Below, one piece after another: positions 1 through 64,000 of a stretch of 64,000 bases of DNA. Position 1 is the first letter of the stretch. Each line of letters begins with the position of its first letter. Under the pieces are notes generated by a model. It was not told the DNA's origin, ran no database searches, and saw only the letters and a list, made by a program, of their open reading frames with translations. The translations under genes and the position numbers were made by a program. The DNA comes from an uncultured Desulfosarcina sp. (lineage in GTDB: Bacteria; Desulfobacterota; Desulfobacteria; Desulfobacterales; Desulfosarcinaceae), in assembly GCA_963674945.2 (NCBI GenBank), contig CAXXWQ010000003.1, positions 2,336,001-2,400,000 of the forward strand, in the 5' to 3' direction.

Positions 1-1
1 T

Positions 2-910
2 CTTCCACAGATTTCCAAAAGCAGCAGCAATGTACTGATCGAAGGTGCCAGCGGCACCGGAAAAGAGCTGTTTGCCCGCGCGATCCACAATCTGTCTCCA
101 CGAAGGTCGCACCGTTTCGTTCCGGTCAATTGCGCGGCGCTACCGGACACGCTGCTGGAGAGCGAGCTGTTCGGCCATCGCGCCGGCGCCTTTACCGATG
201 CGAAACGAGATAAGGTGGGCCGTTTTCAGCTGGCCCACAAGGGCACATTGTTTCTCGATGAAATCGGCGACATCTCTCATGCCATGCAGGTCCGCTTGTT
301 GCGGGTATTGGAGGACGGCCTCATCGAACCGTTGGGCGCTGAAGAGCCGGTAGCCATCGATGTGCGTGTCGTGGTGGCGACGAACAAACCCCTTTACGAT
401 CTGGTGAAGCACGGAACATTTCGTGACGATCTGTACTATCGTATCCGCGTCGTTCATTTGAGACTTCCTGAGTTGCGCCATCGCCGCGAAGACATTCCGT
501 TGTTGATCCAGCATATGATAGACAAGTTTAACCGCCTTCAAGAAAAAAATATCGCCGGCGTGTCCACCGAAGTCCTGACCCTTTTAATGAAGCATGATTA
601 TCCCGGCAATGTTCGTGAACTGGAGAATATCATCGAGCAGGCATTCGTACTCTGCCGGGAGATGGTGATTGATTTGAAACATCTTCCTCCTGAATTGCGT
701 ACGTCCACGACGGCGGAAGCTGCAACCTTGGATCATGTGAGCCTCAAGGATATGGAGAAGGCCGTGATCACGGAAGTTCTAAGACGACATCGTGGCAATC
801 GGAAAGCAGCGGCCGAAGATCTCGGCATTCATCCCAGCACACTCTACAGAAAAATTCAGGGGTACCGTATACCGTTGCCGACAACCGACGGTCGTTATAA
901 ACAGAAGTAA
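2..910 (+). CDS. Sigma-54-dependent transcriptional activator (NtrC/Fis family), 5'-truncated by window edge
   Basis: Frame open from base 2: GASGTGKE Walker A, GAFTDA loop, LFLDEI Walker B, YPGNVREL, C-terminal Fis HTH. Confidence 0.95.
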   Translation, partial: LPQISKSSSNVLIEGASGTGKELFARAIHNLSPRRSHRFVPVNCAALPDTLLESELFGHRAGAFTDAKRDKVGRFQLAHKGTLFLDEIGDISHAMQVRLLRVLEDGLIEPLGAEEPVAIDVRVVVATNKPLYDLVKHGTFRDDLYYRIRVVHLRLPELRHRREDIPLLIQHMIDKFNRLQEKNIAGVSTEVLTLLMKHDYPGNVRELENIIEQAFVLCREMVIDLKHLPPELRTSTTAEAATLDHVSLKDMEKAVITEVLRRHRGNRKAAAEDLGIHPSTLYRKIQGYRIPLPTTDGRYKQK

Positions 911-1024
911 TCGCGCATTTTGCAATTCTACGATGATCCCTCCCTTTTTTTTGTTCTTGGTAACACCAACTAACTTTCTGTTATTATAGATGTATTATGC
1001 CATAAGATAGTTTCTTTTATACAA

Positions 1025-1040
1025 TGGTATGATTTTTGCT
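1025..1040 (+). promoter_or_regulatory. Putative sigma-54 -24/-12 promoter
   Basis: TGGTAT-gattt-TTGCT matches TGGCAC-N5-TTGC spacing; lies just after the activator gene and upstream of the cytochrome genes. Confidence 0.6.
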
Positions 1041-1113
1041 TTCATTACCAATGAATCAAGTTCATAAGTTGTATGTCCATCATGCATTATTTATTCAAAA
1101 TGAGGGCAATGAA

Positions 1114-1335
1114 ATGAAAGCAGAAACGCGATATGGAAACCAGCCAACGAAAGATGCCATCCTGTCCATGATAGAAAAAAGGCCTTGTTCAGTGCAACGA
1201 ATTACGCATGCATTCAGTGCCAGAAGCTATGAAGTCGTCAGACTCATCTCCGAAATGGTGCGCGATGGCCAGGTTATGATCAAGTCCACCAATGAGCGTC
1301 CTTTCGTGGTCAGAAATATCGGGATGAACCATTAG
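1114..1335 (+). CDS. Small hypothetical protein, possibly winged-helix
   Basis: ORF (annotated from 1036; likely ATG 1114) with helix pattern AILSMIEKRPCSVQRITHAF. Confidence 0.5.
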   Translation: MKAETRYGNQPTKDAILSMIEKRPCSVQRITHAFSARSYEVVRLISEMVRDGQVMIKSTNERPFVVRNIGMNH

Positions 1336-1424
1336 CTGCTGCAAGCACCGCCTTTTCGCATGGCAGTACCGTCTGATCATAATTGATGCTTTTAACGATC
1401 GAGATGATCTTTAAGGAGCTTGCT

Positions 1425-2504
1425 ATGCACTACTATAGTCAACACACCTGTTTTATCCTCATTTCTCTGGTGTTGTTTTTTTACCCAACCAGTTTTGCCC
1501 AGGAGGTAAGTCACGAAGAATGCTTTTATTTAAAGAGTCTGCACTATACGGCCGACGGAATGGAATACTGGTACAGCCGTGATAGAGGCGGACTCGAAAC
1601 ATTGACCGGCATTCCTTATCATCAACTGGGCTGCAAAAACTGCCACGCACCTGGATGCGATCGCTGCCATAAAGCCGAAAGCAAATCCGGTGATTGCGAA
1701 TATGCATATTATTCCATAGTGGAGGCGTCCAACCAATCCTTGTGTCTGACCTGCCACGGCCGTGAGAAAGCGATGATTCGTGTGGATCACAAGGCCGGCC
1801 ATGAGGATATTCATGTTCAGCAGGAAATGATCTGTACCGACTGCCATTCCCAAAGGGAAATGCACGGTGACGGCACATCCTATCTTTCCCTGAAACAGTC
1901 CGGAGCAATGGATACGGCCTGTGAAAACTGTCATGACGACATAAAACCGACCGAGGCCCACACCGTGCACAACGGCCGCTTGGATTGCAAGGCCTGCCAT
2001 ATCCGCCACGTTGTCAGCTGTACCAACTGCCATTTTGACACGCTGGTGGAAAAAGGGGTGCGCAAGGCGATCCCCGTATCCGGATGGATGTTTCTCATGA
2101 ATTATGAAAACAAGGTGACATCTGCAAGCATGCAGACTTTCGTCACCGGCGGTAACAAAACCTTTCTCATGTTCGCTCCACACATGAGCCACTCGGTTAT
2201 GCGGCAAGGTCATTCCTGCGAGGTTTGCCATGCCAGTGAAAATGCCAAAAAGGTAAAAAGCGGACGAATCAGTCTCACCTGGCTGGAGAACAAGCAGGTG
2301 GAGAACCGTAAAGGCGTGATTCCGGTGGTGGATGGCGTGGACTATGTCTGCGTGTATCAAAATTTCGTCGATGGTCAATGGATTCCCGTTAAAAAGCCAC
2401 TGCAGCCGATGGTTCAATATGCCGCTTTTGGAAAACCGCTGACAACCGAACAGCTGGATAAATTGGTGACAAAGCAGTCTGCACCGGGTTTAAAAATGAG
2501 ATAA
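1425..2504 (+). CDS. Periplasmic octaheme cytochrome c
   Basis: Signal peptide; eight CxxCH motifs (CKNCH, CDRCH, CLTCH, CTDCH, CENCH, CKACH, CTNCH, CEVCH); AAGGAG RBS before 1425. Confidence 0.9.
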   Translation: MHYYSQHTCFILISLVLFFYPTSFAQEVSHEECFYLKSLHYTADGMEYWYSRDRGGLETLTGIPYHQLGCKNCHAPGCDRCHKAESKSGDCEYAYYSIVEASNQSLCLTCHGREKAMIRVDHKAGHEDIHVQQEMICTDCHSQREMHGDGTSYLSLKQSGAMDTACENCHDDIKPTEAHTVHNGRLDCKACHIRHVVSCTNCHFDTLVEKGVRKAIPVSGWMFLMNYENKVTSASMQTFVTGGNKTFLMFAPHMSHSVMRQGHSCEVCHASENAKKVKSGRISLTWLENKQVENRKGVIPVVDGVDYVCVYQNFVDGQWIPVKKPLQPMVQYAAFGKPLTTEQLDKLVTKQSAPGLKMR

Positions 2505-2641
2505 CACCATACGTATCTACTATTTTCGCCCAACAAGATAAATCAAGACGTCACAAGATATCCACGCAGTTGATTTGCGGCATTATCGATACGCCCCAAC
2601 GAATCACCAGCCTTCCCAGACACATCTTTGTGACCTAATTT

Positions 2642-5097
2642 CAGAACACTGCATCTCCGGGAAAACTATGTGACACCTCCGGCATGATTTGAGGTGCTGC
2701 AGCCATTTAGTTCGAATATCATTTGCAGCTCGGTACCGGGGTATTTTACCTGCGCACTGTTCAGATGCGCAAACAGTTGGCAAAGAGCCCGATTGGCCGC
2801 TGGGAACGAAGCGCCGTGCAATCGTATATTCAATTGCTGATTTTCAATATCGGGCAGTACATCGCCTTCGGTCTGGAACAGTGTCTGGAGAAGACTCCGT
2901 GCATCCGACGAGTTTACCGTCGGACCCGTGAGCAACCCAACCATTGCCGTCTCTGCACGATATGCAATCATACGAACCGTGTCCATCAGGCGTTTTCTGC
3001 CCGGTTGTAAACGTAAAAATTTATCTTTTGCTTCAAGTTCTCCCCACGTGATGTGTTTACTTGTCTGTTTTCGTTTTTCTTTCAACTCGCTGAGTTGATA
3101 CTCCATCTTTTCGATTTCTTCTAACAGCTCGGCCTTTTTCTCTATCCACTTCTTAAACTTTACCGGTTTGTCTTCATTTTCAGGGTGAATGGTCATCTCG
3201 GCAAAACAGGCACGACGATATCGTAGCTTGTTCTGCAACGAATTACGGGATTGATTCAATTGCCGCCAAACGGGGTTGATTACCCGTTCGGTATCAGGAA
3301 ATTCAACGACACCATAATCTAAAAGCACATCGATATCAAAATGTTGCATCATATAGTTGAAAAAGTTTTCCTGACACCACCGGCTGAACATGCGTGCTGC
3401 CAATTGAGTATGCGGCAAATCGAAAGCGGTGCTGATTACGCTGGTCTGGTGTCCGGAATCGGTCAGTTTTCGCACTTGTCGCATCCATGTTGCACCCTTA
3501 CCAGATCCCACCAAACTACCCATTTCGCAAAGCCGCATCTTCACCACCTCTTTGTTTGGCATCGCAACTTCATACTCGGTGAACCAATGCTCCGGCCATG
3601 ATTCACCAGGATGCTTATGATACGTCATGCAGCCGATTCGATGGCGATCCCACATTTCCTTGAAGAATGCGGGACTATATCCTTCCCTGTCGAAAACAAG
3701 AACGAACCGGCATAAACATGGGTTCTCTTGTAGTTGCTGCAAACCGGGTTGATTCGGAACGTCTTGCAACAACCGGGGAACGATATCGTCTCTTAAAACC
3801 GCCAATAATCCAGGATCGATCTGCTTTTCGACGACAAAAAAAGGTCGGCCAATCGCATCGTTAACCCAATAGTCGGTAATGCCCCTCATGCACAATCGTT
3901 CCCGGGACACGTAGCGGCGCGGTAGTCGGGTCAATTTTCCATGATAAACACGTACATGCCCGTCAACATAAAGCGCGCCAACCGATTCGGGCGCCTGTTC
4001 CATCCAGTATTTACCGAGGTATGCGGCCCACTTTTCCGCGCCGTGGTCTGCGCTCAACGCATCCATCTTGTAACGCAAACAGCGAACCTCCGGTGCACGA
4101 TCCAAGCCCAATAACTTACCAAATTCTCCCGGAGCATGGCCTCGTATTTTTTCTGTCGTCTTGATCCTGCATAAGGCCATAAACGAAAGCAGCAACAAGA
4201 CATGAAAGATCGTGTAATAGCCTTTGACTTGGCCGAGGAACTGTTTTGCGCCGGTAAACAACCCGTTTGCCACCAATGACGGTATCGCACAAAGAACGCC
4301 TGCTTTGGGAACGTCCAGGCATCTGTCAAAACGAACCGGCGCACCAACCATTTTGCCCAATGATGCCAATATGCGTTCCCCGACTCGGTTGCAAGCCGTC
4401 CCCATACCATCGGCAGCAGCCATGTCGACCATGTCCCGATCTGATTTGGTTAGACACGGTTCACCAATCCTTGATTCGATTAACCGACCATCATCTATAG
4501 CTTTGCGAAACGTATCGTATTTAATGCCAAGTTCCAGGGCGGCATCTTTTTTCGAGCACCCTTGATCCAGTAAACGTTGGGCTTGTTCAAGCACCTCAGG
4601 TTTGAAAACCTTGCCGCCGCGTCGTCCCCGCCGCTGAACGAAAAATGCCTCGGCGCCGCCGGACCTGAGTTTGTTCACGGATCGGATGACATTGCTCTTG
4701 GATACGCCGAATGTGTTTTGGATATCGATCTGGCGGCAAGCTCCGGATTCAACCAGTTGGGCTGTTATCATCCGAAACATTCGTTGATCGCCTTGTCTGT
4801 GAGAATAAATCGGAACGGTCGATAGAAAATAGGTCCAGGTCGTATCGTCACGAAATACACTGACAAGCCCGTTGATTTGTCTTGCACCGCGAGGAATAAG
4901 TGGTAGTATCTGTTGAGGCATGGCATCCTTTTCCTTTCATTTATCCGCCAAGATAATAAGGTTAAAGGTGCCATGTTCATTTTCCGGTTGCAATACCTTA
5001 CCGGCCTGCTGGATTCAGACTCCTATCTTTCTGTTTTTCAACCACTTACATTATGTTTTGCTTGCCATATGCAACAATTAGGAAATCAAGTTTCCTG
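2642..5097 (-). mobile_element. Insertion sequence, unclassified family (2456 bp)
   Basis: Imperfect terminal IRs CAGAACACTGCATCTCC / CAGGAAACTTGATTTCC; AATTT duplicated at 2637-2641 and 5098-5102. Confidence 0.75.
2666..4921 (-). CDS. Large DDE transposase (751 aa) with N-terminal HTHs
   Basis: YVDGH, VFDREG and RWCQENFF catalytic-type motifs; fills the IR-bounded element. Confidence 0.85.
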   Translation of the reverse strand: MPQQILPLIPRGARQINGLVSVFRDDTTWTYFLSTVPIYSHRQGDQRMFRMITAQLVESGACRQIDIQNTFGVSKSNVIRSVNKLRSGGAEAFFVQRRGRRGGKVFKPEVLEQAQRLLDQGCSKKDAALELGIKYDTFRKAIDDGRLIESRIGEPCLTKSDRDMVDMAAADGMGTACNRVGERILASLGKMVGAPVRFDRCLDVPKAGVLCAIPSLVANGLFTGAKQFLGQVKGYYTIFHVLLLLSFMALCRIKTTEKIRGHAPGEFGKLLGLDRAPEVRCLRYKMDALSADHGAEKWAAYLGKYWMEQAPESVGALYVDGHVRVYHGKLTRLPRRYVSRERLCMRGITDYWVNDAIGRPFFVVEKQIDPGLLAVLRDDIVPRLLQDVPNQPGLQQLQENPCLCRFVLVFDREGYSPAFFKEMWDRHRIGCMTYHKHPGESWPEHWFTEYEVAMPNKEVVKMRLCEMGSLVGSGKGATWMRQVRKLTDSGHQTSVISTAFDLPHTQLAARMFSRWCQENFFNYMMQHFDIDVLLDYGVVEFPDTERVINPVWRQLNQSRNSLQNKLRYRRACFAEMTIHPENEDKPVKFKKWIEKKAELLEEIEKMEYQLSELKEKRKQTSKHITWGELEAKDKFLRLQPGRKRLMDTVRMIAYRAETAMVGLLTGPTVNSSDARSLLQTLFQTEGDVLPDIENQQLNIRLHGASFPAANRALCQLFAHLNSAQVKYPGTELQMIFELNGCSTSNHAGGVT

Positions 5098-5886
5098 AAT
5101 TTTACAAAATTCGAACATGCCCGGTTACATTGGAATCTGCGACCAGCAGGGCCGTCGTCAGGTGACAGGAGCCGTTACGGAGCATTCGGATATTGACAGT
5201 TTTTACCCTGCGGGATAGGGTACTTTCGTCCGGTAATTTGTAAAGCAGCCGACAAAGCGAGTAGAAAGCTGTCAAGGAAACAAGCCTGAATACCTCTGGC
5301 GGCATCATCACCGCCAGCGCCTATGGTACGGATTGGGAAGATGGAAAACCATGATCTTCCGTAAGCCAGAGGTCGTTATCTTCAGGATTTTACGTACTAC
5401 ATCGATCAAATAGATCCAATCATCACCACGATCCAAAAAGCCACCAAGGAATTTCTCGAAACTCGGTTTTTTTGAGTGGAAAGGGATTCCTATCGTCGGC
5501 CTTGTCGTGCCGGTAAATGACAGATTCGTCGTCCTGCGATTACATGCGCCACGTGAAAAGCTGGAAGACACGAACTTCTGAATTTGATGAAGCAGGAGGG
5601 TAGCGCCATGAATGTTTTTAGTATGTAACCAATCGTATTTCCATGGGATATCTCCAACGCACCTTTAATCCCACATTTCCAGATACAAACTGCGTTCCAA
5701 AACAATCGTAGACTGAAATCGTCTATTTTTGTCCCTATTGGATGTCGCCAAGACGTCCATATGGCATTTTCATATGGGATTTAAAATAGACGCATAGATA
5801 ACTCTATCGAGTTATCGCAATGTTAACATTGTTTTACACCAATAGAGAACACACCCTTGGTGAAAATATAGCGGTGAGTAAAGATT

Positions 5887-6147
5887 ATGTGCATAAATAC
5901 AAAAAAAATAGCATTTATTCTCATTGTACTTTTCTCGGCTTGTTCAAATGATAAAAACACTGAAATTTCTTTTCATAAGCCACTCACGGCAATATATATC
6001 GGTGATTCACTGTGTTCTGAACCCTTCTTGGGATTCGATAACGCGGCAACCATGGCAGGCATCGATAGTGACTGTAAATTTGGAAGAGCGTCCATAGACT
6101 ATGGTGGCCTTCCTGACTACGATATTGTTTTCTATGCACTTGGATAA
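5887..6147 (+). pseudogene. Truncated SGNH/GDSL hydrolase-like lipoprotein
   Basis: Lipobox FSAC, IGDSL block I; ORF stops at DIVFYALG where block III (GxND) is expected. Confidence 0.5.
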
Positions 6148-6319
6148 AAATAGCGGATACATATCATTGAAAGGGGGCTACTCCGTTCTTGATGAATATA
6201 GAGATTGTGGGTTGAATTTGCTCTCAATAGTCTTTAAATAGTGCAAGGTGAAATTGTCTAATCTTGTTCCTATTTGGGATTTTGAGTCTAAAGCCAAAGA
6301 TGTCCAGAAAAGATGGAAG

Positions 6320-6853
6320 ATGAAAAAGGTCTGCGCTTGGTGTGGGAAAAATCTAGGTAGTGTCGCTTCGAAAAAAGGTTTCGAACATGGCGTCACGCAT
6401 GGTATTTGCGGCAACTGTAAAGACAATCTGTTATTTCAGATGGGTGTTGGAAATAATCTTGGCGTGTTCCTTAACAACCTGAAGCGACCGATCCTTGCGG
6501 TTAATCGAGAAGGAACAATTGTCTCCGCAAACAATCAAGTTAAGACGTTGCTTCAACATGGATTATCAGGGATTGAAGGGAACAATGGTTGCGAACTGTT
6601 TGAATGTATATATGCGCGACTTCCCGAGGGACATGGGAATACGATATATTGTTCCGGCTGCGACATCCGGAGGACGGTAATGGAGACACATGCGACAGGA
6701 AGGAGTTATCTGAAAATTCCAGTCTCACTCAGCAGAAACACTCCGGAAGGTCCGGAAAAACTCAACTTGTTGATCTCCACCGCAAAAAATAATGATCTGG
6801 TTTTTTTGCGGATCGATCATATAAAAGACGTCCTTCAGAAAAATACCAATTAA
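6320..6853 (+). CDS. Zn-ribbon (CxxC...H..CxxC) plus PAS-like domain protein
   Basis: KKVCAWCG...THGICGNC followed by PILAVNREGTIVSAN (PAS-like). Confidence 0.7.
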   Translation: MKKVCAWCGKNLGSVASKKGFEHGVTHGICGNCKDNLLFQMGVGNNLGVFLNNLKRPILAVNREGTIVSANNQVKTLLQHGLSGIEGNNGCELFECIYARLPEGHGNTIYCSGCDIRRTVMETHATGRSYLKIPVSLSRNTPEGPEKLNLLISTAKNNDLVFLRIDHIKDVLQKNTN

Positions 6854-7112
6854 AAGCCTACGCTAATACCGATCATATTAATCGAAAGGCTATTCGTTCC
6901 AGATTGAGAAACATTTTTTCATACTGTCAGCGAATGGTGAAGTAAGGGGCGACCGAACGAACTACAAGAAAAAATGCAGAGAATTACAGCGGACCCTCCA
7001 CAGACTGATTGGCACCTTACTGATCTCGATGCTTTTGGATAAGCAGCGTTACGGTTAAGCTATGCTGCCCGGCCGCTTTTTGGCCTGGTCAGCACCGGAG
7101 AATCGTTGAGTT

Positions 7113-7535
7113 CTAGTTAATGTAGTAACCTGAAACTCGCCAGTTTCCGTCTATTTCCAACATAGGAGTTACGGTTTCAATTGCTGATTTCTTTTTTTCG
7201 AACGATGTTTTGAATTGAATGATGACATATTGTCCGTCAGGAGCACCGGGAAGGGAAGTCTCATATGTTTTACTCTTAACCTCTCTAAAAATCAATTTTC
7301 CGAGTGGTTCCCGTTCGGCCTGAAGAGACTGCTCCCATCGGTCCTTCTTTACTGCATTTTTAAATAATGAAGCTGTTTCATTCCAACTATCTGCATATCG
7401 CCCCTCATCAATTGCCTTCAACCACTTTAGTGCTACAGTTTCGGCAACTTTTTCTTTTTCAGAATCCGCCATCGCTCCTGACACAGAAAGTAGTACCATG
7501 CTTACAATTATAATATATGCTATTTTCTTAACCAT
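7113..7535 (-). CDS. DUF4019-family exported protein
   Basis: Signal peptide; WLKAIDEGRYADSW, LPGAPDGQY, AIETVTP, WRVSGY; GGAGG RBS before 7535. Confidence 0.85.
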   Translation of the reverse strand: MVKKIAYIIIVSMVLLSVSGAMADSEKEKVAETVALKWLKAIDEGRYADSWNETASLFKNAVKKDRWEQSLQAEREPLGKLIFREVKSKTYETSLPGAPDGQYVIIQFKTSFEKKKSAIETVTPMLEIDGNWRVSGYYIN

Positions 7536-8713
7536 TGTCTCTCCTCCTCTATTGCACAGACCCAACATTAGTTAGTATGTGGCAGACTTCTTTTTGTCTG
7601 AAAAACGGCTTTCAGGTCATTTTATCCAAATCCCGCTGTTTTTCAACAAAATTAACATATCATTGATATAATAAGAAAAAGTTAGTTTTCAGAACATTTC
7701 GATAAACGTCGAATGACAGCTTTTTGTTACAATTATCACACCCATGACCGAATGCGTGTGCCCTAAGTGCGGCAGGCGCCATCGGATACAGATCTATTTT
7801 ACCGGCCGGGGCATTCCTCGTAAGTTTTGTGATTATTGTCGGTTTCACACCGCTTCGTTACGGACAACCGAAGAGACTGTCTACGATGTGAATCATACCC
7901 CTGACCTGGTGGCATAAGTGTTGACGTTTTTTTCGGATCCATAAAAATAGACAAGGCCCCCACCATTGAGGGCCTTGTCCGAGGGGCTAAGCAAAAATTT
8001 CCCAAACTAATGTATCCGTTTTCTAATTTTCGTTTTGAGAATCATTCTTGGAAAATATTCTGCTTTTTCATAAGTTAGCAATATTTATGAAATCAATTTC
8101 ATATTGTGTAATTGGTGATATAGCAAATAACAGTATGATTTATTTTTAAAATTTTAAAATCAATCCCGAACCATCTAAATTATTTAGAATTTTTGCTTTT
8201 TATTTTAAATATGGGTATTTTGCACATTATTTGCTTCAATCTCTGGACGTTCCTATATAAATTTCCAGTCTAAGTTCCATTTTTAACAATTCAGAAGAAG
8301 CAGATCCTATTGTGAGATAGGTGCGGAAACCTACGTGTTTCAGGTGGCATGTGAATTTTGTCTATCCTGTTAGGACATTTATACTTCGGTATTGTGGATA
8401 AACAGATTTTGTTTAACGGAGGGAGACAATGACACCACAAAATGAAATACTTAAAAAAGAAGCTGCGTATCATGATGCAATTGCAGAAAAAAATGTTGTC
8501 GATAGGGGCGCTGCAGAATGGCACTACGCACAAGATTCGCCAGCATCATATATAGCCGATGAACTACCGAGATTGAAAAAAAAGCTTCTACAAACCCTTG
8601 GTGATGTTAGCAGGAGAAGAGTTCTCGTTTTAGGTTGTGGTGAGTAAGGGTCAAATAAACCCCATCTTCACATAGCCCAGATATTATGACATCATAGGCT
8701 TGGCAATGAAAAT

Positions 8714-10369
8714 CCTGAATCAGTGGCCTAATTTTTGCTGTTAGGATTGGCGCGGGGCGATTGCCTCACACACCATCATTTGTTGATAATTTTTCTCACT
8801 ATTTTCAAATTTCGAAGGAATTTTGCTCCTGTTTCTCATTCTTTAGCCATAGCAAATCACCAAGCAAATGCCTGTAAAATTGTTCTTTTAAAAATTATAG
8901 CTACTTCATAGCGGAAAGCAAATTCAGACGAAGATAAATCCGATCCATCAGTTTGGAAAATGGATTGAGTTGGCCAAAGGATATGTACCATTTTCTACTT
9001 CTGGTTACTAATCGACCGGCCATATACATCAAGTCCTGCATGACTGTCCGGATTCGACGCCGGGTAACTTTCTTCCGGCGTATACCGGGCAATTCAGTCG
9101 GATCACTCTCTTCGATGCTGATTTGTCCGATAATCCGTAGCATGTTGTACGTCAGCATCGCCAAATGAAGAATCAAGCTATTGGTGGAAAAATGACCGCT
9201 CGGCAAGCGCTCCAGGCCCATGTCGGATTTGAGTTCGGAGTGAAACTGCTCGCTGGTACCGTGATCGTGATAAAGTCGAATCACCTCATCCGGTGGCAAC
9301 TGTGCGAGGCTGCACCAATAGGTATCGATCTGATACTCGGGGAACAGCAGTACTTGGCCCTTTTTGGTATGCCTTTCGGTAACCTCAAAGATGATTGGGT
9401 AGCGCAATGGATTGCCGTTGATGTCTTCAATCGTCTTTCCGATCCATACACATTTTCCTGAGCGGCAATGCTGTTGCTTGCCGGATTTTTTTGCCAGATC
9501 AACCCACTTTTGAACAGATTCTCTACGCAAATTGCGTTTGATGATAAAGTGGACATTCTTTCGTGAATCGTCAGGAAAGTTGTCTTGACTGTCGTTTCCT
9601 GAATCCAACCTCATCAAAATAGGCTGATCGGTAATTTGCCTGGCATAATCCAAGGTGGCGTTGATAAATTCGGGGGTGTTTTTCTGGCAGTGTTGTTTTC
9701 CTTCTCTGAACTCAAGATTCACCAGATACCCCTCGGTGCCCAGGTAGGCAAAGATCGGAGCGAAGCCATCCGTGCCTTTGTAGGTTCTGGAAACGCCTTC
9801 CTTTTGAGTCTTTGAGTTGTCAAACGGACTCACATCCATATCCAAAGGAAGGAAATCACCCGCACTGGTTTGGATGGGTGAAATCGCCGGAGCGCAGGAT
9901 CGAACCAAATCAACGCCTGCATCCTTAATCAGCTTATCGGCTTGGTTGCCGATCAAATCGATTCGCTGACGCAATGTCGGGCTTGACGGGCATGCACGAT
10001 TGCCAATGGCCTTGTTGAAAAATTCTTGCTTCTCACGAAAAATCTCGATCGCATCGTAATCAGGTTTACCAATACTCATGAGAGCAATCATCGAAGCTAA
10101 AATGTCACCATGAGAAATTTTCGGGTCTACACAATGGACGCCGTTGATCTTTTCGAAACGGAACCTGAAATTTATCGCATCAAGTAATGCGCCGATATTG
10201 ATCAATCCGCTATGACTGGCAAGTTTTTCCATCTCGTGTTTTATGGTGATCGGACGCCGCATTGATTTCACCTCCGAAGTGAGCGTTTAGTGCCCTAATA
10301 TTACCATAATATATATGTTTTATCAATTGGTTATAGTGTTTTAATCAGGTTTTGTGCCACGGAAACAGG
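8714..10369 (-). mobile_element. IS1380-family element (1656 bp) nested in IS66
   Basis: IRs CCTGAATCAGTGGC / CCTGTTTCCGTGGC; AAAAT TSD (8709-8713, 10370-10374); removing it gives exactly the 2494 bp of IS66 copy 2. Confidence 0.93.
8901..10271 (-). CDS. IS1380-family transposase
   Basis: LDMDVS, RLDSG, YHDHGTSEQFHSELK DDE motifs. Confidence 0.92.
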   Translation of the reverse strand: MKSMRRPITIKHEMEKLASHSGLINIGALLDAINFRFRFEKINGVHCVDPKISHGDILASMIALMSIGKPDYDAIEIFREKQEFFNKAIGNRACPSSPTLRQRIDLIGNQADKLIKDAGVDLVRSCAPAISPIQTSAGDFLPLDMDVSPFDNSKTQKEGVSRTYKGTDGFAPIFAYLGTEGYLVNLEFREGKQHCQKNTPEFINATLDYARQITDQPILMRLDSGNDSQDNFPDDSRKNVHFIIKRNLRRESVQKWVDLAKKSGKQQHCRSGKCVWIGKTIEDINGNPLRYPIIFEVTERHTKKGQVLLFPEYQIDTYWCSLAQLPPDEVIRLYHDHGTSEQFHSELKSDMGLERLPSGHFSTNSLILHLAMLTYNMLRIIGQISIEESDPTELPGIRRKKVTRRRIRTVMQDLMYMAGRLVTRSRKWYISFGQLNPFSKLMDRIYLRLNLLSAMK

Positions 10370-10422
10370 AAAATGTGTATGGGAGACGATTGTGAACCGG
10401 CCGGTAGAAAGTAAGAGAAGAA

Positions 10423-11982
10423 TCAATAGCGAAGGATCGCCAGCGTCTGTTTGTCGATATTTTTTGGCAAAAGCGCCAGATGGTCCTCCCGCGTCCTGGC
10501 CAGCGGAAGTTTGGCGAACAGGTATCGAAGATAGGCATAGGGTTCCAGCCCATTGGCTTTGGCCGTTTCGATCAAACCGAAGAAGGTGGCGCTGGCTTCC
10601 GCACCCCGGGGCGCGCCGGAAAACAGCCAGTTCTTGCGACCCAACACGAATGGCCGGATGACATTTTCAGCCACATTGTTGTCGGGCTTCAGAAATCCGG
10701 CATTGATATAGACAACCAGTTTGTCCCATTGGTTTAGGCAATATTGGATCGCTTTGCCGAGAAGGCTTTTCGGAGGAGCTTGCCAATGGTAGGTGTCCAG
10801 CCAGGTTTTAAATTGTTTCAGAATCGGCTTGGCCTTTTCCTGTCGCAGGTCACGGATCTGTTCATACGACAAATCCTTGTCTCGCGCATACCGTTCTATG
10901 CCATACAATGCGCCAATGTAATCCAGCGCCTCGTCGGCAAGCCCCTTGGCTGCTTTTTGTTTGCCGCGCGCCTTGCGCCCTTTGTTCACCTCGACAAATT
11001 TACGTCGGGCATGGGTCAGGCAACCTAAATGGATGATCCCTTGCTTTTGGGACAGCTGATCATAGCCGCTGTAGCCGTCGCTTTGAACATAGCCCGAATA
11101 GTCTTCTATCATATCTTGCACTACCTTCCCACTACGGGTGGGATGATACTGGTAAAGCACCACAGGGGCATCCAACGGGCCGCCACAAAACACCCACATA
11201 TACGATTTTGTTGTATTGCTGCGGCCCGGTTCCTGAAGCACCTGAAACGGACTTTCATCGATATTGATCACAGGACCGCTTCGAATCTCCTGATGCATCA
11301 ATTCGACGATCGGCTGGCAGCAACCGGCGGCCTGAATCATCCAATTGGCCATGGTTGACCGTGAGATGTCAACGCCCAGACGGTCAAATATCTTTTGTTG
11401 GCGATGCAGGGGAAGCGCATCGGCGAATTTTGAGACAGCGATGTGGGCCAGCAGTCCCTCAGTGGCGTTGCTCTTGGGAATCAGTTGTTCTGGCGGCGGA
11501 GCGATCCTAACGGTGGGGCCGTCATCCTCGACGCCTTCGCAGGCCTTGCAGGCGTATTTGGGGCGGATGTGACGGATCACCTGGATTTTTGCCGGGATAT
11601 AATCGAGCTTCTCACAGGTCTCTTCGCCGATACGGCTCAGTTCAACTCCGCAAGCACACCGTTTCTCGGCCTCAGGGATATCGTGCAGGACCTCGACGCG
11701 GGGCAGATCCTCAGGCAACGGTTTGCGGCCACGCTTTTTGCGGGTGTGCTCCGGGACGGTGATGTCGTCATCGGCAAGGACGGGCTCTGCGGTTTCGTCG
11801 GGTTTGAACAACTGGAGTTGGTTGGGATTGACGGCCGGCAAAACTTCACTTTTGCGACCGAACAGCTCGTTCTTCAGCAGACGTACCATTTCTTGCAGAT
11901 GGTCGATTTGCTGCTGCTGAGAAGAGATAATCTCCTTAAGCGATTGGGCGTCATCGGGCAGGTTGTTCGATTCCGAAAGCAT
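10423..11982 (-). CDS. tnpC: IS66 transposase TnpC
   Basis: Leucine zipper with LFGRKSE, CxC...CxxC finger, IDES, SDGY, DNNVAE. Confidence 0.96.
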   Translation of the reverse strand: MLSESNNLPDDAQSLKEIISSQQQQIDHLQEMVRLLKNELFGRKSEVLPAVNPNQLQLFKPDETAEPVLADDDITVPEHTRKKRGRKPLPEDLPRVEVLHDIPEAEKRCACGVELSRIGEETCEKLDYIPAKIQVIRHIRPKYACKACEGVEDDGPTVRIAPPPEQLIPKSNATEGLLAHIAVSKFADALPLHRQQKIFDRLGVDISRSTMANWMIQAAGCCQPIVELMHQEIRSGPVINIDESPFQVLQEPGRSNTTKSYMWVFCGGPLDAPVVLYQYHPTRSGKVVQDMIEDYSGYVQSDGYSGYDQLSQKQGIIHLGCLTHARRKFVEVNKGRKARGKQKAAKGLADEALDYIGALYGIERYARDKDLSYEQIRDLRQEKAKPILKQFKTWLDTYHWQAPPKSLLGKAIQYCLNQWDKLVVYINAGFLKPDNNVAENVIRPFVLGRKNWLFSGAPRGAEASATFFGLIETAKANGLEPYAYLRYLFAKLPLARTREDHLALLPKNIDKQTLAILRY

Positions 11983-12045
11983 GCCTGATACATAGCATAA
12001 CCAATTGAATTTGTACACACTTATTTTACTTCCAGGTGGATGTTC

Positions 12046-12393
12046 TCAGCTTGCATAACGGTAGTTTAAACGCACATGAGCATTCGTATAATCCAGTCCG
12101 GCGAGAAGCCATTCCAGTTCTTTCGCACTAAGGGAAACGACTTCTTTTGTGGTTGTTGGCCAGTGGAAACGGTGCTTCTCCAGCCGTTTGAGCCAGAGAG
12201 CAAATCCATTTTTATCCCAGTATAAAATTTTTATCATGTTCCGACGCCGATTGCAGAAGACGAACAGGTCCCCTTCGAAGGGATTCAAATCCATGGCCTG
12301 TTCCACCAAAACCGAAAGCCCGTTGATCGATTTGCGCATATCGGTATTACCCACGGCCAGAAAGACCCTTTTGGGATTGGTGGGCAACATCAT
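12046..12393 (-). CDS. tnpB: IS66 accessory protein TnpB
   Basis: TDMRKSINGL, LFVFCNRRR, KILYWD, KRLE. Confidence 0.96.
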   Translation of the reverse strand: MMLPTNPKRVFLAVGNTDMRKSINGLSVLVEQAMDLNPFEGDLFVFCNRRRNMIKILYWDKNGFALWLKRLEKHRFHWPTTTKEVVSLSAKELEWLLAGLDYTNAHVRLNYRYAS

Positions 12394-12719
12394 AATGTAG
12401 CCACCATTGCAACAAGCTTGTTGATTTCTATCGATCCGTTTTGATCATCGACTTCGATGGTAAATCCGTTGGGGGTATGAATACGAACGGATGGATGTTT
12501 CCTCGTCGCTGATCCGTTGAGCGCAACCGGCAAAAAAGTAACTCGGGTTTTATCAACGGGCATGATGCGCCGTTTCCAATCGTAAAACCGATGGAGAATG
12601 AGATCGTTTTTTTTACAATAGGCCCTTTGGCTTAGGCTGCTGATCTTCCATTTCTCGATATGATTTTCCCAAAATTTTCGCCTTTGCTTGGAATCGAATG
12701 AATCATAGTCTTCAGGCAT
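12390..12719 (-). CDS. tnpA: IS66 accessory protein TnpA
   Basis: W...W..S.LSQRAYC...FYDWKRR HTH; ATGA overlap with tnpB. Confidence 0.92.
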   Translation of the reverse strand: MPEDYDSFDSKQRRKFWENHIEKWKISSLSQRAYCKKNDLILHRFYDWKRRIMPVDKTRVTFLPVALNGSATRKHPSVRIHTPNGFTIEVDDQNGSIEINKLVAMVATL

Positions 12720-13460
12720 GATATCTTCTCCTTTCTTTGGGGAAACACATTGCCATGCCTGAACAATTTTGTGAAGATGGGGTTAATAAACCGCTTACTG
12801 TGGTGATGACAGTGCAGCCGTGTGGTTTAGCAAATCGGGGGCTGATGTCGATGCAATAGATATATCGCCAAAATCAATTGAGAACCAGAAAATAATTGCA
12901 GAATTATTGAGATTAAATATTTCTTGTTTTGTCATGGATGCAAATAATCTGGATTTTCCCGACGATGAGTATGATATTGTTTACGGGAATGCAATTTTAC
13001 ACCATTTAGATGTAAAAGAATGTTGTGAGGAAATATATAGAGATGTGATGGACGGGAATGCTTTTTTAAAACTCTTTCGCTTAGCCACTCCCTTTTGGAG
13101 AACTGAGGATGAGCACCCTTTAACGAAAAATGACTTTGCATTCTTTAAACAAAGATTTTCAGATTGTAATAATACACAATTTATACTTTCTGGTCTACCT
13201 TACTTTTTCTTTGTCAGAATAATGAATAATGTAATCCTTAAAAAATTAAAGATAAAATTAAAAATCCCATTGAATAATTCTATTTATTCTTTTTTTGACA
13301 AAGTTGATGATTTTTTATTTTGGCTTTTCCCATTCACGAAAAGTCGGGCATGGTTATGTTTGGTTGAATTACAAAAATAGCTTGAAGCAATAACCACTCA
13401 TAATTACATCGACGCTTCAATTTTTTCATTGTTCGAATTTGCTTACAAAACCTAAATACA

Positions 13461-13494
13461 AAAAAGGGGGTGCAGAACTAAGTCTGTAACCCCC
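13461..13494 (-). terminator. Hairpin terminator downstream of the tRNA fragment
   Basis: GGGGGTGCAGA/TCTGTAACCCCC stem flanked by an A-run (U tract on minus strand). Confidence 0.6.
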
Positions 13495-13505
13495 AATTGA
13501 TTTTA

Positions 13506-13550
<45 letters not shown>

Positions 13551-15491
13551 ACAGGGCCTTTGAGCTTCCTACATTCCTTATTTTTCAACAACTTATTGAA
13601 ATAAATACATCTTCCAATACCACGCTTTTTCCCATTTTGACCTGTTTTGGGTAGTTTTGGAAAAAAAGTCTCACACAGATTCTCACACGGAAATCATGGT
13701 GTATAGACACCATTGCACCCATAATTGCCCTCCAAAATTATTCCGGCCATCACCGACCTCAAACAACAAGCCGAAGTGTGTGTCACCGGCACCCCATCCC
13801 CCAAATTTACGATCTGCCATCAGGTTACGATCTACGAAACATGATGATCCCCTACCCTATTTTTATTTATGCGCGAACATGATGCAGACCTGTGTCCATT
13901 GTCATTTTACTTTCTATGCCAGATTGTTTTCGACCCCGTTTCAGTTTCCCGCCCATGTAAATAGTTGCACTGGTTTTTCTGACTGCATAATCTATTGTAA
14001 ATACAGATTGATTTGGCTGTTTATTATCATATTCAACCAAAATTTACTTAAGAAATTTACGTAATATACGAATATAACAGCATCACGTATCAAGCAGATA
14101 TCATTGAAAACCCGTTCCACGAGCATGGAGCTGTGCCATGACAACGAGACCGGATCAACTTGCAGCAGTTCCTTCTACGAACTCATCCCCTTGGACTGAG
14201 GGCGATATCCCTCGTCGTCAGGGGACATGCAATGTCATGTTGATTGCGCCTCATGGGCATCCTAATAACGATGGCAGAACATACTCGATTACCAGACTGG
14301 CGTCTGACGTGCTCGATTCATATGCTATCGTCAACAAAACTTACCAGAAACCACCTTTCAAAAGAAATAAAGACAGCAGCTATGTTATTGTGAATGGCAA
14401 AAAAGTTCGGCATGACCCAGATAAATTAAAGAAGTGGATCAACCTGAATCGGAAAAATCAGGTCGAGCAACATCTTGGAACAGAGTTCAAAGTTCCACTC
14501 CGCAATTTCGTCAACGAGATCATTCAAAAATACGGTAATGCCATCGTTATCTGGATTCATGGCATTGATGATGACAATCTAACCCCTAAAAATACATATG
14601 GTAGCCGTCCAGGTATGGACGCGCTGATTGGTATCGGTCAAGGTGAACCTGACAGCCTAACGGCCAGCAATAAAACCGTCGCCAAATTGATTAAATATCT
14701 TTCATCTAACTCAGCCAAACCCATAGCGGCCTCTCTTGCAAAGAAGGGTTCGGATTATTGTGGCTGGCACCAAAACGTCATGAATCAATTTTTTGTGAAG
14801 CAATACGGGCTGGACAAGGTCGAGTCCATCCAAATTGAGATCAAGAAAAAGGGGTTTCGAGAATCTGGTAATTACAAAATCACAGCTCAAGCCATTGCCA
14901 AATCCATTATGGAGATGACCTTGCAAAAGCCTAAAAAAGACACAGAGAGCGCCTCAGTGGACAGCGCTGACCAAAATGGCACCATCCAGCAAATCAAGGC
15001 TGGCGATATTGACCTCGACAATGATCAATTCAAAGCAAGGATCGATGAAATCGATTCCGACTCGATTGAATTCAAACGGCTGGTGGAATCAGTAGGAAAA
15101 GACGGGGTATTGAATAACATTATCGTCAGACTGTGTTGCGGTGACGGTGATGAAAAACCGTATCAATTGATTTCTGGTTTCCGAAGGATGACAGCCCTGA
15201 AGGCATCCAAAAATGGGTTAGCTGGTTTCAAAGATGAACCAGTTTGGGCTAGGGTGCTGGATGCCAATGTATCAAACGATGATGCCTACCGAATCAGCTT
15301 CACGGAAAACTTGGCCCGGAAAGATTTGTCCTTGTGGGAAATTGCTCAGGCATGTGCCGAAATAAAGAAGAAAATGGAAGTACCCGGTAAGATTAAGGGT
15401 GATATTGACGATTATATTGCCAGCTTGATCCAAAAAGATAAAAGGACTGTAAGACGTTATCTGAAGCTGGCATCAATTCAGAATAATAAAA

Positions 15492-16539
15492 CTGGGGTAT
15501 GCACTTGACTCCAGTGGCCACAACATATAGTGTACCAGTCTATGGAGGAAGATTACCCCAGAACGTTGATAGAATTTGAAAAACGATTTAGCTCTGAAGC
15601 TGGATGCACTGACTATTTGATGGCTCTTAGATGGCCCGAAGGCTTCCGTTGCCCTCATTGCGGTTCTGCATCCTCGTGGAGAACTAAACGATCCCAGTTT
15701 CATTGTACTGATTGTGGAAATCAATCTACGATAACTTCCGGTACAATTTTTCACGGCACCAGAAAGCCCTTGTCTCTTTGGTTTCGGGCTATGTGGCACA
15801 TTACAGGTCAGAAGTACGGAGCTAATGCACTTGGGCTTCAGAGAGTACTTAACCTTGGGAGTTATAATACCGCCTGGCAATGGCTCCATAAACTTCGAAG
15901 AGCAATGGTTCGTCCAGGACGTGACCGATTGTCCGGGATTGTTGAAGTTGATGAAACCTATGTCGGTGGGAAAAAGTCTGGAAAACGCGGTCGGGGTGCT
16001 GAAGGTAAAGCTTTGGTCGGTATTGCCGTGGAGGATAAAGGCCGAAAAGGAATTGGGCGAATTAGACTCTGGCACCTCGAAGACGCATCGGGAGATAGTC
16101 TGACTCAATTTGTACAAGAAATCGCCCAGCCAGGCAGCACCATCAGGACGGATGATTGGCCCGGCTATAGCAGCCTTGGCGATAAAGGATTTAAGCATAT
16201 TGCGATTCCATCGCATGACTTGAAGATTGTACATTTGGTAGCGTCGCTCATGAAACGATGGTTACTTGGTACTTATCAAGGGGCGGTCAGACCGTCTCAT
16301 TTGATGTACTATTTGGATGAATTCACATTCAGGTTCAACCGTAGAACATCAGTGTCTCGCGGAAAACTATTTTACAGGCTGGTCCAACAGGCCGTGATGG
16401 TGGACCCTGCCCCAGCTAGTACTCTTAAAGGTGCATCGTTACCGTTTTTGGAAGGGGCAGCAAATTTAAATCTCGATCCAATTGACGATGACCTGGGCCA
16501 CAACATATAGTATGTGCTGGATTTAAGTGCATACCCCAG
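15492..16539 (+). mobile_element. IS1595-family element (1048 bp)
   Basis: IR CTGGGGTATGCACTT at both ends; 8-bp TSD TAATAAAA (15484-15491, 16540-16547). Confidence 0.93.
15530..16510 (+). CDS. IS1595-family transposase
   Basis: CPHC...CTDC ribbon, VEVDETYVGG, TDDW, YLDEFTFRFNRR. Confidence 0.95.
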   Translation: MYQSMEEDYPRTLIEFEKRFSSEAGCTDYLMALRWPEGFRCPHCGSASSWRTKRSQFHCTDCGNQSTITSGTIFHGTRKPLSLWFRAMWHITGQKYGANALGLQRVLNLGSYNTAWQWLHKLRRAMVRPGRDRLSGIVEVDETYVGGKKSGKRGRGAEGKALVGIAVEDKGRKGIGRIRLWHLEDASGDSLTQFVQEIAQPGSTIRTDDWPGYSSLGDKGFKHIAIPSHDLKIVHLVASLMKRWLLGTYQGAVRPSHLMYYLDEFTFRFNRRTSVSRGKLFYRLVQQAVMVDPAPASTLKGASLPFLEGAANLNLDPIDDDLGHNI

Positions 16540-17259
16540 TAATAAAATTAAAGAAGCGGTCCATTCCGGTAACATTTCACCAACTATGGCCCTTGAAATA
16601 GGCAAAAAAGATTTGGTGAAAGACGATCCTGATAATATTTCAGCATTGTTGAATTATCTTGTTACACACCCCAAAACAACAAGGGAATTTGAAAAAGTTT
16701 ATAGAAATCTTGAATATTGTTGCGAATGCTCAAAGATGTCAATGGCTGCCGTACTGGAATGCAAAAACGCGGATGATTTCCTTTCCTTGCCAGACGATGA
16801 GCTTGGTGCTCGAATAGAAAACTTACACAGCAAGACGCATAAAGATTATCCAGAAATCCTCAAAGGCAGGGCCGGATCGTTGATTAAAGAAGCTGGTGAA
16901 ATCGATTCTGGATTGAAAAAAAAGGATGCCACTGCTGAATTCAAAAAGAACAATAAAGACATCGTCGATAAAGTCCACGAAGCCTTCCATAAATCAGATA
17001 TCGATGGAAAGTTCAAAATAATACCAGCTCCGGGCTCCGATGTAAATAAAGTCACGGTAACTATTACGGTTCCTAAAGATCAGATGTGGCAAGCTTTTGA
17101 TGCTATCTCGGGAGAAAATAATTCCCATGCTGAAAAGGTCATTCGAAAAAAGAAAACGAAGCCTTTAAAAGTCGTTTCGGCATTATCTAATAATGTCGAA
17201 AATTCTGAGTCTACCGTCAAAGGTGAATCAAAAACCGTATATAGAGGTAGTTTCAAGAA

Positions 17260-19908
17260 ATGAATGCTCAGGAATTGATTGACGAGCTGAAAGCCCAAGG
17301 CATAACCCTTCAATGGGATGGCGCCAGCATAAATTGGGAGGCCCCTTTTGACTTCGTACCTCCGGAAGAAATCGTCGAGTTGGTCAAGAAAAACTGGGAT
17401 GAAATAATAAAGCGTATAAATGGCCCACCACCGGAATGGTTGCTTAGTGGAACGAATATCGTAAGATTAACCCAAGGTGATTGTCTCGGGGTAATGGGAA
17501 TGTATCCAGACAACCTTGTGGATCTAATCGTAACCGATCCGCCATATGGGTACCAGTTCATGGGAAAGGATTGGGATAAGGCGGTTCCCTCGGTTGAAAT
17601 ATGGAAGGAATGTTTGCGAGTGCTCAAACCGGGAGGGTTTGCCTTTATCATGTCTGCCCCTCGTCAAGACGTCTTGGCTCGGATGATCATAAATCTTGAG
17701 GATGCTGGATTCAGAACAGGGTTTACCTCGCTATACTGGACTTATGCGAGTGGATTTCCAAAAGCCCATAACATCAGTAGATCAATAGATAACCGTGATG
17801 GTTATAAAGGGAAAATAGTTGGCTATAAAAAAGGAGTCGGTGGCGAAAATATAAACGATATTGTCAGAGGAAAAAAAGTCAGGAATACTACAGAATCAGG
17901 AGCTAAGGGCGTCGGAGCCTATGGATGCGGTGCTAAACAGGTGAGCGTAAACGTTCCTATCAGGGAACCCTCAGAAAAAGCAAAACAATTCAATGGATCC
18001 TATGGTGGATACCAACCTAAACCAGCTGTCGAAGTCATCATAATCGCTCAGAAACCATTGTCAGAAAAAACATTTGTTGACCAAGCGCTTTCGAACAAAA
18101 AAGGAATTACTTGGTTGGACGATTGTAGAATTCCATACGGTAATGAATCTGTCTGGTCGGCAGAAGGAGGGGTTCAATGGTCTCCGGAGAAAAAGTGGAA
18201 TAAAATAGAAAAAAGAAGTGGCAATGAATCAGGCCGATTCCCTGCCAACCTATTGATTAGCGATAATGTACTTGACGATGGATTAGACCATACCAGCCAC
18301 CCCATGGATTGTGTCGCAAAAAATGATGGTGGCGTGTGCTATGGAAAATATTCACCTCACAGGGCATTCAATCCAGGTGACACTGGAGGCTATTCTCGTT
18401 TCTTCTCATTGGATGCTTGGATACAAAAAAATCAGCAAGAGGGTTTGAACTTCAATAACCTTGAGGAGATTGTACAGCACAACCTCCCTTTTATGATTAT
18501 TCCAAAGGCCTCAAAAAATGAAAAAAATTTTGGATGTGATGAATTAGATGAGAAACCAAGTGCTTCCTCAGAATTCAGACCGAACCATACGAAAAAGGCA
18601 AAGAAAGGTGAGAATGGCAATCCGTATGGTCGCTGGAAAAAGCTAATAAATAATCACCCTACGGTAAAGCCCATCCTGCTGATGTCCTACCTCATCACCA
18701 TGGGAAGCCGTGAGGGTGACATAGTCCTCGACCCTTTTTGTGGTTCTGGGACAACCTGTTTGGCCGCGCGTCTCTTGAAACGGCCGTGCATAGGCATTGA
18801 AAAAGACCCTGGATATGCAAAAATCGCTGCCGCAAGAATACGGGAGTTGACTCTGCTGTCTTATATCAAGCAGGGACAACAGAAAAGAACCAATACAAAA
18901 TCTAAGGGAAGGGATCACAATCCTGTAAAAAGGACGAGTGCTGGTAAGACAGTCATCTTCCACGACAAATCTGGTATCGCCCTTACAAAACAGACTAAAA
19001 TCGACAGCCATAATTTCCCGTTCACTTTGAATACAGGCATCGGCTGTCATTTTGGTTGCCGGTATTGCTATCTCCAAGGGTATCCGTTCAATCGGCACGC
19101 CAAATTCCCCGTTGAGGCCAAAGTCAAGCTCTGGATTGCCGACAAATTGGACAAGGAACTCGGAAAATACAAGCACCTTCCTCAACATCTGAAACGAGTA
19201 CAGGTAAACGTTGCCGCAGAAGGATACCTGCCGTTAGTGATGTCAAAAGTGAAAAAAGAAAAAAACCGAGACATCATGGCCGAGGTGCTTCAAGTTTTCA
19301 GAAAGCACTGGGAAAAAGGCAACCATTGGATGGTGCACCTGATTACTAAAAGCCACATGGTCCTCAAACATCTCGACATCATCAGCGCCATGAAAGATCA
19401 GGTCCAGCTTGAATTAACCATCACCACTCTTGATGAAAATCGCAGACGAAAGATGGAGGGATTGGCACCATCGGTCGCGAAACGCTTGCAAGTGATAAGA
19501 AGATTTTCCTCCGCCGGCGTTTTCGTTCGCGCCATGTGCATGCCGCTGATCGGTGACCGAAAAGATGCCGAGACTATCAAGGCTGCCTGTTTTGAAAATG
19601 GCGCACGGGCCTTCAAACACAAGGGCGTCAACTATTGGGATGAAAAAGCCTTGCTGAATGGTGAAACTACGAAAGCTACCGGTCGGCATGACGATGTTTT
19701 CGAAGACCTTTTGGTAAAAAGCTGCGAACCATACCGGGTCGATAGTGAAATCCAGAAAATGACAGTCAAGATGCCGGTTATCGTGAATTCTGGGAAGACG
19801 AAACGTTGGAAGGGTTACAAAGAAGAGAACCTTGAAGATCGTGAAATGACTATGGAGGTATCTGGATATTCGGAGATCAATGACATTGATTGGGGATATG
19901 TAAAATAA
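17260..19908 (+). CDS. Fusion: small N-terminal domain + beta-class N4/N6 DNA methyltransferase + SPL-like radical SAM domain
   Basis: TDPPY, HPTVKP, DPFCGSGTT; then GCHFGCRYCY (CxxxCxxC), LITKS, TITTLD, APSVAKRL; ATGA overlap with upstream gene. Confidence 0.88.
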   Translation: MNAQELIDELKAQGITLQWDGASINWEAPFDFVPPEEIVELVKKNWDEIIKRINGPPPEWLLSGTNIVRLTQGDCLGVMGMYPDNLVDLIVTDPPYGYQFMGKDWDKAVPSVEIWKECLRVLKPGGFAFIMSAPRQDVLARMIINLEDAGFRTGFTSLYWTYASGFPKAHNISRSIDNRDGYKGKIVGYKKGVGGENINDIVRGKKVRNTTESGAKGVGAYGCGAKQVSVNVPIREPSEKAKQFNGSYGGYQPKPAVEVIIIAQKPLSEKTFVDQALSNKKGITWLDDCRIPYGNESVWSAEGGVQWSPEKKWNKIEKRSGNESGRFPANLLISDNVLDDGLDHTSHPMDCVAKNDGGVCYGKYSPHRAFNPGDTGGYSRFFSLDAWIQKNQQEGLNFNNLEEIVQHNLPFMIIPKASKNEKNFGCDELDEKPSASSEFRPNHTKKAKKGENGNPYGRWKKLINNHPTVKPILLMSYLITMGSREGDIVLDPFCGSGTTCLAARLLKRPCIGIEKDPGYAKIAAARIRELTLLSYIKQGQQKRTNTKSKGRDHNPVKRTSAGKTVIFHDKSGIALTKQTKIDSHNFPFTLNTGIGCHFGCRYCYLQGYPFNRHAKFPVEAKVKLWIADKLDKELGKYKHLPQHLKRVQVNVAAEGYLPLVMSKVKKEKNRDIMAEVLQVFRKHWEKGNHWMVHLITKSHMVLKHLDIISAMKDQVQLELTITTLDENRRRKMEGLAPSVAKRLQVIRRFSSAGVFVRAMCMPLIGDRKDAETIKAACFENGARAFKHKGVNYWDEKALLNGETTKATGRHDDVFEDLLVKSCEPYRVDSEIQKMTVKMPVIVNSGKTKRWKGYKEENLEDREMTMEVSGYSEINDIDWGYVK

Positions 19909-20000
19909 TTGATTTTAAGCCAAGCTAAAGTCTAATCGGGTATCTTAGATCGCACTAAAATAAAATCAAAATATTAACTCCAAATTAAGGGGACTATACC

Positions 20001-20591
20001 ATGGACATTTTTCCATTTGAAGACGAGACAGAATACAGATACGAGATACCATATAACATATTTGGAGGCGGACCTATCGAAACTGCACGAAGAAATGACT
20101 ATATAAATGCACTTAGAAGAGGAGCTTTGAAAAGAAATGGTAATTTTACGATTCTCCGGCATATAGGAGAACATTTTTTAACGGATACAAATGATGTCCC
20201 AAATGAAGACATACTGATTATAAAAACTTACGGAAAGATACCATTGCCAGAAAAAGCTTTGAAGCTTTTCGTTGATTATTTATCCCAAGAATCTCTTTAT
20301 GTGGGAGAAGGGGACCAATGGAAAAAATATCTACATAATGAGCAACCAAGATCTTTGACTGAGGATGATGTCAATGGGATTGAACATGGACATGGTTCCT
20401 ATTCCGTTTACGAGATCAAACATAATGACGATGGAATGATCTATTTAAAAGCTGATCATTTTGGCTATGAAGGATCTTCAAAAGAAAGCATAGAACTGAA
20501 AAAAAATGATATTAATACAATCATATCATTGGGTGATGAAGCATTAAAAAAACTCCAAGATACATACACAGATATTGTTGGTCGTGCTTAA
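20001..20591 (+). CDS. Hypothetical protein
   Basis: 196-aa ORF with AAGGGG RBS; no recognised motif. Confidence 0.65.
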   Translation: MDIFPFEDETEYRYEIPYNIFGGGPIETARRNDYINALRRGALKRNGNFTILRHIGEHFLTDTNDVPNEDILIIKTYGKIPLPEKALKLFVDYLSQESLYVGEGDQWKKYLHNEQPRSLTEDDVNGIEHGHGSYSVYEIKHNDDGMIYLKADHFGYEGSSKESIELKKNDINTIISLGDEALKKLQDTYTDIVGRA

Positions 20592-20735
20592 TAACCTGTA
20601 TAATAAACTCGCAAAATGAAAAAATGAAATCGAGATACCAGATGGTCCTCGGTTCAAACTTTAAATTCTTACGAGAAGATCAACACATTTATTAACGTTT
20701 TCATTATCTCCAGGATATGATTTTCGGAGGATCAT

Positions 20736-21333
20736 ATGCCCATCTATGAAAAAAGCACTAATCAACTGCTGACGGAATATATCACCGAAAATTGCAAACC
20801 AGGAGAGACTATCAACAAGGAAGAAATTGTTGACTGGTTTTCACGAAACTATCCTAGAATCAAATCAAACACAGTCGGATGCCATATCATTAAATTTACC
20901 ACCAACCATCGGACAAGGATTCACTACGGTGCAAATCCCAGGTGTGACATGCTGTTTCAGCTCCCAGATAAAAGATTGCGCTTGTACATTCCACCAGATA
21001 GAACCAGGGCTACAACTCTATCGTGATGAAGAGGACAATACGATTACTGGTGTCGAATTCGATGCCGGTGGCAGACGTATTGATATTCTTGCTGCTGATA
21101 AAGAAAACAATCCAGTTATTATCGAATTGAAGGTTTCAAGAGGTTACGAGCGGACGGTGGGCCAATTGCTCCGATACAAGGCTTGGGTCAGGGAAAATAT
21201 AGCGGAAGGCCACAAGGTTCGAGGCGTAATCATAGCGAAATCTATCAGCCCCGACCTGAAAATGGCGGTGAGTGAAATCCAGGATATCGATATTTTTGAA
21301 TACGAACTAAAACTCGAACTCAAAAAGATTTAG
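20736..21333 (+). pseudogene. NucS/EndoMS-like PD-(D/E)XK endonuclease with N-terminal HTH-like domain, frame-broken near 20990
   Basis: RIDILAAD...VIIELK...VGQLLRY in one frame; N-domain with GGAGG RBS in another frame. Confidence 0.75.
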
Positions 21334-22027
21334 TGGTTTTTGCCTTTTTTTTCTCGGGCCACCGCATCACTTCATCAATGACTGGTTCCGGTAACGGGCG
21401 GGGCAAGATGATCGTACCCAGACCGTCCCTGCCCCCGACTTCAGTTCCCCTGCCCTCTTCGAATTCCCTCATAGTTGCAGCAGCCACCCACGCATCCAGC
21501 ATGTCCTTGGGACCGGGTGAGCAGGCAGAAAAATCGGCGTCTATGCGGACATCCTTGTTGCCTTGAAGCAGAGTATAAGAAGCTGTGGGGAAAACTTCAT
21601 GGACTGTCGCAAGACCATTATCAAGGGCTTCGTAAAGCCTGAAACCCAGTTGCATCCATTCGGGAGCTTCATCTTCCAAGGGTGTCCATTGAGGATTAGC
21701 GATTCGGTGTGCGCTGATGACAACTTCACAGTGCCGGCCGTAGCCTCTTTGGGCATTCCGTTTTTCCCATCGCTGATGGTTTCCGTTCCAATACCAATTG
21801 CGAGGCAAAACGAGTGGCATTCGGGGAGCATCGATACCAACAACGACTTGGCCTGATCCAGATATTCTCTTTACCAGATCGACTGCATCGGCTTCAGCTT
21901 TGGAGAACCAGCCAGATTCGATCAAAGTGCCGGTATTGTCGATGACGGCGTAGCTGCAGTTTCGACGGATTTGGATGTCTATTCCAATAAAGAAACGACA
22001 ACTTGCCTGGTCTGTAGGTTGAATCAT
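21320..22027 (-). CDS. DUF429-family predicted nuclease (RNase H fold)
   Basis: FIGIDI, VVGIDAP, HEVFP, DMLDAWVAA. Confidence 0.8.
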   Translation of the reverse strand: MIQPTDQASCRFFIGIDIQIRRNCSYAVIDNTGTLIESGWFSKAEADAVDLVKRISGSGQVVVGIDAPRMPLVLPRNWYWNGNHQRWEKRNAQRGYGRHCEVVISAHRIANPQWTPLEDEAPEWMQLGFRLYEALDNGLATVHEVFPTASYTLLQGNKDVRIDADFSACSPGPKDMLDAWVAAATMREFEEGRGTEVGGRDGLGTIILPRPLPEPVIDEVMRWPEKKKAKTTKSF

Positions 22028-22030
22028 TTC

Positions 22031-22180
22031 CTAATATTCACATCCATACTTTTCGACGAAACGATCAACAACCTCCCCAAGATCGGGTGTCAATTTCTTC
22101 AAAGCTTCTAAAACAATCATTTCAGGGACTTTCTCATAAAAAGCCTGAACTATACCACCAGCAATCCAGGCCATTGTATC
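22031..22180 (-). pseudogene. C-terminal remnant of an ADP-ribosylglycohydrolase
   Basis: Hand translation DTMAWIAGGIVQAFYEKVPE...VVDRFVEKY resembles the family's D-T-x-A-x-I-A-G-G-I C-terminus. Confidence 0.55.
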
Positions 22181-22194
22181 CTTTAGAACAGGCC

Positions 22195-24798
22195 TTACTC
22201 GTCCCCCCCAGCTTCACTTGCAATGGCACCTATAAGGCCGCTTTTGCCTTTGGAGTACATAAAGTCCACAATTCCCTGAATGAGCCCGTCAATCTGGGCC
22301 AAAATGTTAGGCTGATCCCGTACGATAGCCCTGGCTTTTTTCAGGCAATTCTCCACTTCCTTAAACAGGCTTACATCTCTGGGGTTTTCCGGGTCCATGA
22401 ACTCAGGCTCCTTGATCCTAAACCTGAGCAGTGCAAGAAAGAGTAAAGCCCCTTGAAAAAAGATTTGCGCGATCGTCCTATTATTCACTTGCTTACGTAT
22501 GGCTTCAGCCGCCCGCTTGGCGAAATGCACTGCCATATCACTTTCCAGTGCATCATAGGCATCTTCTCGATAAGCCAATACCCGTGCCAAAGCTTTTGAG
22601 GATTGTAGAGTAAACGGGTTATTTACGCCACTTATGGATCTCCGGTAAATAGCATCAAATAAAGCTGCAAAATGTTGCTTGCTATTGAAGCATCTGCTTG
22701 CCGCTTCAGCAAAATAGCGCCAAGTATTACCATAATTATTTCCCTCATAGGTCAAAAAATAATGCATTAAATAATCTGATATTGCTTCGGGGGTTTTACC
22801 CCAAAGCCATGTTGCCCTCACAACGTATTTTATCGCTTCAGAAGGTGGATTTCGGCTATGAAGAAACTCGTTTGCTCTGGATTCTATTTTGGAGGCAATC
22901 GCCGTCACTAATGTGTCACCATATTCAGATCCGGAGATTCCATTCTCATCTATTCTCTTTCTCGTTTCAAATATGTTTGTTTCCTGATCAAAAAAAGAAG
23001 AACATAATACCCTCTTCATTTCGTCCAATTTTTCTATAAAATAGCTTCGTGAAACATCCTCCGAAAGTGCAATGAACCCTTTGAACCTGGTATCCGTAAA
23101 GGCATCCTTGCTCGTGGCAACCTCGTAGTGCAAAGTCTCTGGCCATCGTAGCTCTGGTTCTGGCAGGTCCTTTTCCTCCACCTTGATCATATTAGAATAA
23201 TCGAAAACCCTTGCTCTGCCTTGGAATGTTTCCTCCTTTTCGGGAACGATGACAACGCGGGCCAGTCCACTGGCAGGGCGCATCTCCACTTCAATTGTCA
23301 ATTTGACGTCTCTGGCTGGAATGGAAGGGAATTTCACCTCGCCGTAGCGGTACGGCGACTCGGTCCCTGTTTCCTGAGCGTCCTTGCGCATATAGACATG
23401 CAAGGCATCGGTATGTTTTTTCAGGAAAAAACGGTTCGGAATGCTGCGGGTGTAGGTTTTACCTCCGGCGCACTCCTTGGCTTCCACAATATCCATCCAC
23501 TCCAACCCACCCCCAACTTTTTCCGCATACAATGCCAGCCTTGGCAAGGTGTCCAAGTATGTGGGAAGCCCCGCAGCCAGGCGCCGGCCGAAGAGCCTTG
23601 CACCCGTTGCGACAGGGTCCTCTTCTGCACTTGCCAGCCAAATTGTATCTGGGCAAGCGTCTGGCCGGCATGGAAGGTTTATGAGTGCTTCTTGAATCCA
23701 TGCCTGAGTAGTTACAGGGCAAAGCGGCCCGCAGATCACCGCCCCGCGCAGGCGGCCATTGCGCTGCAACAAGGCTCGGCTCAGCGAGGCAGTTAAGTGC
23801 TGTCCCCAGGTTTCCTCCTTAATTTCGCGCTTGCGAGGGAGAATAGAACTGGATGTCTTGACCAAATCCAGCAGCAGGTCGCCGCCATCGGTGACGCAGC
23901 AGACAGACTCTGCAAACAGTTTCTTTGGAGGGTGCCAGTACCTCCACCCGTCAGCAGTGGACCAGGCTCGCGGAAGCTCGTGTTTTTTCCATGGTCTGCC
24001 AGCAATGGCGGCCCATAGTTCGGGAAAGTTGGTGAAAGTTTGCCAAAACGCCCCATGATCTATCGAGCATATTGGGTCCGCCTTGGCGGATAGGGCGCAA
24101 GCCCACTGCCAGCCAGCAGGACCGGGCGAGTGCCGGGGACGATTGCGTACGGGTAATATGAAGCGGTTGCCGCCGAAGACCTCTTCACGCAGTTCGAATG
24201 TCATGAAATCCATTCCGTCTGGCCCGATGTATACCACCAGCATCCAATCGCCAGTTTCCAAATCCTCGGGCATGGCCTTGTCCAGCCACTCCATGGCAGC
24301 GGCCACGGTGCGCCAGACCATTGAGATCCTGTGCCTGACGCCGCCAAATGCCCGGAGCAGCGTTTCCTGATGGTATTCGTCTAAATGGTCGGGAATGGCT
24401 ACTACCGCCCGGTTATCATTCTTAGCGTCAAAACCGCTGCCATGCAACAGGTCCTTCAGGTGGGCTGCCATGATGGAAGCGAGCGGAATCGAGACACCGC
24501 CTCCCACGTTCCAGCGGACCGGAACTGTAGTGTCTCCCGCGTCCACCAGCAGTGACCAGGCCACGGGAATAGGCACTCGCCGTAGCGGTTCGCCGGGCTT
24601 AACCCTCGCCTCGGGGGGCCAGTATAAACCGGAATGCACGCGCTCCTGCTCGGCCTCATCGCCGGTTCGGATCTGGCCAAGAGCGCGCTTGGGCAACACT
24701 GCGTCCGCCACGTAAAAACCGCTTGTCTTGAGCACGCCATCCAGATCAGCAACACAGTCGTTCAAGCCGAAAGCAGATACACCATACACGCTGGTCAT
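22195..24798 (-). CDS. Divergent Hsp70-like (actin-fold) protein, CnuD-like
   Basis: AVVAIPDHL...Q, VAAAM, LVVYIGPDGMD parallel Hsp70 NBD motifs; ATGA overlap at 24795-24798. Confidence 0.65.
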   Translation of the reverse strand: MTSVYGVSAFGLNDCVADLDGVLKTSGFYVADAVLPKRALGQIRTGDEAEQERVHSGLYWPPEARVKPGEPLRRVPIPVAWSLLVDAGDTTVPVRWNVGGGVSIPLASIMAAHLKDLLHGSGFDAKNDNRAVVAIPDHLDEYHQETLLRAFGGVRHRISMVWRTVAAAMEWLDKAMPEDLETGDWMLVVYIGPDGMDFMTFELREEVFGGNRFILPVRNRPRHSPGPAGWQWACALSAKADPICSIDHGAFWQTFTNFPELWAAIAGRPWKKHELPRAWSTADGWRYWHPPKKLFAESVCCVTDGGDLLLDLVKTSSSILPRKREIKEETWGQHLTASLSRALLQRNGRLRGAVICGPLCPVTTQAWIQEALINLPCRPDACPDTIWLASAEEDPVATGARLFGRRLAAGLPTYLDTLPRLALYAEKVGGGLEWMDIVEAKECAGGKTYTRSIPNRFFLKKHTDALHVYMRKDAQETGTESPYRYGEVKFPSIPARDVKLTIEVEMRPASGLARVVIVPEKEETFQGRARVFDYSNMIKVEEKDLPEPELRWPETLHYEVATSKDAFTDTRFKGFIALSEDVSRSYFIEKLDEMKRVLCSSFFDQETNIFETRKRIDENGISGSEYGDTLVTAIASKIESRANEFLHSRNPPSEAIKYVVRATWLWGKTPEAISDYLMHYFLTYEGNNYGNTWRYFAEAASRCFNSKQHFAALFDAIYRRSISGVNNPFTLQSSKALARVLAYREDAYDALESDMAVHFAKRAAEAIRKQVNNRTIAQIFFQGALLFLALLRFRIKEPEFMDPENPRDVSLFKEVENCLKKARAIVRDQPNILAQIDGLIQGIVDFMYSKGKSGLIGAIASEAGGDE

Positions 24799-26540
24799 AC
24801 CAGTTCTCCCAGTACTTCTTCGATGACAAGGGCAATCCACTCCACAGACTCAGCCCATAGCTGCTGTTTGGTTGGGATCTCAACAAGATGTACACGTCCC
24901 TCCCTTGAAGGGATCAAATCAGGCTTCAATACCTCCATGTCACTGGCAACCACGAAAGCACGCAGATCAGGGAATCCCTGTGCCCGATCGCTTAGAAACA
25001 TACTGTGTCTGTTGAGTGCGACCGCTGCAGAATCTGCAATAGTCTGCCATGAAGGACGAATAGAAGGGGTACAGGCAGCGGTATGTACTGCCCACACGAC
25101 AACAACTGTTTGCTTTGAACCGTCCAGTGGGCTGAACACTAAGTAGAGGTGGCCGCCCATTCGCCCAAAATGCCTCGTCACCTTGTGCTCTTTGGCCAGG
25201 TCGGGATGAACGACTTCCAGGGCTACGGCCCTGCCTGCCATCCCATTCGGAGGACGGACGAGGAAAGGCCCCGGTTCAGAGCCACGCTCGATGCGCGTTC
25301 CCAGCCGCTGCTCGGGTAGAATTTCGAATACTGAAGCCAGTGTTTCCTCGAATCGATACCCTACCTGTCCAGATGTCTCGCCCCGCAAGGCCATGAGTGC
25401 GGCGTTCACCAGCATGCGGCTAATGTCGGCCCAAGTACGGGCCTGCCAGTCCCACAAGCGGTCCTCCTCGTCCTCCTGACGCAGCAGCTTGAGGTAAAAA
25501 TCCCATATTCGCTTGTAGCGGACGTCGTTCTGCAGCACATAATTTGGTTTCGGAACGGAGGGAGGTCTGGTGATGTTTGCCAACTGTGGTAATTGCCTGA
25601 GCTCAGCGCAGATGTTGCCGAAGGAATTAACTTTGTTGCCACGCTCTGAATACATGCGCTGCTCCGGGGTGCAGTCAAAGTTTAGATAACGGCGAGACTC
25701 CAGGCGGCAGCGGACCAGGAAGTCCTTGAGCACCTTGTTTTCCAGAGTATCCAACGACTCTCGGCGCGAAACGCCCATAAGTTGATGCCGGTTAGTAGCT
25801 GCCTTTTCTGTAGATGTGGTGCCAGGCTGTCGCATGTACCATTGCAGGCAAGTGGCGTCGGTCTCGGCAACGCGCGGTGCTGGCATCATCTTTCGTTCGC
25901 GTACCAGGATACGCCTTGCGGCATGCACAACGCCGGGCAACTGCTGGCGCATAGCGTCCGCGATATGCACGATGAGCGCCATACGCGGCTCATTTTCACT
26001 CTGGGCGAGCTTTTTTATGTAATCTACAATGTTTGACCATGGCAGCTTGCCTTCGCGATGGGTTTCCTTGGACTCCAGAATACACTCGTCAAAAAAATTG
26101 GACCAAGCCAGGATGGTGCGGTAAAGTGGGCTTTCGTCCCATTTGCCATTAATATTTTCTGCGCTCGGTACTGCGTATGAGGTGGAAAGATATACCTCAC
26201 GAGCGCCCTCTTTACTATGGATGGCCAGGGCCGTCTTTATGGAGCTATCATCGTTTCTGTTTGGTGTTTTAAGTTTTTGCGACACGGCCTTCTTGGCAAC
26301 GACGCCATGTGGCGTCTGGTAGAGCCGATATGCGCCGTCTGCCGCCTTAAACCTTGGCCCAAAGGGCTGAAAACGTTCGTAACGCCTGGTCAGTAGTACA
26401 GTGGTGTTTTCGGATACCGAGAGTACCGGGCTGCCGTAAAATGGCACGGTGACCGGCCCGTAGATGAGGTTAACGGTTTCGTCCCCGTTGCCTACGGACC
26501 ATGGCCACAGATGCAGTTGGACGTCCACGGCACCGTTCAT
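24795..26540 (-). CDS. DUF2357 McrC-like protein
   Basis: DTLENKVLKDFL, PNYVLQNDVRYKRIW; directly after McrB-like gene. Confidence 0.8.
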   Translation of the reverse strand: MNGAVDVQLHLWPWSVGNGDETVNLIYGPVTVPFYGSPVLSVSENTTVLLTRRYERFQPFGPRFKAADGAYRLYQTPHGVVAKKAVSQKLKTPNRNDDSSIKTALAIHSKEGAREVYLSTSYAVPSAENINGKWDESPLYRTILAWSNFFDECILESKETHREGKLPWSNIVDYIKKLAQSENEPRMALIVHIADAMRQQLPGVVHAARRILVRERKMMPAPRVAETDATCLQWYMRQPGTTSTEKAATNRHQLMGVSRRESLDTLENKVLKDFLVRCRLESRRYLNFDCTPEQRMYSERGNKVNSFGNICAELRQLPQLANITRPPSVPKPNYVLQNDVRYKRIWDFYLKLLRQEDEEDRLWDWQARTWADISRMLVNAALMALRGETSGQVGYRFEETLASVFEILPEQRLGTRIERGSEPGPFLVRPPNGMAGRAVALEVVHPDLAKEHKVTRHFGRMGGHLYLVFSPLDGSKQTVVVVWAVHTAACTPSIRPSWQTIADSAAVALNRHSMFLSDRAQGFPDLRAFVVASDMEVLKPDLIPSREGRVHLVEIPTKQQLWAESVEWIALVIEEVLGELV

Positions 26541-26543
26541 GGT

Positions 26544-28958
26544 CTATTCATTCTCCAAAGACCTGGTGACACCTCGCCAGGTGAACATGCCTATGTTCTT
26601 GCTTTCATCGATGGCCGATGCTATGGCTGAGGATAGTTCTGCATCTCCAAGCGAGTCGATGACGCTGGCAACCTCCTGGAGGCAGCCCAGAGTCTTTGGC
26701 TCGGCCACGTCCAGCCCACGCAACTTGGGAATGATCTTCTGCTCTACCTGGTCTGCAAAAGCCAGTTTGTACCGGTTGTCCTGGCCGGCATCTGGGTAGT
26801 TGGCCAGGTACAACGCAATGGCGTCTTGAGCACGGTAGCCGAAGGGGCGTCCAACTTTCTCTAATGCGTTGTTCAAACAACGGATCCACTCTCTCATCTT
26901 GGGTTGCCATTCATCACTGCCATCAACTGGTTTGCACCAACTGCTCCACTGGTCCCGCGTAAGAAAGGGGCGAGTCATTCTTTCCTGCCCACCGTTATCA
27001 TTATGCTGACGCCGATCGTCAGGCTTGCCAAATCGCAGCAAATTGGAACGGTCCAGCACCTTGTCGGAGAGTGTTTGGGTGGTTTCGTCCTCGTTCATAG
27101 TGCCCACGAACAAAACGTTCTCCGGCACCCAAATACGGAAGCTGCGATTGCTGCCCGGACCGGTATCCAGTTCGATCTCGGCCTTCTCGCGATGTGCCGG
27201 GTTTGAAGGGTTCTCTACGAGCCGACGCAGTTCCAATTTTGAGAGAAACTCGCTAAAGTAATATTCGGTACGAGCCAAGTTCATTTCGTCCAGTAACACC
27301 ATAATCATGCGTTCTCTTGGCCAGTCGTAATCCAGGCCGGGGAACTCGCTGGGATCGTAGTTGTAGGGGTCCATGCGTACCAGGGCGCGGGATAGTTCTG
27401 TTGCTTTATAACTTTTTTCCAGATAGTTATAGAAGCCAAAGAGGTCCTGTGGTGAGTCCCAACGCGGCTGCACTGGAATAACCAAGGAATGGAGACCCAT
27501 GTGTTCGGCATACTTCACTGGCAGCAGGGTCTTGCCCGTGCCAGATACACCTGCAAGCACGGTCAGTGGGTTGATGCTCTGGCATTTTAGCGAAGTGTGA
27601 AAGGCATCGATGACCCTGGAAGGAAAGTAGAGATTGCTCTCCCGCAACTCTTTTTTAAATTGCTCCAAGGCCAGGTATTCACCTTTAGTACCTGTGGTGG
27701 GGGCAAACTCGGTTTTCTTGAAACAAACCGCATTTCGCTTTAGCAGGTCCTCATAGGCTTTGTGCACTTCCTCTGTTTCTTTGCCGGACATTTGCCCTTG
27801 GAGCTTTTCGACACTTTGTTTTAACAATGTCTTGCGAGCCACAAATTCTTCAACTTGCTCCTGTTCCCGTTGTCTTTTATTTTTCAGGGACTTTAGCTCA
27901 TCAAGTAATTCTATCACCTCTTTCTTTGCGCTATTGTATTTTACGATTGTATCTTTCGTCTGTCTTAATTCGTTTGTTAATAATTCTTTCTGTGTAACAA
28001 GAACATTTACCAGAGCACCAAGCTCCGCCTTCTCCTTACGTATAATTGATAACTCAGCCTTGGATTTATCAGCTTCGTGGGATGTCTCTACAACCTCATT
28101 TTTTTTAGTTTTTAGCTCTTCGCTCGCCTTCTCTAAGGCCATCCGCAGCTTACCCACTTTTTCTACAAAATTATCATGTTCTTTTCTCAAATAATCCAGA
28201 CGAGATTCCAGTTCATTTTTATTCCCCATCAGTTTATTAACAATAGCTTCAGCCTCAGCTTGCTCCCTATTAATTTCAGCAAATTTCATTTTGCTTTGTT
28301 CTAATTCATGAGAGACCTTTTGAGCATCCAAACGTTTTAATTCGGTCTCCTTGGCTGTAATGTCTCCTAAAGCGCGAATCTCAGCCACTTGATTTTCAAG
28401 TGTTACCTGCTCTGCCTTAAAAACCACAAGCTTCGCCTCAACGTTCGCGAAACTTTCGATTGTTTTTTGAGAGTCGTCTATTTTCTTTTGTAGTTGCTTC
28501 AATTCTTCACTAAGTGAAGCAGCCTCACCACGTTTGGCCTCTAAATTGCCAACTTCTTGATTGAGTTTCTCAAGTGTTTGAGTTACAAAGTGGCGTTGAT
28601 TTTCCAGTTCTCCCACCTCTTTACGTAAAATCTCGTTTTTTTGATCCTGAATTGCACCTTTTTGAGCAAGGTCATCAAGAAGTGCTCGCAGCCGTTCTTG
28701 TTCTTCACGTTCGGCCTTTACTCGATTTAGTTCATCGCGCTGGATATCTAACCAATTTCTAAGTTCTTTCACATCAGCTTGAAGATTTTCCTTCTTTGCT
28801 GCAAGTTCTGCTGCACTTATGCCATCTTCAACCAAAGCTTTCATACGCCGTTGATAATAAAGATAATGTGTTAATGACAAAAGGACGAGAATTATCGCTA
28901 AAGCTGCAGCGAATATCCAGATTGTGGTAGGGAGAAACGGAATTGTTATACCGTCCAT
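26544..28958 (-). CDS. McrB-like AAA+ GTPase with N-terminal TM helix and long coiled coil
   Basis: GVSGTGKT, LDEMNLAR, GTMNEDETT (NxD), KVLDR, QKIIPKL; ~350 aa heptad-rich region. Confidence 0.9.
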   Translation of the reverse strand: MDGITIPFLPTTIWIFAAALAIILVLLSLTHYLYYQRRMKALVEDGISAAELAAKKENLQADVKELRNWLDIQRDELNRVKAEREEQERLRALLDDLAQKGAIQDQKNEILRKEVGELENQRHFVTQTLEKLNQEVGNLEAKRGEAASLSEELKQLQKKIDDSQKTIESFANVEAKLVVFKAEQVTLENQVAEIRALGDITAKETELKRLDAQKVSHELEQSKMKFAEINREQAEAEAIVNKLMGNKNELESRLDYLRKEHDNFVEKVGKLRMALEKASEELKTKKNEVVETSHEADKSKAELSIIRKEKAELGALVNVLVTQKELLTNELRQTKDTIVKYNSAKKEVIELLDELKSLKNKRQREQEQVEEFVARKTLLKQSVEKLQGQMSGKETEEVHKAYEDLLKRNAVCFKKTEFAPTTGTKGEYLALEQFKKELRESNLYFPSRVIDAFHTSLKCQSINPLTVLAGVSGTGKTLLPVKYAEHMGLHSLVIPVQPRWDSPQDLFGFYNYLEKSYKATELSRALVRMDPYNYDPSEFPGLDYDWPRERMIMVLLDEMNLARTEYYFSEFLSKLELRRLVENPSNPAHREKAEIELDTGPGSNRSFRIWVPENVLFVGTMNEDETTQTLSDKVLDRSNLLRFGKPDDRRQHNDNGGQERMTRPFLTRDQWSSWCKPVDGSDEWQPKMREWIRCLNNALEKVGRPFGYRAQDAIALYLANYPDAGQDNRYKLAFADQVEQKIIPKLRGLDVAEPKTLGCLQEVASVIDSLGDAELSSAIASAIDESKNIGMFTWRGVTRSLENE

Positions 28959-28994
28959 GTTGACCTCTCAATTGCGTTAGTATATTTCATCGGA

Positions 28995-30470
28995 CTATTG
29001 AACTTCGGTTGGTTCAATAGATTCCTTTAATTGACTCTCCAAAGTCTTAATTTTGTCATCAACCTGCGAAAGTTGCTGCATCATACCATCTGAAAGATGC
29101 TTTATTTCTTGGAGTTTTTGTGAAATTAGACTTGATTCGGAACCAAAATTATTATGCACCTTGGAAATGATATCTATCAACTCCTTTGATTGATTGTTAA
29201 GGGTGGATTGTGTTGATTCAAGCCCGTTTGCTGTTCTTGCCATATGAAGGTTAAATTCATCAAACTTGGTCACATCCTTTTGAATGTCATCCAAATATCC
29301 TTTTAGTGTTTTTGCTCTGCTATCGAATTCCGTTATTTGCTCTGTGAAGCTGGTTAAATTGCCATTAAGTTGCTTAATGTGATCATCCAAGTTTGTATTT
29401 TGCGAACTGAGCGTTATTACCATTCGATTGATAGAATTAATTGGTACCTCAATGGTTTGAGCCAACTGCTTAGCCTGGGTATCTACATTTTCTGATGCGA
29501 CTTCAATGCCTCCTATAGTAGCTCTCAACTTTTCGACAGTCTTATCTACTGTTCCTGAAGCGGTATCGATTGTTTTTGAGCTGACTGAGATAGACTGAGA
29601 AGTTTTACTCAATGATTCACAAGAGGTTCCAACACGTTTAGTTTCACCAGATAGATTTTCCACTTGGTCATGGATGGTCGCAATAGCCTCCTTTAATTTT
29701 GCAGCTTGGCCATGCAATTCGTTGATACTTGCATCTGTTTTCTGATTCGTGGCTTCAATCTTATCAGCTATAAAATTGAACCGATTTCCAAGTTTAGCCA
29801 ATTCGGATCTATCTTCCGACATTTCCGAGAGTACTTGCTTAAGATAATCCTTCTGTTTTTCAAGACCTGCAAGATCTTCCGAAAGCTTTCGTTCTTGAAT
29901 TTGGTACGCTTTAATTTTATCTTTGTGATCCCTGCTTTGTACTTGTAATTGGGCAACCTCGTCCTTTAACTCTTCCGCATTATTGCTTGATACCTTAATA
30001 TCATTTTGCAATTGCGCGTAAGCCCTTCTTGCGACCTCTTTGTCCGAAATTACCTGATTTCGTTCTGCGATGGCCCTATCCAACATTTCTTGAGCCGATT
30101 TAACCTGGGTAGTTAGACTTTCAAACTTTGCTTGCCTTGCCTGTAACTCACCTTTTATTTTGTCCCCAAGGGCTTTGAGGTTATCGTTTTCATCCTTGAG
30201 TGATGGCAATTCCTTTAATATGGTGGCATGTGATTGAAGATTGATCTCCAATTGTTCACGATCTTTTTCTAATCGTACTCGTTCCACCGCCACGCTTTGA
30301 CGCTCTGCTTCGACATTGACAATTTTCCAACCAGAAAGAATCATGAGGATAATTATCAGTATCACAGCTGCGGATAGAAGCCAGACATGCGGAAAGGCCA
30401 TATCAAGCTGGCTTGATTTCTTTCCTTGGTGGTTTTTCGAACCACTCTTAATATTGTTTAAATCATTCAT
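28995..30470 (-). CDS. Membrane-anchored coiled-coil protein
   Basis: Hydrophobic segment VWLLSAAVILIIILMILSGW followed by continuous heptads. Confidence 0.8.
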   Translation of the reverse strand: MNDLNNIKSGSKNHQGKKSSQLDMAFPHVWLLSAAVILIIILMILSGWKIVNVEAERQSVAVERVRLEKDREQLEINLQSHATILKELPSLKDENDNLKALGDKIKGELQARQAKFESLTTQVKSAQEMLDRAIAERNQVISDKEVARRAYAQLQNDIKVSSNNAEELKDEVAQLQVQSRDHKDKIKAYQIQERKLSEDLAGLEKQKDYLKQVLSEMSEDRSELAKLGNRFNFIADKIEATNQKTDASINELHGQAAKLKEAIATIHDQVENLSGETKRVGTSCESLSKTSQSISVSSKTIDTASGTVDKTVEKLRATIGGIEVASENVDTQAKQLAQTIEVPINSINRMVITLSSQNTNLDDHIKQLNGNLTSFTEQITEFDSRAKTLKGYLDDIQKDVTKFDEFNLHMARTANGLESTQSTLNNQSKELIDIISKVHNNFGSESSLISQKLQEIKHLSDGMMQQLSQVDDKIKTLESQLKESIEPTEVQ

Positions 30471-33400
30471 TTTCGCTCCATGCTTTTTGTATTTTGCTTA
30501 CACAACCCTTCATATCCTCGCGTAACTGGTACGTCCAAAACCGGAGAACTTTCCATCCCATCGCCTGCAATTGAATATCTCGCCACGTGTCATCAGTTTT
30601 ACGTGATCCATCTGAATTGCGATGACAAGCACCATCTACCTCGATATCTATCTTTAAAGGTGGCTCCCCTTTTTTTATTAGGGCAATATCCAGCCGTCTA
30701 CTAGCAACCGGAAATTGTGGTCTGGGTTCAAGGCCTACAGCTATTAACGCATCAAAAAGCATTTTTTCAAATGGTGAGTCATGCGGATGCCATGGCCCCC
30801 TTGGGGAAAAGTAGTCAGCTTTTTGGGGGGCAGCTGTGAGTCGCTCTATGTGTCTTATTTTGGAATTTCGTGCCCATTTTCGGTTTCCTACAATATGAAG
30901 CACGGCCCTTGCGCGGCTGGCCGCCACATTAAAAAGATTTGCGTTCTCTCTTAAAAATCCCTTGGAACCGACAGGCATCTCTGATCCGGCACATAAACTA
31001 AAGATGATGACATCTCGTTCGTCTCCCTGAAATCCATGTGCTGTATCGATGTGAGTCTGAGAGGCTTCCAACCAATAATAGAGATTACTATCAGATTCAT
31101 ATAACGCATCGCGAATGCGATTTGCCTGCTTTCGAAATGGCGTAACAATCCCCAGAGATCCACGAAACTTATTTTTAACTAGCATTTCCCTTACAATGTT
31201 TAGGATGGTGTCAACTTCTTCCTGGCAAAAGCAACCGCTCCCTCCTCCACTTTTTACGTCACCTTCAACCTCTGTCCAATGGATGCCTGGAGGAACCCCA
31301 TGAGGGGCTTTTAGATGTGTCAAATCTGTGGCCACTCTTAGTCGGCCACTATAGAAAATATCGTTTGAATACCCAGCGATTTCGGTGGCGCTGCGGTAAG
31401 TTTCACTCAGAAACACTGGTTCGGCATCGTTCGTACCTGCCAACAAATCATAGAGAGAATGATCGGAATAGGAAAAACGGGTGTCTTCAATACGCGTAAT
31501 GCCAATTTCTCGCTGTAAGAGTGTATCCTTTGCTGTGGATAATTTCGAGCAGTGAGTTAACTGAAATGGGTCCCCTACCACACCAACACGTTTGGCCCGG
31601 AAAAGCAGTGGAATAGCAGATGGGATATCAGACTGACTGGCTTCATCTACAATGACCAGATCAAATAACCCAGGCATAAGAGGTAGGCGAGATCCTGCTG
31701 ACAGATTGGTTACCGCCCAACATGGAAAGCTGTGAAGAACATGAGGTGCCCGTTCTTTGAGTATCGAAATTGCTTCCGCTCGAATCTTTCCTTCATCAAG
31801 ACCTGTCCGCATAGCCCTTAGCGTGGTCTTTAGCCCATCCATCTTTTCTCTGCTAACACCCTCTGGTAATCCTTTCCTATCATTTAGGTCAAGAGAAATG
31901 GCTCTTTGAACAATTTCTTCAAGCCGTTGCGTTATTTCTGATATCGAAGTGGTCAGTACCTCCAATGGTGGATGAATACGAGCCTCGTCCTCCAATGGCC
32001 TACACTTAATACGCGTTTTGGAATACTGTGCTGCTTTCTCTAATAGGATGAAATCGCCATATAATTTATGTAATTCTTTTGGTGTGAGCCATAGTCGCAA
32101 ACCTGGAGTTCCAGGAATTACCTTCAACTTCCTTCTAGCAAGCCAATATAAAGGCGTAAGCATAGCACATCGCCAGAAGCGAACCACGGTTTGGAAAATT
32201 GTGAGGTGTGTAGTGGTTTGGGCAAAGGATTTCGAAATGAGAGATATGTGGCTTATGGATTTGTAAGGAAAAGATGATGGTCTGACATCAAGATATGGGG
32301 CCATGCCATGAGGCAAATCTCTGCTAAGGTGTGCCATTTTTTCTTCAAGGCGACCAATTTCAGATCTGAGGTATGCCACTTTTTTGATGATAAGGGCAGT
32401 TTCACCACGTTGACGCAGTAACTGAGAAATCTCCTCTTTAACAAATGATAGTTGTCGAGATGCACCTGGATTTAATTGGTGAAGCAGCATCTCCCCTATT
32501 GCATGGGAGAAAGTGAAGTTGAGATTGGGATCCTCCTTTGAATTCGTACGTACCATCAAGGTCTGCCCATCATCATCAACAAGACGATTGTATACGGCAT
32601 CGATCGCTTTGTGGTTCCGACTGGCGAAAAGGAGGGATTGGTTTTGAAGCCTGGCATTGGTTGCCGTCGCCGATACAACTTGGCTTTTACCAGTCCCGGG
32701 AGGGCCAGTTACAATGGTTAGCGGCCGTTTGAGAAGTGACGCGACAGCAAGGCGCTGTTCTGCGTTTAGCAATGTCGTATCAATAACGGTTTCTTCATGG
32801 ATCAAATCATCCAATGGTTGCTTAGTATGCTCTTCTTGGGCGAAAACCATCCGCAAAGCTGTCTGATCTAAGATCCTATCCGACGCCCTTTCGATAGCGG
32901 CCAATTCTTTCAACAATGTAACTGTAAAACGGGTTTTTTTAGCTACCATTAAAACAGCACGGTTGTATATTCCTGTATCGAAGGGTGTCTTCAAGGGCGT
33001 ATCAGGGATCGCGTCAATTTTCAGTGCTTCGATGATCTTGCTTGGCATGAATGCTTTGAGCGCAGATGTGAGACCTTCAATATTCGGTGAGGATTCACCG
33101 CGTTCAATTCCAGGGGCCTCGTCATTTGGTCGGGATCGATTGATGAATCCACATGCGGTCAGAAAACTACTTTGATTATTTCCCCGCCTATTAAATGCGA
33201 ACTCCAACCAATCGAAATTGACCTCTATTTGAGGATTATCATTTTTTAAAAAGAGCCCCGCGCTTGCTATGGAGTATTCGACTGGAAAATGAAAAACAGG
33301 ACGTATTATTGATATCGGAGGTTCCCCACTACGCTCTTTAAATAGGGCTTGAATTGGATAACCCACCACGAGAGTGTCTTCATCGGTTGGTCCCGGCAAA

Positions 33401-34017
33401 TTGTTTACTAAACCAGAAAGATGCTCTCCAAGCGGAATTATGGTTTGCCAAGGTGTGCCATGTCGAGGATACCAAAACCCAACCTTTCTGAGATAGATGA
33501 ATCTTTCATAGAGCTCATTTTGAAAGGCAACCGCTTTAGCTCCCTCTTCATTACGGATGCATTGACGATAATAGGCGACAAGGCGCCTGAAGAAACCCCA
33601 TCTGCCAATCAAGTCCGCTCTCACATCAGCAGGTTTGCGCTGTTGCGACCCAGTTATGCCTAAGCAAGGAGATTCAATTGCCGATGTTTGACTGCCAATT
33701 CGTTTTGTTGTTTCCGGGGATAAATTTGGGAATGTGAAGGGCAGGCCTTTAAAAAAGTTTACTGATTGCCTTTGTGAATGTCGTACAGATGCCGAATGCC
33801 ACCTATTACCTTCAATAGTTACCTCATCATTGCTGAGGAGCTCCCTAAGTTCGGATATGATTTGGTAATTTGTAAGCCGAATATTCTCAAAGCGTAAACG
33901 AACTCCTATGTCTCTGGTGGATAGCGGTCTACCAGCTTCATCTAAAATCTGGAGAAGGCGATCATGTATGACTTGACTACCTTTTCTTATTTTCTCCATC
34001 TCGGTGATGTTATTCAT
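30463..34017 (-). CDS. SF1 (Upf1-like) helicase with N-terminal wHTH and C-terminal Vsr/DUF559-like nuclease
   Basis: GPPGTGKS, DEASQ, VGDPFQL, YRS, TAHGFQGDE, NVAASRA; SPFE...RLDIA...EVDG...GWKVLRFW. Confidence 0.92.
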   Translation of the reverse strand: MNNITEMEKIRKGSQVIHDRLLQILDEAGRPLSTRDIGVRLRFENIRLTNYQIISELRELLSNDEVTIEGNRWHSASVRHSQRQSVNFFKGLPFTFPNLSPETTKRIGSQTSAIESPCLGITGSQQRKPADVRADLIGRWGFFRRLVAYYRQCIRNEEGAKAVAFQNELYERFIYLRKVGFWYPRHGTPWQTIIPLGEHLSGLVNNLPGPTDEDTLVVGYPIQALFKERSGEPPISIIRPVFHFPVEYSIASAGLFLKNDNPQIEVNFDWLEFAFNRRGNNQSSFLTACGFINRSRPNDEAPGIERGESSPNIEGLTSALKAFMPSKIIEALKIDAIPDTPLKTPFDTGIYNRAVLMVAKKTRFTVTLLKELAAIERASDRILDQTALRMVFAQEEHTKQPLDDLIHEETVIDTTLLNAEQRLAVASLLKRPLTIVTGPPGTGKSQVVSATATNARLQNQSLLFASRNHKAIDAVYNRLVDDDGQTLMVRTNSKEDPNLNFTFSHAIGEMLLHQLNPGASRQLSFVKEEISQLLRQRGETALIIKKVAYLRSEIGRLEEKMAHLSRDLPHGMAPYLDVRPSSFPYKSISHISLISKSFAQTTTHLTIFQTVVRFWRCAMLTPLYWLARRKLKVIPGTPGLRLWLTPKELHKLYGDFILLEKAAQYSKTRIKCRPLEDEARIHPPLEVLTTSISEITQRLEEIVQRAISLDLNDRKGLPEGVSREKMDGLKTTLRAMRTGLDEGKIRAEAISILKERAPHVLHSFPCWAVTNLSAGSRLPLMPGLFDLVIVDEASQSDIPSAIPLLFRAKRVGVVGDPFQLTHCSKLSTAKDTLLQREIGITRIEDTRFSYSDHSLYDLLAGTNDAEPVFLSETYRSATEIAGYSNDIFYSGRLRVATDLTHLKAPHGVPPGIHWTEVEGDVKSGGGSGCFCQEEVDTILNIVREMLVKNKFRGSLGIVTPFRKQANRIRDALYESDSNLYYWLEASQTHIDTAHGFQGDERDVIIFSLCAGSEMPVGSKGFLRENANLFNVAASRARAVLHIVGNRKWARNSKIRHIERLTAAPQKADYFSPRGPWHPHDSPFEKMLFDALIAVGLEPRPQFPVASRRLDIALIKKGEPPLKIDIEVDGACHRNSDGSRKTDDTWRDIQLQAMGWKVLRFWTYQLREDMKGCVSKIQKAWSENE

Positions 34018-34132
34018 CGATATATCTAACCTGATCTATGAAGATTGAATATCAACTTTGGTTTTTTGGCTTGCTTGCGAATTCAATTGAAAGCTTATTA
34101 TTATAATCAAAACAGGTGTTTTGCCTGCAAGT

Positions 34133-34774
34133 TCAGCCAACACATCCATGTCGATATTGTCCGTTTATCGACGAATCATAGTTTTCGAAGTCTATTTTCT
34201 TGTTTAAGAGAGCATTTTTACAAAACTCAATACTTCCTTTTTCTACGCCATCTAAATTATCAATTTCTGCTATCTGTTGGCGCATAAGCCCAAGTAACAA
34301 TGCAATCAATATATTTGATGTAGTTTCGATATCCACTAAAATGAATTCACCCGATTCCATGCCTTTTTCGAGGATTTTTCTCAGAACAATTTTCAACTTC
34401 GATCTGACTTCTCGATAAATCTTGCTGCATGTGCCTTCTGGATCATCCAAACGCGCAGGGCAGGTCCTCAAAAGAATACTCATGAATTCGGCTTCTTCGG
34501 TCACGACAGTAAAATGGAGGTGAATCAATGATTCCAAGGATTCAAATGCTGTCTTTCCATCCAACAGTAACACATCAATACGATCAAAATAGGCTTTTGC
34601 AGCTGCTTCGAGAATAGTGGAAAAAAAAGCGTTCTTGCTCTGGAAATGATAAAAAACTGCGGGTTCTGTGACACCGACTTCCTTGGCAATCTGGAGTGTA
34701 GTCGTCGCATCATATCCCTGAGACGCAAATAAGCTTACAGCCGTTTTGAAGATGGATGTTTTTCTGTTCACCAT
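34133..34774 (-). CDS. TetR-family regulator
   Basis: LFASQGYDATTTLQIAKEVGVTEPAVFYHFQSK. Confidence 0.93.
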   Translation of the reverse strand: MVNRKTSIFKTAVSLFASQGYDATTTLQIAKEVGVTEPAVFYHFQSKNAFFSTILEAAAKAYFDRIDVLLLDGKTAFESLESLIHLHFTVVTEEAEFMSILLRTCPARLDDPEGTCSKIYREVRSKLKIVLRKILEKGMESGEFILVDIETTSNILIALLLGLMRQQIAEIDNLDGVEKGSIEFCKNALLNKKIDFENYDSSINGQYRHGCVG

Positions 34775-34991
34775 CTACACCGAGTCAACATACCGATTCA
34801 AATATTAATAAGGAAATAATGAATGCCCGTTCAAAAATTAACTTAGTATATGCTAAACTAAGTGTCAAACAGTTGTTTCCAATCTGGCATGACGCTAAGG
34901 CCCAGAAACAAAAGGAAATCAATCACCATATCGTTGTCGTACCGTTTTCCATACCCCACCATATTGTTCCCCAACCTCTCAGATTGCCAAA

Positions 34992-35009
34992 TTGGACAGC
35001 GCTGTCCAA
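34992..35009. repeat. 18-bp palindrome TTGGACAGCGCTGTCCAA (exact copy at 43315-43332; variant at 14957-14974)
   Basis: Read directly from sequence. Confidence 0.85.
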
Positions 35010-35481
35010 ATCTGATGGTCGCCAACTGGTGATCGTGGTCGAGTCGAATAAGCGACCATATTGATAGTGGCCGGCAGGATAGATATATGACAAAGGTTAT
35101 TCAGCCTGTCACGTTTTATAGCCGCCACGCCCCCTTTCCATCGTCCATACCGTCCAATCGTCCACACGCCTCCCTTGGATAGTTTAGCAACAGTGGATTT
35201 ATTCAATCAGCATCATGTGTTCGTTTGCTCTCAGCCAGCACCCAACGGCGGTTATTTAAAGGGCAGAAATGTCAAGGATAGGGTAAATATACCATAGAAT
35301 GTAGGATGGTTATAGCGTGTCCAAAGGAGGAGTAGTGTAACCTGCGAATTCCCGATTGTCGGGTTCTGCCCGTAGGATATTGCTGAAGGCCCCACAATAC
35401 AACAATTCATGACCCAGCATCCAAGGCGGCTTGTCACCAAGACAGGTCGCCTTTTTCATTTCCAAACACAAGGAGACCACT

Positions 35482-35772
35482 ATGCAAAAATCAGTAGAGA
35501 TTTGCCAACTCGTCGCCCGTGCTATCGACCATACCACATGGAATGTCCCGCGCATCCGTGATGGTGATCGCTGGCGCAACATTGAAAACGCTCACCTGGT
35601 CGAGAATCCATCCCGCATCAACGGTCATGATCATTATGAGGAAGCCATCTTTCGAGTCAAGCGAATCATGGAGGAACGTGGATGGAAAGTTGAAATCACC
35701 GACACCAAGGAAGAGTGCCATGAGCACTTGTATTACCAGCATTACCGATTGAAGTGCTGGAAACGTTCATAA
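35482..35772 (+). CDS. Hypothetical protein
   Basis: AGGAG RBS, preceded by hairpin and U tract. Confidence 0.7.
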   Translation: MQKSVEICQLVARAIDHTTWNVPRIRDGDRWRNIENAHLVENPSRINGHDHYEEAIFRVKRIMEERGWKVEITDTKEECHEHLYYQHYRLKCWKRS

Positions 35773-35854
35773 TTCAACTCAATCAAGCATGAGGGGCAGT
35801 TGCTGGTCTTTTCCGCCGGCGGTTGCCCTTTTTTGCGTTTATGGAGGTTCACCC

Positions 35855-36412
35855 ATGAAAATCTATAATCCTAATCGCACTACAAAACCCTATATACAGC
35901 AGGAATTATTCCCTGCAGCATCGGACCTATCTTTCAAGAAATCTATTTCCATTTACCGTGTATCCTTGGTCAAGGATGAATCCGTATCCTTTGGCAACGT
36001 CCGCCTTTTCAACTCACAGCAGGCCCAGGCCCTGATCCAGAACCTTATCCTAATGAAAGGGCAACCGGACCGGGAACAATTCGTTGTGGTTCTGCTCAAT
36101 GCCAAGAACGAAATGATCGGGTTGAACATCGTATCCGTTGGTGGGCTCTCATCGGCCGCTGTCCATCCACGCGAGGTTCTAAAGCCGGCTATTCTGGCCA
36201 ATTCTGCAGCAATGATTCTATCTCACAATCACCCCTCCAACGATCTCGAACCCTCTCATGATGACATTGCCATCACTCGAAAAATCATCCGGGCGGCAGA
36301 AATTGTTGGCATCAAAATCCATGAACACCTGATCATCAACACGGAGGACGACCGGTATTTCAGTTTCGCTGATCAAGGCATCATCAGCCGGATGTTTTCC
36401 GAGCTCGCCTAA
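35855..36412 (+). CDS. radC: RadC/JAB-domain protein
   Basis: REQF, VHPREV, HNHPS..PS..D, HLII. Confidence 0.92.
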   Translation: MKIYNPNRTTKPYIQQELFPAASDLSFKKSISIYRVSLVKDESVSFGNVRLFNSQQAQALIQNLILMKGQPDREQFVVVLLNAKNEMIGLNIVSVGGLSSAAVHPREVLKPAILANSAAMILSHNHPSNDLEPSHDDIAITRKIIRAAEIVGIKIHEHLIINTEDDRYFSFADQGIISRMFSELA

Positions 36413-36422
36413 ATCCTCTCCT

Positions 36423-36611
36423 CTAATACCGTCCTCGCAGATTATATGGATCGGTACTATCCACCAGCTTGGTGGTAAATCTTCTCCCTACCCGCTCGAT
36501 CTTTGGTATCACGTCGTCTATAGTGAGCCTCTGACTCTCGCTCAGGACTCCGCCATGATGAAGCTTGGGCTTTTGGCCGTTCGGCCATTTCTTTTTTCGT
36601 TTTCTCATCAT
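36423..36611 (-). CDS. Small basic hypothetical protein
   Basis: 62-aa ORF with AAGGGGG RBS. Confidence 0.4.
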   Translation of the reverse strand: MMRKRKKKWPNGQKPKLHHGGVLSESQRLTIDDVIPKIERVGRRFTTKLVDSTDPYNLRGRY

Positions 36612-37018
36612 TCAATCCCCCTTTTCGTAACGTTTTCGCATTACTGGAGCCCGGTGCCCTAATCTTAATAGCCTGACGGGTTCTCCTACCTACTCAACGG
36701 TCAGATAAACGGGAGCCATCTATCATCCGGTGGGTGGCTCCCTGTTTTTTCTGACTGGCTCAGGTATCGAGGTACCTGGCGCATAGCGGCGATTACTTAA
36801 AGGGTAAATGTATGTGTGAAAACGTTATTATATTTATTTATATTAGGTGTTTATTCCGATTTTCTGGTGAAAATAGTGGGAAATGCGAAATTGAAGTGAA
36901 GAGGCAATAATGGGCTTTGTTAATTGATGTGCTATAGCCACCTTCGCATAGCAATAATCAGATAGATCGGCCAGGAATGAGCGAATCACAGCAAAAATTA
37001 GAGGATATCCAATATATC

Positions 37019-37990
37019 TTAGAGAGTCCAGTTGCCAACCAACCTTTTGGTCCTGCGTTCGACGAGACGCTGCTGGTTCTTTGTCAGGTTATCCGGCGTG
37101 ACGATTGGGACAATAGCGGTTCTACCGAGCTCATCGATGATGATCTTGATGGATTGGTTACGCTTTTTTGTGGATATCACCCTGGACCGCTCCTTGTCGC
37201 CATAGACAAGATACTCATGCGAATTTTCCGGTTTGGAATAGAAACTGTAATAGGTTCCGTCATCCTGGGCGCGGGCAGACACGATATAGATGTAGGGAAT
37301 ACCTGTGTAATCCAGCATATCGGAATTGCATCCGGACTTCCTGCCGTGATGCGACGCCACAAAGAAATCCGTCCCGTCAAGGATATCCCGCATGTATGAC
37401 GAATTGAACGCCTTTTCCCAGCCTTCGGTTTCGATATCTCCAGGGAACAGTATCTTTCTGCCGGCGTACTCGATACCGATGATGTAGCTGCGGTTGTTGA
37501 TGATCTTGTCACGGTCCTTAGAGATGACCTCAGCATCTGAGTTCGAGATCTGGCTGTACTTGTATTGATCAAAGCCCCAGTCGACCGGCGTATCAACATC
37601 TACGGTATAGCTCGACTGAAATTTCTTGAATTGTTTCAGGATTTGCTGCTGCGAGCTTCCATCCTCCTCTTCGCTAATCTTTTCATCTATGAACTTCATC
37701 GTCTGCTTGTCCCGCAGCAGGATCTTCGGCTGATCCTCCTGCTTGACGAAACTGCCGATATCGGAGAAATGGTCTACGTGAAGATGGGTAATGATCATCT
37801 CGGCGATACGCCGTCCTTCATGATACTTGATGTTGCCATTACCATAATTGTAGTTTTGCCTGACCCATCTGATCGGTGAAAAATATTCCCTACCGCCGCA
37901 GTCGATCATCAGTCCATAATCGTTCGGGGACTTGATGAAAGCGCAAAACCCATGTTCGACGTTGAAGATGATGCATTCGAGCTGTTTCAT
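37019..37990 (-). CDS. ComEC/Rec2-like MBL-fold metallohydrolase
   Basis: NVEHG, IDCG, THLHVDH (HxHxDH), FPGD, ASHHG. Confidence 0.9.
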   Translation of the reverse strand: MKQLECIIFNVEHGFCAFIKSPNDYGLMIDCGGREYFSPIRWVRQNYNYGNGNIKYHEGRRIAEMIITHLHVDHFSDIGSFVKQEDQPKILLRDKQTMKFIDEKISEEEDGSSQQQILKQFKKFQSSYTVDVDTPVDWGFDQYKYSQISNSDAEVISKDRDKIINNRSYIIGIEYAGRKILFPGDIETEGWEKAFNSSYMRDILDGTDFFVASHHGRKSGCNSDMLDYTGIPYIYIVSARAQDDGTYYSFYSKPENSHEYLVYGDKERSRVISTKKRNQSIKIIIDELGRTAIVPIVTPDNLTKNQQRLVERRTKRLVGNWTL

Positions 37991-38014
37991 GGTACTGTTC
38001 AGATCCTTTCCTGT

Positions 38015-38674
38015 TTAGGTTATCGCTTCCGCGAAAACGTTCTCCACAAGCCTTTTCCCATAACTTTGCGCTGACAGGCAGATAAGGGCAGCGACAACTG
38101 TAAGAACGAGCACGTGGTATCCGATTGTAGCGGCAGGCGTCTGCCAGAACAGGTGAGCAACAACGCAGAACGGAATCAATACCACTGTCAATGCGGCAAG
38201 GTCTCTCGTCAGCAGGAAAAACCGGTGCGCATCGTTCACTATCATTTTATCTTCATACTGCTTGTACAACTTGTACCAGGCAGCGTTTTGCTCTTTTGGA
38301 TCTGATGGAAGGCCATCCGGGTAAATTTTTTTGATAGCAGCCATGTCGATTCTTGGATCGTTGGGAGCGATTTTAGAGAATGCGCGGCACCCGGGCAAAG
38401 GGTTCCTGATCCGCCAGAACACGAGCACGGCCTTGCGGTTGCTGTGGATCAACCCTTCAAGTACGACAGATAGCGGGAATATTATTAGGGGGATGAGACC
38501 GCTTGGGCTTTTGAGTTTTGCCAGTAAGGAACTGATATCGTCGAAGGTAGGATTGACGACTGCGGCAGCTATTGCAAAGATAACAAAATGAAGGAACATG
38601 TACGATATCAGCCACTTGCGATTGCTGTTTTTCAGGTTTTTTGTCTTGGTCAAAGGTCGGGTTTTCACCTCCAA
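38015..38674 (-). CDS. Multi-pass membrane protein (about 4 TM)
   Basis: Two hydrophobic pairs around a soluble loop FWR..PLPG.RAF...DPRID...QN..WY. Confidence 0.8.
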   Translation of the reverse strand: MEVKTRPLTKTKNLKNSNRKWLISYMFLHFVIFAIAAAVVNPTFDDISSLLAKLKSPSGLIPLIIFPLSVVLEGLIHSNRKAVLVFWRIRNPLPGCRAFSKIAPNDPRIDMAAIKKIYPDGLPSDPKEQNAAWYKLYKQYEDKMIVNDAHRFFLLTRDLAALTVVLIPFCVVAHLFWQTPAATIGYHVLVLTVVAALICLSAQSYGKRLVENVFAEAIT

Positions 38675-39062
38675 TAGTTTATTTCGCCGAAAATAATCAG
38701 CATTCGCTCGTTGTCAAGGGCATCCATACCAGATATTGTTGTCCCTCCTGAACCACCCACTACATATATTGTTGCCCAATGGGCTTGGTGTACAATAACA
38801 TTTCCTGCGGCAGTAAAATTATAATATAATCGCGGGACCTAAATCGGCGGACTCAACTCGGTTCCACCTTTTTTATTGCTCCACCATCACATTTCACTAT
38901 TCGCTTCATATGCATGATTTTCCAATTTGCAGTTAATTACACCCATACAATATCGCTGACATTACTCTACCTAAATAATATTCAATACAGTCCATACCCT
39001 CAGGCAACCACGTCCCCACGACAGGGCCGCCTTTTTTACGTCCGTCGAAAGGAGGACCGCCT

Positions 39063-39281
39063 ATGGCCTATACACCCGAACTATCCCTCAAATCGTCCTG
39101 CACCCTGCGCCGTATTGCTTGGGCTCTTGGCGTTCCTATGACACAGGCAATTGAGAGAGTATTCGAGCACTTGCCCAGCATCCTGGACCGAAACAAGGTC
39201 TGTATAGCCTGCCGGGACCCAACCAAATGCTCGCAGTGCGCCTTTTTCAACAGCAACCATTCACCTGTAGAAAGGAGGTGA
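39063..39281 (+). CDS. Small conserved-looking protein with C-terminal CxxC...CxxC
   Basis: AGGAGG RBS; LRRIAWALGVPMT, CIAC...CSQC. Confidence 0.75.
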   Translation: MAYTPELSLKSSCTLRRIAWALGVPMTQAIERVFEHLPSILDRNKVCIACRDPTKCSQCAFFNSNHSPVERR

Positions 39282-39394
39282 TGCCCACCATCTGAATCAG
39301 TACCGTGTACCCTGGTGACCCACGTCACCATTCTACTGACAGGCTCAGTCAATAGTTGGCTGGGCCTTTTTATTTACCTTGAAAGGAGAAAAAC

Positions 39395-40063
39395 ATGAAC
39401 AGAGAAGTCCTCGAAAAAGAATTTGGCCCGGAGCAGATCAAACAACGTGAAGGCAACTTCGGCAAGATATTGGATTACATCGAAGGTCATTCCGTAATTC
39501 AACGACTCAACGATGCCTTTGACGCCGACTGGTCTTTTTCCATCATTCACCACGAAATCTTGAAGGAAACCGACGAGGTTATCGTAATCGGAGAGTTGAA
39601 AGCCGGCAATGTGGTTAAAACCCAATTCGGTTCCAGCCGGATCACTCGTGCCAAAGAAACCGGCGACATCATCTCTCTTGCGGATGATCTTAAAGCCGCT
39701 GCTACGGATGCCTTGAAGAAGGCCGCCACGTTACTCGGAGTTGGCTTGCATCTGTATCGTAACGATCGGTCTCAAGGGGCATACGGTCAGCCGAATCAGA
39801 ATTGTAACGCCGGTACCGGTAATAACGGCGGAAACGGCAATGGAAACGGTCGCCCCAACCGGTCAAATGGTAATGGCGGAAACGGGAACGGAAATGGCCG
39901 ACTTACCAACAACCAGTACAAGTACATGCTCAAGCTGAATCAGGAAAAGGGTCGTTCCAAACCTGACCTTGATCAGCAGTGTCTGCAAATGTTCGGCGCC
40001 GCATCTGAGTACCTGTCCAAGACCGATGCCTCGGCAGTCATCGAGCACTTGTTGGCCAACTAA
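39395..40063 (+). CDS. Rad52/Sak-like single-strand annealing protein
   Basis: LDYIEG..VIQRLN..F...WSF, KAAATDALKKAA..LGVG..LY; Gly/Asn linker. Confidence 0.88.
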   Translation: MNREVLEKEFGPEQIKQREGNFGKILDYIEGHSVIQRLNDAFDADWSFSIIHHEILKETDEVIVIGELKAGNVVKTQFGSSRITRAKETGDIISLADDLKAAATDALKKAATLLGVGLHLYRNDRSQGAYGQPNQNCNAGTGNNGGNGNGNGRPNRSNGNGGNGNGNGRLTNNQYKYMLKLNQEKGRSKPDLDQQCLQMFGAASEYLSKTDASAVIEHLLAN

Positions 40064-40155
40064 GATCAAAATTCAAACGTCTACGATTGCGAAAGGGGTT
40101 GCGCCAGTCCATCTGGCCGGCCCCTTTTGCGTTCTACCCCGGAAAGGAGATTGTC

Positions 40156-40989
40156 ATGCCCAGAAACCAAGCACTTACGAGTTTCAGTCAGGATCTTTAT
40201 ATCAGTCACAACCAGATCTTCATTTACCTCAACTGCTCCCTCAACTACCGCTATCGTTACGTCGAAAAACGCAAACCGGAACGCATCAGCATCGCCCTTC
40301 CTTTTGGCAAAGCCATGCATGCTGCCGAGGAGTTTTTTTATAGGTCCATACAGACCAATCGCAACAAAGTGTCTTTGAATGAACTGCTTGAGAAATTTGA
40401 AGCTTCTCTGATCCAGGGGCTGGAAAAGATCGACGACACCCCAGTGGTCTGGAAAAAGAACATGCCCGACCAGGCCGGGGCCATCGCCATGGGCAGGGCC
40501 ATGCTCACAGCCTTTTACGACACCATCGATCTGTCGAGTCATGCCGTCGTCGAGGTGGAAATGCCACTGTCGGCCAGACTTTACACCGATGACGGTTTTC
40601 CAACGGAGTTCATGCTGGTTGGCATCATCGACCTATTGCTGATGAACGAAAACAACGAGGCCGTCGTCGTGGATAACAAGACCGCAGTTCAGCCCATGGC
40701 CCAGGCCGATGCAGACGGGAACATGCAAATGTCCAGCTATGCCTATCTGCTCGCCAGCAACAAATATGTGCTCCCGATCTCCCCAGTCAGATGCCGATTT
40801 GACGTGCTTCGCAAATTGAAAACGCCCAAGTTCGAACAGGTTCACACCATCCGTACCGCCCAGGATCGGAAACGCTTCGCCAAAATTGCCAGTGCGGTAC
40901 TCAAGGGTATCGATGCCGGCATTTACATGCCCCAGCCCAGTTGGATGTGCTCAGATTGCAGCTATGCTGATGCCTGCAAATCCTGGTAA
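40156..40989 (+). CDS. PD-(D/E)XK (RecB/Cas4-like) nuclease
   Basis: FGKAMH, GIIDL, VVDNKT, Q...Y, C..C.Y...C. Confidence 0.88.
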   Translation: MPRNQALTSFSQDLYISHNQIFIYLNCSLNYRYRYVEKRKPERISIALPFGKAMHAAEEFFYRSIQTNRNKVSLNELLEKFEASLIQGLEKIDDTPVVWKKNMPDQAGAIAMGRAMLTAFYDTIDLSSHAVVEVEMPLSARLYTDDGFPTEFMLVGIIDLLLMNENNEAVVVDNKTAVQPMAQADADGNMQMSSYAYLLASNKYVLPISPVRCRFDVLRKLKTPKFEQVHTIRTAQDRKRFAKIASAVLKGIDAGIYMPQPSWMCSDCSYADACKSW

Positions 40990-41226
40990 TCTTTCTCGCC
41001 ACAACTCCCCTCCCCCATTATTTAAAATTATCCGCATTTTCATCGTCCAATCGCCCAATACGCGCCAGACGTGCATTCGAAGGCTCTGGTCGGTTGGACG
41101 GTGTTTTTCACAACAGGACGAATAAAAGCGTCATTCACAAGAATCAAATTTGCTGAAATCAATCCTATCGCCTCTGGCGGGCTCAAAGAGCCTATCAGGG
41201 GCGTTTTTGTTTGAGGAGAAAATCCC

Positions 41227-41406
41227 ATGCTTTTGAAACGAGTTTGCAGCTGGTGTGGATGCTCGCTGCCACCCAAAGAATGTGAGTGTCTGCCAGATGA
41301 AAATATCGAGGAACAAATTACCCACACGATTTGCCCCAAGTGCCTTGAGAAAGCTTTGGAGGAGATCGCTTCATTCCCCAACCAATCCAATAAAATCAAC
41401 AAATAA
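41227..41406 (+). CDS. 59-aa Zn-ribbon protein (below ORF-track cutoff)
   Basis: GAGGAG RBS; MLLKRVCSWCG...ITHTICPKC. Confidence 0.7.
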   Translation: MLLKRVCSWCGCSLPPKECECLPDENIEEQITHTICPKCLEKALEEIASFPNQSNKINK

Positions 41407-41423
41407 TCGAAAGGAAGTTAATC

Positions 41424-42377
41424 ATGGCTAACACAGCAACTCTCGAAACCGTAATCAATGAAGTCCATGAGCAATCCATCCATCATTACGACCAGATCGT
41501 ACCGTTACAGGAAATGGAATTCGACAATCTCACTAAAATGTGGGTTTCTGGCAAACAGGTCGAAGTGGCCCCCACTGCCCAACGACTCTTGGCCAATCGT
41601 TTGCGTGTACCCTACTCCTACCTCTCCCGATGCCCGGAGGATCTCCAAGCCAAGAATCTCAATTACTGGATAGAGCAGGAGCGCAAGCAACGGGAGACGT
41701 TCTTCTGCCGGTTCGATGCCAATCGGCTTCGAGCGGTGTTCACCGAGCGCTACCGACCATTGGACAACATGGAAATCCTGTCCCAGTTGCTCCAGCACGG
41801 TTTCGATCCTACCACGCAAATACAATATGCCATCGATGACGGAATGTTCCTGGTCAAGGTACCCGAGTATGCCAGGGCTTTCGGCGTCAATCCAGGCTAC
41901 GGTCAGTTGGATGAAATCGTTCCCGGCGTGTCTTTCGCCAATAGTGAGGTGGGTCTTTTGGCTTTCAGCATCGAGGCTTTCTTTTACAGGCTGGTCTGCA
42001 CCAACGGGCTCATCGCCAAGACCTCATCGACCTTGTCACGGTTCAAACATATCAGCAATCGGGGGCTGGAGAATTTCCCTGAGACGCTTGCCGGTGTAAT
42101 CGAGGATTCCATGCGCAAGCAGGAACAATTCAAAATATCTCGTCTGTCAACCGTGAAGGACCCCATACAATCCATTGAGATCTTCAGCCAGCGGTTCGGT
42201 CTGTCTCAGGCAGAGACGGAGGTGGTCAGGCAATCCTATTACCTGGAACAAGGCGGAACGATGTTTCATATCATCAATGCTTTCACGCGGGCGGCCCAAG
42301 ATGCCAACCTGGACACCCTCCAGGCATATCGTCTGGAATCGACCGGTGGACAGATTTTGAGCCTGGTCCGGTCTTAA
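41424..42377 (+). CDS. DUF932-family protein
   Basis: RAVFTERYRPLDN, NSEVG, YRLVCTNGLI, INAFT. Confidence 0.85.
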   Translation: MANTATLETVINEVHEQSIHHYDQIVPLQEMEFDNLTKMWVSGKQVEVAPTAQRLLANRLRVPYSYLSRCPEDLQAKNLNYWIEQERKQRETFFCRFDANRLRAVFTERYRPLDNMEILSQLLQHGFDPTTQIQYAIDDGMFLVKVPEYARAFGVNPGYGQLDEIVPGVSFANSEVGLLAFSIEAFFYRLVCTNGLIAKTSSTLSRFKHISNRGLENFPETLAGVIEDSMRKQEQFKISRLSTVKDPIQSIEIFSQRFGLSQAETEVVRQSYYLEQGGTMFHIINAFTRAAQDANLDTLQAYRLESTGGQILSLVRS

Positions 42378-42451
42378 AAATTCATATTCAACCCAATGAA
42401 GGCCCTGTCATCGCAAGGTGATGGGGCTTTCTATTTTTATGGAGGCAAACC

Positions 42452-42643
42452 ATGACCAAAGAGGAAAAAGAACGCTACAACGAGCCTGAATTGTTGGGAG
42501 ACATACTGAAACGAGTACTGGACGGAAAGAAATTTCGACTGGAGTGCGGCCATTATGTGACCTTTGGCCACCATCTGGGAAACGATGTGACCATTCGCAA
42601 CGGGAAAAAATACAAGATCATATGCAGCCAGTGTGGATATTAA
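42452..42643 (+). CDS. Small Cys-containing hypothetical protein
   Basis: GGAGG RBS; LECGH...ICSQCGY. Confidence 0.7.
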   Translation: MTKEEKERYNEPELLGDILKRVLDGKKFRLECGHYVTFGHHLGNDVTIRNGKKYKIICSQCGY

Positions 42644-42668
42644 TCCGCCAGCAAGAAAGGAGATTGTT

Positions 42669-42845
42669 ATGGATGATTTTTTTGACGACTATGACGGTGA
42701 AGGATTGGAGTGGCAAGATTGGATGATCATTGGACCTCTCTCTGAGGACATCGCTCGTGAAAAGCGAGACATAGAGAGAACCCGAAGGGAATGGGATGAT
42801 GAGGAGGACGATGATTATTGGGGCATCATTAACAGGCGTTGGTAA
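42669..42845 (+). CDS. Small acidic hypothetical protein
   Basis: AAGGAG RBS; Asp/Glu/Trp-rich 58 aa. Confidence 0.6.
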   Translation: MDDFFDDYDGEGLEWQDWMIIGPLSEDIAREKRDIERTRREWDDEEDDDYWGIINRRW

Positions 42846-42880
42846 CAATGAACTGACAGCCGAATCAGAAAGGCATAAGC

Positions 42881-43306
42881 ATGACATCGACTGCAATTGA
42901 AAGGATCATATGCCCGGCATGCGGTTTCCGTCAGGAATTCCAATTTTATGAATCCATCAACGCCCTTGAAGATCCCGGTATGGTGGAAAAACTGTTCGCC
43001 GGCGAAATAAATTTATTCATCTGCGCCAGTTGCGGCCACAAGGTCATAGTTGAGGTTCCACTTCTTTACAACGACATAAGGATGGGACTGAAGATTCAAT
43101 ATTTTCCATCCGTCTGGCTTGAGGAAAAACCAGAAAGGGTGTGCAAACAGTATATTGAGATGCTATCCACACTGAAAGCCTTCCGGGATGATTTCGGCTT
43201 CATGACCGAATCGATGAGGAATCAAACCATCCACGTCGTCTCTTCAATGGAAGAGATGGTCGCTCAAATCAAGTTCCGAACACACCTCCATAAACAAAGC
43301 GGTTGA
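42881..43306 (+). CDS. CpXC-domain protein
   Basis: CPACG...SIN...P...GEIN.F.CASCG...LLYND. Confidence 0.8.
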   Translation: MTSTAIERIICPACGFRQEFQFYESINALEDPGMVEKLFAGEINLFICASCGHKVIVEVPLLYNDIRMGLKIQYFPSVWLEEKPERVCKQYIEMLSTLKAFRDDFGFMTESMRNQTIHVVSSMEEMVAQIKFRTHLHKQSG

Positions 43307-43526
43307 ACAATCGATTGGACAGCGCTGTCCAAAATGGCGGTCCGTCCAAAGCATCGTCCGGCTCAACTTATTGGATATTATGCCGATAGTTGAGACTGGA
43401 CGGTTGGACTGTTATAGCCACAAACATCTTACCGTTGCGAAACGGCAATATGAATTGTTATCCGTCGTCCCTTTTATAGCGCCCCCTGGTGACACATAGA
43501 AAACAGATTCAACGAGGATTATTCAA

Positions 43527-45614
43527 ATGAATCAAACTCACTTCAACAAAGATGTATTTTTCAAGTGTAACCATTGTGGAATTACTATGAAGGAGTCCGA
43601 TTTTTCAATAAGTTTGTTTCTGTACGGTGGCATATTCCTTCATGGAAAGGATGACGGCTATTTGGGCATTACATGTGCCAATCCAGAATGCAAAAAGACC
43701 GTTTTAAAACCGATAGATATCTGGGCTCTCAACAACCTGAAAGAGTCTTTGTTTATCGATGAATTGAGATATGATGCTGACAAAAACCCAAGATTTAAAT
43801 ATCGCGCTTTTCCTTACTTCATAAAACCTTTTGGTGAAGCTAAAGAATGGCTGGCTGATTCTAAGAGATATAACTTGAAAGATGTTGTAAATTGTATCGA
43901 TCATGATGAGCACTTGTCTGCCGAAATTCCGTCCGGGTATTATTCCAGCATCTCCCACAGTGATTTTGCCCTTGGTCCCGCCATCGCCTTATATTGGTAT
44001 GAGCGTAAACATTTAAATCAACTCCTACAGCTCGAAAATGAATCCAATATCAGAGTATTCCCGCGCTTCGTTATTGACGACCCGTTAATCCAGTCCATTG
44101 ATGATTTGTGTTGGGACTATGAACTGGCAATGGATTTCTATATGGAAATGAAGCTTCTTATTCCCATCTATGACGTTCGAGAATCCATTTCGAAGCAGAG
44201 GATTACAAAAAATTTTGATTTCTTAAATATATTGGATATGCGGCATAACAGGGATATCTATGCCACCTTGCCAGAATCTGGAGGTTTTACGGTCTTTAAT
44301 TGGGGGCCTGTATCAAATATCGCCAGGCAGTCGGATGGTGCACCCCATCATGCCATCGAAAACCAAGCGCCGAATCCTAAACTGCCACCTCATGATCTGA
44401 TGTGTTCAACTCTTTGGGAAAACTATGAAAAGCAATACATTCAAGATCTGTTGGATAAGATGTCGACTGACTTCATCATAAAATACATCAAAATAAATAA
44501 GGAACCCAATTTTACCTATAATGACGCCTGGTCTTTGAAACAAGAATATCTTAAGGAGATTTATGATTATATCATTTCCAGGAAGAAACGACCCGCAATC
44601 AAGGATAGGTTATCGAAATCGACACAAGAATCAATGAACAAGATTGATCAACAATGCCCAGCATTCAAGAGCATCGTATCAGTAGACAAAGAAATATATG
44701 AAATCAAAAAGAAATTTATCAAACTTTCCAGTAGCAGTAGCATAGATCGAGCCTTCGATATACTTCTGTTGGGCGAAAGCGGTACTGGGAAGGAGTTATT
44801 TGCCCATGCATATCATGAGCAAACTCGACCTGGAAAACCCTTCGTACCAGTGAACTGTGGTTCCATTTCCCATGACCTTTTTGAATCCTTGTTTTTCGGA
44901 CATTCAAAGGGTTCATTCACAGGCGCTAAAACAGACAAAGCCGGACATTTCCAGGAGGCCGATGGTGGCACTCTTTTTCTTGATGAAATCGGTGAACTTG
45001 AATTGAGCCATCAACCTCGGTTTTTAAGGGTTTTAGAAACGAGAGAAATACAGCCAGTTGGAGGAAATTTAAAGAAATTAGATTTTCAGATTGTTTTTGC
45101 TACAAACCGGGATCTATACAAACGAGTACAGAAGAATGAATTCCGAGAAGATCTCTATCATCGGATCAATCGTTTTCCTTTTACAATACCGCCGTTGAGA
45201 CAGCGAAGACGCGACATTCCATTGCTAATTGATTATTTTGTTAAAGGCTTTTACAACGGAAAGTCAAAGGATGTTAGTATATTGTCAATTTTTACAGATG
45301 AATTTCTGGATGTCTTGTCCAATTACGATTGGCCTGGCAACGTCCGGGAATTGAAAAATGAAATCGAAAGGATTTTGGTTCTTCGACCTGATGATGACAA
45401 GCCTATCGACGTTTCCAACCTATCCGATATTATACGAAATCCACCAGATCGTGGAAAAAGGATCATTAAACCAAAAGGTCGTAAAAGACATCCTGGTAAG
45501 GAGGTCCTGCTTCAAATGAAAAGGGATGGCCTCACACACCAAGAAGTTGCCAACGAGTTCGGAGTGGCCAGAGAAACAGTGACGCGATGGTATTCTGCCA
45601 TGAAGACCAATTGA
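43527..45614 (+). CDS. Sigma-54 activator with uncharacterised Cys-containing N-terminal region
   Basis: GESGTGKE, GSFTGA, LFLDEI, WPGNVREL, C-terminal HTH. Confidence 0.92.
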   Translation: MNQTHFNKDVFFKCNHCGITMKESDFSISLFLYGGIFLHGKDDGYLGITCANPECKKTVLKPIDIWALNNLKESLFIDELRYDADKNPRFKYRAFPYFIKPFGEAKEWLADSKRYNLKDVVNCIDHDEHLSAEIPSGYYSSISHSDFALGPAIALYWYERKHLNQLLQLENESNIRVFPRFVIDDPLIQSIDDLCWDYELAMDFYMEMKLLIPIYDVRESISKQRITKNFDFLNILDMRHNRDIYATLPESGGFTVFNWGPVSNIARQSDGAPHHAIENQAPNPKLPPHDLMCSTLWENYEKQYIQDLLDKMSTDFIIKYIKINKEPNFTYNDAWSLKQEYLKEIYDYIISRKKRPAIKDRLSKSTQESMNKIDQQCPAFKSIVSVDKEIYEIKKKFIKLSSSSSIDRAFDILLLGESGTGKELFAHAYHEQTRPGKPFVPVNCGSISHDLFESLFFGHSKGSFTGAKTDKAGHFQEADGGTLFLDEIGELELSHQPRFLRVLETREIQPVGGNLKKLDFQIVFATNRDLYKRVQKNEFREDLYHRINRFPFTIPPLRQRRRDIPLLIDYFVKGFYNGKSKDVSILSIFTDEFLDVLSNYDWPGNVRELKNEIERILVLRPDDDKPIDVSNLSDIIRNPPDRGKRIIKPKGRKRHPGKEVLLQMKRDGLTHQEVANEFGVARETVTRWYSAMKTN

Positions 45615-45851
45615 TATAGTTTAAAGTCAGATCCCTACTATATTTTACCTTCAACATCTACTCTCCTCACTTTTCAATCAACACCATTCAAGTAAGCTAA
45701 GATTACATCCAAGAAGTATAAACGTGATGTGATGTTAATGTGATGATCACATGATGTTTGCGTGAAGATCACATCACTTGATGCTAGTAAAAAATATTAT
45801 AATTAAGTTTTATCAATTAGATATGAATTTATGAATCGTTTCCATGATCAT

Positions 45852-45867
45852 TGGTACAGTCAGTGCT
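45852..45867 (+). promoter_or_regulatory. Putative sigma-54 promoter for the replication gene
   Basis: TGGTAC-agtca-GTGCT; GTGATG/CATCAC repeats at 45724-45777 and an AT-rich IHF-like stretch between. Confidence 0.55.
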
Positions 45868-45962
45868 CTACTACCTGCATGTTTCGCGAATCTCAGCGTT
45901 AAAGGAGGATAAAGATAGGCCGCTTAGCGAAACGACTAACACTTTAACTTAGGAGGTAGATC

Positions 45963-48059
45963 ATGGAACCTATGGTATTCGGAATTCTTTTTATTCTTTG
46001 GATGGAAACGACGCTATCCTATTTTTATAGGATCGTCACAGGTAGTCCCGTTCCAACACTTCTCAGATATCGTATCTCTTTTATGGTTGTCTGGGTTGCA
46101 TTGGTTTGGAGTGGGAGCCAAGCGGACCCTACCCCCGATAATCCTACCATTTATAAATTCACTTTCGAGACCTCCAGGCCATGCGTCTGCACTCCGCAAT
46201 TAAAAAGGAGAATTATTATGCAAGACGTATCACAGATTGGAACCACCCAGGCAATCAATCACAATGGCAATGGCAATGGCTTTACAGAAGCCCAGAATAA
46301 CAACCATGACCTCTTGTCCACTGGAGCCGATGCGAGTGAACAGCTACTTCTCCCGGCGCCGGAGCGATTATCTCCTTCGAGAGATGATGACCAGGCAGAT
46401 ATTCCGCCTGAGATGATGGGGGCAGGAAAGTCTCATGATGAACCGGAGCAGAACGAAGCGGAACAGTCTTCAACCACAGGTCCCTCGTTGACGCGGGTGG
46501 ATGCTCCAGTCGAGATAGCAGCTGATATTCCTCATGAGCCTGATCAAACTGGTCAACATAACGGAAAGGAACCTTTGCTGGCCGTAAAAAGAAATAAAGC
46601 CGAGATCGCCATAGTTTTAATGAACAGAAAAGCTTCCTTCTTCCAAACCCCAGAAGGCGATACTTATGCAGAAATCCGATTGGAAGATCATCACGAAGTA
46701 TGGTCGACCAGGAGCAAGGAATTCGAATTGTTTCTTAGGTACGAATTCTATCAGGCAACGCAGGCGGCTTTGAAGAAAACTGATCTTATGCTGACCATTT
46801 TGCACGCCGAAACCGTGGCAATGTTCGATGGTCTGAAACAGGAAGTCGGTCTGAGGATTACCAGACATGGTAACGCGATCTATATCGACCTTTGCAACCC
46901 TAAATGGCAGCAGATCGAAATTACCCCTGTCCGCTGGAGGGTCATTGAAATGAAGGCTTCTCCAGTCAGGTTCAGGCGCTCCAAGGGAATGCTTGCCCTG
47001 CCCCACCCCGAGCGCAATGGCGATCTCAATCACATTAGGAACCTGTTGAACCTTGACAACGACAGCAACTTTATCCTGGTCGCCTCCTATCTGATCGGTG
47101 CAATGAATCCATCTGGACCGTTTCCGATCCTCATTATTCAAGGCGAACAGGGTTCCGGTAAATCCACCCTTACCAATTGCATTCGGAATTTGCTCGATCC
47201 TTCGAGCGTACCATCCCGGACATTGCCTAGAACGGAACGAGACTTGGCGATCTCAGCCGAGGCTTCACGGTTGCTTTGCTACGACAACGTTTCCGGCATC
47301 AAAGATACCATGTCAGATGCCTTCTGCCGCATAGCAACGGGTGGTGGTTTTGGCACTCGTACCCTTTACAAGGATAAGTCCGAGGAGTTGTTCAACTCCA
47401 CCCGGCCGATGCTCTTCAACGGGATCTCGGACCTGGTCGTAAAGCATGACTTCGCCGACCGGGCGTTGGTCGTAACGCTTCCGCTGATTAAAGCAGATAA
47501 TCGACGCTCCATGGCCGAAATTAAAAGGGATTGGCACTCCATCAAACCTTATGCATTAGGTGCAATCTGCGATGCCGTCAAGGAGGCGTTGAGTAATCAT
47601 GAGGATGTGCGCTTGGACCGATCTCCCCGAATGGCCGACTTTACCAAGTGGGTCGTGGCGGCCGAACCGGTCCTACCTTGGGAACGGGGTCGATTCATGG
47701 CGGAATATGAGAAAAATCGTTTCGAACTGATCGAAGTCGCCATCGAATCCGACCCGATATCCCTGGCGATTGTGGAGATGATGGACCGACTGGATGTCAA
47801 AAAGTGGGTCGGTACACCTACACAACTGCTCAAGGACCTCGCTGGTTATGTCCCCAACAACGGTGCCAACAAAAAGGGCTGGCCACAGGCACCGAACATT
47901 TTTACCAACCGCCTCCGTCGTGTTCAGACCTTTCTGCGGGCCATGGGAATCGAGGTCGAGCATACCAAATCCGGTAAGCGCCTCATCCGCCTGTGGAAGC
48001 GGGACGCAGAGAACAGTGAGCCCGCTGAACGCGAAAAGCTACATCTCGCGGCTGGATGA
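45963..48059 (+). CDS. Replication-associated P-loop ATPase/helicase of the element (alternative start 46218)
   Basis: GEQGSGKST, YDNVS, RTLY, DFADRA, RMADF, C-terminal wHTH-like; RBSs before both 45963 and 46218. Confidence 0.75.
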   Translation: MEPMVFGILFILWMETTLSYFYRIVTGSPVPTLLRYRISFMVVWVALVWSGSQADPTPDNPTIYKFTFETSRPCVCTPQLKRRIIMQDVSQIGTTQAINHNGNGNGFTEAQNNNHDLLSTGADASEQLLLPAPERLSPSRDDDQADIPPEMMGAGKSHDEPEQNEAEQSSTTGPSLTRVDAPVEIAADIPHEPDQTGQHNGKEPLLAVKRNKAEIAIVLMNRKASFFQTPEGDTYAEIRLEDHHEVWSTRSKEFELFLRYEFYQATQAALKKTDLMLTILHAETVAMFDGLKQEVGLRITRHGNAIYIDLCNPKWQQIEITPVRWRVIEMKASPVRFRRSKGMLALPHPERNGDLNHIRNLLNLDNDSNFILVASYLIGAMNPSGPFPILIIQGEQGSGKSTLTNCIRNLLDPSSVPSRTLPRTERDLAISAEASRLLCYDNVSGIKDTMSDAFCRIATGGGFGTRTLYKDKSEELFNSTRPMLFNGISDLVVKHDFADRALVVTLPLIKADNRRSMAEIKRDWHSIKPYALGAICDAVKEALSNHEDVRLDRSPRMADFTKWVVAAEPVLPWERGRFMAEYEKNRFELIEVAIESDPISLAIVEMMDRLDVKKWVGTPTQLLKDLAGYVPNNGANKKGWPQAPNIFTNRLRRVQTFLRAMGIEVEHTKSGKRLIRLWKRDAENSEPAEREKLHLAAG

Positions 48060-48226
48060 TGGAGGCATAGGATGAACTCGCTATGTCTTCACACTAAGAT
48101 GATGAATTTTGAATTCATCATCGCTTTGTCGAAAGCCCTGCCGGTGCAATCCGGCGGGGCTCTACTTTTTTCCATTGGATTCACGCTTGATTCGCGATCC
48201 TCTCAATTACCCAAAAGGAGAATTCT

Positions 48227-49132
48227 ATGAAGACTGAACAGATTTCCGTTTTTCCGATTGTTGAAGATAGCCAAGAATCCTGCAGTCAACCTCGCGAGCC
48301 GAAAGGTCTGAGCCAGATCAATCCCAAAGGTCGAAGCTCGCTGATCATCAACAACGATGCCGGCGAGGTGTGCGCAGCCACTTCCTCGCTAATTGTTTCC
48401 GCCAGCCGCAAGACGGATCTTCCGGCGCATCACAGCGACTGGTTCATGGAGCGACTGAGGCGGGGACACCTGATGGTCAATTTCCCGGCCAAAAGGTACA
48501 TCTCATTTGCCCGGACTCGCCTATTCGTGTTCTGGACCAAGAACCCGCAGCCCCTGATGCAGCACCTGGATGAGATTGATGCCATGGGTATCAACTACTA
48601 CTTCCAGTTCACTCTCAACGATTATGAGCAGGAAGGCCTGGAGCCCAATGTACCGCCCCTGGCTAAACGCATCGATACGTTCAAGAGGCTTTCGGACCGG
48701 ATCGGCAGGGAGAAGGTCATCTGGCGCTTCGACCCTTTGGTACTAACCGATACCATCGACAGGCATCGTCTCATCGAAAAGGTCGGATCGCTAATGCAGT
48801 CCCTGGCAGGTTATACCGAGAAAATGGTCTTCAGCTTTCTTAATCCGGCCGCACACAAAAAGGCTGAACGCAAGCTCAGGAAGGCCGGTATTAACGCCAA
48901 AGGCTTTTCGGATGACGAGAAAGCCTATTTGGCCTGGCACATCGCGGAGATGGCCGCAGAAAACGGTATTCAAGCTGCCGCCTGTGCCGAGGGAATGGAT
49001 TTGTCACCCTTTGGTATAGCCCGGAACAAATGTATCGATGACGGGCTTATCCGGCGGCTTTTCAGCCACAATCAGGTGCCAATGGTGAAAAATGATGTTT
49101 GTACCGCCAGCGGCATCCTGATCTCTCTCTGA
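48227..49132 (+). CDS. DUF1848-family protein, probably C-terminally truncated
   Basis: SASRKTDLPA, VFWTKNP, FQFTL, WRFDP, CAE, KCID; the expected terminal Cys cluster is absent. Confidence 0.8.
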   Translation: MKTEQISVFPIVEDSQESCSQPREPKGLSQINPKGRSSLIINNDAGEVCAATSSLIVSASRKTDLPAHHSDWFMERLRRGHLMVNFPAKRYISFARTRLFVFWTKNPQPLMQHLDEIDAMGINYYFQFTLNDYEQEGLEPNVPPLAKRIDTFKRLSDRIGREKVIWRFDPLVLTDTIDRHRLIEKVGSLMQSLAGYTEKMVFSFLNPAAHKKAERKLRKAGINAKGFSDDEKAYLAWHIAEMAAENGIQAAACAEGMDLSPFGIARNKCIDDGLIRRLFSHNQVPMVKNDVCTASGILISL

Positions 49133-49386
49133 CCCCGCATCGTCCATAATAACCGTCCGACTCAACGTGTTGGAAATTCAGCCAATAGTTGGGCCTGGAC
49201 GGTTGGACGATGGTTTGCAGCCACTTTTTTTCAATCCCACCGGAAAACTCGTTTCCAACGATAAACTTCCATCAGAACGGATAAGTTATTTTGATCATTG
49301 ACACAATTGCTGACCAACGATTATCCTACACGAAACTTCCCACCCTATATTTCGCAAGAGAAATGATTGCCAGGAGCGCAGAACGC

Positions 49387-49662
49387 ATGAACAAGATTGA
49401 ATTGATCCAAGCCTTGAAAGACGCCAATGGTCTGTCCAGAATTGAGGCCGAATCGGTCGTGAATCTTTTCTTCAACACAATATCAGATGCATTGGCCAAA
49501 GGTGACCGTGTCGAAATCCGTGGTCTCTGTTCCATGTTTGTGAAGGATTACAAGTCTTATACCGGGCGTAATCCCAAAACCGGTGAACGAGTCAAAATCA
49601 AACCGAAGAAGCTGCCTTTTTTTAAGGCCGGGAAGGAACTGAAGGAGCGGGTGGATCGGTAA
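49387..49662 (+). CDS. Integration host factor beta / HU-family protein
   Basis: MNKIELI, RVEIRG, GRNPKTGE, PFFKAGKELKERV. Confidence 0.93.
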   Translation: MNKIELIQALKDANGLSRIEAESVVNLFFNTISDALAKGDRVEIRGLCSMFVKDYKSYTGRNPKTGERVKIKPKKLPFFKAGKELKERVDR

Positions 49663-50022
49663 GCAGCAATGGCTTTTTTTTTAATGAAAGGACTGGCGAT
49701 TACTCAATCTATTTGCATTTCTACAAAATTTGGGTCTAGGTATTGATATCAGTAAGTGTGTATAAGATCCTGACGCTTGGGATAGATCGACAAACATGCA
49801 ATAATCAGCGAAAAAGGGCTGGCACAATATATTGTGTATGACCGTCGTTTTCTATCGGTTTAACCGATTCCAGCGATAAAATGGAAATCTCAAGTTTTAT
49901 TAACCCTTATTTTAAGGAAACAATCTGCCCCGTACATCTGTCATCTTAAAGTATGTTTAATGCTGTGCGAGCTACTTTTTCTATAGTATTAGTGCCCGAA
50001 GGCTATCTTGCCATAATTTCTG

Positions 50023-50868
50023 CTATGCATATTTCATTGCATACCCAGGAATCGTCCCGGGCCGGGCCGTTTCAATGGCCTTAGCTGTCCCTTTGGCACT
50101 GGCCTCAATGGCTTTTTCTATCGGCATGCTGTTAAGGGCGTTGACGATTGCGTTGTTTGTTTCTCCAGGGACAAGTAGTGGCTGCTTGCCAAGCGCCTCC
50201 AACGCCAGCCGTGTCACCTCTTCCGGACTCATCAAGTTATCGAGGAACTGCTCACGCTTTAATCCGGCCGTAGTGATCGCATCTGTATCCGTGGCGCCAG
50301 GAGCCAATACCAGCAGGTCGACGCCGGTGCCTTCCAGTTCGCCATAGAGAGCAAAGCCGAGATGGTGCACGAAGGCCTTGCTCGCTCCGTAGACGGCAGA
50401 CCACGGAGCTGGTATCTCACCTTCCATGGATCCCACAAGAATGATTCCGCCATGGCCACGCTTCTTTAGACGTGGTAGCAGTTTGTACATCAGCAACAAT
50501 GGCACTCGGGTAACGACGTAGAAGGCAGCCATCACCCGATCGAGGGGGAATGACTCGAATTCGCCCTTGAGGCCCCATCCAGCGTTGCTGATGACAAGAC
50601 CCAAATCCTTATCGCCAATGGCGGAGATGGTCCGATCAACCGCATCTTCCTGAGCCAGATCGACCTGTACGAGTTCGATCTCGATCTTGTGCTGGATAAC
50701 CAACTCGTCGCGTAGTTTCTCCATCGGCGCCAAATTGATATCCACCATGATTAAGTTGAATCCGTCGGCGGCAAGATGGTGGGCGTAGCATACCCCCTGG
50801 CCGCCAGCAGCTCCCGTGACCAATGCCCATGGGCCATACGTAGCAATGTCAATCGCCATGGCTTTCAT
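50023..50868 (-). CDS. Short-chain dehydrogenase/reductase
   Basis: TGAAGGQG, NAG, YGASK. Confidence 0.92.
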   Translation of the reverse strand: MKAMAIDIATYGPWALVTGAAGGQGVCYAHHLAADGFNLIMVDINLAPMEKLRDELVIQHKIEIELVQVDLAQEDAVDRTISAIGDKDLGLVISNAGWGLKGEFESFPLDRVMAAFYVVTRVPLLLMYKLLPRLKKRGHGGIILVGSMEGEIPAPWSAVYGASKAFVHHLGFALYGELEGTGVDLLVLAPGATDTDAITTAGLKREQFLDNLMSPEEVTRLALEALGKQPLLVPGETNNAIVNALNSMPIEKAIEASAKGTAKAIETARPGTIPGYAMKYA

Positions 50869-50913
50869 ACCTCCGTGTTGATTGTATCCTCTGTGATCTT
50901 ACCTGGCAAAGTC

Positions 50914-51738
50914 TTACCCGTCGAGTTCGGCAAGCATGCGTCGAGTGGTTTCAACTGCGGGAACCATATGATCATAAGGCGATATTCCGGCTTCGGCCTT
51001 GGACACGCTAGGTATCTCCAGACCGATGACAATATCGCGTGGTAGCGCAGAAAGAATTTCACTCAAGGGAAACTCTCCCAAGCCAGGCAGCAACCGCTCT
51101 GAACTTGCCTCTAATAAATAGTTCTCCATAGCAGGGACAATTGTCGCATCGCAGAAGTGCGCATACCCGATCATCTTGGGATCGAGGGCTGCCAAATCGG
51201 CCGCTCCACTTCCACTACGAACCAGATGCATCATGTCGATTAACAGACGGCAACTGGGTCGCCCTACATATTGTACTGCAGCGACAGCACTGGCAAGGTC
51301 GGGAAGCGCCGTCACCGGTGCGAATTCGACAACCACTTCGAGGCCAATAGCATCGGCCATATCTACAAGCTTGGACAGCTGATCGAAAGTACGGTCACGA
51401 TCTGGCTCGAAGCTCACAATATTTAGGATAGGGTCGCCGAGTTCCTTGGCAATTTCGAGGTCACCAGAAAGGCTCTCCACATCGACTCCTGGCCGAAGGA
51501 CCAGGAAGCCATCAATCAGCGAGGCGGAGATGCCCTTATCGCGCATCATAGTGATCATATCTTGCCTGAGGGAGGCGTCGTCTCTGAGCGAGCTTTGCGG
51601 GTAGTTGTATGGATTGATGGGCCCTGGCGAGTTTAACCAGATACTGATGTGCTGGCACCCGAGCTTAGCTACCAGATCGACCGCCTGAAGCGGTGGCATC
51701 CCCAAATGACTGTTAGGTTCGATTGCGATTCTTTCCAA
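50914..51738 (-). CDS. Sugar-phosphate isomerase/epimerase TIM-barrel protein
   Basis: VEF, DMMH, HFCD, RLLPGLG, LEIP. Confidence 0.85.
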   Translation of the reverse strand: MERIAIEPNSHLGMPPLQAVDLVAKLGCQHISIWLNSPGPINPYNYPQSSLRDDASLRQDMITMMRDKGISASLIDGFLVLRPGVDVESLSGDLEIAKELGDPILNIVSFEPDRDRTFDQLSKLVDMADAIGLEVVVEFAPVTALPDLASAVAAVQYVGRPSCRLLIDMMHLVRSGSGAADLAALDPKMIGYAHFCDATIVPAMENYLLEASSERLLPGLGEFPLSEILSALPRDIVIGLEIPSVSKAEAGISPYDHMVPAVETTRRMLAELDG

Positions 51739-51826
51739 TAGACGAATCCTCCATAAAATGACTTTCCCATTGTTGGATCGAAAAGTGAAGTTGGTTAATT
51801 CAAAGATGTCGGGTGCAAATAATTAA

Positions 51827-52564
51827 TTAATCCAATGGCTTTTTGACAGCAATCGTCAATCCATCTTCGAATGGGAGAATCAAGATGTCTGCTCTATGAT
51901 CTTTACTAATTTTCTCATTGAACTCACGGGTATGCGTTCCAAACTTGACCATGGTATCAAGCATCTGTTCCGGCCAGATTCTCGCTAACTTTTCTCGCAT
52001 TGCTTCTTCACCTTTTACCGCAACCGAACCGGAGAAGAGGGTATTATCATAGATGAGCATTCCCCCTGGACGAGCCAGTTTCATTCCCAAATCCCAATAA
52101 TTCGGATAGCCGGGTTTATCAGCGTCGATAAACAGGAGGTCGAAGGTCTCGCCATGTCCCTCATCCAGTAAGGATTGCATGGTTTCGGCTGCCGGACCGA
52201 CACGCATGTCCGTCCTATCACTCACTCCGGCCTTTTCCCAATACTTACGCGCTATCTTGGCATTGTTTTCATCGATTTCCATACCGACAAGCCATCCATC
52301 CTTCGGTATTGCCAGCGCCATACACAGAGCGCTGTATCCGGTGAAAGACCCCACGTCCAAAACTCGTTTTGCTTTTGTTGCCTTTACCATAAGCTGCAAA
52401 AATAGTCCCTGCCGGTGGGTCACCTGACAAATGGCATATGGATGATCAAGCGTCTCCTGGCGAAGCTCGGCCAGCACTTTGGGCTCGGGTGAAGAAAATG
52501 AATCAACGTATGCAAGAAGATTCTCATCAAAACCCAAAAAGTTACGACTCGTACCTAATTCCAT
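51827..52564 (-). CDS. O-methyltransferase (caffeoyl-CoA OMT-like)
   Basis: LDVGSFTGYSAL, FIDADK..Y, DNTL. Confidence 0.92.
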   Translation of the reverse strand: MELGTSRNFLGFDENLLAYVDSFSSPEPKVLAELRQETLDHPYAICQVTHRQGLFLQLMVKATKAKRVLDVGSFTGYSALCMALAIPKDGWLVGMEIDENNAKIARKYWEKAGVSDRTDMRVGPAAETMQSLLDEGHGETFDLLFIDADKPGYPNYWDLGMKLARPGGMLIYDNTLFSGSVAVKGEEAMREKLARIWPEQMLDTMVKFGTHTREFNEKISKDHRADILILPFEDGLTIAVKKPLD

Positions 52565-52651
52565 ATCTTATCCTCCTTTAATCTGATATTGCTTTTTACC
52601 GGTATCATCTGATCCAACTTAGCAAAGGTCCTCCATCTGCCTATCTCGCTT

Positions 52652-53221
52652 TCAAGCAAGTTCATCTTCGCTATCGTCAAACCAATCCACTGGGCTATTT
52701 TCAAACCTTAACAGGAGTTTTTCCAATAGCAAATTTAATAGAACAACCTCTGCAAAGGTGAATTCAGCAAAATAAGACTGCATTCTCCTGACGGCGATTT
52801 TATCTGTGATTTCATGAAATTTTTTACCATGATCGGTCATTCTCACCAGAACGACGCGCTTATCGTTGGGATCAGATAATCGTTCAGCTAAGTCATTGTC
52901 GACCCACCAGGCGACCAGACGATTGGTGGTTGCGGGCGGTAGTAAAAGCTCCTTCGTCAAATCTCCCATGCTGATGTTTGGCCGGTTAAATAGAATCTTG
53001 CCTATCGCATAAAAGGCGAGACTGCCTGCAATCAGACCAGGATTATTGCCCTTGATGAAAAATTTTTCCAACATCCTTTTTGCCCCCTCACTCTTTTGAA
53101 TCCCTGAGTTGGCAAGGTGAAACTCCACCTTCCTGAAGTTACCAATAAAACGGGCAGTCCATTCTGGAGATGATATTTCTTGCAGATTGTTTTTTATCAT
53201 TTTGTCCCTTTTTATTTCCAT
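52652..53221 (-). CDS. MarR-family regulator
   Basis: SMGDLTKEL...TTNRLV...DPNDKRVVLVRMTDHG. Confidence 0.85.
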   Translation of the reverse strand: MEIKRDKMIKNNLQEISSPEWTARFIGNFRKVEFHLANSGIQKSEGAKRMLEKFFIKGNNPGLIAGSLAFYAIGKILFNRPNISMGDLTKELLLPPATTNRLVAWWVDNDLAERLSDPNDKRVVLVRMTDHGKKFHEITDKIAVRRMQSYFAEFTFAEVVLLNLLLEKLLLRFENSPVDWFDDSEDELA

Positions 53222-53880
53222 TTGGAAACATTAGTAGCCTCTATAAAATTAAATGTCAATTCTTGATTTCGTTTAAACAAGAAAAAAATGCATTAATTCG
53301 AAATGGTTTAAAGGATATTGGCCAGATAAATTGCTAAAATATCTCTTATCGGTAAACCACAGAAGAACTTTCCATATGGATATTTTTACTTTTTTCACCC
53401 TGGTTGTGAATCAGAACATTAAAAATGTAAGGACAAAACTGTTTTTTCAAGACAGATGAAGAACGAATTCAGAAAGTAGTGTACGGAACTAGTGCAGTGG
53501 ACCCGAAAGGCTGGATAGTTGGCCAGCCGAGAATAGAACCATTGAAAAATCTGGTGCGCTATTTGGAAGTACGCTTTCGCCAGATTTCTTGATTTCAAGG
53601 CGACAATTACCCATACCATATCTTGTGGTCTGCCATTATTCCCCGAGGTACAGATTATAAAAATAATCTGAACCGAATCTCAAAAATTGATTTTTTCATA
53701 TATGTACAGGATATATGGTCAATTCTTGTGGCTAAAAAACTTGTATTTTCAAGTATCTACAAAAATGTCGGATTGTGTGGATTCTTGGGACGAATCACCA
53801 TCGACCCCCAATGGGGGTTCGGTATTGCTATCTGAAATTTCTGGCGGGTTGAAAATCTGCAGATTTGCTTTGGTAACCTG

Positions 53881-54414
53881 ATGTTTTTAAGCCGAATATT
53901 TCTTTGTGATAAACATTTCAAATCTTCAAAGTCAAACATTTCGGCCAAAATAGGCGGGAACGTTTATCACAACTGGTACGTTTCCAAAACAACCGATGCC
54001 CCGACAGAAATCGATCCCATCGTACCCTCAGACCTAAAAGGCTCTGAAACGATTCTCATTGTAGAAGACAACGCACAGGTCAGAGACATTTCTCGCGAGA
54101 TTCTTAAGCGGCGGGGCTATACGGTCCTTATTGCCGAGAACGGAAAGGAGGCTTTGACGATTCTGAAGCAACAGAAGGAGCCCGTCGATTTAATCCTTTC
54201 AGATGTTGTCATGCCGGAGATGGACGGCAAGAACCTGTTGGATCGGATGGCCGTTTATTATCCTGGTGTGAAGGTCCTTTTTATGTCCGGCTATACCGAC
54301 GATGTGATCGCCCATCGCGGGGTACTGTACGAAGACGCGAACTTTATTCAGAAACCTTTTACGGCTTATGCTTTGTCCATCAAGGTCCGAGAAATATTAG
54401 AAGACCAAAATTGA
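53881..54414 (+). pseudogene. Receiver domain, probably the C-terminal remnant of a hybrid histidine kinase
   Basis: GSETILIVED, SDVVMP, FMSGY, FIQKPF; no convincing start or kinase upstream. Confidence 0.65.
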
Positions 54415-55001
54415 TCTGAACTGCCTGTTATTAATAGAAGAAAGAAAGTGTAAAAAGAAAAGGTGATGGAAGTGCCACGTATATCTTACAAAAAAAGGAA
54501 AATAATTTTTTTTCTGACAGTTTTTTTCCAGATCCTTTCATTTCCTGTATATGCGCAGCCGGGATTCTCGAACGTAATTTGCACATCGGCAGCCTCATGT
54601 AAAGAGAAGTATTTCAGGGGAGCCGGCCTAGACAGGACCGTCTCCCCCATACTCAACTTCGTTTATGCCACGGTTGCTGACTGATAGCCTCCCTTTAAAC
54701 CTTATTAAGATCGGGTTTTGTTGACGAAATTTTCCTCCGAGATACTGAAATTTATATTCTTCGATTGCACGAAAACGGCACTTCCACAATTCCATTTAGC
54801 CAATAAGTCTTCTAATTTCAACCCGGATTATGTTTTCAACATATAGCGTTCACTCACTTTTTTGGGGACGACACCTTTCAACATCATAATGAGTTGAAGG
54901 CGGTCGATTCTGCCATGGGGAGCCAAAATATGAGGCGGTCTGAAAGTCCCCTTTTCAAGACGTTTATACAGCTATTTATGGCGCGCAAGTCATTCGATCG
55001 T

Positions 55002-56198
55002 CTATTCAGACATCATGTGAGCCAACGCTTTTAAGCTTGCCGCCGTATCGGCCTCGGTCATATTGTTGAGATTGGAAATGGTAAATTCATCTTCTTTGAA
55101 ACAGGCACCGATGTTTCCAAAACCTGAGATTCGACCGGAATGCCCCCAAGCTTCGCCGACACCTGTTACATTATATTTAAACAATCCCAAGCCTAAACCT
55201 TCAGTTGAACCATCGCTGAACGTTTCCTCGGCCCATTGTTGTGATTGCCATGTCAGCGTTTGCATTTTGTTACGTTGTTCCTCTCCCAGCAGATCACCGG
55301 CAACCAGCGCATGGAACCAGATGGCCATATCTTTTGCAGTGGATATAATCCCACCGGTTGACCAGGAAAATGTTGCATCAGCGCCGGGAGTTACTTCACA
55401 AACAGTCTTTTGGCTGCAAGTCGTTTCCGTCGCGCCGTCCTGATCGGCACAGCAAACGGAGTAACCCGTTATGGGTTCAGGACCACCTTCATAGCCGTAG
55501 AGGTAGGTGCTGGTCATCTGTAAGGGTTCCAGGAAACGTTCACGAATCTGCTCATGCCACGGGATGCCTTCTACCTGTTCCGCGATCAATCCAAGCATCA
55601 GATACCCGGTATTGCTATAAGCGAATCTGGTGCCTGGTTCGAAATCGGACAGGTTGGAATCGGCGCACATTTGTATTAGCTGCTCGGGTTCGGGAAAGGG
55701 ATACTCTTCGACAAGCTGGTCCAGGTCGGATCTTAATCTTTCATCTGTGATTGAAACCACTCCACTGGTATGTCCAAGCAGATGGCGAATGGTGATCCCA
55801 TCTCCCCCTGGGTAGTCGAGATAGTTTGAAATTGCGTCATTGATCGAGAGTTTTTCTTCTTGTTCAAGCTGAAAAATAAGCGCAGCAGCGAACGTTTTTG
55901 TCTGGCTGCCAATTCGAAAGAGACTATCCTCGTGAAGCGGTTGCAGGTTTTCGATATTGGCAAGGCCATCAGCGGCGACTATGGGTTCATTGTAGGTTGG
56001 CCGATAAAAACCCGCCGCGCTTCCTGGAACTTCAATGCCAGAGTTGGAGACATCCGCAGTCCGAAAATTGTAGAGCGTATGCTTCAAGGTCCTGTACAAC
56101 TCGAAATAATCCCCAGTGGACGAGTCGCAACCGGATAGTGTAACGATGTATATCATTGCAAACAATACAAAAAATGGGTTCCAATGTCTCATGGACAA
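55002..56198 (-). CDS. Beta-lactamase-related serine hydrolase lipoprotein
   Basis: Lipobox LSGC; SQTK, YSN, GHSG. Confidence 0.9.
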   Translation of the reverse strand: MSMRHWNPFFVLFAMIYIVTLSGCDSSTGDYFELYRTLKHTLYNFRTADVSNSGIEVPGSAAGFYRPTYNEPIVAADGLANIENLQPLHEDSLFRIGSQTKTFAAALIFQLEQEEKLSINDAISNYLDYPGGDGITIRHLLGHTSGVVSITDERLRSDLDQLVEEYPFPEPEQLIQMCADSNLSDFEPGTRFAYSNTGYLMLGLIAEQVEGIPWHEQIRERFLEPLQMTSTYLYGYEGGPEPITGYSVCCADQDGATETTCSQKTVCEVTPGADATFSWSTGGIISTAKDMAIWFHALVAGDLLGEEQRNKMQTLTWQSQQWAEETFSDGSTEGLGLGLFKYNVTGVGEAWGHSGRISGFGNIGACFKEDEFTISNLNNMTEADTAASLKALAHMMSE

Positions 56199-56297
56199 CT
56201 CTCCTTTCTACGACTTTACAAATATTATCTCCAGCCTTAAATAGATACAACGGAAAGAGCACTCACGCAGTGTAATGGTGTCGGGTGATCTTTTGGT

Positions 56298-56362
56298 GTA
56301 CGCCCGGCACGGGCGTGAACTTGTGGGGTGCAAGTCCCCTGTGTGTGAATCCTGTTAATGTG
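56298..56362 (+). ncRNA. 5' fragment of a group IIC intron
   Basis: GTACGCCCGGCACGGGCGTGAACTTGTGGGGTGCAAGTCCCCTGT resembles class C intron starts; no RT ORF follows. Confidence 0.6.
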
Positions 56363-56405
56363 TTTAAATCATTTTTTTCGTTGTAAACAGTTTTTCTTAC
56401 CGGGT

Positions 56406-58550
56406 TCACCACGCTATGAGATTGAGCACGATTTTCTCTCCCGGTTCGCCGCAAAGCACCAGATAAACGGCGTCACCGTTGAGAGAAAAGTCGCCGTATG
56501 CATCTCCGGAGTCGATTCTCGTCACTTCCCTATCGTAAATACCCCAGAAGTCGGAACCGTCAATGGTGAGCGAACCGGTGGACGGGAGACGGAACCATTC
56601 GGCGAACCCGTCATTTCCAATGGAAATCGTTGTCGCCCCTTCGTCCAGAAGGGGAACCCCGGAAAGAGGACGGTAGAGGTAGCTGCCAACCCGCAGCCAT
56701 TCCTGATTATTCCACGTCTCAATCGCTACGTCTTCCATGCCTCTAACACCGTCGGGCACTATCAGGAACTTGCCGTCCAGCCTGTCGTCGTCGGCAGGCG
56801 CCATGTCGGCCAGGATTTTGTTTCCGAGCAGGTAACCGGTCAGGCTGGAAACGGTTCTCAGTTGGAAACCGGGTTCTATTTTGTCCACCGGGAAATCCGA
56901 GTCCAGTTCTTCATTGACAGGCAGCCAGGTCTCGTTAAGCCTCGTCTCCCAAACCCCGGATAGGGGCGGTCTGTCTTCGAGGCCCTGGCCCATCATGGCA
57001 GAGTAACTGTAGTGATCGGAAGCTCCCTTCTGCCTGAGTGCGAAATAGTGCCGTCCCGACCGGGTCAGAAGACGCAGTGCGGTTGTCGGATCATTGTCCG
57101 CTGCATACCAGCCGTCGTTACGAAGCTTGAAGTTTTCATATAGGGAAGTCCAGTCGCTGTCAAACATCTCCAGGCTCAGGGAATCATCCGCCCCAAAGTG
57201 CAAGCGGCAGATGCCGGAAGATGAGGCATAGACCCCCGAGTAGGTGCTTTTCTCCTCCCAGGTCACGGTTTCATACGGCAGGGGGTCACTTGACAGCGGT
57301 TCCGGCATTCCGGAAATCCGGCCACGCTCGACAAGGGCGCGTAGCAAAATCCGGTTCGCGATCTTTGTTGCATGGTAGGATCCGAACGAGGTGGCGGCGG
57401 CACCGGAAGCCCCCAAAACCACGACACCCAACTTTTCCTCCGGCACGACCACCATCACAGAACCGTACATTCCGGCAAGATCACCGTTTTTCTGCCAGGC
57501 CGTAACCCCGGTCGCTCCCAGTCCCGGCTGGGTTACGGTATCCCATCCCAAACCGTAGCGATACTCCTCACAGGGCACGGGATTGAAGGAACCAGCCCTC
57601 TGGTCCCGTGCCATGGCTGATACGGACTCGGCAGAAAGGATCCGGTCCGCACCATACATCCCCCCGTTCATGAGCATCATGGCCATGCGCGCCATTTCCT
57701 CAGAGGTCGAGTACAGCCCCCCCGAGGCATAGACATTGAGTGAATAAATTGGCCGCAGGTTTTCGCCTTTGTATGCCCTGGCGCATGATCCGTCGGGAAG
57801 GGACACATCCTGAAAGCGGCTTGTGCCCATGCCCAGTGGTTCGAGTATCCTTTGGCGGACAAACTCGGTGTAATCTTCTCCGGTCACCGCCTTGACCAAA
57901 TTCTCGAGCATGGTGAAGCCCTCATTGTTGTATGAGCTGATGGCTCCCGGCTCATAGAGCAGACGCTGCAACGTCAATCCGTCCAGCATTCGGGCAGCGT
58001 ATTCGGGAAATGGAGACAATGTGACATTCTTTATGTCGTATCCAGGCAACCCGGAGGAATGATTCAACAGCATTCTCACGGTGATATACCTGTATCGCTC
58101 ATCGAGGGGCATGTAAAAATCCGGGACATACTTCGTGACGGGCTCATCCAATGATACATCCTCCTGATCCACCAGAATCATGACGGCCACCGCGGCTATT
58201 ATCTTGCTAATCGAGCAGACGGGGAAAAGCGTATCAACCGTCGCATCCCAATCCGCTTCCCGATCCGCAACACCGAAGGCCTCGGACCATATCACCCGTT
58301 CACCGTTTACAAGGGCAACGGAAACCGAGGCGGCACCGGTTTGTTCCATGACCTCTTGAACGGCGGTCCACCCTTCGTCAATGGTGGCGGAGTAGTTACA
58401 ATCGTTTCCGGATTGACTGTCGCATCCTGTCAACAGAAGGAGACAGGACAGAAGAGACAAAAGCCCTGCATGCTTAATCACACCAGCAAATGGTTTCCTT
58501 GAAATTGTAGTCATTTTCTCCATTCCTTTCGAGCTGCACCCAATTCTCAT
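56406..58550 (-). CDS. Beta-lactamase-related serine hydrolase lipoprotein with C-terminal extension
   Basis: Lipobox LTGC; SISK, YNN, KNG. Confidence 0.9.
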   Translation of the reverse strand: MRIGCSSKGMEKMTTISRKPFAGVIKHAGLLSLLSCLLLLTGCDSQSGNDCNYSATIDEGWTAVQEVMEQTGAASVSVALVNGERVIWSEAFGVADREADWDATVDTLFPVCSISKIIAAVAVMILVDQEDVSLDEPVTKYVPDFYMPLDERYRYITVRMLLNHSSGLPGYDIKNVTLSPFPEYAARMLDGLTLQRLLYEPGAISSYNNEGFTMLENLVKAVTGEDYTEFVRQRILEPLGMGTSRFQDVSLPDGSCARAYKGENLRPIYSLNVYASGGLYSTSEEMARMAMMLMNGGMYGADRILSAESVSAMARDQRAGSFNPVPCEEYRYGLGWDTVTQPGLGATGVTAWQKNGDLAGMYGSVMVVVPEEKLGVVVLGASGAAATSFGSYHATKIANRILLRALVERGRISGMPEPLSSDPLPYETVTWEEKSTYSGVYASSSGICRLHFGADDSLSLEMFDSDWTSLYENFKLRNDGWYAADNDPTTALRLLTRSGRHYFALRQKGASDHYSYSAMMGQGLEDRPPLSGVWETRLNETWLPVNEELDSDFPVDKIEPGFQLRTVSSLTGYLLGNKILADMAPADDDRLDGKFLIVPDGVRGMEDVAIETWNNQEWLRVGSYLYRPLSGVPLLDEGATTISIGNDGFAEWFRLPSTGSLTIDGSDFWGIYDREVTRIDSGDAYGDFSLNGDAVYLVLCGEPGEKIVLNLIAW

Positions 58551-61100
58551 ACCGGTATTGCCGGGTTTTTCAATCCATCATTTACATGCCTTCAAATCCA
58601 GTCCCTTATCCCCGTATACGGGACACCAATGCAACCCTTTTGTCCCGGGAATATCGGCAATAATTTCAAAAAATTGCCCGGATAGGGTTTCGCCGCTTAT
58701 TACATCGTCGATACGATCTCCAGCCTGAATATCGGCATCACTGCGGGTTACGACCTCAAGGGTTCCGTCCAATTTGACATTACCGTTTACTTCAAGCCGT
58801 CCATATCTTCCGATATCCCGGACATCAATAATTAGTGTGCCGTCGCTGCTTTGCGTATAGTGGGTGACTTCCGAAGCCGTACCCAGGTTCAAAGTACCGC
58901 CAGCCCGATTCTCTCCGGGTCGCACCGTTCCCCGGCGGTTGAATATGCCGCCTCGGCCGTCACTTCCTTTTGGGGCAATCAGGGTTCCGTTGCCATAAAG
59001 CATTCCACCGGCAACTTCGACGCGCATACCGCGTCTGTAAAACAGTGTTTCCGTAACACTGGAAAAATCCGGATCCAGCCGGCTCACCGTGATGCTGTCG
59101 GCGTTGCGAAGAACACCTGTTACTTCGAGTCTACCGGCATTCAACTGGACATCACCCGCGCAATGCACGGTTTGTAATTCGGGAATCAACAGATGCGATT
59201 GCGCTTGATTCTGGCTAAGGCCGAGGATCGCACGCCTGGAAAATACATCCATGCGTTGCGTTCCTTCATAAACCAGTTCGCCCATATGAAGGACAATACC
59301 CCATTCAAGCCAGTTCGCCTCGTGTGTTCCGGCAGGCGAGGAAACCGTTACAGACCATATGCCATTTGGATTCTCGCCCCAGAAAGCATTTGAGAGGAAA
59401 AAATGGTCTATCCCACCGGCTGGATCATTGTCATCAAAAAGCGGATTGTTTCCGATTCCATTTGTGTGTGCCAGAAGCCTGCTGCTGGTTTCCTCCCTGT
59501 CCACAACAACTTGTATTTCCCGACGGTCTTCTCCTTCGATCTTGAGATAGACCTCCACGCTTTCCAGATTCTGCCTGAGTTCATCGGGAACGGTAATACC
59601 GATACTCTGGGTAACGCCGGCGGTATCACCCCCTATAATCTTCCCCATAGGGGCAGAAACCGTCCGGAGTCCCGTGTGGTAAATGCTTTCGTCGGTTACA
59701 TATGCCGTTTGCAGTAAGGCACCTGTCAATTCTTTCATATCGGGCAGGCCGAAGCCATAGTTCGGATTGAACGCAAAACCCGCCTCATTGATCTGCCAGC
59801 CGGAGTAACTGCGTCCGGTACTATCCAGCCAGGTTGCGCTTGCCGACCGATCATCCGGATCAACGACACAACTGGTGGCCGCCAGCAGATGCTTTGTCAT
59901 ACGCAGGTTGAGATTCGGGTTGGCCTGTCTGGCCACCGCCAGCATGCCCGCAAGGCTTGGTGCCGCCGCTGAAGTGCCATCGAACTGGCCCGTGTAATCC
60001 ATATTATCAATGTCAGGAAGAAAGACGGAATATAAGTTGCTTTCATAATTGATTCCCAATGTCCCGAACCGGTCCGTCGTCGAAACACCCAATCCGTTGG
60101 CATATGCAGCAGTATCGCTGTCCGTGACGTTCCACCATGCGCTTTCGCTCAGCGTCGTCACAAAAATCGAGGCGCCGAAATTGCTATAGAGGGCATACTG
60201 CCCGTTGCTCCCCAGAGCTGCCACACCGATTATATACGGGCAGGTCAATTCCATGCTGATGTTGGCGTCCTGTTGTTCTGTGCCGCGGCTATTGCCTGCG
60301 GCCTGAGTGTATAACATGCCATTGGCGGCGGTGCGCGCAAATGCGCTGTAGGTATCGATAAAATCATCCGGATAGGAGAAAAGAGCCGTTTTTGAACTTG
60401 AATTTTTGACCTGGATGACCGGTGCAAATCTGATTTCCGTAAGCATTGAAAGCGCCTGGCTGTCCATCTGGTCTTTCCACCCCAATCCTGCCTGCCAATA
60501 GACTGCCGGCGGGTGCATGCAATAGTCGGCCAATGTAGTGAAATTGTTTACGGCCACCGATGCAATTCGGGCATGTGGCGCCAGTCCGCAGACCCCGATT
60601 CCGTTTCCTCCAATGGCGGCGGCCATTCCCCCGACATTGGTTCCGTGAAACTCGGTGTCTTTCTGGTGCCCCCCCGTCTGACCAACAACGATGCCTTTGG
60701 CATCCATTCCGGTGCTTAGCTCAGGGATGATGTCCAGATCGGGATGCGCCAGCTCGATGCCATCGTCAAGAATGCCTATAGTGACACCACGACCTGTGTA
60801 ACCGGCTTCCCATACCGGAATGATATTTGCGTCCAGTCCTGCATTACTGATCGTGGCTTCGGTTGTCTCGTGACCGTTCGGTGCGACGCCGGCAGGATAA
60901 TGGATGGTGTCAGGGGCCTGATTATCGAGATTCCACTGTCCGGGATGAAGCGGTGTATCGGGATCGTAGAAAAAATACGGGTCATCGGGGGAAAATGGCT
61001 CCCCTGCAAAAACATTACGGGGTAAGCGGTTTATTAACCCCATCTTCACAAAATTGTTCAGGCATGGCAATGTGTTTCCCCAAAGAAAGGAGAAGATATC

Positions 61101-61430
61101 ATGCCTGAAGACTATGATTCATTCGATTCCAAGCAAAGGCGAAAATTTTGGGAAAATCATATCGAGAAATGGAAGATCAGCAGCCTAAGCCAAAGGGCCT
61201 ATTGTAAAAAAAACGATCTCATTCTCCATCGGTTTTACGATTGGAAACGGCGCATCATGCCCGTTGATAAAACCCGAGTTACTTTTTTGCCGGTTGCGCT
61301 CAACGGATCAGCGACGAGGAAACATCCATCCGTTCGTATTCATACCCCCAACGGATTTACCATCGAAGTCGATGATCAAAACGGATCGATAGAAATCAAC
61401 AAGCTTGTTGCAATGGTGGCTACATTATGA
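61101..61430 (+). CDS. tnpA: IS66 TnpA
   Basis: Identical to protein at 12390-12719. Confidence 0.92.
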   Translation: MPEDYDSFDSKQRRKFWENHIEKWKISSLSQRAYCKKNDLILHRFYDWKRRIMPVDKTRVTFLPVALNGSATRKHPSVRIHTPNGFTIEVDDQNGSIEINKLVAMVATL

Positions 61431-61774
61431 TGTTGCCCACCAATCCCAAAAGGGTCTTTCTGGCCGTGGGTAATACCGATATGCGCAAATCGATCAACGG
61501 GCTTTCGGTTTTGGTGGAACAGGCCATGGATTTGAATCCCTTCGAAGGGGACCTGTTCGTCTTCTGCAATCGGCGTCGGAACATGATAAAAATTTTATAC
61601 TGGGATAAAAATGGATTTGCTCTCTGGCTCAAACGGCTGGAGAAGCACCGTTTCCACTGGCCAACAACCACAAAAGAAGTCGTTTCCCTTAGTGCGAAAG
61701 AACTGGAATGGCTTCTCGCCGGACTGGATTATACGAATGCTCATGTGCGTTTAAACTACCGTTATGCAAGCTGA
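61427..61774 (+). CDS. tnpB: IS66 TnpB
   Basis: Identical to protein at 12046-12393. Confidence 0.96.
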   Translation: MMLPTNPKRVFLAVGNTDMRKSINGLSVLVEQAMDLNPFEGDLFVFCNRRRNMIKILYWDKNGFALWLKRLEKHRFHWPTTTKEVVSLSAKELEWLLAGLDYTNAHVRLNYRYAS

Positions 61775-61837
61775 GAACATCCACCTGGAAGTAAAATAAG
61801 TGTGTACAAATTCAATTGGTTATGCTATGTATCAGGC

Positions 61838-63397
61838 ATGCTTTCGGAATCGAACAACCTGCCCGATGACGCCCAATCGCTTAAGGAGATTATCTCTTCT
61901 CAGCAGCAGCAAATCGACCATCTGCAAGAAATGGTACGTCTGCTGAAGAACGAGCTGTTCGGTCGCAAAAGTGAAGTTTTGCCGGCCGTCAATCCCAACC
62001 AACTCCAGTTGTTCAAACCCGACGAAACCGCAGAGCCCGTCCTTGCCGATGACGACATCACCGTCCCGGAGCACACCCGCAAAAAGCGTGGCCGCAAACC
62101 GTTGCCTGAGGATCTGCCCCGCGTCGAGGTCCTGCACGATATCCCTGAGGCCGAGAAACGGTGTGCTTGCGGAGTTGAACTGAGCCGTATCGGCGAAGAG
62201 ACCTGTGAGAAGCTCGATTATATCCCGGCAAAAATCCAGGTGATCCGTCACATCCGCCCCAAATACGCCTGCAAGGCCTGCGAAGGCGTCGAGGATGACG
62301 GCCCCACCGTTAGGATCGCTCCGCCGCCAGAACAACTGATTCCCAAGAGCAACGCCACTGAGGGACTGCTGGCCCACATCGCTGTCTCAAAATTCGCCGA
62401 TGCGCTTCCCCTGCATCGCCAACAAAAGATATTTGACCGTCTGGGCGTTGACATCTCACGGTCAACCATGGCCAATTGGATGATTCAGGCCGCCGGTTGC
62501 TGCCAGCCGATCGTCGAATTGATGCATCAGGAGATTCGAAGCGGTCCTGTGATCAATATCGATGAAAGTCCGTTTCAGGTGCTTCAGGAACCGGGCCGCA
62601 GCAATACAACAAAATCGTATATGTGGGTGTTTTGTGGCGGCCCGTTGGATGCCCCTGTGGTGCTTTACCAGTATCATCCCACCCGTAGTGGGAAGGTAGT
62701 GCAAGATATGATAGAAGACTATTCGGGCTATGTTCAAAGCGACGGCTACAGCGGCTATGATCAGCTGTCCCAAAAGCAAGGGATCATCCATTTAGGTTGC
62801 CTGACCCATGCCCGACGTAAATTTGTCGAGGTGAACAAAGGGCGCAAGGCGCGCGGCAAACAAAAAGCAGCCAAGGGGCTTGCCGACGAGGCGCTGGATT
62901 ACATTGGCGCATTGTATGGCATAGAACGGTATGCGCGAGACAAGGATTTGTCGTATGAACAGATCCGTGACCTGCGACAGGAAAAGGCCAAGCCGATTCT
63001 GAAACAATTTAAAACCTGGCTGGACACCTACCATTGGCAAGCTCCTCCGAAAAGCCTTCTCGGCAAAGCGATCCAATATTGCCTAAACCAATGGGACAAA
63101 CTGGTTGTCTATATCAATGCCGGATTTCTGAAGCCCGACAACAATGTGGCTGAAAATGTCATCCGGCCATTCGTGTTGGGTCGCAAGAACTGGCTGTTTT
63201 CCGGCGCGCCCCGGGGTGCGGAAGCCAGCGCCACCTTCTTCGGTTTGATCGAAACGGCCAAAGCCAATGGGCTGGAACCCTATGCCTATCTTCGATACCT
63301 GTTCGCCAAACTTCCGCTGGCCAGGACGCGGGAGGACCATCTGGCGCTTTTGCCAAAAAATATCGACAAACAGACGCTGGCGATCCTTCGCTATTGA
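61838..63397 (+). CDS. tnpC: IS66 TnpC transposase
   Basis: Identical to protein at 10423-11982. Confidence 0.96.
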   Translation: MLSESNNLPDDAQSLKEIISSQQQQIDHLQEMVRLLKNELFGRKSEVLPAVNPNQLQLFKPDETAEPVLADDDITVPEHTRKKRGRKPLPEDLPRVEVLHDIPEAEKRCACGVELSRIGEETCEKLDYIPAKIQVIRHIRPKYACKACEGVEDDGPTVRIAPPPEQLIPKSNATEGLLAHIAVSKFADALPLHRQQKIFDRLGVDISRSTMANWMIQAAGCCQPIVELMHQEIRSGPVINIDESPFQVLQEPGRSNTTKSYMWVFCGGPLDAPVVLYQYHPTRSGKVVQDMIEDYSGYVQSDGYSGYDQLSQKQGIIHLGCLTHARRKFVEVNKGRKARGKQKAAKGLADEALDYIGALYGIERYARDKDLSYEQIRDLRQEKAKPILKQFKTWLDTYHWQAPPKSLLGKAIQYCLNQWDKLVVYINAGFLKPDNNVAENVIRPFVLGRKNWLFSGAPRGAEASATFFGLIETAKANGLEPYAYLRYLFAKLPLARTREDHLALLPKNIDKQTLAILRY

Positions 63398-64000
63398 TTC
63401 TTCTCTTACTTTCTACCGGCCGGTTCACAATCGTCTCCCATACACATTTTCATTGCCAAGCCTATGATGTCATAATATCTGGGCTATGTGAAGATGGGGT
63501 TTATTTGACCCTTACATTACGGGGAATATCGCCGGAGCCTTTCCCGGCGGCGATTTCGGTATCCCCTTTGCAGCCCAGCAAGCCAAACAGAAAGCCACAG
63601 ACTATAACAAATGAAAATGTTGACAGACGGTGAATTTTTAACATGAAAAATTAGCTCCTTTCTCAGGTACATGACCTTTTTTAAAGAATCGTCATTTGTA
63701 GATTTGCCATTGAGTGGTTGACTGGAGTTGACCATGTTATAAAGTAATATGGAGTTTTATGTATCCATATTCTCTTATGGCGATAAGTAACCCTAACAAG
63801 CCTTCATCTCAAACAAATATCGGCTTGTCTTAATAACTCTTTATAGATAATTGCCTGAATGTCAGTGGCGACGAGAAAATGTGAGATTTGCGGCTTTTTA
63901 AAATGAAGCATGTTAATCGCGAGAAGTATGGGTGCCGAAGCCTGTTATTTCGGTCACCGGCAACCATTTCAGAATGGCTTCGAACTTCGATTTGCTCTTT

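What the first reader, a model, noticed from the sequence alone, without database searches (positions are those of the whole stretch)
14138..19908. Candidate DNA modification system: hydrolase-ParB fusion coupled to a DNA methyltransferase-radical SAM fusion
Seen: two translationally coupled genes (ATGA at 17260-17263). Gene 1, once IS1595 is removed, is 689 aa with an APHG/WIHG/QIE domain, a ParB/Srx domain and an HTH. Gene 2 joins a ~55-aa N-terminal domain, a beta-class amino-MTase (DPPY, FxGxGT) and a CxxxCxxC radical SAM domain resembling spore photoproduct lyase in one uninterrupted frame. Known: ParB-like domains, amino-MTases and radical SAM enzymes co-occur in phage and mobile-element base-modification loci. 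Inference: a base may be methylated and then elaborated by radical chemistry, with ParB loading the complex on the element and the amidohydrolase-like domain handling an adduct. I do not recognise this architecture as a described system, and no cognate restriction enzyme is in the operon.
Basis: partly seen in the sequence, partly recalled or inferred. Interest (0 to 1): 0.85.

Follow-up and report, generated by a model that had tools for sequence, protein, structure and literature searches.

The report
DNA-clamp hydrolase and radical-SAM island module
A mobile DNA island carries two real genes built from swappable parts (a predicted zinc hydrolase on a ParB-type DNA clamp, here broken by an insertion sequence, and a DNA methyltransferase fused to a radical-SAM enzyme) that likely remove chemical adducts from DNA rather than turn the methyl mark into a new base.

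Summary
IS1595 (15492-16539) splits a 689-codon hydrolase-ParB gene that overlaps an intact 882-aa TubC_N/amino-methyltransferase/radical-SAM gene, 590 bp inside a 58-kb tRNA-Arg island. The same pair is intact in one metagenome contig (L082), so it is no assembly artefact. The proposed methylate-then-elaborate pathway is poorly supported. This radical-SAM clade is stand-alone in 74 of 80 loci and MTase-fused in 1. Its nearest relative is fused to DUF1848, and the same MTase occurs alone or fused to a DnaX-like clamp loader. What recurs is different: an FGase-fold hydrolase tethered to a ParB or HTH domain (at least 98 of 170 proteins) and repeatedly fused to several SPL-like radical-SAM families (27 of 170). 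Best reading (0.45): a DNA-tethered adduct-removal module with the MTase as an anti-restriction passenger. No substrate is shown and no SOS box was found. My literature searches did not find the hydrolase link. The scan has noted SPL-like rSAM/ParB/MTase cassettes on other DNA, but returned no note on this hydrolase family.

The parts
13506..13550 (-). 45-bp att core (3' half of tRNA-Arg-ACG): one end of a 58-kb island whose other att is at G000:C3:2407859, beside a tyrosine integrase
14138..15491 (+). Gene 1, 5' part (451 codons)
14198..14935 (+). FGase/PghP-fold (zinc carboxypeptidase-like) hydrolase domain; conserved H39, D45, N104, H141, E234 all present
14981..15491 (+). ParB N-terminal domain (GFRR and ENLAR motifs) and HTH
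15492..16539 (+). IS1595 (transposase 15530-16510), flanked by an 8-bp target duplication
16548..17263 (+). Gene 1, 3' part: helical region and ParB-type C-terminal domain (inferred from homologues)
17260..17424 (+). Gene 2, TubC_N-like N-terminal domain
17437..18864 (+). Gene 2, beta-class N6A/N4C DNA methyltransferase (phage-type, phrog_67)
18946..19908 (+). Gene 2, SPL-like radical SAM domain (called rSAM-A here)

Best explanation
The two genes are island cargo built from swappable modules: a predicted zinc amidohydrolase carried on a ParB-type DNA clamp and an SPL-like radical-SAM enzyme likely act together to remove adducts from DNA, while the fused methyltransferase likely just protects the element from restriction. 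Shown: domain content, folds, intact motifs, purifying selection, island location and module swapping. Inferred: the ParB or HTH part holds the hydrolase on DNA. The hydrolase would cleave an amide next to a free carboxylate (an N-acyl or amino-acid/peptide remnant on DNA), as FGase/PghP-fold enzymes do. The radical SAM would break the remaining bond without oxygen, as SPL does for its lesion. In this genome IS1595 interrupts gene 1, so only gene 2 is likely to give a full-length product.
For: The hydrolase is fused to a ParB or ParB-HTH-like domain in at least 98 of 170 homologues and to SPL-like rSAM domains of four types in 27 of 170 (23 show CxxxCxxC). It is fused to a DnaX-like loader in 3, a beta clamp in 2 and an adenine MTase in 1. 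The rSAM fusions are scattered over the hydrolase tree (13 changes for 15 rSAM-B rows). In genome loci, 8 of 17 tethered hydrolases have an SPL-like rSAM in the locus and 12 of 17 a mobile-element or RM marker, against 0 of 26 and 0 of 26 for stand-alone hydrolases. Right after hydrolase-ParB stands rSAM-A with no MTase (relic, G017), DUF1848 (G034) or MTase-rSAM-A (window, L082). Some rSAM-A neighbours are repair-type: an SPL-family protein and NADAR (L145, L147, L149, L156), and Nth in a phage (L162). SRAP and an ADP-ribosylglycohydrolase follow hydrolase-ParB in G240. The top fold match is spore photoproduct lyase (E 2e-7, TM 0.53). SplB-like COG1533 enzymes are tied to SOS repair (PMC3765255, PMC8565304; passages read).
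Against: No substrate or activity is shown. No shared SOS-type box was found upstream of gene 1, 70 rSAM-A genes or 40 hydrolase genes. Hydrolase and rSAM-A meet in only 1 of 80 rSAM-A loci, and only 2 of the 36 hydrolase-bearing genomes in the order sample have rSAM-A, so neither needs the other. 143 of 170 hydrolases carry no detected rSAM. The markers were partly drawn from the same loci (self-hits in L045, L050, L053, L059), L047 was classed as tethered by its rSAM, and an earlier clustering put an integrase fragment beside stand-alone L076. MTase-fused rSAM-A domains are not one clade (p-AU 0.005), which may mean the fusion was selected more than once.
Confidence: 0.45

Rival explanations
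1. The radical SAM, helped by the clamp-borne hydrolase, writes a base modification independently of the MTase (for example radical chemistry at the thymine methyl, then amide trimming), shielding the element from restriction.
For: The same co-occurrence data as the best reading. ParB homologues activate phage thymine dioxygenases on dsDNA (PMC13229309; abstract and passages read). Loci often lie by type I RM genes.
Against: No glycosyl-, amino-acid- or kinase-type transferase appears among the recurring neighbour families that were scanned. Repair-type neighbours recur instead. The 5mYOX-activating ParBs lack a DNA-binding domain, whereas this one keeps an HTH.
Confidence: 0.2
2. No shared pathway: island-end deletions and swaps fuse unrelated cargo, as in polyvalent proteins. 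ParB-HTH is a KorB-like regulator, the hydrolase cuts a protein or small-molecule amide, and the MTase and rSAM work separately.
For: Partners are freely exchanged and the MTase-rSAM linker is not conserved (4% identity). All three same-genus copies of gene 1 are broken (G000, G017, G034). 26 of 43 genome loci hold a stand-alone hydrolase in non-mobile context.
Against: The identified partners are almost all DNA-acting (four rSAM types, clamp, clamp loader, MTases). The gene pair and its overlap persist over near-saturated synonymous divergence (dS 1.5-3.7).
Confidence: 0.2
3. One reading: the MTase makes m6A or m4C and the fused radical SAM elaborates the methyl group into a new base, with ParB loading the complex and the hydrolase trimming an adduct.
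For: The fusion occurs in three sequences (window, L082, P0003) with both active-site motifs intact and under purifying selection. It may have arisen twice. One hydrolase is fused to MT-A70, and one rSAM-A has a separate beta-MTase 1.5 kb away (L116).
Against: 74 of 80 loci are stand-alone, and 0 of 14 loci with at least 3 kb on both sides have an MTase-motif gene. Only 1 of 122 homologous proteins has an MTase motif. The nearest rSAM relative is fused to DUF1848. The MTase occurs alone or with DnaX in genomes lacking rSAM-A.
Confidence: 0.12
4. The MTase-rSAM frame is an assembly or read-through artefact.
For: The fusion is rare.
Against: An independent intact copy (L082) has 70% identity over aa 1-550 and 78% in the rSAM. 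Run contigs span the junction without differences.
Confidence: 0.02

Closest known systems
Spore photoproduct lyase SplB (PDB 4FHC/4FHG; TIGR04070) and SplB-like COG1533 proteins (PA0069 NF033668, Rv2578c NF038135, radical SAM mobile pair B TIGR04470)
   Same: CxxxCxxC followed by YLQ; best Foldseek match (E 2e-7, TM 0.53); best HMMs are these families; mobile location as for the mobile pair.
   Different: Far below every curated cut-off (81/360, 49/430, 40/410; no TIGR04070 hit); about 13% identity to SPL; no conserved Cys seen at the inferred SPL Cys140 position; fused to an MTase here.
N-formylglutamate amidohydrolase (PDB 2Q7S, PF05013) and poly-gamma-glutamate hydrolase (PDB 3A9L, PF05908)
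   Same: Same fold (Z 18.1, rmsd 2.8 over 191 residues; Z 14.5) with invariant PH, HG and near-invariant D, N and E.
   Different: 13-14% identity, no Pfam membership, and fused to DNA-binding, clamp and radical-SAM domains, which my searches did not find described.
Beta-class orphan amino-methyltransferases of phages and integrative elements (PF01555, phrog_67; CcrM and M.RsrI fold)
   Same: Motif IV before motif I; matches in 1488 phage records; stand-alone relatives in integrative elements (G245, G389).
   Different: N-terminal TubC_N-like domain and an exchangeable C-terminal partner (rSAM-A or DnaX-like).
ParB-activated phage T-dioxygenases (PMC13229309) and polyvalent proteins (PMC5512222)
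   Same: ParB coupled to a DNA-acting enzyme; mobile-element proteins that join unlike domains, MTases among them.
   Different: No 5mYOX here and the ParB keeps its HTH. The polyvalent paper's main text has no 'radical SAM', 'amidohydrolase' or 'clamp', and its hub domains (MPTase, ArdC-N, MuF) are absent from these two proteins.

Membership tests
Radical SAM superfamily | CxxxCxxC motif and PF04055 above cut-off | tested here: met
   35.4 bits against 29.5; three Cys in 69 of 69 aligned
Spore photoproduct lyase (TIGR04070/PF20903) | Family HMM at cut-off | tested here: not met
   No hit at E 0.1
Spore photoproduct lyase (TIGR04070/PF20903) | SPL fold | tested here: met
   Top six Foldseek hits are SPL, TM about 0.5
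Spore photoproduct lyase (TIGR04070/PF20903) | H-donor cysteine (C140 in 4FHC) | tested here: inconclusive
   No conserved Cys in the likely equivalent stretch, but the bridging alignment is unreliable (hhalign probability 3%); another Cys is present in 47 of 69
PA0069 / Rv2578c / rSAM mobile pair B | NCBIfam cut-offs | tested here: not met
   81/360, 49/430, 40/410 bits
N-formylglutamate amidohydrolase (PF05013) | Family HMM at cut-off | tested here: not met
   No hit for the window protein; best homologue 24.5 against 28.9 bits
FGase/PghP zinc-hydrolase fold | Fold and conserved His/acidic residues | tested here: met
   Z 18.1 to 2Q7S; both His in 35 of 35, Asp in 34, Glu in 33; their role as metal ligands is recalled, not mapped here
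Beta-class N6A/N4C DNA methyltransferase | PF01555 above cut-off; DPPY before FxGxG | tested here: met
   112.8 bits against 26.7
Beta-class N6A/N4C DNA methyltransferase | Target base and site | not testable with these tools
   Needs a methylome
Type II restriction-modification system | Cognate endonuclease beside the MTase | tested here: inconclusive
   None in the operon; the next ORF has no family; a split NucS-like gene and McrBC-like genes lie downstream
ParABS partition system | ParA partner and conserved parS | tested here: not met
   No ParA among 40 window proteins scanned; the one upstream palindrome is found only in the window's own loci among 218
ParB CTP clamp | GxxR and ENxxR motifs, HTH, C-terminal domain; CTP binding | tested here: inconclusive
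   Motifs present; ParB HMMs below cut-off; binding not testable
SOS regulon member | LexA operator upstream | tested here: inconclusive
   No dyad is shared by the host's two lexA-like genes and recA, so the box is unknown; five recalled box types are absent upstream of gene 1

The most novel reading that the evidence does not exclude
Islands of anaerobic Desulfobacterota encode an undescribed DNA-scanning machine in which a clamp (ParB, or a beta clamp with its own DnaX-like loader) carries a zinc amidohydrolase, an SPL-like radical-SAM enzyme and sometimes an amino-MTase. It does oxygen-free chemistry on DNA bases, either erasing amino-acid or acyl adducts (including phage hypermodifications) or writing a new modification.
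Probability: 0.4. Interest if true: 0.85.

Novelty: new variant of a known kind. Interest (0 to 1): 0.58.

Why it matters
SplB-like radical-SAM enzymes outside spore formers are common and, from my own knowledge, have no established substrate. A repeated fusion partner with a readable chemistry (an amide-cleaving zinc-hydrolase fold on a DNA clamp) narrows the candidates to acyl or amino-acid adducts on DNA and makes the question testable. It could reveal how anaerobes reverse or install DNA adducts without the oxygen-dependent AlkB/TET route.

Tried and rejected
Sequence searches of the PDB found nothing for the hydrolase and only E 0.3 hits to SPL for the rSAM; the folds came from predicted models. 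Rfam: no match in 13000-21000. Promoter and terminator scans were near chance (18 found against 13.4 expected). The palindrome at 13696-13713 was rejected as a conserved parS. The SOS box search was negative. Viral collections gave one rSAM-A locus, one hydrolase locus and no informative modification cluster. Plasmids gave only distant (about 30%) relatives. The genome-contig scan with a single protein found one locus. No RNA holder was listed. Complex prediction of hydrolase with rSAM was not available, so physical binding is untested. Literature searches with no paper: DUF1848 + radical SAM (48), PA0069 + radical SAM (87), N-formylglutamate amidohydrolase + ParB (118), radical SAM + DNA methyltransferase + fused + hypermodification + phage (130). 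Searches gave listings whose titles and abstract starts describe no such system. Iyer et al. 2013 (NAR, base-modification systems; recalled) is not held and could not be checked; it or supplements of the papers read (none opened) may list some of these architectures. The conserved YxGxF tail of gene 1 was read as a by-product of the ribosome-binding site of gene 2 rather than a docking motif (inference).
Full report
Observation. The ORFs, overlap and motifs are as reported. An IS1595 of 1048 bp (15492-16539) with an 8-bp target duplication and 12 identical genomic copies interrupts gene 1; without it the frame is 689 aa. Gene 2 (17260-19908) is one 882-aa frame: TubC_N-like, N6_N4_Mtase and Radical_SAM. 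A 45-bp copy of the tRNA-Arg 3' end at 13506-13550 recurs at C3:2407859, next to a tyrosine integrase, and in the tRNA at C3:2436992. The genes thus start about 590 bp inside the end of a 58-kb island (GC 0.47, operon 0.44, contig 0.51). A same-genus genome (G017) carries a homologue that a source names Desulfosarcina ovata, so the host is probably an anaerobic sulfate reducer (inference).

Domains. The model of gene 1 residues 21-266 (pLDDT 93.8) matches N-formylglutamate amidohydrolase (2Q7S; Foldseek E 5e-8; Z 18.1, rmsd 2.8 over 191 residues), then poly-gamma-glutamate hydrolases and carboxypeptidases. The ESM Atlas gave three unnamed clusters (two mostly viral, one archaeal) and one FGase cluster. 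Both His are invariant and the Asp, Asn and Glu near-invariant in 35 aligned domains, and all are present in the window copy. That these are zinc ligands, the carboxylate-binding site and the catalytic base is recalled from the carboxypeptidase fold, not mapped here. The ParB part aligns with ParB/Spo0J structures and keeps the GFRR and ENLAR motifs but is below curated cut-offs. The rSAM model (pLDDT 94.6) has SPL as its top six hits (TM about 0.5) but fails the SPL, PA0069, Rv2578c and mobile-pair cut-offs. The MTase is a phage-type beta-class enzyme.

Not an artefact. Metagenome contig L082 has an intact 690-aa hydrolase-ParB gene overlapping an 804-aa TubC-MTase-rSAM gene by ATGA. P0003 is a third, partial MTase-rSAM fusion. 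Against L082, dN/dS is 0.03-0.17 in every domain where it could be computed, with dS 1.5-3.7; the linker is not conserved. Contigs of one public sample, perhaps the source, cross the junction without differences, and no joint removing the IS was listed.

Is the rSAM coupled to the MTase? Mostly not. Of the best 80 of 132 metagenome loci, 74 are stand-alone, 4 have a longer upstream frame and 2 are cut. An MTase-motif ORF lies within 3 kb in 2 of 80 (L082, L116) and in 0 of the 14 loci with 3 kb on both sides. Many loci are short or near-copies. Of 122 homologous proteins (the 120 listed of 165 plus two), 104 are stand-alone size, 13 truncated and 5 extended, and 1 has an MTase motif. The nearest relative of the window's rSAM (88%) is fused to DUF1848. 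An AU test rejects one clade for the three MTase-fused domains (p 0.005; the group was defined by architecture, but the test was run after I had seen a first tree). This fits domain swapping or a repeated fusion, and the latter would favour coupling. In 401 genomes of the order the MTase matched 5 at E 1e-30: G245 has it stand-alone, G383 fused to a DnaX-like ATPase, G389 as plain copies without TubC_N. rSAM-A matched only G000 and G296 in what appears to be the same sample of 401.

What does recur. The hydrolase was found in 36 of 401 genomes and 304 cluster representatives. Among 170 proteins examined (25 and 145 more from the best 150), at least 98 carry ParB or a ParB-HTH/DUF1016_N-like domain. 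27 carry an SPL-like rSAM of four types (23 with a visible Cys triad), 3 a DnaX-like loader, 2 a beta clamp and 1 MT-A70. The rSAM fusions are scattered over a FastTree of 146 domains (24 short ones left out). In 43 genome loci, tethered hydrolases have an SPL-like rSAM in 8 of 17 and mobile or RM markers in 12 of 17; stand-alone ones have 0 of 26 and 0 of 26 (four marker hits are self-hits, L047 is circular, L074 had no hydrolase ORF call and was dropped, and L076 had an integrase fragment). Downstream of hydrolase-ParB stand MTase-rSAM-A (window, L082), a 62-bp rSAM-A remnant with no MTase (G017), DUF1848 (G034) or, on the opposite strand, an ADP-ribosylglycohydrolase and SRAP (G240). rSAM-A loci carry mobile or RM markers in 23 of 38 loci of 6 kb or more. 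A second SPL-like or DUF5131 gene was labelled in 7 of 80, and an SPL-family protein and NADAR occur in several.

Against the reading. Hydrolase and rSAM-A themselves meet in only 1 of 80 loci. No SOS box was found. No activity is shown. All three same-genus copies of gene 1 are disrupted, so the gene is dispensable or costly there.

Mechanism. Most likely (0.45), a clamp or HTH holds an amide-cleaving hydrolase on the element's DNA, an SPL-like radical enzyme reverses an adduct without oxygen, and the MTase is an independent anti-restriction passenger. Every catalytic step is inferred. Rivals: an MTase-independent writer (0.2), unrelated cargo fused by recombination (0.2), the methylate-then-elaborate model (0.12), artefact (0.02).

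Literature seen. PMC9477430 (passages: SPL, MJ0683-like and DUF5131 share Megacluster-5). PMC3765255 and PMC8565304 (passages: SplB-like rSAMs in SOS repair contexts). PMC13229309 (abstract, outline and passages). PMC5512222, PMC10853773 and PMC8307549 (passages). No supplements were opened. Searches returned no paper. Iyer et al. 2013 could not be read. Earlier scan notes describe SPL-like rSAM cassettes with ParB, MTases or TcmP on other DNA. They are unchecked leads that prompted the SOS test and one paper. Look-ups by sequence and for the hydrolase returned nothing.

Verdict. A real, conserved but rare fusion inside a wider, apparently undescribed network of hydrolase, clamp and SPL-like radical-SAM modules on Desulfobacterota islands. 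New variant of a known kind; interest 0.58.

Noticed in passing
window 22195-34017 (-): Defence-like cluster: helicase with REase_MTES_1575/DUF559 (Mokosh/Hhe-like scores), coiled-coil protein, McrB-like AAA (PDC-M26A), DUF2357 McrC-like and an 881-aa protein without family.
   Followed up: partly
window 20736-21333: DUF7669 and NucS_C lie in two overlapping frames, probably one split NucS-like gene.
   Followed up: no
window 43527-49132: Sigma-54 activator, a 698-aa protein with no family and a DUF1848 gene in the same island, beside RadC, Rad52, PD-(D/E)XK and DUF932 genes (35789-42377).
   Followed up: partly
G000:C3:2407859-2437068 (L010, L011): A second, 29-kb island in tandem at the same tRNA-Arg.
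   Followed up: no
window 13734-13860; L009 2956-3084; L186 8093-8177: Non-coding stretch upstream of gene 1 conserved at 72-75% in two relatives; no Rfam match.
   Followed up: partly
window 13696-13713: Palindrome with 7-bp arms, unique in the genome and not conserved in other loci.
   Followed up: yes
window 16482-16511: Promoter-like hexamers (10 of 12) at the IS right end point toward gene 2; not above chance overall.
   Followed up: no
L213 3373-5730; P0212, P0215, P0219, P0278, P0285: Element-borne DnaX-like loaders and beta-clamp domains fused to the MTase or the hydrolase.
   Followed up: partly
L145, L147, L156: Small integrative elements with an SPL-family protein and rSAM-A, with NADAR in two: a compact repair-like kit.
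   Followed up: partly
P0161, P0175, P0179, P0182, P0193, P0194, P0226, P0235: Proteins with an apparently intact hydrolase plus a degenerate second copy before the HTH.
   Followed up: no
L164 9977-10693; L162 9962-10849: A 436-kb viral contig carries a stand-alone hydrolase; another viral contig carries rSAM-A near an Nth glycosylase.
   Followed up: partly
window 55002-58550: Two beta-lactamase-fold (PF00144) serine hydrolase genes inside the island.
   Followed up: no
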